Positions 1 through 64,000 of a stretch of 64,000 nt of DNA are shown piece after piece. Location: assembly GCA_046563655.1 (NCBI GenBank), contig CM102285.1, positions 13,082,001-13,146,000 on the forward strand. The letters run 5' to 3'. The number at the start of each line of letters is the position of its first letter. The stretch's first letter is position 1. This DNA is from Yuukianura sp. NJ FZ-2021. Lineage: Eukaryota. A program made the position numbers and the translations under genes. The notes below the pieces were generated by a model. The model had not been told where the DNA came from, did not search any database, and was given only the letters and a program-made list of their open reading frames with translations.

Positions 1-3000
1 GGCTTAAAGACTGTCAAGAAACGACCCAAGAAACCAACTGTTCCAGAAATCAAAACAGAAGAAATTCCAGAAATAATTCCGGTGATTACAGAAGTTACGC
101 AAGAATCTGAACTAGTAACCTTTACTCCTCAAGGCCGAAAGGTTGTCACAAAAGTCAAAAAGATTCGACGAGAAGGTGTCAAAGACCAGGATGTAGAACT
201 TGAAGTAACAACCGAAGGTCAAACACGTAAACTTTCAATTACTGAGGGCTCAGAAATTACATTACCTACGCCTTCTGGAGAAAAATTGAAAGTCAAAGTC
301 AAGAAACCAAAACCTGGACAAAAAGAGGACACGGTTGAAGTTGAACAGTCCATCAACGAGCAGACATTTGTTGTAACTGCAGTTTCACCTGGAGAATTGA
401 TTGAATTTACACCTCAGGGTCTCAAGACGGTCAAGAAGAAACCAAAGAAGCCACGGGTTCCAGAATCAAAAGAAGAAGAAGTCAAAGTTGAGGAAGCTGT
501 ATCTTTCATCACTGAAGCTACTCAAGAATCTGAGCTGGTTACATTCACCCCTCAAGGAAGAAAAGTCGTAACAAAAGTGAAGAAGGTACGCCGAGAAGGA
601 GATACAACGAAGCAGATTGAGTTGGAAGTAACTACTGAAGGTCAAACCAGAAGGCTTTCTGTAGTCGAAGATTCCGAAATTTCTGTTCCAACTCCATCTG
701 GTGAGAAATTAAAATTGAAAGTACGGAAGCCTAAACCAGATGAAAGTGAAGATCAAGTTGACATGGAACAATCAGTCAACGAGCAAGTATTTGTTACTAC
801 TGCTATTTCTCCTGGAGAGCTTATTGAATTCACTCCTCAGGGCTTAAAGACTGTCAAGAAACGACCCAAGAAACCAACTGTTCCAGAAATCAAAACAGAA
901 GAAATTCCAGAAATTATTCCGGTGATTACAGAAGTTACACAAGAGTCTGAACTAGTCACCTTTACTCCTCAAGGCCGAAAGGTTGTCACAAAAGTCAAAA
1001 AGATTCGACGAGAAGGTGTCAAAGACCAGGATGTAGAACTTGAAGTCACAACCGAAGGTCAAACACGTAAACTTTCAATTACTGAGGGCTCAGAAATTAC
1101 ATTACCTACGCCTTCTGGAGAAAAATTGAAAGTCAAAGTCAAGAAACCAAAACCTGGACAAAAAGAGGACACGGTTGAAGTTGAACAGTCCATCAACGAG
1201 CAGACATTTGTTGTAACTGCAGTTTCACCTGGAGAATTAATTGAATTTACACCTCAGGGTCTCAAGACGGTCAAAAAGAAACCAAAGAAGCCACGGGTTC
1301 CAGAATCAAAAGAAGAAGAAGTCAAAGTTGAGGAAGCTGTATCTTTCATCACTGAAGCTACTCAAGAATCTGAGCTGGTTACATTCACCCCTCAAGGAAG
1401 AAAAGTTGTAACCAAAGTCAAAAAGGTACGCCGAGAAGGAGATACTACAAAGCAAATTGAGTTGGAGGTAACTACTGAAGGTCAAACAAGAAGGCTTTCT
1501 GTTGTCGAAGATTCCGAAATTTCTGTTCCAACTCCATCTGGTGAGAAATTAAAATTGAAAGTACGGAAGCCTAAACCAGATGAAAGTGAAGATCAAGTTG
1601 ACATGGAACAATCAGTCAACGAGCAAGTATTTGTTACTACTGCTATTTCTCCTGGAGAGCTTATTGAATTCACTCCTCAGGGCTTAAAGACTGTCAAGAA
1701 ACGACCCAAGAAACCAACTGTTCCAGAAATCAAAACAGAAGAAATTCCAGAAATTATTCCGGTGATTACAGAAGTTACACAAGAGTCTGAACTAGTCACC
1801 TTTACTCCTCAAGGCCGAAAGGTTGTCACAAAAGTCAAAAAGATTCGACGAGAAGGTGTCAAAGACCAGGATGTAGAACTTGAAGTCACAACCGAAGGTC
1901 AAACACGTAAACTTTCAATTACTGAGGGCTCAGAAATTACATTACCTACGCCTTCTGGAGAAAAATTGAAAGTCAAAGTCAAGAAACCAAAACCTGGACA
2001 AAAAGAGGACACGGTTGAAGTTGAACAGTCCATCAACGAGCAGACATTTGTTGTAACTGCAGTTTCACCTGGAGAATTGATTGAATTTACACCTCAGGGT
2101 CTCAAGACGGTCAAGAAGAAACCAAAGAAGCCACGGGTTCCAGAATCAAAAGAAGAAGAAGTCAAAGTTGAGGAAGCTGTATCTTTCATCACTGAAGCTA
2201 CTCAAGAATCTGAGCTGGTTACATTCACCCCTCAAGGAAGAAAAGTTGTAACCAAAGTCAAAAAGGTACGCCGAGAAGGAGATACTACAAAGCAAATTGA
2301 GTTGGAGGTAACTACTGAAGGTCAAACAAGAAGGCTTTCTGTTGTCGAAGATTCCGAAATTTCTGTTCCAACTCCATCTGGTGAGAAATTAAAATTGAAA
2401 GTACGGAAGCCTAAACCAGATGAAAGTGAAGATCAAGTTGACATGGAACAATCAGTCAACGAGCAAGTATTTGTTACTACTGCTATTTCTCCTGGAGAGC
2501 TTATTGAATTCACTCCTCAGGGCTTAAAGACTGTCAAGAAACGACCCAAGAAACCAACTGTTCCAGAAATCAAAACAGAAGAAATTCCAGAAATTATTCC
2601 GGTGATTACAGAAGTTACACAAGAGTCTGAACTAGTCACCTTTACTCCTCAAGGCCGAAAGGTTGTCACAAAAGTCAAAAAGATTCGACGAGAAGGTGTC
2701 AAAGACCAGGATGTGGAACTTGAAGTCACAACCGAAGGTCAAACACGTAAACTTTCAATTACTGAGGGCTCAGAAATTACATTACCTACGCCTTCTGGAG
2801 AAAAATTGAAAGTCAAAGTCAAGAAACCAAAACCTGGACAAAAAGAGGACACGGTTGAAGTTGAACAGTCCATCAACGAGCAGACATTTGTTGTAACTGC
2901 AGTTTCACCTGGAGAATTAATTGAATTTACACCTCAGGGTCTCAAGACGGTCAAAAAGAAACCAAAGAAGCCACGGGTTCCAGAATCAAAAGAAGAAGAA

Positions 3001-6000
3001 GTCAAAGTTGAGGAAGCTGTATCTTTCATCACTGAAGCTACTCAAGAATCTGAGCTGGTTACATTCACCCCTCAAGGAAGAAAAGTTGTAACCAAAGTCA
3101 AAAAGGTACGCCGAGAAGGAGATACTACAAAGCAAATTGAGTTGGAGGTAACTACTGAAGGTCAAACAAGAAGGCTTTCTGTTGTCGAAGATTCCGAAAT
3201 TTCTGTTCCAACTCCATCTGGTGAGAAATTAAAATTGAAAGTACGGAAGCCTAAACCAGACGAAAGTGAAGATCAAGTTGACATGGAACAATCAGTCAAC
3301 GAGCAAGTATTTGTTACTACTGCTATTTCTCCTGGAGAGCTTATTGAATTCACTCCTCAGGGCTTAAAGACTGTCAAGAAACGACCCAAGAAACCAACTG
3401 TTCCAGAAATCAAAACAGAAGAAATTCCAGAAATTATTCCGGTGATTACAGAAGTTACACAAGAGTCTGAACTAGTCACCTTTACTCCTCAAGGCCGAAA
3501 GGTTGTCACAAAAGTCAAAAAGATTCGACGAGAAGGTGTCAAAGACCAGGATGTAGAACTTGAAGTCACAACCGAAGGTCAAACACGTAAACTTTCAATT
3601 ACTGAGGGCTCAGAAATTACATTACCTACGCCTTCTGGAGAAAAATTGAAAGTCAAAGTCAAGAAACCAAAACCTGGACAAAAAGAGGACACGGTTGAAG
3701 TTGAACAGTCCATCAACGAGCAGACATTTGTTGTAACTGCAGTTTCACCTGGAGAATTGATTGAATTTACACCTCAGGGTCTCAAGACGGTCAAGAAGAA
3801 ACCAAAGAAGCCACGGGTTCCAGAATCAAAAGAAGAAGAAGTCAAAGTTGAGGAAGCTGTATCTTTCATCACTGAAGCTACTCAAGAATCTGAGCTGGTT
3901 ACATTCACCCCTCAAGGAAGAAAAGTCGTAACAAAAGTGAAGAAGGTACGCCGAGAAGGAGATACAACGAAGCAGATTGAGTTGGAAGTAACTACTGAAG
4001 GTCAAACCAGAAGGCTTTCTGTAGTCGAAGATTCTGAAATTTCTGTTCCAACTCCATCTGGTGAAAAATTAAAATTAAAAGTAAGGAAGCCTAAACCAGA
4101 CGAAAGTGAAGATCAAGTTGACATGGAACAATCCGTCAACGAGCAAGTATTTGTTACTACTGCTATTTCTCCTGGAGAGCTTATTGAATTCACTCCTCAG
4201 GGCTTGAAGACTGTCAAGAAACGACCCAAGAAACCAACTGTTCCAGAAATCAAAACAGAAGAAATTCCAGAAATTATTCCGGTGATTACAGAAGTTACAC
4301 AAGAGTCTGAACTAGTCACCTTTACTCCTCAAGGCCGAAAGGTTGTCACAAAAGTCAAAAAGATTCGACGAGAAGGTGTCAAAGACCAGGATGTGGAACT
4401 TGAAGTCACAACCGAAGGTCAAACACGTAAACTTTCAATTACTGAGGGCTCAGAAATTACATTACCTACGCCTTCTGGAGAAAAATTGAAAGTCAAAGTC
4501 AAGAAACCAAAACCTGGACAAAAAGAGGACACGGTTGAAGTTGAACAGTCCATCAACGAGCAGACATTTGTTGTAACTGCAGTTTCACCTGGAGAATTGA
4601 TTGAATTTACACCTCAGGGTCTCAAGACGGTCAAGAAGAAACCAAAGAAGCCACGGGTTCCAGAATCAAAAGAAGAAGAAGTCAAAGTTGAGGAAGCTGT
4701 ATCTTTCATCACTGAAGCTACTCAAGAATCTGAGCTGGTTACATTCACCCCTCAAGGAAGAAAAGTCATAACAAAAGTGAAGAAGGTACGCCGAGAAGGA
4801 GATACAACGAAGCAGATTGAATTGGAAGTAACTACTGAAGGTCAAACCAGAAGGCTTTCTGTAGTCGAAGATTCTGAAATTTCTGTTCCAACTCCATCTG
4901 GTGAAAAATTAAAATTAAAAGTAAGGAAGCCTAAACCAGACGAAAGTGAAGATCAAGTTGACATGGAACAATCAGTCAACGAGCAAGTATTTGTTACTAC
5001 TGCTATTTCTCCTGGAGAGCTTATTGAATTCACTCCTCAGGGCTTAAAGACTGTCAAGAAACGACCCAAGAAACCAACTGTTCCAGAAATCAAAACAGAA
5101 GAAATTCCAGAAATTATTCCGGTGATTACAGAAGTTACACAAGAGTCTGAACTAGTCACCTTTACTCCTCAAGGCCGAAAGGTTGTCACAAAAGTCAAAA
5201 AGATTCGACGAGAAGGTGTCAAAGACCAGGATGTGGAACTTGAAGTCACAACCGAAGGTCAAACACGTAAACTTTCAATTACTGAGGGCTCAGAAATTAC
5301 ATTACCTACGCCTTCTGGAGAAAAATTGAAAGTCAAAGTCAAGAAACCAAAACCTGGACAAAAAGAGGACACGGTTGAAGTTGAACAGTCCATCAACGAG
5401 CAGACATTTGTTGTAACTGCAGTTTCACCTGGAGAATTGATTGAATTTACACCTCAGGGTCTCAAGACTGTCAAGAAGAAACCCAAGAAGCCACGCGTTC
5501 CAGAATCCAAAGAAGAAGAAGTCAAAGTTGAGGAAGCTGTATCTTTCATCACTGAAGCAACTCAAGAATCAGAGCTGGTTACCTTCACACCCCAAGGAAG
5601 AAAAGTTGTAACTAAAGTCAAGAAGGTACGCCGAGAAGGAGATACTACAAAGCAAATTGAGTTGGAGGTAACTACGGAGGGTCAAACTAGAAGGCTTTCT
5701 GTAGTCGAAGATTCTGAAATTTCTGTTCCAACTCCATCTGGTGAGAAATTAAAATTAAAAGTACGGAAGCCTAAACCAGACGAAAGTGAAGATCAAGTTG
5801 ACATGGAACAATCAGTCAACGAGCAAGTATTTGTTACTACTGCTATTTCTCCTGGAGAGCTTATTGAATTCACTCCTCAGGGCTTAAAGACTGTCAAGAA
5901 ACGACCCAAGAAACCAACTGTTCCAGAAATCAAAACAGAAGAAATTCCAGAAATTATTCCGGTGATTACAGAAGTTACACAAGAGTCTGAACTAGTCACC

Positions 6001-9000
6001 TTTACTCCTCAAGGCCGAAAGGTTGTCACAAAAGTCAAAAAGATTCGACGAGAAGGTGTCAAAGACCAGGATGTGGAACTTGAAGTCACAACCGAAGGTC
6101 AAACACGTAAACTTTCAATTACTGAGGGCTCAGAAATTACATTACCTACGCCTTCTGGAGAAAAATTGAAAGTCAAAGTCAAGAAACCAAAACCTGGACA
6201 AAAAGAGGACACGGTTGAAGTTGAACAGTCCATCAACGAGCAGACATTTGTTGTAACTGCAGTTTCACCTGGAGAATTGATTGAATTTACACCTCAGGGT
6301 CTCAAGACGGTCAAGAAGAAACCAAAGAAGCCACGGGTTCCAGAATCAAAAGAAGAAGAAGTCAAAGTTGAGGAAGCTGTATCTTTCATCACTGAAGCTA
6401 CCCAAGAATCTGAGCTGGTTACATTCACCCCTCAAGGAAGAAAAGTCATAACAAAAGTGAAGAAGGTACGCCGAGAAGGAGATACAACGAAGCAGATTGA
6501 GTTGGAAGTAACTACGGAGGGTCAAACCAGAAGGCTTTCTGTAGTCGAAGATTCTGAAATTTCTGTTCCAACTCCATCTGGTGAGAAATTAAAATTGAAA
6601 GTACGGAAGCCTAAACCAGATGAAAGTGAAGATCAAGTTGACATGGAACAATCAGTCAACGAGCAAGTATTTGTTACTACTGCTATTTCTCCTGGAGAGC
6701 TTATTGAATTCACTCCTCAGGGCTTAAAGACTGTCAAGAAACGACCCAAGAAACCAACTGTTCCAGAAATCAAAACAGAAGAAATTCCAGAAATTATTCC
6801 GGTGATTACAGAAGTTACACAAGAGTCTGAACTAGTCACCTTTACTCCTCAAGGCCGAAAGGTTGTCACAAAAGTCAAAAAGATTCGACGAGAAGGTGTC
6901 AAAGACCAGGATGTAGAACTTGAAGTCACAACCGAAGGTCAAACACGTAAACTTTCAATTACTGAGGGCTCAGAAATTACATTACCTACGCCTTCTGGAG
7001 AAAAATTGAAAGTCAAAGTCAAGAAACCAAAACCTGGACAAAAAGAGGACACGGTTGAAGTTGAACAGTCCATCAACGAGCAGACATTTGTTGTAACTGC
7101 AGTTTCACCTGGAGAATTGATTGAATTTACACCTCAGGGTCTCAAGACGGTCAAGAAGAAACCAAAGAAGCCACGGGTTCCAGAATCAAAAGAAGAAGAA
7201 GTCAAAGTTGAGGAAGCTGTATCTTTCATCACTGAAGCTACCCAAGAATCTGAGCTGGTTACATTCACCCCTCAAGGAAGAAAAGTCATAACAAAAGTGA
7301 AGAAGGTACGCCGAGAAGGAGATACAACGAAGCAGATTGAGTTGGAGGTAACTACGGAGGGTCAAACCAGAAGGCTTTCTGTAGTCGAAGATTCCGAAAT
7401 TTCTGTTCCAACTCCATCTGGTGAGAAATTAAAATTGAAAGTACGGAAGCCTAAACCAGACGAAAGTGAAGATCAAGTTGACATGGAACAATCAGTCAAC
7501 GAGCAAGTATTTGTTACTACTGCTATTTCTCCTGGAGAGCTTATTGAATTCACTCCTCAGGGCTTAAAGACTGTCAAGAAACGACCCAAGAAACCAACTG
7601 TTCCAGAAATCAAAACAGAAGAAATTCCAGAAATTATTCCGGTGATTACAGAAGTTACACAAGAGTCTGAACTAGTCACCTTTACTCCTCAAGGCCGAAA
7701 GGTTGTCACAAAAGTCAAAAAGATTCGACGAGAAGGTGTCAAAGACCAGGATGTAGAACTTGAAGTCACAACCGAAGGTCAAACACGTAAACTTTCAATT
7801 ACTGAGGGCTCAGAAATTACATTACCTACGCCTTCTGGAGAAAAATTGAAAGTCAAAGTCAAGAAACCAAAACCTGGACAAAAAGAGGACACGGTTGAAG
7901 TTGAACAGTCCATCAACGAGCAGACATTTGTTGTAACTGCAGTTTCACCTGGAGAATTGATTGAATTTACACCTCAGGGTCTCAAGACGGTCAAGAAGAA
8001 ACCAAAGAAGCCACGGGTTCCAGAATCAAAAGAAGAAGAAGTCAAAGTTGAGGAAGCTGTATCTTTCATCACTGAAGCTACTCAAGAATCTGAGCTGGTT
8101 ACATTCACCCCTCAAGGAAGAAAAGTCGTAACAAAAGTGAAGAAGGTACGCCGAGAAGGAGATACAACGAAGCAGATTGAGTTGGAAGTAACTACTGAAG
8201 GTCAAACCAGAAGGCTTTCTGTAGTCGAAGATTCCGAAATTTCTGTTCCAACTCCATCTGGTGAGAAATTAAAATTGAAAGTACGGAAGCCTAAACCAGA
8301 CGAAAGTGAAGATCAAGTTGACATGGAACAATCAGTCAACGAGCAAGTATTTGTTACTACTGCTATTTCTCCTGGAGAGCTTATTGAATTCACTCCTCAG
8401 GGCTTAAAGACTGTCAAGAAACGACCCAAGAAACCAACTGTTCCAGAAATCAAAACAGAAGAAATTCCAGAAATTATTCCGGTGATTACAGAAGTTACAC
8501 AAGAGTCTGAACTAGTCACCTTTACTCCTCAAGGCCGAAAGGTTGTCACAAAAGTCAAAAAGATTCGACGAGAAGGTGTCAAAGACCAGGATGTAGAACT
8601 TGAAGTCACAACCGAAGGTCAAACACGTAAACTTTCAATTACTGAGGGCTCAGAAATTACATTACCTACGCCTTCTGGAGAAAAATTGAAAGTCAAAGTC
8701 AAGAAACCAAAACCTGGACAAAAAGAGGACACGGTTGAAGTTGAACAGTCCATCAACGAGCAGACATTTGTTGTAACTGCAGTTTCACCTGGAGAATTGA
8801 TTGAATTTACACCTCAGGGTCTCAAGACGGTCAAGAAGAAACCAAAGAAGCCACGGGTTCCAGAATCAAAAGAAGAAGAAGTCAAAGTTGAGGAAGCTGT
8901 ATCTTTCATCACTGAAGCTACCCAAGAATCTGAGCTGGTTACATTCACCCCTCAAGGAAGAAAAGTCGTAACAAAAGTGAAGAAGGTACGCCGAGAAGGA

Positions 9001-12000
9001 GATACAACGAAGCAGATTGAGTTGGAAGTAACTACTGAAGGTCAAACCAGAAGGCTTTCTGTAGTCGAAGATTCTGAAATTTCTGTTCCAACTCCATCTG
9101 GTGAAAAATTAAAATTAAAAGTAAGGAAGCCTAAACCAGACGAAAGTGAAGATCAAGTTGACATGGAACAATCCGTCAACGAGCAAGTATTTGTTACTAC
9201 TGCTATTTCTCCTGGAGAGCTTATTGAATTCACTCCTCAGGGCTTGAAGACTGTCAAGAAACGACCCAAGAAACCAACTGTTCCAGAAATCAAAACAGAA
9301 GAAATTCCAGAAATTATTCCGGTGATTACAGAAGTTACACAAGAGTCTGAACTAGTCACCTTTACTCCTCAAGGCCGAAAGGTTGTCACAAAAGTCAAAA
9401 AGATTCGACGAGAAGGTGTCAAAGACCAGGATGTGGAACTTGAAGTCACAACCGAAGGTCAAACACGTAAACTTTCAATTACTGAGGGCTCAGAAATTAC
9501 ATTACCTACGCCTTCTGGAGAAAAATTGAAAGTCAAAGTCAAGAAACCAAAACCTGGACAAAAAGAGGACACGGTTGAAGTTGAACAGTCCATCAACGAG
9601 CAGACATTTGTTGTAACTGCAGTTTCACCTGGAGAATTGATTGAATTTACACCTCAGGGTCTCAAGACGGTCAAGAAGAAACCAAAGAAGCCACGGGTTC
9701 CAGAATCAAAAGAAGAAGAAGTCAAAGTTGAGGAAGCTGTATCTTTCATCACTGAAGCTACCCAAGAATCTGAGCTGGTTACATTCACCCCTCAAGGAAG
9801 AAAAGTCATAACAAAAGTGAAGAAGGTACGCCGAGAAGGAGATACTACAAAGCAAATTGAGTTGGAGGTAACTACGGAGGGTCAAACTAGAAGGCTTTCT
9901 GTAGTCGAAGATTCTGAAATTTCTGTTCCAACTCCATCTGGTGAGAAATTAAAATTGAAAGTACGGAAGCCTAAACCAGACGAAAGTGAAGATCAAGTTG
10001 ACATGGAACAATCAGTCAACGAGCAAGTATTTGTTACTACTGCTATTTCTCCTGGAGAGCTTATTGAATTCACTCCTCAGGGCTTAAAGACTGTCAAGAA
10101 ACGACCCAAGAAACCAACTGTTCCAGAAATCAAAACAGAAGAAATTCCAGAAATTATTCCGGTGATTACAGAAGTTACACAAGAGTCTGAACTAGTCACC
10201 TTTACTCCTCAAGGCCGAAAGGTTGTCACAAAAGTCAAAAAGATTCGACGAGAAGGTGTCAAAGACCAGGATGTGGAACTTGAAGTCACAACCGAAGGTC
10301 AAACACGTAAACTTTCAATTACTGAGGGCTCAGAAATTACATTACCTACGCCTTCTGGAGAAAAATTGAAAGTCAAAGTCAAGAAACCAAAACCTGGACA
10401 AAAAGAGGACACGGTTGAAGTTGAACAGTCCATCAACGAGCAGACATTTGTTGTAACTGCAGTTTCACCTGGAGAATTGATTGAATTTACACCTCAGGGT
10501 CTCAAGACGGTCAAGAAGAAACCAAAGAAGCCACGGGTTCCAGAATCAAAAGAAGAAGAAGTCAAAGTTGAGGAAGCTGTATCTTTCATCACTGAAGCTA
10601 CTCAAGAATCTGAGCTGGTTACATTCACCCCTCAAGGAAGAAAAGTCGTAACAAAAGTGAAGAAGGTACGCCGAGAAGGAGATACAACGAAGCAAATTGA
10701 GTTGGAGGTAACTACGGAGGGTCAAACCAGAAGGCTTTCTGTAGTCGAAGATTCCGAAATTTCTGTTCCAACTCCATCTGGTGAGAAATTAAAATTGAAA
10801 GTACGGAAGCCTAAACCAGACGAAAGTGAAGATCAAGTTGACATGGAACAATCAGTCAACGAGCAAGTATTTGTTACTACTGCTATTTCTCCTGGAGAGC
10901 TTATTGAATTCACTCCTCAGGGCTTAAAGACTGTCAAGAAACGACCCAAGAAACCAACTGTTCCAGAAATCAAAACAGAAGAAATTCCAGAAATTATTCC
11001 GGTGATTACAGAAGTTACACAAGAGTCTGAACTAGTCACCTTTACTCCTCAAGGCCGAAAGGTTGTCACAAAAGTCAAAAAGATTCGACGAGAAGGTGTC
11101 AAAGACCAGGATGTGGAACTTGAAGTCACAACCGAAGGTCAAACACGTAAACTTTCAATTACTGAGGGCTCAGAAATTACATTACCTACGCCTTCTGGAG
11201 AAAAATTGAAAGTCAAAGTCAAGAAACCAAAACCTGGACAAAAAGAGGACACGGTTGAAGTTGAACAGTCCATCAACGAGCAGACATTTGTTGTAACTGC
11301 AGTTTCACCTGGAGAATTGATTGAATTTACACCTCAGGGTCTCAAGACGGTCAAGAAGAAACCAAAGAAGCCACGGGTTCCAGAATCAAAAGAAGAAGAA
11401 GTCAAAGTTGAGGAAGCTGTATCTTTCATCACTGAAGCTACCCAAGAATCTGAGCTGGTTACATTCACCCCTCAAGGAAGAAAAGTCATAACAAAAGTGA
11501 AGAAGGTACGCCGAGAAGGAGATACAACGAAGCAGATTGAGTTGGAAGTAACTACGGAGGGTCAAACCAGAAGGCTTTCTGTAGTCGAAGATTCCGAAAT
11601 TTCTGTTCCAACTCCATCTGGTGAGAAATTAAAATTGAAAGTACGGAAGCCTAAACCAGACGAAAGTGAAGATCAAGTTGACATGGAACAATCAGTCAAC
11701 GAGCAAGTATTTGTTACTACTGCTATTTCTCCTGGAGAGCTTATTGAATTCACTCCTCAGGGCTTAAAGACTGTCAAGAAACGACCCAAGAAACCAACTG
11801 TTCCAGAAATCAAAACAGAAGAAATTCCAGAAATTATTCCGGTGATTACAGAAGTTACACAAGAGTCTGAACTAGTCACCTTTACTCCTCAAGGCCGAAA
11901 GGTTGTCACAAAAGTCAAAAAGATTCGACGAGAAGGTGTCAAAGACCAGGATGTGGAACTTGAAGTCACAACCGAAGGTCAAACACGTAAACTTTCAATT

Positions 12001-15000
12001 ACTGAGGGCTCAGAAATTACATTACCTACGCCTTCTGGAGAAAAATTGAAAGTCAAAGTCAAGAAACCAAAACCTGGACAAAAAGAGGACACGGTTGAAG
12101 TTGAACAGTCCATCAACGAGCAGACATTTGTTGTAACTGCAGTTTCACCTGGAGAATTGATTGAATTTACACCTCAGGGTCTCAAGACGGTCAAGAAGAA
12201 ACCAAAGAAGCCACGGGTTCCAGAATCAAAAGAAGAAGAAGTCAAAGTTGAGGAAGCTGTATCTTTCATCACTGAAGCTACTCAAGAATCTGAGCTGGTT
12301 ACATTCACCCCTCAAGGAAGAAAAGTCGTAACAAAAGTGAAGAAGGTACGCCGAGAAGGAGATACAACGAAGCAGATTGAGTTGGAAGTAACTACTGAAG
12401 GTCAAACCAGAAGGCTTTCTGTAGTCGAAGATTCTGAAATTTCTGTTCCAACTCCATCTGGTGAAAAATTAAAATTAAAAGTAAGGAAGCCTAAACCAGA
12501 CGAAAGTGAAGATCAAGTTGACATGGAACAATCCGTCAACGAGCAAGTATTTGTTACTACTGCTATTTCTCCTGGAGAGCTTATTGAATTCACTCCTCAG
12601 GGCTTGAAGACTGTCAAGAAACGACCCAAGAAACCAACTGTTCCAGAAATCAAAACAGAAGAAATTCCAGAAATTATTCCGGTGATTACAGAAGTTACAC
12701 AAGAGTCTGAACTAGTCACCTTTACTCCTCAAGGCCGAAAGGTTGTCACAAAAGTCAAAAAGATTCGACGAGAAGGTGTCAAAGACCAGGATGTGGAACT
12801 TGAAGTCACAACCGAAGGTCAAACACGTAAACTTTCAATTACTGAGGGCTCAGAAATTACATTACCTACGCCTTCTGGAGAAAAATTGAAAGTCAAAGTC
12901 AAGAAACCAAAACCTGGACAAAAAGAGGACACGGTTGAAGTTGAACAGTCCATCAACGAGCAGACATTTGTTGTAACTGCAGTTTCACCTGGAGAATTGA
13001 TTGAATTTACACCTCAGGGTCTCAAGACGGTCAAGAAGAAACCAAAGAAGCCACGGGTTCCAGAATCAAAAGAAGAAGAAGTCAAAGTTGAGGAAGCTGT
13101 ATCTTTCATCACTGAAGCTACCCAAGAATCTGAGCTGGTTACATTCACCCCTCAAGGAAGAAAAGTCATAACAAAAGTGAAGAAGGTACGCCGAGAAGGA
13201 GATACAACGAAGCAGATTGAGTTGGAGGTAACTACGGAGGGTCAAACCAGAAGGCTTTCTGTAGTCGAAGATTCCGAAATTTCTGTTCCAACTCCATCTG
13301 GTGAGAAATTAAAATTGAAAGTACGGAAGCCTAAACCAGACGAAAGTGAAGATCAAGTTGACATGGAACAATCAGTCAACGAGCAAGTATTTGTTACTAC
13401 TGCTATTTCTCCTGGAGAGCTTATTGAATTCACTCCTCAGGGCTTAAAGACTGTCAAGAAACGACCCAAGAAACCAACTGTTCCAGAAATCAAAACAGAA
13501 GAAATTCCAGAAATTATTCCGGTGATTACAGAAGTTACACAAGAGTCTGAACTAGTCACCTTTACTCCTCAAGGCCGAAAGGTTGTCACAAAAGTCAAAA
13601 AGATTCGACGAGAAGGTGTCAAAGACCAGGATGTAGAACTTGAAGTCACAACCGAAGGTCAAACACGTAAACTTTCAATTACTGAGGGCTCAGAAATTAC
13701 ATTACCTACGCCTTCTGGAGAAAAATTGAAAGTCAAAGTCAAGAAACCAAAACCTGGACAAAAAGAGGACACGGTTGAAGTTGAACAGTCCATCAACGAG
13801 CAGACATTTGTTGTAACTGCAGTTTCACCTGGAGAATTGATTGAATTTACACCTCAGGGTCTCAAGACGGTCAAGAAGAAACCAAAGAAGCCACGGGTTC
13901 CAGAATCAAAAGAAGAAGAAGTCAAAGTTGAGGAAGCTGTATCTTTCATCACTGAAGCTACCCAAGAATCTGAGCTGGTTACATTCACCCCTCAAGGAAG
14001 AAAAGTCATAACAAAAGTGAAGAAGGTACGCCGAGAAGGAGATACAACGAAGCAGATTGAGTTGGAAGTAACTACTGAAGGTCAAACCAGAAGGCTTTCT
14101 GTAGTCGAAGATTCCGAAATTTCTGTTCCAACTCCATCTGGTGAGAAATTAAAATTGAAAGTACGGAAGCCTAAACCAGACGAAAGTGAAGATCAAGTTG
14201 ACATGGAACAATCAGTCAACGAGCAAGTATTTGTTACTACTGCTATTTCTCCTGGAGAGCTTATTGAATTCACTCCTCAGGGCTTAAAGACTGTCAAGAA
14301 ACGACCCAAGAAACCAACTGTTCCAGAAATCAAAACAGAAGAAATTCCAGAAATTATTCCGGTGATTACAGAAGTTACACAAGAGTCTGAACTAGTCACC
14401 TTTACTCCTCAAGGCCGAAAGGTTGTCACAAAAGTCAAAAAGATTCGACGAGAAGGTGTCAAAGACCAGGATGTGGAACTTGAAGTGACAACTGAAGGAC
14501 AAACCCGTAAACTTTCAATTACTGAGGGTTCAGAAATTACATTACCTACGCCTTCTGGAGAAAAATTGAAAGTCAAAGTCAAGAAACCAAAACCTGGACA
14601 AAAAGATGACACGGTTGAAGTCGAACAGTCCATCAACGAACAAACATTTGTTGTAACTGCAGTTTCACCTGGAGAATTAATTGAATTTACTCCTCAGGGT
14701 CTTAAGACTGTGAAGAAGAAACCTAAGAAGCCACGCGTTCCAGAATCCAAAGAAGAAGAAGTCAAAGTTGAGGAAGCTGTATCTTTCATCACTGAAGCAA
14801 CTCAAGAATCAGAGCTGGTTACCTTCACACCCCAAGGAAGAAAAGTTGTAACTAAAGTCAAGAAGGTACGCCGAGAAGGAGATACTACAAAGCAGATTGA
14901 GTTGGAGGTAACTACTGAAGGTCAAACCAGAAGGCTTTCTGTAGTCGAAGATTCTGAAATTTCTGTTCCAACTCCATCTGGTGAAAAATTAAAATTAAAA

Positions 15001-15570
15001 GTAAGGAAGCCTAAACCAGACGAAAGTGAAGATCAAGTTGACATGGAACAATCCGTCAACGAGCAAGTATTTGTTACTACTGCTATTTCTCCTGGAGAGC
15101 TTATTGAATTCACTCCTCAGGGCTTGAAGACTGTCAAGAAACGACCCAAGAAACCAACTGTTCCAGAAATCAAAACAGAAGAAATTCCAGAAATTATTCC
15201 GGTGATTACAGAAGTTACACAAGAGTCTGAACTAGTCACCTTTACTCCTCAAGGCCGAAAGGTTGTCACAAAAGTCAAAAAGATTCGACGAGAAGGTGTC
15301 AAAGACCAGGATGTGGAACTTGAAGTCACAACCGAAGGTCAAACACGTAAACTTTCAATTACTGAGGGCTCAGAAATTACATTACCTACGCCTTCTGGAG
15401 AAAAATTGAAAGTCAAAGTCAAGAAACCAAAACCTGGACAAAAAGAGGACACGGTTGAAGTTGAACAGTCCATCAACGAGCAGACATTTGTTGTAACTGC
15501 AGTTTCACCTGGAGAATTAATTGAATTTACACCCCAGGGGCTCAAGACTGTAAGGAAGCGAACGAAGAAA
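1..15570 (+). repeat. Coding tandem repeat, 840-bp unit (280 aa = 141-aa A + 139-aa B), about 18.5 copies, runs off the window start
   Basis: Near-identical lines recur every 840 nt (ggcttaaagactgtcaag at 1, 841, 1681 and onward, with a ggcttgaag variant in some units including 15121). Subunit A starts at 85 and subunit B at 508. Confidence 0.99.
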
Positions 15571-18193
15571 CCAGCTAAAATGGCATTTGACGAGACCGTA
15601 TCGGACGAAGAGATGGCTTCAATGAAGCCAAGCCTGCACCTTAAACGGCCAAGTTTGGCAGATCTTCTACCGGTTGACGATTCGCCCATCATGATTCCTG
15701 AACCTACCGTGCTTCCAACTGGTGAAGCAAAACCGAAAAAGAAAAAACGGAAACCCCTGCTACCATCCATAGAAGAGCCTTCGAAGCAGCCGGAACTCAA
15801 ACACGTAAAGGAATACGCAGTTTTTAGGAGGCAGAGCGTTACACTTCAAAAAGTTGAATTAAAACACACCCCACTGACACAGCGCGCCGTTGAACACGTC
15901 GTTCTTGAGCCAATTCTTCTGAAGACTCCTCAAATAATTCGGCATATAGCGGTACAAGAGGGTGAGTTTATAACATTTAACCCAATTCCACTAAAAGAAG
16001 TTATCATTGAAAAGAAGAAGCCGAAGCAATATGCTAAGCTGCAACCTTTTGAACCGTTCGAGTTGAAAGAAATTATCGCCGAAAAAGTGGAGCTGGAAAA
16101 GTATGTGAAACCGGAATGGACAAGCGTTGACAAGGAGCGCAAAACAACTGAGGATACGTCGAGTGCTCTCATCGAGTTGCCGGGTAGCGAGTCTCCAACA
16201 ACTGTGTCTTCCCCTAAACCAACAAAAGTTAGTGAACAGCCTAAAGAAAGCTCAAGACTTAAGGTCGGAAAAGGTAAACTCCCTGAAAAAGGCCCTGAAC
16301 CAGAGAAAGTAATACTTAAACCAATTAGCAAACAGAAACATGACAAACCAGTAACGGATGAAGCAGAACATGAGCTAAAACTGCGTGGTTCGGTTGAAGG
16401 AGAAGGAAAAGTTGAACTCGATTCACAGGAAAGGCTTCCCTTGAAAGGCGAACCACGTAAGAAAAGACCGCAGGATGACAAGGAAGTCGAATCAGAAGCT
16501 AAACAACCAGAAGAGGAACGCGAAGCGAAAGTACCAGGGAAAGAGAAAATCGACATGCAATTAGATACATCAACTGAGCAACGACCAAAGGATTCAACGA
16601 AGCTCACTTCCGAAGAGCCCTTAGAATTCCACGTGCCAACATCCGTCTCCGACCAAACTTCAAAGCCAGAAACGACTACTGATACTCTCAAAATAATTCC
16701 GCAAGATAAAGCAGATGATGCTAAACCAGAAGGCCAACTTGAAAAACCGAAGGCAATCCGCAAGAAACGAGTCGTAAAGAAGCAGGTAGTGCTTACATCA
16801 GATGTGCCTGCCAAGCAGGAGGACGTTCCATTAGAATCTGAACGCGTAGAAGACGAGGAAGCTCTTTTGGCCGAAGGTATCACGAAACAGCCGCTGGAAT
16901 CTACTGTCGTGACGAGCGAAAGTGAACTGAAATTTGAGTCGCCCGACACTACCACCGACGAATTAAAACAGAAACGACCAAAGAAGAAGCTTCAAGAGCT
17001 GCCGTCATTAGATGTTGAGTTTAGTCTACCGGAACCTTCAATTTTGCCTACCGGCGAACGAAAGGAAAAACTAAAACGTCAGAAAGTAAAGCAGGAATCT
17101 ATAGCTGAAGAAGTAGTTACCGTCCCACTGAAGCGCGCCGAAATGGTCAAAGCTTCAGTTGAGGAACCAAAGCTGGTTGAGCAGCCGAAGTTGAAGCCAA
17201 CAACTACACAGAAGAAACCAGTCCCTACAGAAACAGTAGTTGAAACTGTCACTCTGAAAAAAGTTGAAGTCTTTAAAGTTTTTGCAGTCCAAGAAGGCGA
17301 CTTGTTTGTATTTACACCGGAGTGCCTGGAGCCTGAAATTGTAAAGAAGCCCAAACTGAAACGTCTTCCAAAATTCGAAAAATTTGAACCTCTGGAGTTA
17401 AAACGGATAGAAACTCGGGATGTCCCTGAATTGGAGTTGTACGAAAAGCCAACATGGTCGACTATTGAAGAAACCGATACCTCAGATGGGACCAAAACAA
17501 AGGATTCCTCAACAAAACCAACAACGCAAGAAGAAACGACTGGCTGGAAAGTCGGCAAAGGAAAAATTCCAGAAAAGGAAGAAATCAATGAAAAAGTTCT
17601 GTTGAAGCCGATTCCAAAGCGCCAACCCGAACAAGGTGTTCCAGAAGTCAAAGACGATTCCATAAAGTTCTCACCAACTGAAAAACCAGAGGTCCTACCG
17701 ACTCAAATGACTTTGAAACCAGCTAAGAAACCAGCTAAGGACATTCCAGTCCCATATGATGAAAACCTTAGAAAGTTATCGTTGACGCTGAAAAAAGCAC
17801 CTCAAGAAGTTCTAGAAGAAAAAATTGAGTATCACACCGAATTTCATATTAGGCCGGATACAACATCGGTAACTCCAGTCCAGCTTCCGGCTTTGAAGGA
17901 ACAGTTTGATCAATCGCCACCACGGATCTTAGTCCCATTGGAATCTGTTGTCGCATCAGCCGGGTCACCCGTTGAACTTGTAGTCAAGTTTGACGGCGCA
18001 CCGTTACCAACGGCGAGCTGGTACCACAATGGAAAAGCATTTATTCCAAGGGAAGGAGTCTCAGTTCAATCGGATGAGTACATTACGACGTTGAGTATAG
18101 CGAACCTTGCGAAGCCAGTGACAGGAAAGTACGAAGTAGTTGTTTCAAATGAATATGGAACTGTCAAGACTTCGGGAACCGTACGAATTGTTG
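1..18193 (+). CDS. sls: Titin giant exon (at least 18.2 kb, open at 5' end): 280-aa repeat array, PEVK-like region, one I-set Ig domain
   Basis: Frame 1 is open from base 1. Ig motif PPRILVPLESVVASAGSPVELVVKFDGAPLPTASWYHNG...TGKYEVVVSNEYG at about 17916-18190. Donor G|GTAAGC at 18193/18194. Confidence 0.93.
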
Positions 18194-21100
18194 GTAAGCA
18201 CTAAAAGTTTGACGTTTGATAACTTAATTTTCACAACATAAATGTAGGAAGCAGCTAGCTGCATTTGAAACATGTATCAGCGAGATAGCACCGCAGTTGA
18301 GATTACGCTCAGTCCAAGTCAAATGTGTAAATAGAATGTTTCGCGAAACCTTTCCCAATTGCACAATATCAATTTTTTAAATTTCTTGAATGGAAATTGA
18401 ATTTTTGCATTTTGAAGTTGAGAACCATTTCGCTATTTTGTATCAAAACATTTGCCTACGATTTCATTACCGAAACCCTCCCTCCATTTAAATATACGGC
18501 ATATACTGAAATTCAAATGTCAGTTGGCGTCGTCCAACTGTAAAATACGAACAATGCGATATAGTTGTGTTGGTACCGTAATGTCAACGCCATTTGATTT
18601 GCTCTTTTGTTTGTACAGCGCCATCCAAGGAACCAGCTGAACAACTGGCCAAGGCACCAAAATTTATTCAGCCCTTACAGTCTCAAATGCTAGTTTCAAA
18701 GCAACTTTGTTTGCTGGAAGTCGTTGTGGAGTCGTTTCCAGACTGTTCATTCCAGTGGTATCACGATGGGATACTAATTGAGAATGGAATTACCACAAAT
18801 CAAAACACTTCTACCCTACTCATACCCGTTTTTGCGGAAATGGACACTGGAGAATATTCTGTAAGGGCGGAAAATGTTCTTGGATCGGTCACAAGTACGG
18901 CGGAAATGAAGATTACGGAAGAAATTATTGATGGCGTAAAGCCTTATTTTACTGAGGAGCTACAACCGGTGAAAGTAATGGATGGTGAAGTAGTGAAGCT
19001 GACATGCCAGGTAACCATACACATTGGGTGCATTCTTGGAATGTTAGCAATTTTGAATTGTTAATCCTTGTAAAGAGTTTAGCATGGTGCTTAAAGTGTT
19101 ATCCTTATTTCGTAGGTACAAGGGACACCACGCCCCCTGGTAATATGGCATCACAACAACCAGCCTATCAAACCTAACCGAGATATCATTGTGAACCAAT
19201 ACGAAAACGGACTCTGCGAGCTGGTAATCAATGAAGTATTTATGGAAAACCAAGGTGAATATACGGCAGTTGCCACAAACGTTTTCGGAGAAGCACATTC
19301 CGTGGCTACATTAACAGTTGAGGCTTACGAATATATCCCGGACTCCGAAATAGCAACGGGGACTGGCGAGCTACTCAGCATTTCAGATGATGATGTGAAA
19401 TCGATTCAAGAAGAAGTCTTTGATGAAGATGGTAACATAATCATTCGCCTATTTAATACTAAATACAATTAACTTTTTATAACTATTTTATAATTAAGAT
19501 TTTATAACAGACTTCATTGAATGATTTGTTACATTGCAGGCTTCTATGCGAAATGCAAATGCACATCAAAAAATGTGCAAATAATTTTGCCCAATCTCAT
19601 TTAGATTGATCAGTGTTTAGAATCCTTTATGTTCTTTTCATGTTGTTCTGTAATTTCAACGTTCTGCCATCGCCAAATATGGTTTTAGTGCCAAAATTTG
19701 TCTAATTTTCTGTTTCATTTACAGATACCTCAAGAAAGATCGTGCAACACAAGGAGGTTTCGGACTCGGTAATGTTCTCTTTTCGGTTCATATTTTTCAT
19801 TCCGCTTTCCTTGCTAATCTAACTATTTTGCTAAAAAAAAACTTTTTTCTCTTCGAAACCACTTATTGCGTAAATCTTTTTCTTCTACAGCGATTGCTTT
19901 CAAGGGAGGAGGAAGATGTAACCAAGGTTAAAAAATCCAAAAAGCGAAGGGATGTAGTAAGCCAGGAAAAAGAAAAGGAGTCGAAAGAATACATTGAAGT
20001 CCAACAAGAATCTCAGCCAATAGCGTTCAAACCAGAAGATAAAAAAATGAAAATCACAAAAACCAGGAAGCCAAAGGAAGCCGTTGCGGATGAAGAGCAT
20101 ATTGTGGAGTCCGTAGAAGTAATTCAGGATTCCGTACCAGTTGAATTCAAACCGGAAGAACTGAAAACCAAGACGAGATCAAAACGATGGAAAGACGAAA
20201 CAGAGGAGCAAGTAGATGCTGCTGTACAGGAACTTCAGGAATCCGTAGTTGTTGAAGTAACACAGCAGTCTCACCCCGTTGTGTTCAGGCCGGAACCACT
20301 CAAAACTACAGTGACCAGGAGAAAGGAATCGAAAGACGTCGAAACTGAGGTCATAAAGGAAGTCGAGGAGTCTAGAAAATTAGCTGAAGGCCAAAAAATT
20401 GTTGAATCTGTAGAAGTACTTCAGGAATCAATACCGGTTGAATTCAAGCCCGAGGACCGCAAAGCCAAAGCGAGATCGAAACGATGGAAAGACGCAGAAA
20501 AAGAATCAAAACCAGAAGTTGATGTTAGAGAAGGTGAAGAAACGGTTGAGATCGTTGAGGTAACCCAGCAGTCCCAGGTTGTAGAATTTCAACCAGAAGA
20601 ACGCAAAACCAAAGTCACAAGGACGCGGAAGGTGAAAACCGACGCGGAGCAAGCCGAAGTATCCGAAAAGTTGGCAGAAGTTGAACAAATTATTGAGTCC
20701 GTCGAAGTTGTTCAAGATTCTGTAGCACACGAATTCAAACCCGAAGAACGAAAAACTAAAATAAGATCTAGACGATGGAAAGATGAAGAGGAACAGGAAG
20801 CTGCTCCTAAATACCAAGAAACAGTTGAGTCTGTTGAAGTAACGCAACACTCCCTACCTTTTGAATTTAAGCCCGAGGAAAGAAAAACTACGCGCACTAG
20901 GAAGAAAAAACTAAAGGGCGAAGAAGAAGAGCAAGAATCAGCTGCTGAAGCTAAAGAAACGGTTGAGGTGGTTGAAGTCACGCAGGAATCTGTACCTTCC
21001 GAATTCAAGCCCGAAGATAGAAAAACTACTCGGACCAGGACTAAAAAAGTGAAGGAAGAAGAAGAGCATGAAGCCGCTGCTGAAGCTAAAGAAACGGTTG

Positions 21101-24100
21101 AGGTGGTTGAAGTCACGCAGGAATCTGTACCTTCCGAATTCAAGCCCGAAGATAGAAAAACTACTCGGACCAGGACTAAAAAAGTGAAGGAAGAAGAAGA
21201 GCAAGAAGCCGCTGCTGAAGCTAAAGAAACGGTTGAGGTGGTTGAAGTCACACAGGAATCTGTACCTTTCGAATTCAAGCCCGAGGAGAGAAAAACTACT
21301 CGGACCAGGACTAAGAAAGTGAAGGAAGAAGAAGAGCAAGAAGCTGCTGCTGAAACTACAAAAACTGTTGAGGTGGTTGAAGTCACGCAGGAATCTGTAC
21401 CGTTCGAATTCCAGCCGGAGGAGAGAAAAGCTGCCCGAACCAGGACTAAGAAAGTGAAGGAAGAAGAAGAGCAAGAAGCCTTTGGTGAAGCTACAGAAAC
21501 GGTTGAGGTAGTTGAAGTCACGCAGGAATCTGCACCTTCCGAATTCAAGCCCGAGGAGAGAAAAGCTACTCGGACCACGACTAAAAAAGTTAAGGAAGAA
21601 GAAGAGCAAGAAGCCGCTGCTAAAGCTACAGAAACTGTTGAGGTGGTTGAAGTCACGCAGGAATCTGTACCGTTCGAATTCAAGCCGGAGGAGAGAAAAG
21701 CTGCCCGAACCAGGACTAAGAAAGTGAAGGAAGAAGAAGAGCAAGAAGCCTTTGGTGAAGCTACAGAAACGGTTGAGGTAGTTGAAGTCACGCAGGAATC
21801 TGCACCTTCCGAATTCAAGCCCGAGGAGAGAAAAGCTACTCGGACCACGACTAAAAAAGTTAAGGAAGAAGAAGAGCAAGAAGCCGCTGCTAAAGCTACA
21901 GAAACTGTTGAGGTGGTTGAAGTCACGCATGAAGCTGTACCTTTCGAATTCAAGCCTGAGGAGAGAAAAGCAACTCGAACCAGGACTAAAAAGGTGAAGG
22001 AAGAGGAAGAAGCCGCTGAAGCCACAGAAATTATTCACTCGATCGAAGTAACACAGGAGTCTGTACCCTTTGAATTCAAGCCCGAAGACAGAAAATCTAC
22101 TCGAACCAGGACGAAAAAGGTGAAGGAAGAGGAAGAAGAGCAAGAAGCCGCAGCTGAAGCCACAGAAATTATTGAGTCGATTGAAGTGACACAGGAATCC
22201 GTACCGTTTGAATTCAAGCCCGAGGAAAGAAAATCTGCTCGAACCAGGACGAAAAAGGTGAAGGATGAGGAAGAAGAGAAAGAAGCCGCAGCTGAAGCCA
22301 CAGAAATTATTGAGTCAATCGAAGTAACACAGGAGTCCGTGCCCTTTGAATTCAAGTCCGAGGAAAGAAAATCTCCTCGAACGAGGACGAAAAAGGTGAA
22401 AGATGATGAAGTGGAGGAAGCCGCTACGGAAGCCACAGAAATTATTGAGTCGATTGAAGTGACACAGGAATCCGTACCGTTTGAATTCAAGCCTGAGGAG
22501 AGAAAAGCAACTCGAACCAGGACTAAAAAGGTGAAGGAAGAGGAAGAAGCCGCTGCTGAAGCCACAGAAATTATTGAGTCGATCGAAGTAACACAGGAGT
22601 CTGTACCCTTTGAATTCAAGCCCGAGGAGAGAAAATCTGCTCGAACCAGGACGAAAAAGGTGAAAGATGAGGAAGAAGAGAAAGAAGCCGCAGCTGAAGC
22701 CACAGAAATTATTGAGTCGATTGAGGTGACACAGGAATCCGTACCCTTTGAATTCAAGTCCGAGGAAAGAAAAGCAACTCGAACCAGGACGAAAAAGGTG
22801 AAGGAAGAGGAAGAAGAGCAAGAAGCCGCAGCTGAAGCCACAGAAATTATTGAGTCGATTGAAGTGACACAGGAATCCGTACCGTTTGAATTCAAGCCTG
22901 AGGAGAGAAAAGCAACTCGAACCAGGACGAAAAAGGTGAAGGAAGAGGAAGAAGAGCAAGAAGCCGCAGCTGAAGCCACAGAAATTATTGAGTCAATTGA
23001 AGTGACACAGGAATCCGTACCGTTTGAATTCAAGCCTGAGGAGAGAAAAGCAACTCGAACCAGGACGAAAAAGGTGAAGGAAGAGGAAGAAGAGCAAGAA
23101 GCCGCAGCTGAAGCCACAGAAATTATTGAGTCAATCGAAGTAACACAGGAGTCCGTACCCTTTGAATTCAAGTCCGAGGAAAGAAAATCTACTCGAACCA
23201 GGACGAAAAAGGTGAAGGAAGAGGAAGAAGAGCAAGAAGCCGCAGCTGAAGCCACAGAAATTATTGAGTCGATTGAAGTGACACAGGAATCCGTACCGTT
23301 TGAATTCAAGCCTGAGGAGAGAAAAGCAACTCGAACCAGGACTAAAAAGGTGAAGGAAGAGGAAGAAGCCGCAGCTGAAGCCACAGAAATTATTGAGTCA
23401 ATCGAAGTAACACAGGAGTCCGTACCCTTTGAATTCAAGTCCGAGGAAAGAAAATCTACTCGAACCAGGACGAAAAAGGTGAAGGAAGAGGAAGAAGAGC
23501 AAGAAGCCGCAGCTGAAGCCACAGAAATTATTGAGTCGATTGAAGTGACACAGGAATCCGTACCGTTTGAATTCAAGCCCGAGGAAAGAAAATCTGCTCG
23601 AACCAGGACGAAAAAGGTGAAGGATGAGGAAGAAGAGAAAGAAGCCGCAGCCGAAGTCACAGAAATTATTGAGTCAATCGAAGTAACACAGGAGTCCGTA
23701 CCCTTTGAATTCAAGCCCGAGGAGAGGAAAGCTACCCGAACCAGGATGAAAAAGGAGAAGGATGAGAAAGTGGAGGAGGAAGCCGCTGCGGAAGCCACAG
23801 AAACCATTGAGTCGATTGAAGTGACACAGGAATCCGTACCGTTTGAATTCAAGCCTGAGGAGAGAAAAGCAACTCGAACCAGGACTAAAAAGGTGAAGGA
23901 TGAGGAAGAAGAGAAAGAAGCCGCAGCCGAAGTCACAGAAATTATTGAGTCAATCGAAGTAGCACAGGAGTCCGTACCCTTTGAATTCAAGTCCGAGGAA
24001 AGAAAATCTACTCGAACGAGGACGAAAAAGGTGAAAGATGAGGAAGAGGAGCAAGAAGCCGCAGCCGAAGTCACAGAAATTATTGAGTCAATCGAAGTAA

Positions 24101-27100
24101 CGCAGGAATCGGTACCGTTTGAATTCAAGCCAGAGCAACGAAAACCAAGATCAAAATCTAAAAAGGCAATAGACGAAGAAGCCGCTAAAGAGGAGGAAGA
24201 AACCGAAGTTATGGCCGAAGGGCAACAAATTGTGGAAACGGTAGAGGTAATTCATGAGTCTGTTCCTATTGAATTTAGGCCCAAAGAACGGAAGCCTAAA
24301 TCCAAATCAAAAAAGCCAATAGATGAGGAAGAGGAAGCTGCTGCTGCTGCCCAGGAGAAAGCAATTGAAAACGTCATTGGTAAGTTCCGTTAGTGTTCAT
24401 GTTTAAAACGGACTGCTGTCGCGTTTCCGGTGTGTTTCTATATGTTGCGTGCTTGTATTTCTCTTCCTACAAACCAGAATGTACAATGGTTTGAGTCAAC
24501 ATTAAACGTTTAAACGTTTTGTCAAAGTTGTCTTTTCAATTATGAATTGTTTGCAATGGTGCAAACGTTGACAAAATTACAAAGCAAACACATTTGAATA
24601 CGCGGAAACTCGACAACACATACCGCTTATATACTTGTTTTTGTTACACATCAGTGATTTTCTTTCAGACGAAGATACCACTGACACATCAAACGAACTT
24701 GACAGTCAAACAACATTTCAAATTGCACACTCACAACTCCAAGCCCCATTACACGAACTAAATGTCACTCAAACAATTCCATCTGAAAACTTAAGCACTG
24801 CTGGTCACATTGACACAATTAGCCGTACTGCAACCACCAAGGTAGACTCAATTCTGCCACTACAGGTCACGGATACTGAGGTCAGTGAAAACGAAACACA
24901 ACTGCAAAGTCAGCCATCAGCACAAGAAACGGCAAGGTCTGATTTAGCCGGTGTAGAGAAATCGACGCTTGTAACGGAACATTTTCCACTTGAAATTGAG
25001 GGTGACTATGATGCTAAACGGAAGCGTCCGGGCGAGACGGCCCTGCAATCACTTGTTCAAAAGCAGGACGCATTGAATGTCACAGAAACGACAACTTCTG
25101 AAGGTACAACTCCATCCATTACGAAACCTGAACCAAGCGTTACCGCCACTTCTAAGCAGGGTGAGTCCGTCAGCGTCCAGATTTCTGAAACTCTGGCCAG
25201 CGAAAGTGAAGTAGGATTTGAAAAAGAATTGCCTACCGAACAAGCTGTTTCTACGCATGCCCTGCAAGAAATGCCAACAGTTGTAAGTGAAATTACACCA
25301 ATGGACTCAGAGGGGCCGTATGACGCTACAAAACCAAGGCCTACCGAAAATGCATCCGAATCATTGGCGCATGCCCAAGTTGGACTAAACGTTACCGAGA
25401 CGATTCCTTCTGAAGTTTCAGCTCCAGGAACTAAACCAGCGCTTCATGTCACCGCAACACCAAAACTAGATGTCGCCACTGAACTTTCGCAGACCCAGAC
25501 AATTTCCAACGAAAAGGAGGACACACTATTAGAAAAAGTTTTGGCCAGTCAAGCCAAACCAGCCTACACTGGTCAAAACACAACTCCTTCTGTTTGTGAA
25601 ACATTACCATTAGAAGCTGGCGGAAAATTGGACACTCCAGCGCAACCTTCCCAGACTGTAACGGAAACTTTGTCACACGCTCGACTCCCACTTCAAGTTA
25701 GTGAAACAGTTCCAAGCGATTCAACATCAGATGAGCAGAGGAAGCCTGAAACCCTGTTAGCTGCCAAACCCAACGTGAACGAAACAGTTTCACTTGAAGT
25801 AACACTTACAGACACGCACGAAAAAGAATCCGCTTTCCAGCCAGCCAAATTGGAAGAAAAAGCTGATGTCAAAGTAGATCGCCCAGAACTACCGACTCCC
25901 AGTGTTGGTGAAGCCTTTACGATGGACTTGGAAGGACAGCATACTGTAAAACCTACAGCTCAAGAATTTGCCAAGGAAGGACTAGCGCATGCTCAGCTCG
26001 GTCTGAACGTTAGTCAAACTCTGCCGTCGGAAGGTCTCGGAACTGAAGAAGCTAAGAAAGAGGCTTCGTTTGTTGCCACTCCCGCCGTGAACGAAACAAC
26101 TTCTCTTCAAGTCAGCCAACCCATGACTGGAGACAAAGAACAAGATTTGGTAGAGTCACGTGACAATCAATACGCAGCTACAACTTTCGCTCAACAGTCT
26201 ACGCCCATGTCCGTATCAGAAACAATTCCGTTTGTAACTGAAGGCAAATTCAAATCAGACTTAAGACTAGTAGAAGAAAACGCAGTTGAAGGACTTTCTC
26301 ATTCCAAACTTGGTGTAAACGTTCAAGAAACTTTAGCGACCGAATCTACCGGTGAAGATCTGAAAAAATCAGGGCCGGAACTAACTGCAACTGAAAAAGT
26401 AGATGTAGCCGTTGGAGTCGAAGTTGAAGAAACCGTGGCCAATGAAAAAGAAGGCCAAGGCGCAGACGCACAACAAACTGAGCATGTAACCTTAGGATTT
26501 GCAGAACAAGTCAAAGCGGTAGCCGTAAGTGAAGTCTTGCCACTGGACGTTGAAGGAAAATACGACGCTACCAAGCCACGTCCCAGTGAAAACGCCACTG
26601 AAACTTTGTCTCATGCGCAAGTTGGCGTTAATATTTCACAAACTGTCGCAACTGAGACGACGACGCCAAAAGAAACTGAAATTAAAGCCCCATCCAAAGC
26701 GGAAACCAGAGTTGACGAAGCCGTTACTCTCCAAGTGCAGCAGACGCAAGTCCATGACCAGGAAGCCCCGTTAGACACAAAACCGGAAACGGAACTTGCG
26801 GGATCAACTTGGACTCCGGAGACGCCCGTGTCCGTTACAGAAGTTATGAGTCTTGACACACATGGAAAATACATGCACAAACAATTTGTTGCAACTGAAA
26901 AAGCGTCAGACAGTTACACAAAACAAAACATTGTTACTACAACAGAAACAGTATCAAATGAAACAGAAATTAAATTTGAGGGTACAAAACTTCCTACAGT
27001 AACACTAAAACCAAATTTTATTCCAGAAATTCCAGTTGTAATTGAGGCCCAAACGGTACAGGAAGCTACTGGAGATTTTACGAAAGTTGAAGCCGTTCCA

Positions 27101-30100
27101 GCCGAAGCTTCCACAGAACTCAATTTACAAATGCCATTACAACAAACGCAGGAATTCCCGCTCGATTCATCTCAGCCTACAACGTATACAAAAGCAGAGG
27201 AAAAAATAGTGAGTCAGTCGTTCACTTTACAAAAGCATTCAGCAGTTGGACAAACCGAGTGCCTTGAAGCTCCAGAAGATTTTGAAGGAAGTAAAATGCC
27301 TGGAGTTTTTGCAAAACCAGACACAAGTCCTCTGGAAGGTATCAAAGTCACCGAAGCCAGTACAAACGAACGTGAAGAAATTTTGGAAACCGACAAGTTT
27401 CCCGAAATGCAAAAGGCGCAAGACACTGAAATTGTGAAATTTCAACCTGTTGCAGAAACTACGTTGACGGTACCTACTGATCATGAAGAGACCTTGGACA
27501 CTCCGAATTTGGAAACAAAGAGCAAAGTTGTCACAGATGCAACGCATTCCCTCAAGGTCGAATCAACAATTGCCCAAGACTCGCTATCTGACCTAGATAC
27601 GCAACTTAATGCTACGAATGCCAAAGTTACAACAGAAGCCATTGAGCCTCTGAGTTCCACTGAAGTTCGCCCAGTTGACCATGAAAAAGAACTGGAGATT
27701 GAACAGCAAGGTCAACACTTTGCTACCCAAGCGTACAACGAAGCAATCCGGGTCGCACAATACGACGAAGCCGGAATTCGGGACGCTCTTGGCGACCTCA
27801 GTGACCTTAAACCATTCACAGCAAAATCCACTACAATTCCAACAATTACAACCGCAATGGACGAAGTGCAGCCACTTGAATGCGAGGGACCGTTCAAAAA
27901 AGGCGTCATGCCGGAAGGTCACAAAGGTCAAATTTCAATTTTGCCTGAACAGGAACTCACCGTGTCAGTAACCAAATCGGCATCAAAAGAAGGCTTATTC
28001 GAGAAAGAAGAAGCCGAAGCTTCACAAGCTGCAGTTGACTACGTTTCACAAAAACCGATACAAACAGTTATGCCAAATGTATTTGAAAAAGAAACTTTGC
28101 AAAAAGCAGAAGCTGGCCCGGCAGGAGTTCAAGCTCAGCTAGAATTTACAACTTTGAAGCCAATTGAGTCCGAGTCCACAGTGGCCAATGACATGCTAGG
28201 TCAACCTGTATCGTTCGAAGCTCCCACGGAAGTCAAAGCCAAAGGGCAAATTTGTCCAGTAACTCCAGTAACGCAAGAAGAGTCACAAGTACTTGAAAAC
28301 ACTGCTACTTTTACAAAAACACAGCAGCTGGAAGTAACAGCTCAGCAAGAATGGCTAACCCTACCGTCGGTGACTACAGCTGAAGTGAAAGCAGAACAAG
28401 ACGAGACTGAATTTGAAGCTCAAGCGGCAAAACATGAAATTCCTGTTGTAGAAACCGTGGAATGGCAAAGTCAACAAACTACAGAAACTACGACATGCGA
28501 CAGCGTTGACCAATACGCAGCTCCTGTAGTCGACACCAAAGCAGCTACAGTTGAACTTCAGCCACAACTAGGTCTTGAGAGCACCGAGCAACAACCTTGC
28601 TACTCTACGACCGACACCACTCCGGAGGAAGCCGATTCAAAATCGGCTGAGTCGAATTACATAACAAATGAAAGTCATTCGACCACTTTAGTCCAACCAA
28701 TGGAAACCGAGGAAGCCACAGATATGCAGTTGGCCAAACCACTTGTCGAATCTATTGCAAGCTTCACTTCTCATGAACCAATAGGAATCACCGAAACGAC
28801 TTTAGGTGAAGGCGAGACGCAGTTGGAAGTTGAAGCTCTTCCAGAATCACATTCTGCAACTCCAGAGTCAATTATTTTGTCCAAACCAACTGCAATGACA
28901 AATCAAGTTTTGGCGGGCACTGTAGCACCAACTTTTGAAACTGAAAAACTGATTGAAAGCAAAGGAAAACTAATTCCGAACACAACAAATGCAATCCTGG
29001 ACGTTGAAACAAAGTTGGTGCACGAGTCTGTTGGACCATTCGAAGAACAAGCTCCAGCTAGCCAATCAGCAACAAGTTCAAAAGATTTGAACAAAAGCTT
29101 AGTCACCACACAAGCGGAAGTACAAGACAAAGAATCCGATTTTCAAACGATGCCAACTGTGTTGTACAATGCATCTGAAGGCTTCTCTGCACCGAATCTT
29201 GTTCCAGAATCGTCAGAAGTCAACGCGCAACAATCTGTAAAGGACTTTGAAGAAGACGATTTACTAGTTGCCGCAAAATCTGAAACGATTCCTCAGTTTT
29301 CAGTCGAGGTCAACGAGGTCATCAGTACAGATTCCGAAAAAGTTTTTGAAGCTGAACAGGAAGCCGAGAGACAAGCAACGTCCAAATTTTTACCAATTGA
29401 GCCTGCGCTGACCTCTATTAACAAATCTGCCAGCTCTGAAACGATTTTTGAAAAAGCTGAAACTAAAACTGAAAATGCTGAAACTGCTTTTGTTCCACAA
29501 CGTCCACTCTCAAATGTCGTCACAGACACATCTGAAAAAGAAGGAATTTATTCTCCAGATCAAAAACCAAAAGGAATGCAAGCAGATTTCGAAATTTGCG
29601 CCTCTTCTGCAATGCAAACCGAAGCGCCTTTTACAAATGACGCCATTGGAAAAGACGTTACACCATTTTCGAAAACTGAGGCTGAAGCCGAGATGACACT
29701 AAATGACATTGACACTGTCCAGAATGAAGAAGCTGTGGTCCTTGAAGGATTTCAAGATTTTGAAAAATTGGCGCCAAATGGTGTCCAAGCCCAGTCTGAA
29801 TGGCTTACACTTTCGTCAGTTACAACTGAATCGACCAGTCCAAGTCAAAACGAAGAAGAGCTAACTGTTCTCGCACCGACATCGGCCCAGCCTTCCGTTG
29901 GACATGTCCCATTGTCATCAACACAAGTGCAAGAATCGGTGACCTTTGAAGGAGAAAGTCCATTTGAAGAAACACAATTGATAGGAAAACAAAGTACAAT
30001 CGGAGTCACAGAATGCCAGAGCATGACAACAGAAGGCGTTGTTGTATGTGATACGGCTGAGTCAGCTGAAACTGAGCTGAAGATGGAGTCGCAAACAGCT

Positions 30101-33100
30101 GACGAGCAACTCGTGACGAGCAAAGCTCATGACACCACATTGGTCCAAACACATGAAAAAGAAGAAGAAGCTGACATGAGTTTGCAGCCAACAATTGCCA
30201 CGTCCGCTCCAACTTTCCAACCGCTTGAAAGCGTTCAGCTTGCAGAAACAAATGCAGACGAAGCCGGTGGACTGTTCGTTCCTGAACAAGCTCCAGAAGC
30301 CCACTTTGCATCTCAGCATAAAACAGTTAACTTTAAACCAACTGCACTCAGCGACGAAGTTCTCACAGGCTCAGTTGCACCAGATTTTGAAACTGAAAAA
30401 CTACCAGAAGCCAAAGGAATTGTAATTCCGGATACTACAAATGCAATTCTGAGCGTTCAAACTAAAGTTGTACATGAGTCAGTTGGAGACTTCGGTAAAG
30501 CACTTCCAGCTGCACAAACAGCCACTTCACAATCAGCCCACGGTATAGAAAACGTAGAAATCGTTGGGCAGGACAAAGAAGCTCTTCTGGACGTAGCGCC
30601 ATCTACAAGTCAAACTGCAAGTGAAACATACTCGCTTCCAATTCTCGTTCCGGAATCTACCGAAGTAACTACAAGTGACCGTGCTGAAGAATATTCCGAA
30701 GATATTATTGCGTCAACTGCCGCCACAGTTGAAAAAGATACGCATGTGTCACTGCAAGTTTTTGAAACACAACCAACCGACTTCGAATCCGAAATGGAAG
30801 AAGAAGCCCAACGTCAAACACGAAATGCCCAAGTCAATCTGACACTAAACGAAGAACTTGTTGTTTCAATTAACAAATCAGCCAGTAAAGAAGACGTTTT
30901 TGAAGTAGCTGAACAAGCCGAGGCGAAAAAATTGGCGCCCTCTTTTGTCAGTTTGCTTCCGAGAGTTACCGAAGTCATTTCGGCTGACGAAAAAGAAGGA
31001 GAGTACCAACTTGGGCAATTGCGGGAAGGCTACACGGCTCAAGTCGACTTCACACAATCTATTCCCGCGCAAGTCAAAATCGAAACCGTCCAGAACTCAG
31101 TTGCCGAACTCAAGCCGTTCACTACAACTGAGTCGTCAGCTCAAAAATCGATTGACACAGTTGAACCAGTTTCTGTCACCGAAAGCAATGTACTTCAAGG
31201 TACTCAAGAATTTGAAAAGTTGGCGCCATCTAGCGACTCAGCTGAATCTGGCTGGACAGAACACAAAGCCCTGTTCACAACTGAAGTCACAAGTCACTCT
31301 CAAGAAAGTCAGCTGACCTTACAAAAACCAACAGAATTTAAACCACAAGTTGACACAGTAGAACTTAAATCAAATCAAACTTCAGAGGTCACTGCATTAG
31401 AAACCGAAGACACTTTAGAAGTCCACTCCAAAGCACCAGTTACAGGCAAAGCGAAGTTGGACGAAGTTGAAAGCCTGACAAAAGAGCGCCCTCTAGCTTA
31501 CGATTCAATTTCAGAGTTATCTCAGGATTGGCAGCCAACAAAAGTCCTAGCCCAGGAAGAGTATACTACAATGCAACATCATCAAACTACAGAAACGCTT
31601 ACCGCCGACTCCGAGGCTGACACAGACATGACCTTACTTGCCGCTCAAGGTCAAGCTGTATCATCCATTGGTCCAATGGACAGTGTCACCGTGGCGGAAG
31701 CCAACATAGCTGAATCTGAAGGCGGACTGCAAGACTTCGTTTCAAACGAGGTCAACGTATCACCAACTTCGATCATCACAACCAAGCCGACAGCAGTGAC
31801 AGGAGAAGTCGTACCGGAAGTTTCAACAGCTCCGTTTGAAACTGAGAAAGAAGCCGGTCACCAGGCAACGCTAAATATCAACGAAGTCAAAGTTCCCGGT
31901 GTTGAAACTCGAATGGTCCACGATGCTGCTAAACCATTTGACGAAAAAGTTCCTGAAACTCGAAATGCTACTGTTGGGTCAGAGGTGATTGAAGGTGTGG
32001 TCCAATCAGAAACGATTGCTCAAGAAAAAGAAGCCAAACTTGAGGAAGCTGAACAGCAGTCAGCATCAGCATCCAAAAGTATTTCAAAACCGAATATCGT
32101 ACCGGAAGTTAGCGAACTGATAGCAAACTCATCTCTGTCGCCACTTGAAGCTGACGAAACAGAAGAACAAACTGCTGCTGTTGGAGCTACACCTTACAAA
32201 TCCGTAGTCATAGAAGAAACTCAGGCTGAACAAAACGAAGAAACTTATGAAGCCACCGCGCCAACGGAACGGACAGCTCAAGTCGCAGTTTACCCCAACA
32301 AGGAAATTATTATTGAAATTAACAAATCGGCAAGTTCCGAAGATGTTTTTACCGAAAAAATACCAACAGTCGCTGCAACTGTAACTTTAAATGAAATGCA
32401 GTCAGTCGCTGAAATGACAGAAACTGTTCCATCAACTACTTCAAAATTGCTGGAAGTTGATAAAGCCAATGCCAAACAAGCCCATTCTGGATTCACTTTA
32501 CATGAGGGCCTAGAAGCTTCTGAAGAATTTGTCAACTTGTCAGAGGGATCAACGACCTGGCAAATTCCAACAACTGCTCAAGCATCCGAAATGCTGCTGG
32601 AGAACCAATCACTGGAAGGAATTTTGAACCAAATGCTGAATGATCAACTAGAGGAATTTGAAGAGTTCAAACCAACTGGGCTACAAGCTCATTTCAACCT
32701 GGAATTTCGTCCAATGCTTTCCAATTTATTGGAACAAGAAGTTCAAGAGGTCAAGGACATGAAGCCAACTCCTTCATTTGTTCATGTGGCGAAACAAAGC
32801 TACGAAGTGGAGACTGTTGATGATGAGGAAGAAATTCCAGCGGGAGATCACATTGGCATTAAGTCTAAGATTACACAACAATTTCATGACAAAGATGGAC
32901 AGGTTCGGGAGAGACAGGTCACGGTCATCAAATTTAGAAAAGATGATGTCAACGTGGACGTTGAAGAATGCGTTGAGGAAGAAGGGAAAGTCACTTTTGA
33001 AGAAATTATTGAAGAAGAGGAAGATGTCACATCACAAAAACACACAATTCACAAAATGAAAGACGGTATTTACACTGTGTCAAATTTACAAATTTTACAC

Positions 33101-36100
33101 AAAATTTTACATTTTTTTGAGTTTTACATGTTTTGGCATTGATTGTCCTGTTTTTGATTTTTTCTATAGTTTTGCTGGATTCAATTTTAGAATTCTCTGA
33201 CCAATTTTTTCAAATATTTTTTGAAACGTTTTTCAGATTTGGAAATAGCAGAAGAACTCGAAGTTGAAGCTCCAACCAAAGCCAAAGCCAAAGTCCAAAT
33301 TTCTCAGCGTCACCCGCTTGTCACTGAAGAGTCAATCGACATTTCGTCAGCCATTCCATTTGACGAAGATGTCAAAGCTTTATTCAAAGCCAGAGGAAGC
33401 CTTATACCAAATCAATCACTGGAAATTACAGAAGTTGGCAGTGAAGAGATGCCGGGAAAATACGATTCGTCATTCAAGCCCACATCTTTTGAAGCTTCCA
33501 GAACAATCATGTCAATGGACACTGTCGAAGTTTGTCAAGTTATTTCAACGCAAGAAGTAGAAGAACTTTCAGCTTCTGAGCAAAAGAAAGCACATTCCAA
33601 ACAAGCCTGGACAGATGAGACGGTCCATTCAATCCAAATTTTACAACCAATTACTTCTGAGAGCGTGACGGATTCGGCGGCACTTGACAAGGTCACGTCA
33701 GAAGCCAAGGTCAACGTCATTTCTCAAGAGAGTTTACAAGTTGAAGCTCCTGATACTGTCGATCAAGAGGAAGAATTCGAAGGAAAACCGACCAAGAAGC
33801 CATCATCGGCCGAAGTTGTCATCAGCGGCGAAGCTGTAGCTTCAAATGAGTCAACACAAGTAAACGAAAGTGAACGTCCATTTGAAAAACTAGAAGACCT
33901 GTCTACCATGGCATCTGAAAACATTCTCCCATTCGCAACACATCAAACTACATCAGTTGTCCAACAATACGAAAAAGAAGCTGACGAAGTGTCAAAGGTC
34001 AAGGAAACCAGTCAAGCACATACACTAATTTCCTCATTCCAAGATGCAATTGAAATTTGTCAGACAATTACAACCGAAACAGAAGAAAAATTCAGTTCAA
34101 AGGAGACTCAGAAAAAATCGGCAACAAAAACCGTTCCAGAATCGGAGTCAGTTGAAGTTAGTGAATCAATTGTACAAGGATCTACATTGGAATTTACCGA
34201 CAAAGTACCGTCGCTGACCGCAAAACAATCACCAAAGGACATTTCGACTTCACTTGTCATTGAACAAGCTGACCTCAACGAATCCATCGGAGAATTGGTC
34301 AAGAAAGCACTGGCTCTGAATGCGACAAGACGATTTAGCACTGTAGACGAATTAGTTACCCAAACATTGCAGACGTCAATTGACATTCAACCGATCCAGA
34401 AATTGCTCGAATCTGCCGAAGCTTCACTGAAAGTTGAGTTAGCCTCCGCCCTGAGCGTTCAAATTAGCCAAGCAAATCTGGATATCAAAAAAGTTGAAGA
34501 AGCTGTCCCAGAACAAGGCAAAGTTTCAGTCGTTCCAGCTCACAGCGTCACTGTTGAACAAGTTACATCCTCTGAAGAAGGAAAAGACATCGAGATGGCA
34601 AAGCAAGCAACTACTTGCACAGCAGAAGAAAAGGGAACGCTTGTTGAAGAAGTGACGATTACCAAAGAAGTTCCACTGGCAAGGGCAGCCCACGTTGAAG
34701 AAAAAATTCAGGAATCGAAAACAACAGAAATTGAACAAGAAAAAGTCGAAGAAGCCGTTGCTCAACCAAAAGAAATCGATACAAAGAAAATCAAAATAGA
34801 AAAACACAAGAAACTGGCACTTCCTAAACCTTCTGAAGAAGTCACTCCAGCTGAGTCTGTGGCTGAGCTAAAATCTGAAGAAGCCAAACCAATCGTAGCT
34901 GGTGAAAAAGTAGTCACAACGGTAGAAGTTGCTGTAACAAAAGAAACTATATTTGCCAGTCCTGCTGAAATATTCGAACAAGTTGAAGAAATTAGTAAAC
35001 TGGCGGCTGACCATCGCGAACCTTCCGTTGCCGAAGAGAAGCCGATCCCAATTGAAGAAAAATCAGTCAGCAAGGAAACAGTATTAGCTAGACCAGCCGA
35101 AGTCGAAGAAGATGTGCTGGAAGCCAAAGCAAGTGAAATCAAAACAGAACAACCGGAAGCTGTTGTCGCCGAGGAAAAGGAAGATGAAGTGAAGAAAGTC
35201 AAAGTGAAGAAAACTCGCAAGCTTGCTGCGCCGAAGCCATCTGAAGAAACTACCGCAGAAGAGGAAACTGGCGTACTGGCCGCTGCAGCTCGCAAACCGT
35301 CTATTGCCGAAGAGAAGTCGGTCCCAATTGAAGAAAAATTAGTCAGCAAGGAAACTGTTCTAGCTAGACCAGCCGAAGTAGAAGAAGAAGTCCTAGAAGC
35401 TAAAACGGGTGAAATTAAAGCAGAGAAACCTGAACCTAGCGTAGCTGAAGAAAAGGAAATCGAAGCACCTAAAGTCAAGGTCAAGAAGACGCGTAAACTG
35501 GCCCACCCTAAGCCTTCCGAGGAAGCTACTCCAGAAGAGGAAACAGGCATACTAGCCGCCGGCGTCCGCAAACCTTCAGTTGCCGAAGAGAAGTCAATTC
35601 CGATTGAAGAAAAGTCGGTTACGCAGGAAACTGTGCTAGCTAGACCATCTGAAGTTGAAGAAGAAGTGCTTGATTCAAAAGCAACTGAACTCAAACCGGA
35701 CAAACCGGAGCCTGGAGTAGCTGAAGAAAAAGAAATCGAAGCTCCAAAGGTCAAGGTCAAGAAAACGCGTAAGCTGGCCCATCCTAAGCCCTCCGAAGAA
35801 ACTACCCCGGATGAGGAAGCAGGCGTACTGGCCGCTGCCGATCGAAAACCTTCCGTTGCCGAAGAAAAGTCAATTCCAATTGAAGAAAAGTCGGTCGCAC
35901 AAGAAACTGTACTAGCCAGACCAGCTGAAACAGAAGAAGAAATCCAAGAAGGAAAACTTGGCGATATAAAAACTGAAAAAGTTGAACATGTTGTCGCAGA
36001 AGAAAAGGAAGATGAAGTTAAGAAAGTGAAAGTGAAGAAAACACGCAAACTTGGTCTTCCACAGCCTTCTGAAGAGATTGCTCCTGAAGAAGAAACCGGT

Positions 36101-39100
36101 GTACTGGCAGCCGACGCTCGCAAACCTTCAGTAGCTGAAGAAAAGTCGATTCCAATTGAAGAAAAATCGGTGAGCCAGGCCACCGTTTTGGCCAGATCAG
36201 CTGAAGAAGAGGAAGAAGTCCAAGAAGCAAAAGCTGGCGACATAAAAACTGAACAACCAGAGGCCGTCGTCGCTGAAGAAAAAGAAGTCGAAGCACCGAA
36301 AGTTAAGGTCAAGAAGACACGTAAGCTGGCTGTTCCAAAACCATCAGAAGAGGCTGTGCCGGAAGAGAAAGTCGACGTTTTGGCCGCTGGGGCTCGTAAG
36401 GCGTCAGTAGCTGAAGAGAAAACGATTCCCATTGAAGAGAAATCAGTTAGCCAGGAGACGGTACTGGCAAGACCAGCTGAAGTAGAAGAAGATTTTCATG
36501 AAGCCAAGGCAAGTGACCTGAAACCCGAAAAACATGAAGCTGCTGTAGCTGAAGAAAAAGAAGACGAAGTGAAGAAAGTCAAAGTGAAAAAGACGCGCAA
36601 GCTTGCCGCACCAAAGTCCTCTGAAGAAACTGCTCCGGTAGAAGAAACTTCTGAACTGGCAGCAGGTACTCGCAAAACTTCAGTTGCACAGGAGACTTCA
36701 GTCGCAGTTGAAGAGAAGCTGGTCAGCCAGGAGACGGTGCTTGCCAGACCAGCCGAAACCGAAGAAGATGTCCAGGAAGCCAAAGCAGCTGAAATTAAGT
36801 TAGAGCAACCTGTAGCTGCCGTAGCTGAAGAAAAAGAAATTGAAGCGCCAAAGGTCAAAGTCAAGAAGACACGTAAGCTTGCCCACCCCAAGCCAACAGA
36901 AGAAACGGCACCAGAAGAGGAGACTGGCGAACTAGCAGCTGGAGCACGCAAACCTTCCGTGGCAGAAGAGAAAACGATTCCGACTGAAGAAAAATCCATT
37001 AGCAAGGCGACTGTGCTAGCGAGACCAGCCGAAGTTGAAGAAGAAGTTGAGGAAGCTAAGGCTGGCGACATTAAAACTGACAAAGCGGAAGCTGTTGTCG
37101 CTGAGGAAAAGGAGGACGAGGTGAAGAAAGTGAAAGTAAAGAAAACACGCAAACTTGCACTTCCAAAACCATCTGAAGAAACTGCTCCCGAAGAAGAAAC
37201 TGGCGAATTGGCAGCTGAGAAGCGCAAGCCGTCTGTAGCTGAGGAGAAGCAGGTTCCAATTGAAGAAAAATTGGTGAAGCAAGAAACTGTGCTAGCTAGA
37301 CCAGCCGAGACGGAAGAACAAATTGAAGAAGCGAAGACTGCTGACATAAAAACAGAAAAACCGGAAGCTGTAACGGCAGAAGAAAAGGAGGATGAAGTGA
37401 AGAAAGTAAAAGTGAAGAAGACGCGGAAGCTTGCCGCCCCAAAGGTATCTGAAGAAGCTGCTCCTGTTGAAGAAGCAACGGAGTTGGCCCCTGAAAAACG
37501 CAAATTGTCCATTGCGGAGGAAAAAACTCTGCCAGTGGAAAGCACTTCAGCAGTTGAACAAACCGTGCTGGGTAGGCCGGCTGAAACAGTAGAAGAGATG
37601 CAGGAAGTCGTCGAATTTATACCGAAATATGAAAAACCAGACACTGCTGTTGAAAAAGAGGTTCCAGTATACGTCAAAGCTAAAGCAGGTAAACGCATAT
37701 CGTTTGCTGAAGGAACTCAGGCGCAACAGGAAACGCTTGTTGTTACTGACGAGGTGCTCTCAACAATCGATGATACTTCGACGCTCGAGTCAGATTTGAC
37801 AGAACTTGTAATTACCCAGCCGTCATTGGAAACTGCAACGGAATCAGAAGATACCAGAGATAGTGCAGTGGTAAGTCAACCAACTGTGGAATTGTCAAAA
37901 CCAGTAGAAGAGGAAGCTGTACAAGCAGCTATCAAATTAAAGCCAAAATTGCCACAACCAGAAGAGGAAGAAGCTGTACAAGCAGCTATCAAATTGAAGC
38001 CGAAATTGCCACAGCCAGAGGAGGAAGAAGCTGTACAAGCAGAAATTAAATTGAAGCCGAAATTGCCACAGCCAGAGGAGGAAGAAGCTGTACAAGCAGA
38101 AATTAAATTGAAGCCGAAATTGCCACAGCCAGAGGAGGAAGAAGCTGTACAAGCAGAAATTAAATTGAAGCCGAAATTGCCACAGCCAGAGGAGGAAGAA
38201 GCTGTACAAGCAGAAATTAAATTGAAGCCGAAATTGCCACAACCAGAAGAGGAAGAAGCTGTACAAGCAGAAATTAAATTGAAGCCGAAATTGCCACAAC
38301 CAGAAGAGGAAGAAGCTGTACAAGCAGAAATTAAATTGAAGCCGAAATTGCCACAGCCAGAGGAGGAAGAAGCTGTACAAGCAGAAATTAAATTGAAGCC
38401 GAAATTGCCACAGCCAGAGGAGGAAGAAGCTGTACAAGCAGAAATTAAATTGAAGCCGAAATTGCCACAGCCAGAGGAGGAAGAAGCTGTACAAGCAGAA
38501 ATTAAATTGAAGCCGAAATTGCCACAGCCAGAAGAGAAAGAAGCTGTACAAGCAGAAATTAAATTGAAGCCAAAATTGCCACAGCCAGAGGAGGAAGAAG
38601 CTGTACAAGCAACCATTCAAAGAAAGCCGTCATTGCCGAAACAGGAAGAGGAAGCTGCCGTTGAAGCAACAATTCAAAGGAAGCCTTCAGTTGCAAAAGA
38701 GGAAGAAGTGTCGGAAGCGGTCATTATTAAGAAAAAGACAAAGAAGGTTAAGGTGCCGGAAGAAGAGGCGGCACAGGAAGTGATTATAAAGAGGAAGCCG
38801 TCAATACAAAAACCAGAAGAGGAGGAAGCCGTACAAGCCACAATTCAAAGAAAGCCGTCAATACCTAAACCAGAGGAAGAAGAAGCCGTACAAGCCACAA
38901 TTCAAAGGAAGCCGTCAATACCTAAGCCGGTAGAAGAAGAAGCCGTGGAAGCCACTATTCAAAGGAAGCCTTCTGTAACCAAAGTGGAAGAAGTAGCTGA
39001 GGAAGTTGTCCTTAAGAAAAAGACAAAGAAAAAAGTGAAGTCGGAACAAGAAGACGTGACACAGGAAGTTGTTATAAAAAGAAAAGCTTCATTACCGAAA

Positions 39101-42100
39101 CCCGTTGAGGAGGAAGCTGCCGTTGAAGCCACTATTCAAAGGAAGCCAACATTACCAAAGGATGAGGAAGAAGCTGTCAAAGAAAACCGTCAATACCAAA
39201 ACCTACAGAAGAGGAAGCTGCAGTTGAAGCTACAATCCAGATAAAGCCGTCAATACCTAAACCGGAAGAGGAAGAAGCCGTAGAGGCTACGATTCAGAGA
39301 AAGCCGTCATTGCCAAAACCCCAAGAGGAAGAAGCCGTACAAGCAACAATTCAAAGGAAGCCTTCCGTAACAAAAGAGGAGGAAGTTTCAGAAGAAGTTG
39401 TAATTAAGAAGAAGCCCAAGAAAAAGATCAAGGTGACGGAACAAGAAGAGGCGACTCAGCAAGTCGTCATCAAAAGGAAGCCTTCGTTGCAGAAACCTGA
39501 AGTAGAAGAAGCTTCAGCTGAGGTCACTATTCAGAGAAAACCGTCATTGCCTAAGGATGAGGAAGAAGCTTCAGCCGAAGCAACAATCCAAAGAAAACCC
39601 TCGTTACCGAAACCGGTAGAAGAAGAAGCTTCAGTCGAAGCTACAATACAAATGAAGCCCGCAGTTCCAGTAACTTCTGAAGATGTGTCGGAGGAAATAG
39701 TAATCAAAAGAAAACCGTCAGTTGCAAAAGGGGACGAACAAATTTCTGAAGCAGTAGTGATTAAGAAAAAGACAAAGAAAAAACCCACTGTTTCCGAAGG
39801 GGAGGAAGCTACTCAGGAAGTCATTATAAAAAGAAAACCGTCATTGCCGAAACCAGTCGAAGAAGAAGCTTCAGTGGAAGCCACCATTCAGAGGAAGCCG
39901 TCAATTGCTAAAGACGAGGAACAAGCTGCAGCCGAAGCTGTAATTCAATTGAAGCCGGCAGTTCCAGTGAAATCGGAAGATGTGTCAGAGGATGTCGTTA
40001 TTAAAAGAAAGCCGTCATTACCAAAACCCGTTGAAGAGGAAGCTTCAGTTGAAGCCACAATTCAAAGGCGACCGTCCGTACCAGTGACTTCAGAAGAGGT
40101 TTCAGAAGAAGTCACTATCAAACGAAAATCGTCCGTTGTGAAAGAGGACGAAGCTTCAGAAGCTGTCGTTATTAAGAAAAAGACGAAGAAGAAACAAACG
40201 GTTCCGGAAGAAGCAGTGACTCAGGAGGTCGTCATCAAAAGAAAACCGTCATTGCCGAAGCCCGCGGAAGAAGAAGCTTCAGTTGAAGCAAGTATACAAA
40301 GGAAGGCGTCGTTGCCTAAAGAAGAGGAAGAAGTTGCTGCAGAAATTGTTCTTAAGAAAAAGCCTGTGAAACCGGAAAAGGAAGAAGCGGTTGCTGCTGA
40401 AATTGTTTTGAAGAAGAAGACTGTGGTACCGGAAGAGGAAGAAGAAGTTGCTGCAGAAATTGTTTTGAAGAAGAAGCCCACTGTAACGGAAGAGGAAGAA
40501 GTTGCTGCAGCGATTGTTCTCAAAAAGAAGCCCACTGTAACGGAAGAGGAAGAAGTTGCTGCAGCGATTGTTCTCAAAAAGAAGCCAACTGTAACGGAAG
40601 AGGAAGAAGTTGCTGCAGCGATTGTTCTCAAAAAGAAGCCAACCGTAGCGGAGGAAGAAGAAGTATCGCAGGACGTCGTTATAAAAAGAAAACCGTCACT
40701 ACCTAAACCCGAAGAGGAAGCTTCCGTTGAAGCCACAATAAAACGAACACCATCGATACCAAAGGATGAAGATGAAGCTTCAGCCGAAACTGAAATTCAG
40801 AGGAAGCCGTCTATTCCGATTGTTTCCGAAGAAGTTTCGGAAGAAGTCGTTATAAAACGTAAAGAATCTATCAAAAAGGAAGAAGAAGCTTCTACAGAAA
40901 AGACGGTCAAGAAGAAAAAGATCAAAACGTCAAAAGTGAAGGACCAAGCGGAGGAAGTCGTCATTCGAAGGAAGTCGTCGGGCCCCAAGACTGCCGAAAC
41001 TGAAGAAGTTGAAGCCGAAGCGACTATTCAGCGAAAACCATCTGTTCCGACATCTCCGGAGGAGGTTTCAGAGGAAGTAACCATCAAGAAAAAGCCTGCT
41101 GCCGAAGAGGAAGAAGTTGCAGAAAAAGTCGTCATCAAGAAGAAGCCTAAAACTCCAGAAACAGAAGACGTTTCGGAAGAAGTCGTAATTCGTAGAAAAG
41201 CTCCTGAGCCGGCTCCAGAGGAAGACGTTTCAGCGGAAGCCACTTTCAAGCGCAAACCGTCGGAGCCTACCGTTTCAGAAGATGTTTCGGAAGAAATAAC
41301 AATCAAGAGACGCGTATCTCGACCGCTGGTGGTCACGGAAGAGCCAACCGAGGAAATCACTCTGTCAAAGGCCGTCAAAGTCAAAAAGCCGACCGTCGTT
41401 GGAGAGCAATTCGTCAGTGAACAAATTACACTTAAAAAGCCATTTGCTAGGGAGGAACTGGAGCCAGAAGCCTTCACGCTTAAACAGTGCGACTCTGTTT
41501 ACGAAGAAATCGAAAGTGACCACAAGGTCAAACTTAGGAAGAAGCCGAGGTCATACAGTATTGAAGAAGAAGCAGCTAGCCTAGGTGTCATACTGCAACA
41601 AGAAGAACAGGAAACGAGTGTTAGCTTTCCGATACGCAAGAAACGACCAGTCGTTCCTCAGATTTACTTTGCTGATGAAGAAGAAGAAGATGACGAAGTC
41701 AGTTTGTCGCTGGAAAAGAAGAAGTTTGTTGTTGAAAATATGGAGGAGGACTTAAGTCTCGTCATTCCAAGCATTCCTAAAAAACGCGTTCCTGTAGATG
41801 ACGGTAAGTGCCTAAACATAACGGAATTCTGTTACTTAACGCAAATCCACAATTTACCATAACCAATATTTTGTTGAATAGAAGCTGCAAGTTTGAGCGT
41901 TACAATTGAAGGAAAGGAAGATGAAGAACTACCACCCAAATGCAGCATCTACTACGCCGTCAAACAGTTCACAACGACCGAAAAAGATCAAATTTCCCTA
42001 AATGAAGGTGACCGCGTCTACATCATTGGTGAGCAAAGTTTTTAAAACGTTAATTCACACTAAAGTTAATTAAAAACTTAAGTTTAACACCTGACTTAAA

Positions 42101-45100
42101 TATTACAGAACCGTCTAGTGATGAATGGTGGTACATCAAGAAACACAATACGGATGAGTACGGATACGTTCCTAAGAGCATTCTGCTGGACCTCGAGAGC
42201 TACCAAAAACTTTTGCAAAAACAGCTACGCGCAAAGATACTGCAACTTCCAGTATTTGAAGATACTTCACAGAAAATGGTTCCGCCAAAATTCATTACAA
42301 AGTTAGCGCCTATGACAAGCGTTATGGACGGCGACAGCATTTGCCTAAGCGTTGAAGTTGAGGGTTTCCCAAATCCTAACCTAACGTGGTTCAAGAACAC
42401 AACGATTATACGCAGTACTCAAGACTTTTCCGTAAGCTCTATTCTAACTAGGTATCTAATGTTACTGCGTAATCTGATCTCTTTGACGCACTACAATTGA
42501 TTATTAAACGTTCCAGATTACTACAACGCCAACATCCACCGTGCTAACCATCCGCGAATGTTACTTTGAAGACACAGGTTACTACACAATCGTAGCTAAG
42601 AATATGGCAGGGTTTGCAACTTCCATGACAGAGCTCGTAGTCAACCTACCCTACTCTGACCACGGAACCGAGTCAACCGTCACGGAGCCCATGACCCGTC
42701 AAAGTCTTTCGGAAGACTTGTCAACTTCAACCGAAGTTGGCGACTTTCTAATGCCAACCTTTACTAGAACAGTACAGAATGTAACAATTCAAAGAAATTC
42801 TTACCTGAAAATCGATGTCCACTTCATTGCCATTCCGGAAGGAGAAGTACGTTGGTTCCGCGGTTCCGAAGAAATCTTTGAAGATGGTCGAACGTCAATG
42901 GAGACGGCTCAAGATGTCCATATGTACACCAGCACGTTGAAGATCTCTAAAATCCAAACAAATGAAACTGGTGTATACAAGATCACTGTTACAAATACAA
43001 TTGGTACATCAACTATGGAGATACATGTCAATGTTGTCGAAGCTGAGTCTTACTTCGTTAGACCACTTGAAGACGTTGAGAAGTATGAAGACGACGATCT
43101 CGAGTTTGAAGTAGTCGTAGAGCCACCTACAGCTGGTGTCAAATGGTACAAAGATGGTGAAGAGATTCTTCCGAACGATCGTATCCGGGTAGAAGAGGTC
43201 ACCAATAGCCGGAAACTTGTGATACGGCGGCTAACAATCTTTGATGAAGCGGAGTATAGCTGTGTACTTGAAAAAGAAACAGAAACCAGCTGTGAGCTAA
43301 CTGTCATTGGTAAGTGGGATACTCCTTCAACAGCTGAGCCTCAGCTGTCAAAACGTTCGGAAAACAATTTTTAACAGTGGCTGCCCAGCAGTTAAAAGTT
43401 CGTACCCTGAATTCTAAACTTTGTGCTTGAACAGGAAGCAAGATTTAGTATTCTCGATAGTAAACATGGTATCCTCTGACATCTTCTGACCCCTGATTCG
43501 TTATCTTTGGATAACGAATATAGCACCCCTCAGACTACGATAACGTTCCCTCGAGGTTACAAATGCTAATATAAGGCAAGTATGCTAGATAATACGGTAT
43601 GTAACTTACGGCAACGTTGGTAACTACACTTCCTTCCAAGTTTCATAAATCCCAACCGCGACGTTTTACATACGTTATGTATATTTATCCAAAAATTGAT
43701 TAAAATGAACTCACAACGATAGGTATCCGCAGTATTGAACTTCGCCCCATCATCTCTGGTACAAATGGTGGTGTTCAGCAGGATACTAAATTCCGTGGAT
43801 TGGGCAGCAACTGCTGAACTGTCAACTTTTGAATTTTGAAATGTCAAAGTTGCCGCCAAAACTTATTCTTTGTTTCTTTGTAATAATATTTCAGAATTAC
43901 CGCCAAAAATTGTGTCGCCGATGAGAGATACGATTGTAACTACCAAAGAAACGGCGTCGTTCGACATCGAGCTGAGCAAAGGAGACGCTCGTGTACATTG
44001 GTTCAAGGGTGACGTCGAGATTCAATTTTCCGAAAGAATTCAATTGATTATCAACGGGAAAAAGCAAACACTCCACGTTCACAACTGCGGACCGGATGAC
44101 GAAGGCAACTACAGCTGTGTTGTTGGTGACGAAAGTAGCGTTGGACGTCTAACGGTCATCGAAGGTAAAGTTACATTGTAGTTACTGTATTCGGAATGTC
44201 ATATTTTCTATGTTAAAATTAAATGTTACATTTTTTAGAATCCAAACCACACTTTTTGAAGAAGTTACCTGAATTTACGTACTCAACGGTTGACGCCAAA
44301 GAATTGAAGCTTTCCGTAGAAATTTCTGACGCAAATGGCAAAGTGACTTGGGAATGGTAAGTTTTTATTGGACATTTTTTGATAAACTGTCTTTACTGAA
44401 ATTTTGACGATTTCTTTTCAGTAACAAGCAACCGATTACAGCCAAGTCTCCGAATTACAAAATTACCAAAACAAATCAACAGCGAAAACTGACTATAACG
44501 AATCCGAAGGACGGTGACGTTTACACTTGCATCTACGAATCTCTTTCCACTACCACAACAATCAAAATCTTAGATAAACCAATAAAACCGGACAATCTCA
44601 GTATCAAGCAACTGGAAAGTGAATCTGTTCTGCTGGAATGGAAACCTGCTGATGACAAGCATTTGAAATATTGTATTGAAAAGTTCGAAGATGGGGACTG
44701 GCAGAAGGTGGCTGAACTTGACTCTTCCATTCAATCTTATTGTGTTCAAAAACTGCAACCTGATTCAGAATACATGTTTCGAATCATCGTTGAAAATCCA
44801 AGTGAGTAGAATCCAGAATTGTGAAACTTTTATATCATGATTTCGAATTCAACTTGTTTTTTTGTAAATTTAGTTGGAGTAGCAGAGCCACTGGAGTCGC
44901 CAATTGTTCGTCTCCATTCAATCGAATGTCTCCGTCCACCGACTGGTCCATGCAAAATTGTGACTAAATCAAATTCAGCTATTTTCTCATGGAATGAACC
45001 CGAAAATGCATCAAGCTTTGAAGAAATCAAATACTTGGTGGACAAAAGAGAAGAGTCTAAGAAAGCTTGGATCCGATGTGAAGAAACAATGGAGACCACA

Positions 45101-46699
45101 ATAGAATTGTATTTGAAAACAAATATCAATTACTACTTCAGAATTATTGCACAATCTGGTGAAGAAAAGAGCGAACCGTACTATGTCGAAGAACCCGTTT
45201 GTCTTAAAGACTTAACAGAATCAAGACGTAAGAGAGAAAAAATTGACATTTAAAACAACACAAAATCTTTGTTGCTTTTTCTTCATTTTTCGTTTTTTTT
45301 TCTCTTTAGAACCACCCCCGCCCCCAAGAAATTTCGACTACTTGACCTCCAACACCAATGTCAATTTGAGTTGGGATGAACCGAAAGACTACACTGGTGA
45401 GCTCACTTATGTCATTGAAGAATCCCGAGACCAATACTACGAAGAGTGGTCAGAGGTCACCACGACGACTGAAACTACGCACACAGTCAAATCGCTGGAC
45501 CGAAGCTTTACGTACAAGTATCGTATTTGTTCCAAGAATTCTTTTGGAAGGAGTTCTTGGGTCGAGAGTGAAGAAGTCAAGTTTAGAGCCGCAGGTATGA
45601 ATTTTGGACACAACGTTTTTTAATTTGTTTTTAAATTATTAATTTTTAATTTGTTATTATTTCTTGCTGTTTTTGTTCTCTAGGCCCACCGAGTCCACCC
45701 ACCGCACCCATTGAATTTAGACAAGTAACTGCCAGTACAGTATTTGTGGAGTGGGGCCTTCCAGAATCTGACGGTGGAGAACCACTGGAAGACTACGTTG
45801 TGATGCTCAAAGACAGAAAGAAGAATTTGTGGATCGAAATTGGCAGAACAGATTCCACAAAGTTTGCTATTAAAGACTTAGAGGTGACGAAAAATTCCAA
45901 ATTTTCCAAAATTTTCTCAAAAATTGGGAAATATCCCCAAAAAAATCATTTTTCTTTGTAATTGTACAGGATGAACACGAATACTCAATTCGTATTTATG
46001 CAACAAACAAAGTTGGGATGAGTGACCCATTGGAATCAGAAGACTACTTGAAAGTATCACACTGTGAAGGCAAGTTTTTCATTTTTTGCACGCTTTTCCA
46101 TATCGCATCAACAAGATCACTTCAAAACAAAACAAGTTTTTTTTTATTAACTGATCCACTTAATTGAACTGTTAAATTGTCCAACTTGATTTCGTTTAGC
46201 TTTAAAAGTGAAAACGGAAATGCTAATTTTCCAAAACTTAATGCGGAAGGAAGTACAAACTTTTTAATTGAATGTTACGCGTTCTTTTGGGAATACTGAT
46301 CGTAATACGCACTTATTATGGAGAGGGGAAAGTTCAAAATGTAAATTAGATTGAGAGTTCAAGTTGGCACAAAACATTTCATTTTGACAGATTGATTTTC
46401 ATGGGGCTAAACACATCCATTACGAGGCAGAGTGTACAACATGATTAATGACTGTGATTTTCATTCCTTTTTCGTGATGTGTTATTTTCCTATTTTCCAT
46501 TACAGTTGAAATGATGACCCCGAAGACAATGGCAGCCAAAGCACCAGATGAAGACGGAAGTGTCAGTGACAAAACAATGTCTTGGATGTACTCTCATAGC
46601 ATGGATGCTGACATTGTTTCCTACTCACAGTCCTGCGTCCTCAAGAAAAACGAATACTTTTTCAAAATTTGGTATTACGCCAACGAACTCTTCAAATAA
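1..46699 (+). CDS. sls: Giant titin-like muscle protein, sallimus/D-titin/I-connectin family (5'-partial; 18 exons, about 14,500 aa in window)
   Basis: Exons join in phase at GT/GC-AG sites: 1-18193, 18619-19010, 19116-19431, 19725-19768, 19891-24379, 24669-33065, 33237-41803, 41882-42028, 42109-42431, 42517-43309, 43895-44164, 44239-44356, 44422-44801, 44874-45227, 45310-45594, 45684-45883, 45970-46069, 46506-46699. Domain order is PEVK-like repeats, Ig, SH3, Ig x5, FN3 x4, then the tail MDADIVSYSQSCVLKKNEYFFKIWYYANELFK, which resembles the insect Sallimus C-terminus. No kinase domain, which argues against projectin/twitchin. Confidence 0.9.
18619..19010 (+). CDS. sls: Titin exon: Ig domain plus start of the next Ig
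   Basis: Acceptor ttgtacAG (phase 1). APKFIQPLQSQ...FQWYHDG...DTGEYSVRAENVLGSVTSTA. Donor CAG|GTAACC. Confidence 0.92.
19116..19431 (+). CDS. sls: Titin exon: remainder of Ig domain
   Basis: Acceptor ttcgtAG. VQGTPRPLVIWHHNNQPI...GEYTAVATNVFGEAHSVATLTVEAYEYIPDSE. Donor G|GTAACA. Confidence 0.9.
19725..19768 (+). CDS. sls: Titin 44-nt micro-exon (DTSRKIVQHKEVSDS), not in the ORF track
   Basis: Pyrimidine tract plus tttacAG acceptor and G|GTAATG donor. It bridges the phase-1 donor at 19431 to the phase-0 acceptor at 19891. Confidence 0.72.
19891..24379 (+). CDS. sls: Titin exon (4.5 kb): E/K/T-rich 44-46-aa repeats
   Basis: Acceptor tcttctacAG, donor G|GTAAGT. Corresponds to ORF 19828..24393. 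Confidence 0.88.
20101..24290 (+). repeat. Coding tandem repeat, 132-138-bp unit ([I/V]EVTQESVPFEFKPEERK.TRTRTKKVKEEEE.EAAAEATE), roughly 30 copies
   Basis: gaattcaag recurs about every 135 nt. Homogeneous core at about 20940-24130, with degenerate copies at both ends. Confidence 0.96.
24669..33065 (+). CDS. sls: Titin exon (8397 nt): acidic T/E/S/A-rich region with degenerate repeats
   Basis: Acceptor tctttcAG (phase 1), donor G|GTATTT (phase 1). Corresponds to ORF 24635..33142. Confidence 0.88.
33237..41803 (+). CDS. sls: Titin exon (about 8.57 kb): PEVK-like repeat arrays, with a frameshift at about 39177
   Basis: Acceptor tttttcAG, donor G|GTAAGT. ORFs 33221..39244 and 39310..41862 carry the same RKPS repeat family in different frames, with no intron-like sequence between them. 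Confidence 0.82.
35000..37620 (+). repeat. Coding tandem repeat, 276-bp unit (92 aa; ETVLARPAE...KVKVKKTRKLA.PKPSEE...RKPSVAEEK), about 10 copies
   Basis: ETVLARP codons start at 35075, 35351, 35627 and 35903 (276 nt apart) and continue to about 37560. Confidence 0.95.
37904..38610 (+). repeat. Coding minisatellite, 57-bp unit (EEEEAVQAEIKLKPKLPQP), 12 copies
   Basis: KLKP codons run from 37934 to 38561, which is 11 intervals of 57 nt. Copies are near-identical. Confidence 0.98.
38610..41340 (+). repeat. Degenerate 18-20-aa PEVK-type repeats (EEEAxVEATIQRKPSLPKP / EEVSEEVVIKKK), including a 54-bp sub-array at about 40440-40660
   Basis: Translated repeats in both ORFs. gttgctgcagcgattgtt at 40501 and 40555. 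Confidence 0.9.
41882..42431 (+). CDS. sls: Titin exons 41882-42028 and 42109-42431: SH3 domain and start of Ig
   Basis: Spliced translation IYYAVKQFTTTEKDQISLNEGDRVYIIEPSSDEWWYIKKHNTDEYGYVPKSIL has the SH3 hallmarks (ALYDY-like segment, WW, GYVP). It is followed by PPKFITKLAP...VEGFPNPNLTWFKN. Confidence 0.92.
42517..44356 (+). CDS. sls: Titin exons 42517-43309, 43895-44164 and 44239-44356: tandem Ig domains
   Basis: DTGYYTIVAKNMAG; VRWFRG...ETGVYKITVTNTIG; VKWYKDG...DEAEYSC; VHWFKG...DEGNYSC. GT-AG junctions are in phase. Confidence 0.92.
44422..46069 (+). CDS. sls: Titin exons 44422-44801, 44874-45227, 45310-45594, 45684-45883 and 45970-46069: end of Ig plus four FN3 domains
   Basis: KPIKPDNL...LLEWKP...YMFRIIVEN; FSWNEP...YYFRIIAQ; NLSWDEP...YKYRICSKNSFG; VEWGLPESDGGEPLEDYVV...YSIRIYATNKVGMSDPLES. 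Confidence 0.9.
46506..46699 (+). CDS. sls: Titin terminal coding exon, sallimus-like C-terminal tail
   Basis: Acceptor tttccattacAG. VEMMTPKT...SWMYSHSMDADIVSY...EYFFKIWYYANELFK, stop TAA at 46697-46699. Confidence 0.88.
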
Positions 46700-47030
46700 C
46701 TCACTCATCCGTCCATTTTTGGCGCTCAACTTCAAAAACACATCAACTGCTCATTTGCGTCTTCCAGAAATCAAGAGCATAAAAAGTTAAATCGAAATTG
46801 CAAGAGAAATTGTGTAGGTTTTCTAAAAGCTTAAAGGAATCAACCAGAGGAGAAAGTTTGCTTTCACTTTTTACTGCTGCTGCTGCTGAATGCAAACCGT
46901 CCATCCTCTGATTAATTCTAAAAATAAGCTTTTGAAAAAAGAGAAAGGAAAATGTTTAGAAACAGAACTGAACTGGAATTACTAAGCATTCTGTGACTAT
47001 TGTGCTACTTTGAGTCTGTGAGGAAATGAA

Positions 47031-47036
47031 AATAAA
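47031..47036 (+). terminator. Candidate polyadenylation signal for the titin gene
   Basis: AATAAA about 330 nt after the stop codon. AT-rich context makes chance occurrence plausible. Confidence 0.35.
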
Positions 47037-50000
47037 CTATACTTTAGGAGGAAGTAGGGGAAAGTTCCCAGCTTCCTCCAATGCATTACAAATGATCCCT
47101 GGCTCTTTCCGTATCTTTCAAAATCTGAATTGGTAATATTTATCTGCAATGCGGAAAAATTCCCTCTTCTGTATTCCCCTAAAACTTTTATATTTTGGGT
47201 GACCCTCCTGTTGATACTATTTTTGGTGCAGTGGATGTCCGGATGAAGTGGATTTCAAATCAGATGAAATCCATGGGGGAACAACTGGAGAAAAAAGCTT
47301 GTTGCAATGCAGCACATTCAAGCATTCAATGGAGGGGGAAGAGACAAGTTTTCAAATCCGGATGAGCAGGTTCTTGTCGCATTGTTCCAGGGGAGAGGAA
47401 AAGTCTGTCCGTAGGGAATTTTATAAAGTATACATAAGGACACAGTACATAGTTCATACTAAAATATAAGTTAGGGAAAAAAGTCGATTAAGTTAGGGTT
47501 TTGTAGTATGAACACAAATTGGGAACAGATGAGAGCGTGTCAGAGGTCAAATTTCTATTTATTTTTGGAACTTTTAAAATAGACTGTATTACATTAATCA
47601 TCTCCAGCACAAAATGAAACTCAAGAAGCGTGAAATGCACGCGACAGAGCGGAGGTACTTTCTAATTTGTATTTTCTAATTTGATCAAATTCATCGTTTC
47701 CCCCCTCTTCAATTTTTTTTCTCTTTTCAATCGACTAATTTGAAATTATTCAAAAATGGTCAAATTAAATAATAGCAATCATTTTAATTTCAAAAATTAC
47801 AAAGTCCAAATTATACCAATTCCGACTTTTAAGAAACATTTTTTTCTCAATCATTTCTGATGAAAAATTTTCTTAATATTGGAAGTCAATTGTCAATTTC
47901 TTGGAGTTATTACTGTTGTGTATTTTTGTTGAGAGGTCAAGTAGGTCATAATTTGTTGGAAAGTTTTATATTTCCAGATGGAACAGATCGGAAACCGTAA
48001 ATTATGAAACAGAAAATCAACAAAGAGGGGTCAACAATTGAGCAGAAGAGGCCCATTGTGTAATAAATCATGAAAATTGAGCTCAAATTACACTTTTTGT
48101 GAATTTAGGGGTTCAATTTCCCGTCTATCATCAACCGTCAGCCCATCATCATCTGTCTACTGACTCCTTTTGTGACATTTTACATGATTTCCTGTTGTTT
48201 GCAGGTTGTCTACACGCTTAATTTTCATTATAAAACATGGATCAACCCTTCCAGAACTTTTTTTGTTGATTTTTGTCCATTATTTGTGCACTTCAAAAAT
48301 TACCGTGATGATGATCCATCCATGTCCTCTTTTGGTATGGATTTTTGAAATTGTGGAAGTTGTTTTTTATTTAGACAATAACTTACACAGAAATTATAAA
48401 CTTCCGGTGATAAACAGGGAAGCTAATCATAGGCATCCACGAGTGGAACATTAGCTTTTGGTTATTTGTCATAAAATGAAAAAAAGCGGTTCATCCTCTT
48501 CTGTAATACTTTTTTGAAAACTTTTTGAACAAAAGAATAAGGTTTATAACGTGTGATTACATGCGAATCGGTTTTGGATAAAAGAGAAAAAGACTGCTCC
48601 TGTCATCATCATCTCCTGTTTTTGTTTTCAATTTTTCAGTTTTTTTGAAAAGAGGAAAATGACATGGTCAAAAATTATAATTTTGGGACGAAATTTGTTC
48701 ATTGTTAAATTTTGGGCAACAACCGCCGGATTTCCGATCAACTGTCATCTCTGATTTGTTCCGTAATTATTTTTGTGCAAAAAACTTCTTTTGTTGATTT
48801 TTTGTTAATTTATGATTTTCAAATTGGAGTACGTGATGCGTCCAGTCCAGAATTTGGCATGAAAAAAATGTTGCGTTCAATTTTGTCCATGCAATTTCTT
48901 GTCATGTCCAAAAACCAACGAATTTAACATGTCACAGTATGCGTCACCTGAAACATGAAACAGAAACGGAACTGTCTTTTTTGTTTCTCATGAAATTTTG
49001 AAAATTTCATGAGCATTTACCTGTCAAAATTGAAGGTTATTGTCAAGCTCAAGACAGAAAACCAATAAAAAGGACCCTTGCCGTTTAAGGTAATGGATTT
49101 TGTGACTTTATTTTTTGGCAAATCATGATTATGTGAACCTAAATTTTTTATGACGACAATTATGTCGTCAACAACCAAACTTTCGGCTACAATTGAACAA
49201 TTTTCGCAAAAAATAAAATCAGTCTCCAAAATTTTATGACCTTAAAACGGGATCCGCTGTTCTGTTCCAAAATTACTCAAAACTGCAAACCCATAAACCC
49301 ACCGACGACGTCTCAATTATACTAATTTCTGGGCTAAGAAAAATACACAAACCAAAACCGTCAAAATTTTCTCAGTTTATTTTTGAACCAGAAAATTCAA
49401 ATACTAAAAAACTTCAAGTTTTTCGTAATTCTAGTATTGGATTGCCTTTCTCCATAAAGTTTGTAAAAGAAACTTTTCAAAGACGCCGCTATTTCCAAAG
49501 TTGTCAAAAAATTTTATGTTCGCGAGTATTGAAGGATTCAAAATCCCCGAAAAGCTTTGCCGTCATCGCTGCCCGTGTTGTTTATGAAGGTTTTATGAAG
49601 GTGTGGCTTTTCCGGAGGGTGGATCCATAGGCGGCAACTTATGATTTTGGAGGCTTGTGCTTATTTTCCTTATTTTCATATGATTTATGACGATAGGGAA
49701 CCTGGAGGGGAACGGCAGAGCGCAGGATAGATCCAGCTCCAGCACTCAGAGTTTTGGAAAACCTTATGAAATGCAGACAGGAAAGTTCTGGAAGAAAGTT
49801 GAGAACGCGAGAGAGCGAAAATTTCGCAAGAAAAGTGGATCAGATAACCCAAATTTGGTCTAGAACGTTAACTCTCCCATCAGAAAGCATAAATTCTCAA
49901 ACTGTTGTTTTTATGCAACTTTTAATTGCAATTCATTTTAAAATCTTCCTGCTTAAGATTTATGGCAAAATTTAATTGAAGTGTTGCTCTTCTTCACCTA

Positions 50001-53000
50001 AGTTAAGCAATCTACACCAAAACTCAAAAACTTGTTTGATGGACCAAAGAAAATCTTTCAGTCTGCAAAAGTATCACAACTCCATTACCATTTAGGTTCT
50101 GTGGCTGTTAATATCTCAAGGACGAACCGGATTTTAATTACTACTCGTGCCATCTCCTATGTGATTAAAATTAAGCATCATAAATTTGAAGTGCGAAAAT
50201 TAAACAATGATGTGCTTATTCAAGTTTAACCATAAATTTGACAAAAAAAAAATCAAAAAATCTTAGACTTCAACGCCACTTATTAATTTTCACGTTCAAA
50301 TTCAAAGTTAAAATTTTTTTAATACAGTTTGGTTTAGAAATAGGGTTGCACTTTATGAAGTAAAGCCATTCGCAATCCAAAACTTTTTTTTAAACAGTTT
50401 TTTTAATTTAAAAAATTATTATTTCAAATTCAAAATATAAAACAAAACCAAGAATTAATTGATGCCTGAGAAGATGAATTACCGACACAACAACTGTCGA
50501 AATACGAAAAATCTTGCCTTTTATGCAAAGATAGAAATATTGAATGGCGTTAAAACTTGAATTTTTTTTTTCGCTTTTTTCTAATGTTAAATTTTCAAAA
50601 TCTGCTTTGAAAAACCTCTGTTCTTATTGTTTCACCGCACTTTTCAAACAAAACAAAGACAAAGAAAGAAGAAACTTGAAAATTAATATTCATGAACAGA
50701 CTTGGGCATAAGTTTGTCAACCGAGATCTTCCCAGGCTTTTTTGAACAAACTTTTTCGTAAAGACGTACACTGGAAAATTGAAACTTGTGAAACTGTTGT
50801 TGGTATTCGGATGGGCTAAATGATCCTCATAAATGTCCAAGGAAGGAGTGGAGGTATAAAACAAGTCAACACCGTTAAAGAAAAAGGTGGTGACAAAATT
50901 TTTTCGTTTCGAAAGATTTATGATTATTGTTTAATAAGAGTTCAAATTTAAAAGAAAAGGAGAAGAGAAGTGATTCAAGACGAAGCAGACCAAAAGATAA
51001 GCCGAGTTACTCGTTTCTTCTTCAGAAAATATTTGAGAAACGAAAAGATGTAACCAAAGGATTCAAAAAGAAGATGAGCGTTTTGAATCTTTGTGGAGGA
51101 GAGTGTGGCCTTGCGGTGTTTGAACAAAATGAAGTTAGACTTTTGAACCTCTAGTCGAAAAGCTCTCAAAAAACATCCAAAAAGGCGTCGGTCACTTAAG
51201 GTGCCTTTTCTAAATTAATGTTTGAGACTTTTGGAGACCCCTTTAAGTTTTTGGTGCCTTTTGTGGACTAAGGTCTTGTTCTTTTTTTGAAAGAATAAAG
51301 ACAGTGTAATAATCATTAATCAAAAGCCTCCTTTCCCTCTCTCTGCTCTGATGATGTTCGTATATATTTTTTAGATGTTCGTCCGTAAATGATTTCTCTG
51401 CTGTGTTAATGGATCCACCTCCTTTTTCAAATGTGTCTCCAAGTCCAACAAAACTTGTTTTGAAAACCTCTTCGTCCTTACATTCTACAGACGAAGCGAT
51501 GATAACTTTTGATTAAAATTATTTATAGTGTCTCCAAAAAATGATGAAAGGTGGACAATCAACGACGACCAGAAAAGACGAAGCACAATTGTCTTTGACA
51601 ATGTTCTCCAAATTCCATCCTGGCTTTTTTGTTCATCAGTTTAACTAGGAAAACATGAAAATCAACTCTTCATTTTTTAATTAAAGAAAAAGTCAGGATT
51701 TTTTAAATTGTTAGAATTTCAAAAGCTATCAAAACAAACTTTACATTTTTTTTAAAATTTTGTCGAAAAACTTTGCGTTTATCATCCAGTTAAATTTTTT
51801 CCAGAATTGAAGCTGCTTGGTGATAAATTTTGACAAAATAATTTCTCAAAGAATTTTAACCGGAATATAAGCGAGATATTTTTCTACACTTTTTTTTTGT
51901 CTTGTTTAAATTTTAAATTGTAATTTGTAAATTTTGTTACTTCTGTAGTGTATATGTTTGAAAATTTGAACTTTGCAGTAAATTCTCACGCGAGCTTCAC
52001 TCTGTTTTCTTCGAAATGAAGCAGCAGGATTTTGGTTTAGTTTGAATCCGAGTTTAGTACATGTGGGGCCATCTCCCTGAACTTTCTACAAAGAATAGCA
52101 ACCCTCTTCTTTGTTCTCTCTCTACTCTCTGCTTTCCCAAAGAATTGAAAGTTTACAATAACCTAGTTTATAAAAAAACGTATTATTTCACAACATTTTT
52201 AAAACAATACTAAAATTATTGTACATAAATATGCATAAAGTGTTTTCTGTGCTTTTGGTGTTTTCGAATTTTATTACTTAATTACGGCAAAGAAAAATGC
52301 ATTTTTTGTACACTTTATACATATTGTTTTATGTAACAAGAATGTAAAGTAATGTTGCACAATCTTGATTGTAGGTCAAGCTTATGGTAGGTTATGTTAA
52401 TGGGCTCACTTAAAAGAAGATGATTATTTTGTAATTTGGGTCTGTAAATTAGTTTCTTGTTCTGAAGAAGATGAACTTCTTCATCTTCTGCAGAATCTTC
52501 ATATTCTAGTTACGCTGTGCTTGTGATGCAATTTTGTGGTTTCGCAAATGCTACACAAACAAGGAAACTCACTTGTCGCGTGTGTTCGTGTGGATTTTGA
52601 ATGAGAACTTATTTGACGTGACCTGACCCTGATACTACATACAGGAACCATTAGTTTTCAAGAGGGCAGAGGGTGATGCAACTGTTTTCGTTTGTTGTTC
52701 GGCTCACTAATGTTTCTTTTTCCGGGGGAAAGTTGAATGAAAGTTTAAGGGGAATTGAATAGTGGAGGAGTCGTGGATGGAAGCACTCGAAGTTATTGAA
52801 GATTTGAGGGAGCAGGAGGCATACGTTTGCCAAAAATAAATCATTTGAAGATCTCCCATTTATCAAATCCCGCTCAATGGCTTTCGGACGTTCTTCGTCT
52901 TTTTGAGAAGAGGGGGCTGTGCTTCTAACGGTTTCAAATAACTTGTAGAAAATGAAAGGAAGAAAATTATTTATGGGGTGTTTCCATTATTGGTTTTCAC

Positions 53001-56000
53001 TTTTCACAGTATCACTTCTGCTTGGGCTAGAAAGTGAGCTACTGCCGTGCCCTATGCTACTGCTGGCTGTTAGTAGTGCTTTTACCATTGATTAAAAAGG
53101 GGTAAGGCTATAGTACTTGTACTTTCTAGTGAAGAAAGCGAACGTGCCTTGGGCACTTTTCCCACCTTTAATATTCCCATCATCCCAAACCAACTATTTT
53201 TATTATGGCTTATTTCCATTTACCTCCAGAATTTATATTTCTGCTCAACTTTCACTCGAGCGAGAAAGTATGGATCCTCCACAACTGTAATCATACTGAG
53301 AGCTTTTCCACATTAGGAACATAAACACAAGATATCATACAGATATGATTATGGCAACGGAAACAGGTCACTCGATGGTTCATGGTTATACGAATACACT
53401 TTCTCCTGGCTGCGCATGCAATTTCAAGAAATTTATATGACTTCGAGAAAGTTAAGAAATTTGAGGAAAGCAAACGAAATTCCAAAAATGACCAGGATTT
53501 GTGAATTATGTTGTTCAATGTTAAAATTTTACGGGAGAGGTCTATGAAAAATTTCTAATAAGTGAAAATATTTCATCTTATTACTAAATTTAGAATATAT
53601 TTTAGTATTATTCTAATATTTTTTATTTTATGATAATTTTAAATAACGTATTTTGTGTGTAAACTGGCAAGCGTCATCGGTAAACAAGAATGAAACTAGA
53701 GACTGCTTGTAACATGTTGCTTTCAAAATTTTAAAAATTTAGTTGGCGCTTCTGGAGAAAGTTCCGCGGTTTACATAGAAGTTGTTTTTTATTATATTTT
53801 CGGTTCGAGTTTTTGTGCGTATCGATTTGTTGTTGTGAACTCAGATTGTGTAATAGAGAAAGTCTTAAATTGATGAAAAATATCATGTTGAAACTAGGAA
53901 TTTCATTTCACTTTCATTCCATAAGGAGAAAGGAAAAAAGTGTGTTCTGTTCCGTTATTGCCTTCGTCTGTCAAAGAAGCATAAGGTCCCTTCATCTGAT
54001 CTCTCAGTAATAAATTTATGATAGAGATTTTTCTTCAATTTTTCATCAATCTTTACCATTCTCTTCTTTATGGTTCTGGAAGGCCTATTCTGTTGAATTA
54101 GTGATGAAAGTACTGGAGCGGATCATTTTCCTTTGACAGGCAACACCAACTTTCACTACGCAAAAAGTTTCCAAGGTTCCTTCCGCAAAGTAGCAAATTA
54201 TCAAGAAATTTTACAATTTTTACTGAAAAGTGTGCAAAAAGCATAAGTTTTCTGGAGTTGGATTTTTACTATGCAGAAAAGAGCAAGAAACTGAAAATTG
54301 CATCGCACACTGCAAGTTGAACTCGAAAAAAGTAAAAACGGGATAAGAATTTGACAAATTTTTTTAAATAGGGCCAACTGATTAAATTTTGTTGTCATAA
54401 ATTATGTCATTTGAAAAGTTGGAGTGATCCGACAGTTTTGACCTCGTTTTAAGTATGCTCGTGTAATTTATGTAAATTGAATTGAAGAAGGTCAATGAGT
54501 CAGTAGAGTGTCTTCACTCTCAATTCAAAAGATCCCGAATCCTTGGACTCCTTTTGAAGTTCCTGACGGAGGTAGATCAATTAGCAAATATTTTGCAACA
54601 TCTTCTCCCAAAACAAGGTTTAATCTACCAGGATTTTCACACCTTTGTGTCACAAGTCACGGATTACGACTCACTCATAGAAAAGACTGTGCATTTCGTA
54701 TTTTATTAAGTTAGGTCACATAAAGCAATGCCGTAATGCAATTTGGTTAAGGTCGCGTCGTGTCATCTCCTGCATCTCTACGATCTCATCTGCATCTTCA
54801 AAGTTTATCATGAAAAAAAAAGTCCAAGGATTTTTTTCGTCGTGTTTACAAATAATATTTTGATAATCAAAAAAGAAAATAAGCAGAAAAAAATACAAAA
54901 AACATCATTAAATTGTTCTCTCACGATTAAAGAAAGTAAAGATTGGCGCAGATTTCTCTTGACGAAGATGGATTTGGTGAAGATGCTTAAAAACGCAGTT
55001 CATGCTTGAATTTTATGATAGCTTCAACAAAAAAATGGTTCAAAAATTCAAAAAAAAAATTCTTTCAAAAAAGTAGGGCAGTTTTAACTTGTTATTGTTT
55101 TACGTGATCTGTGCGCGTTAGGAAAACATGATGCTTCCGTTTCCCTTTCATTTAAGAAGAAGAAACTTCCTATAGGAGGGGGCTTTTAACTTTTAAATTT
55201 TGATAACCTAAGTTATCAAAATTTTGACACAAAAAAGTAATTAAAATCCATTGTAATATAAGACGTCGTAAATGAGCTTCTGTTTTTTCATTTTTGACAA
55301 AAGTTGATGAATAAAGTGATGAAGTAAGAATTGAATTTTAATTAAACGTCGCTTTTTGCAGATTCTTACTAAAGATTCGATTTGGTTCAAACAAAAAAAT
55401 TTAACCTAAAAAATCTGGTTCTTTTTTGTGTCAATTTCTTTGAAATGAAAAGTCATTTTAATTTTCCTCACATGTAAACATTGTTTTAATGTACGCATCA
55501 TTTGTCTATTCACTAGATCTTTCAAATGTAAAATGTGCATAACCACCTACGTTAAATCGGAATCATTAAGGAACAAAGGGCCTCAATTTTCAACTTGTCC
55601 AACTTTTACTTTTCATAATGCATTATGCATTTGTGATTAGTCTGGCAACCAGTTTTGAACACAAAAAAGTCACTTTTTACATCTGTGCTGTGTAGATTCA
55701 TACAAAACTTGTATGATTTTGTGATCTTATATGCTTGTGTGGATTTGAGCAGCATGCCGTTATGTAATTGAGCAAATACTTTTCATTTCATAACTTTTGG
55801 GACAGGAAGAATAGTAAAGTAAGATGATGATGCTGACACATCGAAATAACCGGATCTTCCCCGAGCACCAAACTACTAACCAAAAGAGATGCAAGTATCT
55901 CTTAAGGCGTCCCAAATGTGTTTTAGTGATGCCTGATGACGATGATGATGGTGAGGGACCCTCTTCCCACTTACTTTGCTCAAATTCACTTTCGTTTTCG

Positions 56001-56190
56001 ACCATTTTGAGTGTCTGTGTTAACCAACTGTACCCTTGGCCAAGTACTCGTCAGTCCAACACTTTGGGTCTGACTAGAAGCAAGGTGACAAAGTGACTTC
56101 GTCCAGAAACAAACAAAAATTGGCTTAGAGCATATTAGGCTTTTTAGATTTTTAAAAAGTTTCAAGCGCAAGTGACTCAGCTTCTTTTCG

Positions 56191-56454
56191 GTAAGTTTCA
56201 AATTCTATTTTTTAAGTCATTTCCCATTAAAAAACGAAAAATGAAGCGGCGAAATTCGAAATTACTCGTGATCCAAACTTTTGGAAATTTGCAAAATGTA
56301 CAGCATGGTCAACAGTTTATAGACAAAAGATGAAGATTAAAGTGGAAACTGATGAAGAATAAAGTTGTTGACGTTTCTCGGTTAATTTTTTTATGCGGTT
56401 TTGAATTTTGAAAAATTTTGAAATCTGAAAACTGAAATTGAGTTTGTTTTTCAG
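56191..56454 (+). other. Probable 5'-UTR intron of the first cuticle gene
   Basis: G|GTAAGT donor at 56191 and tttgtttttcAG acceptor at 56454, directly before AAAATG. Confidence 0.6.
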
Positions 56455-56457
56455 AAA

Positions 56458-57783
56458 ATGACGTCAGCGCTTGTACTACTGATTTTAGTAGCGCAAGTGT
56501 ATGGAATTGCTACTGGAGCTGGTCCATGGTTGGACAAAGTTGACAAGTCACACCTTGCCTTTTCTTATTCAACCCAAGACAAGGCGGCAAGCTTCAACAA
56601 TCCCCGCTTCATTCCACTGCCGTCCGGAAATCATCAATTGCATACCGTTCGCTCACCGACACCGGTGACACCGATTACTTACGGATTCAAACCGATATTG
56701 CGTACTGCGCCGAACTTAGTCTACATCCAGGCGAAAGGACCAGGCTACCAACCACAACCTCCATCAGGCCTTGTCTACCCGAAGCAGAATCAACAGCAGT
56801 CGGATGACTACGAGGGCTTCGACCAGCGTCAATTTTACAGCGTTGCACCATCACCCACAGCTCCAGCAGGCAGTTCGGCCTACACTGGTCCAACACCAGG
56901 CCCTAGTGTGACCTTCACACCACCAGCTAACAGCTATGGTCCACCCAAATCGCAGCCAGCTAACACCTATGGTCCACCAAAGTCGCAACCAGCTGACACC
57001 TATGGTCCACCCAAGTCGCAGCCAGCTGACACCTATGGTCCACCCAAATCGCAGCCAGCTGACACCTATGGTCCACCCAAGTCGCAACCAGCTAACAACT
57101 ATGGTCCACCACCAAAACCCAGTGAAGGTTATGGTGCACCGTCACACTACAGTCCACCACCACCAAGCTCCAGTGCTATCCAGCAAATCGGTGACATCAA
57201 CTACGCTCCAGCTGGAACATCCTACGGCCCCCCTCCAGAATATGGCTCCGAGCTGACACGCAATGCCCCTTCAGATGAAATCAAATTCATCATTTACAAA
57301 CCAGAAAATGAGGAAGTAATCAAAGACACCCTCATTCAACACGCTCACAGAACTGGAGAAAAAATCAAATTCATTCACGGTCCAAATCTCGAAATCAAGC
57401 ATGACCAAAAAGTGTATCTTCCTCCGCCCCGGAAGTCCATCATCTACATTCTACTCAAAGAACCTGAAATTCATACGAAAGTGCAAGTAATGGGTGGCCA
57501 TGAGGAGGGCGCTAAACCTGAAGTTTTTATTATTTACGAAACGAACGATGGAGTGATACGGAAGCACTACGACCTCACAGAAGAAGAAAGTCTGAGAGTA
57601 GTCAAAGCCTTAGGTGACAAGATGCGATTAGCCAAACGAGGTTCCTCGGCTGAGGAAGAACAAGAAGTAAATGAACAGAGGTCAAAAGAGGTCACGAGCT
57701 CATCAACAATTGTTACAGTAACTTCATCTTCCACAAAACCAACGAGTACTACAACACCCAAGTCTAATGTTACAAAGAACTGA
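56458..57783 (+). CDS. Secreted cuticular protein, Tweedle/DUF243-like, with YGPP repeats (441 aa)
   Basis: Signal peptide MTSALVLLILVAQVYG. YGPP repeats. Four hydrophobic blocks IKFIIYKPE / KIKFIHGP / KSIIYILLKEPE / KPEVFIIY resemble the Tweedle blocks (KTLVYVLVKKP, KPEVYFIKY). AATAAA at 58006. Confidence 0.8.
   Translation: MTSALVLLILVAQVYGIATGAGPWLDKVDKSHLAFSYSTQDKAASFNNPRFIPLPSGNHQLHTVRSPTPVTPITYGFKPILRTAPNLVYIQAKGPGYQPQPPSGLVYPKQNQQQSDDYEGFDQRQFYSVAPSPTAPAGSSAYTGPTPGPSVTFTPPANSYGPPKSQPANTYGPPKSQPADTYGPPKSQPADTYGPPKSQPADTYGPPKSQPANNYGPPPKPSEGYGAPSHYSPPPPSSSAIQQIGDINYAPAGTSYGPPPEYGSELTRNAPSDEIKFIIYKPENEEVIKDTLIQHAHRTGEKIKFIHGPNLEIKHDQKVYLPPPRKSIIYILLKEPEIHTKVQVMGGHEEGAKPEVFIIYETNDGVIRKHYDLTEEESLRVVKALGDKMRLAKRGSSAEEEQEVNEQRSKEVTSSSTIVTVTSSSTKPTSTTTPKSNVTKN
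56923..57113 (+). repeat. 33-bp coding repeat PA(N/D)(S/T)YGPPKSQ, 5 full copies plus 1 partial
   Basis: ctatggtccacc recurs every 33 nt. Confidence 0.95.
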
Positions 57784-60700
57784 AACTTTTTTTTTGTAAA
57801 ATGAAACGTTTTCTGACTTCAGTAACATTTTGGACATGACTGTACTTTTTGCTGAATGAATTGAATGCAACAGACCTACTTACTTAAGTTACACCCTCCT
57901 TCTTTTTCCTCTTTTGTGTGCAAATTTTTTAATTATTCCGAATATTGCGTTAGAATGGTAACTTATATAATTGTAAATTTGCAAACGAGAAACGAGTTTT
58001 GTGCAAATAAATGAAGGAAGTTTTTGTAAGGTTGTTTTGTTACTTGACACTTTAGGATTAGTTGCGTGTTATCCTAAAGGTGTAGGCGTCACGTATTGCT
58101 CGTCAATCGTCATGATGGTCAGCACTTTATTCCCAAATTGGAAAACGGCCCGTCAAGTTTCTTGGTACCTGAAGATTGCAATTTCTAAAATATACTTGTA
58201 AGCATTTAGTCAAGTGGACACGACAAATAATTTGAAAGTGAAGTGGTTCGCACCTCCAAATGGAGATCAGAGTGAGAGAGAGAGAGTCAAGAAGTTAATT
58301 ATGTTTTGACTTAAGCTTGTTATAAATAACTCTAGGACTTAAAATTTTGTTATCGTATCATCCCCAATTAGTCTTTGCCAATGTTAAATTACAAATAACG
58401 CAACTTCAAAAACAGAATAAGTTGTGTTTCAGTTAAGTTTTAGTTAAGTTGGTACATGGAATGCCATTTATAAATGGAATGCCAGAGAAAACGCGATACA
58501 GGAAGCTAAAATTTCAAATATTTGCGATGCCGCCAATAAGTGCTTCACACAATGGCATCAGAGATGGCGCGAAATAAAGTTTTGAAGCTTGCAAACTAAA
58601 AAATAGAAAGCAATTCAAACGCCAAAGGTCAAGCAGGGTCGTTGACCTTGCAGTTGGGCACTTTTGTAGTTTTAAAAGCAACCACTAGGTGTCTCAAGAT
58701 TCAACTGTTGCAAAAACGAATATGTCAGATCTTTATGATTTAAAAGTTAGCGCCAATTGAGTTGTTGAATGTTGAAAAGTCCAATAAAAGAGAATGTAAT
58801 GCAATTTGTGCACACGAAGAGATGAGTGTTTTTATGACAGTAAAAATATTTTCGGAAAGTGAAAGTTGGATTATTGTCCAATTTCATTTAATTTTGTGAC
58901 AGTTAACTTAAATTAGTTGCGCTCGCGTGATTGAACAACATAAAACTAAAATGTTTCGGACTTGCTTCAGTATTTTTATTAAGGAAGAAATGTTAAAGTA
59001 GAAACTGAAACTGAATTTTACTTTTTGACATGCATAGTGTCAGTCATATCATAATAAACACTGAAATTAAATAACCAATTTTCCACTTCCATTTTGGAAT
59101 TTCCTGATAATATAAATCAAGTAGTGCAATGCATCATAAAAATTAAATTCAATGACACATGAATCCAATTATCCAATGAAAAAAATATAACTGTTTTAAT
59201 TATTAATCACAAAAGTGCACCGGTCACTCAATTTCACATGTAACTTTCCTTTGAATTTTTTTCTGACTAAACCAATCCAACAACTTCAATATAGGCCAAG
59301 ATTTTTTTTCACACCTTCAGTTAACTTTGGAAAGCTTAACCTAATCGTTTCAAAATATTAGTTAACAGTTAAGTAACATTTTGAAGCTTACTGCTAACTT
59401 AACAAATTTCAAGAAGCGAATCAACATTTACGAACTAAATATGTGTTATATGCTCCAAGAGTCAAAATTCAAATTTGAACTAAAACCAGCCGAAAAAGCA
59501 CTAAAAAATGCAAACAAATTCAATTGCGAGTGAGCCTGGCGAAATATTTTGAATTTTTTGTTGTAACTTTGAAATTTTAGCCACTTTGTCAACAAGAAAA
59601 ATAAAGTAATACGAGTAGCACAATTTCAGTATTGTTTCACCGACTTTTGCATTATAAGGTGTCCCTACTCAACTTGTTACGAAAGACATAAAAAAGTTGA
59701 CAAATTTGCAGCGTTACATCACTAATTATTCAAGCGTGGCGGTTTGTAATTCAGCTCCTGCAACTATAAATTCATTAAAGATCAGACACCCTAATTACAT
59801 TTATACATGTCACATAATGTATTAATTGCGTTTGTGCGAAAAATATCTTGGCAGACATAAATGTGTCAATCACATCCACTTTTTAGATGTGACTTCAACT
59901 TTTCACACTTTTCAGTTCAACTTCATTGATACTTTGACTAATTATGGATGACTCTTTTTAAAATACGTCCTTCGTCACGTACATTTCACACAAGTAGGTT
60001 GCATTGGGTGTCTTTTTTGACTCCGTTGAAGATCGCAAGTATTTTTCTCACGGAATCGCATTGGTTGACGCAAAACTTTCTGAGTATAGTAAAAGGTGAT
60101 ATTTGGCACACTTCGAACAGAAGCACACGAGAAGTCCTTGCAGAGGACGTCTATTGACACATACTGCAGAGAGTAACGAATTTTTAAAGCGTTTAGCATA
60201 AATTAGATACAATTAAGAACTACTACTACACCTCCATTGTTTCAAGTTTCCCCAGAAGGATGAACTGCACCTCCATTCTTCCAAGAAAACGTTTAGAGTA
60301 TGTTAGGTGATACATTCATGTTAGTGTTTATGGCGGTTCAGAAGGTACAAGACAGGTCAATTGCGTTATGTCCTCCTAAGTGCTCTAGTGACTTATTTCT
60401 TTTGCTCTTATAACGTTTTGAAAAACGAGTTGACCTTGTCTTCTTGACCTTCTGCTATTCATTAGTCTACTCAAAAACGGCCTACACGATTGGACTTCCC
60501 TTTTTGGGAATTTTTTGTTTCTGAGTAAAATGGATTTTCCTTGTGATGATTAGTGACAAGGCAAAGAAAAATTGTTGCAATGATTTACTCATCTTCAGTA
60601 GATGTTTTTAATAAACGTTTTAAACATAATTTTTGCTAAAGTTAATTGCAGGGTAGACAAATGAAATCAAAGTGACGTGCCTTGTGGCTTTACCCAAAAA

Positions 60701-62195
60701 TGTTATTGAATAATTCATGCTGCTTTGACCTAAATGTTGACTTGATTTTGGCTACTAACTTGACTAATAGCTTACTTAAGAAGTTTAAATTGATTGCCAA
60801 TTATTGGCAGAAGGTGTTTCTTGGACGTGTTGAGTGAAATTTTGAGCAAGGTGACATGATAGGAGGGGCCTTAAATGAATTTTGGATTGAAAATAAAATT
60901 ATGAAATTTTGAAATTCCAAAATGCACTTTGACTTTGCAGTTTAATAGGCTGTACGTGATTAGAAAACTGGAAGATGATTTTTGTCTGCAAAACGAGGAA
61001 ACAAATTTCAGGAAGCTAAACCTGCAATGTTTACAACAAATTCAGGAAATCAAAATTACCAATGTTTACAAAAAATTCATGAAATTAAAACTTCTGTTTA
61101 CAAAAAATTCAGGAAACTAAATTAGAAAATTTTGGGATGAGTAGGTGTACCCGTCACAAATTTGAGGTGTAGTAAATAGTAAAAACCAGAATTTGTTCCG
61201 CTTACATCTTACCTTTTCGCAAAAAAAAATCTCCACGCAATTACAAAAACGTATGTTCATGTTCCATGTCCATCTTAAGTAGTTTATCCTTGAAGACATT
61301 TAGTTCATATTTACATTAAAAGTTGTTTACGACTCGTTTAGAATAAATAATTAATTAACATGCGCCGTTATTTGTGTTGATTTTCAATGGTAAACATTGA
61401 AATCACCAAATTTGCGCACTTTTTTTTCTCCAAATTTTTGAAAACATTGCTTTTAAGATGCCCACGCGAGGGCATCAACTGCTCTTCGTCAATGGAAACT
61501 GCTTTTGGATCCGCCCAAATCCAGCAGAATTTGCACATTGGCAAATTTTGAATGGATCTTCATTTTTCGCCAAAATTTGCCTAAGGGTGTGTTTAAAAAT
61601 TTCGCGACATGTTCACAGTCGCATCATACAACATTTTTTTTTTTGAAAATTTTCGAAAAACCGGTTTTGAAATGCATGTTACGACTGCTGGCTGTGCTTA
61701 CCTCAGCAACAGTTAAATAATAGGGCTTACGTCTGCAGGGGGGAGGGGGGCCTTAATTATTTAAGGAACAGACGATAAAATCTTAAGTTAACAAATTTCT
61801 GAGAAGAAAAAGACACATTTTTGGTACAAATTAAGGCGTCTACTCCCTCAAAATGTCATTTGCGATGAAGTGATGATGATGATGATGATCTTTTGTTGAA
61901 ATTCTTGGCAGATGATTGTAATTTCTTCCGTATAATTTTTCCGAGTAGAGTGGAGAAGGGGGGACTTAAAGGTACATCAGGAAGGAAGTTTGAAAAGTTT
62001 TCCAAAGTATCCTTAAGCCATGTACTTTCAACAATTAAAAGAGCCCCCAAGTGAAGTGATGCTGGGATAAAATGTGGGGCAGAATGCTTCCAATTACTTT
62101 ACTTTTTAGCCCCCCGAAATGGGAAATTGTTGTTGATTGTTGGTGGGAAGAAGAAGTACGAAGGTGGCGGGGGGCTAAGTTTTTGGATGGCGGAA

Positions 62196-62236
62196 TATAA
62201 AAGGACTTGGAGGCCTTCAAGCACGTTAAATCATCG
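62196..62236 (+). promoter_or_regulatory. TATA box and likely initiator of the second cuticle gene
   Basis: TATAAAA at 62196-62202, Inr-like TCATC at 62231, and TCAAAATG start context at 62303. Confidence 0.65.
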
Positions 62237-62302
62237 CGGAATCACAAACTTACAAGCATCACATCTTGTTCTTCTTCAGTTGAACAAATCAATCGGATCA
62301 AA

Positions 62303-63283
62303 ATGAAGACTCTTCTGGTAAGAAAATTCTTCTAAATTTTGAAAGATGAAAGATTTTGGAAGTTTTCAACAAACTATAACAAAATCTTTTACAAACTGAG
62401 ATACGAAAATCCTCAAGATTCTGCAACTATTTGCGAAAATTAAACGGGATTAAACTTTTCAGATTTTAATTCGATTTGAGTCAAATTTTTTCAATTTTGT
62501 ATTAAATGTTAAAATTTTGGAGAAATTTTCAAATTTTGAAACATTGTGTAAATGAAATGCATAAAGTAGAGGAACCATCGGAGTTTTTGTTCACAAAATC
62601 CGAGATTTTTTGTTACACAAAATTAAAGCCGTTCAACAAAAAATTCAGAATAAACATCGAAAAATTATTTTGAAAAAGTTGTTTAAATCCAGTAAAGTCT
62701 GAAAATGAACAAAATTTTCAAAATTTCATTTTAGGTAGTGGGAATGTTCCTGACCGTCGCTCGATTGGGAGAGTCACGACCTCAGTACTCCTACCCGGTC
62801 CCACCTCCAGGCCCCACCAGGAACCCGTATGAAAATGAACAGCAAATAGATTCTCAAGGAATTGCCCCACCGGGTGGGTCTCTGTCAGTCCAATGCAGAC
62901 GCCGAGAAGTATCCCCTGGAAACTACCAATTCAGTTGCGAAGGAGTAGATCCACATAAGATCACTTTGTCCTCCGAACACATCTTGTGGCTCCGTGGACC
63001 AGGAGGTGAAAACCAACAATTGGACATTGTTGTGCCCAACTACCGTGTTGAAGAGCTCATTCGAGCAGCCCTTAAGGCCTCCAAGGGCGGCTCCACCAAC
63101 ATCAACATTCTGCTCAAGAAGCCAGAGACGGTGTACGATGTCCAGGCACAAGATGGTGGCCAAGTACCAAATGCCAAGCCAAGCGTCAACCTCCAGTACG
63201 AACAAGTCCGAGAACCAATCAGCGTCCATTATCCAGTGGAACAGGCTTACAACCCTCTGTCTGGACCAATCAGAGAGCCTTAA
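62303..63283 (+). CDS. Secreted protein, probable divergent Tweedle/DUF243-like cuticle protein (exons 62303-62317 and 62735-63283; 187 aa)
   Basis: MKTLL|GTAAGA...ttttAG|VVGMFLTVARLGES-RPQ forms a signal peptide split by a phase-0 intron, as is common in arthropod cuticle genes. TNINILLKKPE and AKPSVNLQY parallel Tweedle blocks III and IV. AATAAA at 63372. The gene model is solid; the family call is less certain. Confidence 0.72.
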
Positions 63284-64000
63284 GTGGTCCGTCCTTGGGC
63301 TGCTCAGAATTCTCACAATTATTATTTTTTGCAATTTTCATTTACACTTCTTCCGTTTTCTCTTCATAAATAATAAAAACAGAACATTTTTATAATTAAA
63401 CCCAAAAACTCAAACAATTAACTTGTACGCTTCTTTCGGAAAAATTCTAACAACATTTTTCATATTTTCATCTTTATTCTCAACAAATGACCAGAATCTA
63501 AAAAACTAGTGAAAGTCAAAATTCGAAATTTTGAAACCTCTAATAGAAGTGATGGATTTTTGAAAACCACAGTGGATGCTAAACTCTTACGAAATTTTAG
63601 CACTAACCAATTTAGCATTTAAAATTTGAAATCAGGAAAAGAGCTATAAATTACCCAAGCTTTATTTGTTTCTTCTACGTTCGACTGTTTCTCGTTAACT
63701 TTGTAATATACCAGATAGGCAGTATTTTTAATCGTACAAGTTCTGCTGTTGTTAATTGATTACTTCAAATAAGACATACGTTTTTTAGTCCTCCCTCTTT
63801 GAAACGGGTTTGAATGCAATTTTCCGGGATTTGAGTCCGGACCAAATGTGTCGTTTCCAGTACCATGTCACGGCAATAAGCAATGGAAAGATGAGCAGGG
63901 CCTAAAAAAAGAAGAAAAAAGTATACAAACAAAGGTAGGGTCACAAGGAATGATGAATTTATGAAACGACTTTCAGGGGGACTCAAAACCAGCTCTTTTG

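Follow-up and report, generated by a model that had tools for sequence, protein, structure and literature searches.

What kind of element is encoded by the long tandem repeat that opens this part of the Yuukianura sp. NJ FZ-2021 genome? The window that we analysed is a stretch of 64,000 nucleotides from contig CM102285.1; all positions below are those of the window, and all of the features discussed lie on its + strand. Tandem Repeats Finder (TRF) reported a single array at 1-15573, with a period of 417 nt and 37.1 copies. When the frame 1 translation was split at the junction between PQ and GLKTV, the array (1..15537) resolved into 37 units, 19 of type A (139 aa) and 18 of type B (141 aa), which alternate strictly, form a super-repeat of 840 nt and comprise only four distinct protein sequences. 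The reference A unit occupies 1..417 and the reference B unit 418..840; they have 103 of 141 residues in common, and the 2-aa difference in length falls in a linker. A preliminary description of this DNA had claimed about 37 copies, a figure that both methods bear out, and had placed the start of the array at position 85; the array is actually open at base 1, and its last full unit ends at 15,537. Because the window begins within the array, whose 5′ part is cut off, 37 units is a minimum. The part seen within the window amounts to 5,179 aa.

Could so regular a sequence be a non-coding satellite, or an artefact of assembly, that is open merely by chance? Near-identical copies can stem from collapse or expansion during assembly, and the available part of one account of Caenorhabditis elegans offers a precedent, in that the ttn-1 arrays changed greatly in length between assemblies (PMC6210790). 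However, the array sits in one open frame of 6,067 codons that ends in an I-set immunoglobulin (Ig) domain, and the other frames across it contain no ORF of at least 100 aa. The 18 super-repeats differ from one another at 50 sites, and 48 of these are third positions of codons. The 840-nt head-to-tail junction is present in contigs of three public runs from three studies, an RNA library yielded contigs covering the repeat and pieces of the unique sequence that follows it, and an ortholog was found on an independent metagenome contig. In two DNA runs, the read depth of the repeat was tens of times that of the unique tail, which is consistent with many copies but is no measure of their number. 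One RNA-library contig omits 374 nt inside the array; because 374 is not a multiple of three, we read this skip as an assembly collapse between A and B. We consider an origin by chance or artefact to be very improbable indeed; it is contradicted as to coding, and the copy number alone could be wrong.

The array lies inside a sallimus or I-connectin-like I-band titin gene. According to the translation, the same exon continues with the start of a degenerate 38th unit and then a unique K/E/P-rich tail (15538..17919), which the Uversky line assigns to the disordered class, has a PEVK content of 48% and carries two isolated copies of a hydrophobic F.F.P-type motif. The giant exon ends with the I-set domain (17920..18186; Pfam E 5.9e-14, 52.3 bits, residues 808-896 of the 901-aa tail). 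In the next large exon, a 46-aa repeat is present in about 24 tandem copies (20825..24135; TRF period 138, 24.4 copies). More exons with I-set and fn3 domains follow downstream on the same strand, as do arrays that are PEVK-like; one PEVK-like exon lies at 39166-41862. The placement of a PEVK segment between Ig segments is seen here on the 3′ side, where an Ig domain ends the exon and Ig exons come after it; the 5′ side falls outside the window. In Drosophila, exon 17 of D-titin holds Ig43C, PEVK-1 and Ig44, as given in the accessible part of its description (PMC2185597). By this analogy, the position of the array corresponds to that of PEVK-1 of D-titin, within an exon that also encodes the following Ig.

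By composition, the A+B unit is unusual. A residue count confirmed the absence of W, C, Y and H that had been noted before; F makes up 2.5%, and the composition is dominated by E (15.0%), K (13.2%), V (13.2%), T (11.8%) and P (7.9%). The translation contains the strand-like segments quoted in the preliminary description, as well as the K-rich and acidic linker. That description had also called the unit 'not simple PEVK', which is wrong as far as composition goes: P+E+V+K reaches 50% in A and 49% in B, and the unit therefore counts as PEVK under the criterion for insect titins of more than 40% in 250-aa windows, as worded in the portion of the source available (PMC12063666). Charged residues account for 34-37% of the unit, and its position relative to the Uversky line is borderline, A falling marginally into the folded region and B marginally into the disordered one. 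The previously reported alternation between hydrophobic and polar residues was not above chance in crude shuffle tests, in which strict five-residue alternations numbered 4 against 3.1 in shuffles (matched by 184 of 500) and the local period-2 hydrophobicity signal had a z of 1.9.

Nor is the 140-aa unit the elementary module that it had been taken for. It is a triplet of sub-repeats of about 46 aa (aa 1-44, 45-92 and 93-139 of the reference A unit), whose pairwise alignments gave z values of 3.7-8.9; at most one of 500 shuffles did as well. Every 46-47 aa there is a basic cluster of 8-9 residues, three per unit; charge segregation has a z of 6.0, reached by none of 1000 shuffles, and charge autocorrelation amounts to 0.77 and 0.78 at lags of 47 and 93, respectively. 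The periods of the array are 46-47 and 139/141 aa, and the PPAK-type period of about 28 aa was not found in it. The first of the basic clusters, rich in K, R and P, opens the linker (aa 1-30; 1..90 in the reference A unit), in which it is followed by a P/E/I-rich stretch, and which is predicted from pLDDT to be disordered.

The 46-aa repeat of the next exon resembles these sub-repeats. Each copy combines a cluster of basic residues with a stretch rich in E and A and an EVTQES..F.F.P motif, and its register matches that of sub-repeat 1 of the unit. A hidden Markov model of the 46-aa repeat scored 7.6 and 8.8 bits on sub-repeat 1 of A, whereas the best of 200 shuffles reached 5.9, and hhalign aligned 16 columns of the repeat and a sub-repeat in register (P 0.0015, probability 17%). 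A profile built from six sub-repeats matched each 46-aa repeat in register (27 hits), at -1.8 to 5.9 bits, which is too weak for any one of them singly. The 46-aa array is far more charged (fraction 0.47), and neither it nor the 92-aa repeat matched any Pfam family. Because this repeat stands alone as an array, a spring made of linear motifs fits as well as a domain does.

How strongly is the sequence of the unit maintained? Comparison of the 18 super-repeats gave a dS of 0.073 and a dN of 0.0012, hence a dN/dS of 0.016. In the comparison with the ortholog (L001), 72 of 80 residues of the unit are identical (dN 0.091), as are 69 of 92 residues of the adjacent Ig (dN 0.189) and 158 of 487 alignment columns of the unique tail (dN 0.62). 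Judged by these substitution rates, the unit is under very strong purifying selection, and it is better kept in the ortholog than is the neighbouring Ig domain (dN 0.09 against 0.19). A and B differ and yet keep their common pattern, as had been claimed; of 11 hydrophobic residues at substituted core positions, 9 remain hydrophobic (Fisher p 0.0008). The same preservation was found in relative P0003 (p 0.021) and was not significant in P0002 (p 0.19), P0004 (p 0.056) or L001 (p 0.29); P0003 and P0004 are fragments of 122 and 106 aa, too short to tell two from three sub-repeats per unit.

Only three short fragments resemble the unit among billions of proteins. In a library of 1.84 billion proteins, phmmer matched two short fragments only, and hence no similarity to other titins was detectable in that library. 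There was no relative among 7,998 candidates of 491-2000 aa or among 4,913 candidates of 3,336-10,618 aa, and a pattern scan of metagenomes matched 97 stretches, one of which encodes a relative. Such a repeat was not described in the titles and abstracts of the literature searched. The array is a real, strongly constrained and lineage-restricted titin spring module.

Does the unit belong to a known family? For the A+B unit, Pfam listed 14 families at E values up to 10, none of them at the cut-off, and I-set, Ig_3, ig, fn3, PPAK and FAIM were absent from these 14 rows. The same search did detect the I-set domain farther along this exon (52.3 bits), which upholds the earlier statement that the unit is neither Ig nor FN3 by sequence. 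Ig and FN3 domains are Greek-key beta sandwiches with a conserved Trp, and often Cys, in the core; the unit has neither W nor C, and its models are up-and-down meanders of middling confidence. PEVK segments of titin are commonly defined by PPAK-type basic repeats of about 28 aa together with poly-E motifs, a combination that the array does not show. No sequence similarity to FAIM was found in Pfam at E values up to 10 or among the six PDB sequences matched at E values up to 10, and neither the ten-stranded FABP/CRABP barrel with its helix-turn-helix lid nor sequence similarity to that family was found in the unit. The PDB sequence search gave weak rows for the C-terminal domain of gingipain R2 (E 0.0048, 19.8 bits) and FABP (E 0.26), which we take to reflect a beta-rich composition.

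The preliminary description had proposed that the repeat is a folded beta domain, to be examined by AlphaFold on one and two subunits and by Foldseek. We obtained AlphaFold2 models of two units (A+B) and of one unit, from alignments of 6 rows. A beta core is predicted at aa 31-143 (91..429), with ten antiparallel up-and-down strands at residues 31-41, 47-57, 64-71, 74-81, 85-89, 95-101, 111-118, 121-128, 132-137 and 140-143, the tenth of which is the start of the next unit. The set repeats at +141 in B, and the single-unit model shows all ten strands as well. The two-unit model has a mean pLDDT of 52.6 and a pTM of 0.33, and its residues 1-31, 130-173 and 269-300, which correspond to the linkers, are without secondary structure (pLDDT 30-39). 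The single-unit model has a mean pLDDT of 63.2 and a pTM of 0.56; 51 of its 126 residues have a pLDDT of 70-90, the blocks across residues 11-100 have values of 62-79, and the last two strands fall to 37-48. No residue reaches 90. The predicted strands thus fall exactly on the eight segments previously listed, plus two N-terminal ones, and the linker is predicted to be disordered, but confidence in the fold is middling and the alignments are shallow.

Foldseek returned no clear fold match. With the single unit, there was no row at E up to 0.001; the best rows were CRABP/FABP (E 0.027, TM 0.36-0.39) and the N-terminal domain of FAIM (FAIM-NTD; TM 0.49 on the target). No titin Ig or FN3 chain was present among the 50 rows listed in each of two wide structural searches with these models of middling confidence. 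The two-unit model matched beta-propellers at E values down to 2.3e-5, but with TM of 0.14-0.26 and rmsd of 10-19 Å; we regard these as generic meander matches.

We favour, at a probability of about 0.55, a reading in which the core of the unit folds as a beta meander within a serial titin spring. The main alternative is that the array is a disordered polyampholyte spring of the PEVK type, with entropic and ionic (salt-sensitive) elasticity, in which the predicted strands would be at most transient hairpins. The P+E+V+K content of 49-50% stands beside 52.4% for PEVK-2 and 58.5% for PEVK-1 of D-titin, as given in the accessible part of that description (PMC2185597), and the array exceeds the 40% set for windows in the form available to us (PMC12063666). 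The high charge, the borderline Uversky position, the segregated basic clusters that alternate with acidic stretches, the significant sub-repeats with one motif common to the highly charged 46-aa array, and the position corresponding to PEVK-1 all agree with such a spring, as does the middling confidence of AlphaFold2. However, the unit is far better kept than would be expected if the spring were purely compositional: its dN in the ortholog is 0.09, whereas the K/E/P-rich tail has 0.62 and the Ig 0.19, and the dN/dS of 0.016 among copies points the same way. Moreover, AlphaFold2 parts core from linkers within one chain (pLDDT 62-79 against 28-39), and the array lacks the 28-aa PPAK-type period, just as PPAK is absent from the 14 families that Pfam listed at E values up to 10. 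We regard a wholly disordered spring as rather unlikely.

Strong constraint could also reflect binding rather than folding or elasticity, if the basic clusters and hairpin motifs were to dock on actin, myosin or another partner. The regular spacing of clusters of 8-9 residues would suit such a scaffold, and the PEVK segment of vertebrates binds F-actin via basic repeats. In contrast, no search suggested a partner, and the 46-aa spacing fits no filament period derivable here. As the principal explanation we consider a scaffold improbable; it is compatible with both the folded and the PEVK-type readings and does not exclude either.

How might a spring with folded meander cores work? Positions 1-15,537 are the 3′ part of a tandem array, which an I-band titin gene carries in one giant coding exon, and each unit would comprise a disordered K/P/E linker of about 30 aa and a core of about 113 aa. 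The core may form a ten-stranded up-and-down antiparallel beta sandwich or half-barrel, with a purely aliphatic interior (V, I, L and F) and a surface rich in K, E and T. The unit probably originated as a triplet of the charge-block repeat of about 46 aa, made of a basic cluster, an acidic stretch and a hydrophobic hairpin ending in TP[QS]G; repeats of this kind occur by themselves in the next exon. At least 37 modules in series would act as a sarcomere spring: on stretch, the linkers would straighten first, and the meander cores would then open one by one at low force, their terminal strands peeling rather than shearing, and would refold on release. At 0.35 nm per residue, the 5,179 aa of the array seen here would extend to about 1.8 µm, on the scale of the 2.1 µm of whole larval Sallimus, both reference values being those of the part of the source available (PMC12063666). 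Each opening would gain about 40 nm, and this release per module by unzipping rather than shearing domains would, if true, represent a new mechanical design.

The springs of the titin family have been explained by two elements, namely chains of Ig and FN3 domains and disordered PEVK-like segments. Our study suggests a third, a small, highly charged and aromatic-poor beta-meander module, present in at least 37 copies and more constrained than the adjacent Ig. In its fullest form, which we put forward only tentatively, the unit would be an autonomously folding and previously undescribed ten-stranded beta domain of FAIM/FABP-like topology, arisen by triplication and divergence of a 46-aa PEVK-like repeat and serving in an array of at least 37 domains as a third titin spring element that unzips and refolds at low force. 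This would be a natural case of a folded domain born from a PEVK-like linear repeat, and a warning that 'PEVK' calls made from composition only in recent surveys may hide folded modules. If the array is disordered instead, it would still be a PEVK variant of unusual regularity and conservation, with a charge pattern that recurs every 46 aa.

How does the array compare with known systems? Tandem Ig segments of titin consist of small beta domains and linkers, which on stretch first straighten out and then gain length as domains unfold, and the predicted array is likewise a series of small beta domains joined by linkers. Unlike tandem Ig, it has no Pfam Ig or FN3 match and no W or C, and its predicted fold is a meander rather than a Greek key; because the end strands would peel, its mechanical stability would presumably be lower. 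For the I-band titin of an arthropod, the crayfish, Fukuzawa et al. are said to have described in 2001 novel non-Ig I-connectin repeats of 68 and 71 residues. The sum of these two lengths, 139, equals the length of unit A, which we treat as a lead only; the sub-repeats here are 44-48 aa long rather than 68 or 71.

FAIM domains, according to the part of their description available, consist of two sheets with eight antiparallel strands in all and are similar to the up-and-down barrel of FABP (PMC6628066), and up-and-down antiparallel sheets, as in FAIM and FABP/CRABP, are also present in the single-unit model. In contrast to these domains, the model has ten strands rather than eight, no helical lid and no sequence similarity, and the unit is a repeat in a muscle protein. 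The TTN-1 protein of C. elegans, with its 39-aa PEVT and other repeats, shares with the array long coding satellites in a titin gene and elastic segments that are neither Ig nor FN3. Its units are short and were reportedly shown by Forbes et al. in 2010 to be disordered, whereas the unit here is 140 aa long, with predicted beta structure and a three-part substructure. In the accessible part of one account, a 117-bp coding array of TTN-1 reaches 14.9 kb (PMC6210790).

The PEVK of Sallimus is presumed, in the portion of the source available, to be an extensible spring that sets the lengths of the I-band and sarcomere (PMC12063666). Like the array, PEVK-1 and PEVK-2 of D-titin (Sallimus) are part of an I-band titin and occupy a very large exon together with the Ig that follows; they are also similar to it in composition (49-50% here) and in their presumed role as a spring. 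Unlike them, the array described here is a strict A/B alternation of near-identical units of 139 and 141 aa, with a predicted beta core and a degree of conservation that exceeds that of the adjacent Ig.

A giant open frame of 6,067 codons occupies positions 1-18,204 of the window on the + strand and runs off its 5' end; the only two other ORFs of at least 100 aa in the first 17 kb lie on the minus strand, outside the repeat array. Tandem Repeats Finder (TRF) reported a single tandem array at 1-15,573, with a period of 417 nt and 37.1 copies. Splitting the translation between PQ and GLKTV yielded 37 strictly alternating units, 19 of type A (139 aa) and 18 of type B (141 aa), with only four distinct protein sequences among them: A varies by a single E/D exchange, and seven B copies carry a V/I exchange. 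The preliminary description, which placed about 37 titin repeats at 85..15570, set the array start too late, in that the window edge cuts the array; its copy number is borne out and, because of this truncation, is a minimum. As it also stated, the A+B unit lacks W, C, Y and H; the composition is 15.0% E, 13.2% K, 13.2% V, 11.8% T and 7.9% P.

Could the array be non-coding or artefactual? Any two of the 18 complete 840-nt super-repeats differ at 1-39 positions, and variable sites number 50 overall, 48 of them third and two first codon positions; dS among the super-repeats is 0.073 against a dN of 0.0012 (ratio 0.016, Nei-Gojobori); as to coding, this alternative is excluded. The head-to-tail 840-nt joint is also present in contigs of three public runs from three studies. 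RNA-library contigs cover the repeat and pieces of the unique tail that follows it, which by itself is no proof of transcription. One such contig jumps 374 nt within the array; because 374 is not a multiple of three, this skip is probably an assembly collapse. Contig depth of the repeat (window 14701-15540; runs X1, X4 and X5) was tens of times above that of the unique tail in two DNA runs, with summed depths of about 14,000-33,000 versus 190-380 in X1 and about 90-150 versus 1-7 in X4. This excess is no measure of copy number; it fits an array extending beyond the window. Only the copy number, as assembled, may be inexact; arrays in C. elegans ttn-1 have been described as severalfold longer in long-read assemblies (in passages of PMC6210790).

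Directly 3' of the array, in the same exon and on the + strand, lies a unique K/E/P-rich tail of about 790 aa, followed by an I-set Ig domain at 17,920-18,186 (+; Pfam E 5.9e-14) and further Ig exons (+). A large exon at 20,825-24,135 (+) then carries a 46-aa repeat in about 24 copies, for which TRF gave a period of 138 and a higher order of 405 nt x 8.1, and Pfam no family; each copy combines a basic cluster with an E/A-rich stretch and a EVTQESVPFEFKP motif, and the charged fraction is 0.47. The open frame at 24572-33142 (+; 2,856 aa, T/E/S/Q/A-rich), non-repetitive by TRF, presumably forms a spring exon of the titin gene with unique sequence; its GC skew is opposite in sign to that of the flanking exons. 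At 34999-37464 (+) a 92-aa repeat with the motif KVKVKKTRKLA..PKPSEE recurs 8.9 times at a period of 276 nt and 73% matches; neither a Pfam family nor a period-2 hydrophobic signal (z -2.4) was found for it. A 19-aa (57-nt) PEVK-like repeat (12.3 copies, 97% identity) at 37913-38611 (+) passes into looser 18-20-aa K/E/P/V repeats (+) from 38611 to about 41,800; nowhere else in the gene is the period-2 hydrophobic signal as strong as in these repeats (z 6.0). I-set and fn3 exons (+) follow 3' of this sequence. In the exon at 42054-42500 (+), the first part, which precedes the I-set match, looks like the second (C-terminal) half of an SH3 domain, but at E up to 0.01 Pfam listed no family of that kind. 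This layout is that of an arthropod I-band titin (sallimus, D-titin, I-connectin), the word arthropod being drawn from gene architecture only. Past the titin gene, two ORFs 5 kb apart, at 56422-57783 (+) and 62735-63283 (+), may encode two secreted or cuticle-type proteins: the former begins much like a signal peptide and has PPKSQPA[DN]TYG six times over, its C-terminal region is found again in the latter, and the sole match was a sub-threshold Mucin-like one (22 bits versus a cut-off of 28.7).

Judged from its sequence, the 140-aa unit is not elementary: it is made of three sub-repeats of 44-48 aa, each running from G.K and a basic cluster through an acidic stretch to a hydrophobic segment closed by TP[QS]. 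In all pairwise global alignments, sub-repeat pairs within A or within B scored z 3.7-8.9, matched by 0-1 of 500 shuffles. The smoothed net charge has autocorrelations of 0.77, 0.78 and 0.90 at lags 47, 93 and 140, and charge segregation in the unit (z 6.0) exceeds that of all 1,000 shuffles. Sub-repeat 1 contains the motif EVTQES..(V)TFTP, and the 46-aa repeat of the next exon has EVTQESVPFEFKP at the equivalent position. Searched with an HMM of that repeat, sub-repeat 1 of the A units scored 7.6 and 8.8 bits, whereas none of 200 shuffles exceeded 5.9, and hhalign aligned the two over 16 columns in register (P 0.0015, probability 17%). By this likeness of sequence, a common origin of sub-repeat 1 and the 46-aa repeat appears likely.

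Does the unit fold? AlphaFold2 was run on two units (300 aa) and on one (residues 25-150), both on 6-row alignments. In the two-unit model (mean pLDDT 52.6, pTM 0.33), linkers without secondary structure (residues 1-31, 130-173 and 269-300; pLDDT 28-39) separate cores of pLDDT 53-72 comprising ten strands, with A and B positions equivalent. The one-unit model (mean pLDDT 63.2, pTM 0.56; 51 of 126 residues at 70-90, none at 90 or above) has the same ten strands, the last two weak (pLDDT 37-48). The strand segments listed in the preliminary description coincide exactly with eight of these ten; its folded beta domain, for which it proposed AlphaFold as a check, came out as neither confident fold nor disordered chain, an intermediate result on very shallow alignments. 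Its non-Ig, non-FN3 assignment held at the sequence level, with no Ig, fn3 or PPAK among the 14 Pfam families at E up to 10 (none at the cut-off); no Ig or FN3 chain was among the Foldseek matches listed. Beta-propeller matches of the two-unit model (Foldseek E down to 2.3e-5) had TM 0.14-0.26 and rmsd 10-19 A and were set aside as generic meander. The one-unit model gave no Foldseek match at E up to 0.001; its best were CRABP/FABP barrels (E 0.027, TM 0.36-0.39) and FAIM-NTD (TM 0.49 on the target). FAIM domains have eight antiparallel strands in two sheets, and their CTD resembles the FABP up-and-down barrel (in passages of PMC6628066). Membership of FAIM is unsupported, with no sequence signal in Pfam or a PDB sequence search, as is that of FABP, with only E 0.26 in the latter. 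All that we take from the models is a predicted topology of the up-and-down sandwich or half-barrel type.

Relatives were few. Against 1,835,955,588 representative proteins, phmmer with the 280-aa A+B query found, at E up to 0.001, just two short fragments, P0002 (121 aa, 57% identity) and P0003 (122 aa, 40%). P0004 (106 aa) came from a profile search confined to proteins of 66-247 aa; among longer proteins none was found. Because matches are so few, either the unit is lineage-restricted or giant arthropod titins are under-represented in the libraries. P0003 and P0004 (about 35-40% identity) can be aligned with the unit in either of two registers that differ by one sub-repeat, so that their units may hold two sub-repeats instead of three, which would bear on the ten-strand core as a fixed domain.

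On the metagenome contig L001 lies an ortholog comprising, of the array, a unit's final 80 residues, followed by the tail and the Ig domain. Synonymous sites between the window and L001 are saturated. The unit retains 72 of 80 residues (dN 0.091), the adjacent Ig domain 69 of 92 (dN 0.189) and the first part of the unique tail 158 of 487 alignment columns (dN 0.62). The unit is thus more conserved than a bona fide folded Ig beside it and about sevenfold more than the K/E/P-rich tail. Because that tail is of similar composition and in the same exon, composition alone does not explain the conservation, which we count toward a fold. So do we the 2-aa A/B indel, which falls in the linker, and the A versus B substitutions, which preserve hydrophobicity at nine of 11 hydrophobic positions (p 0.0008). 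Hydrophobic class is also retained at substituted positions in P0003 (p 0.021), not significantly in P0002 (0.19), P0004 (0.056) or L001 (0.29). The main rival makes the array a disordered polyampholyte of PEVK type, to which charge blocks of 46 aa would lend ionic, salt-sensitive elasticity. Toward disorder count the P+E+V+K content of 49-50%, which passes the 40%-in-250-aa criterion used to call PEVK regions across animals (in passages of PMC12063666), and the 34-37% charged residues; the Uversky line places A narrowly on the folded and B narrowly on the disordered side, and in crude tests alternating hydrophobicity was not above shuffles. We regard this rival as possible and distinctly the less probable, and a binding-scaffold role, compatible with either reading, as improbable.

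The best-supported reading, with a probability of roughly 0.55, is a series spring with foldable cores, in which disordered K/P/E linkers of ~30 aa would alternate with beta-meander cores of ~113 aa. The linkers would straighten at low stretch, and the cores would open singly at higher stretch. Because the terminal hairpins of a meander pulled by its ends would peel instead of shearing, low unfolding forces and easy refolding might be expected. At 0.35 nm per residue, one opened core would add about 40 nm, and the 5,179 aa within the window would extend to about 1.8 um; passages of PMC12063666 give this value per residue and a length of about 2.1 um for larval Sallimus.

A tandem-repeat spring segment in I-band titin is an already known category. 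The module is new in having no Pfam family and three fragmentary relatives among billions of proteins, in its predicted non-Ig beta topology, and in a three-part substructure with links to a PEVK-like repeat; no description of it was found in abstracts and in passages of titin papers. The work most likely to bear on this novelty is the crayfish I-connectin study by Fukuzawa et al. 2001, which reportedly describes novel 68- and 71-residue repeats. Together these make 139, the length of unit A, which may be a lead. In D-titin, exon 17 encodes the end of Ig43, PEVK-1 (1,240 aa, 58.5% P+E+V+K) and Ig44, and PEVK-2 has 52.4% P+E+V+K (in passages of PMC2185597); the array described here occupies the position of PEVK-1.
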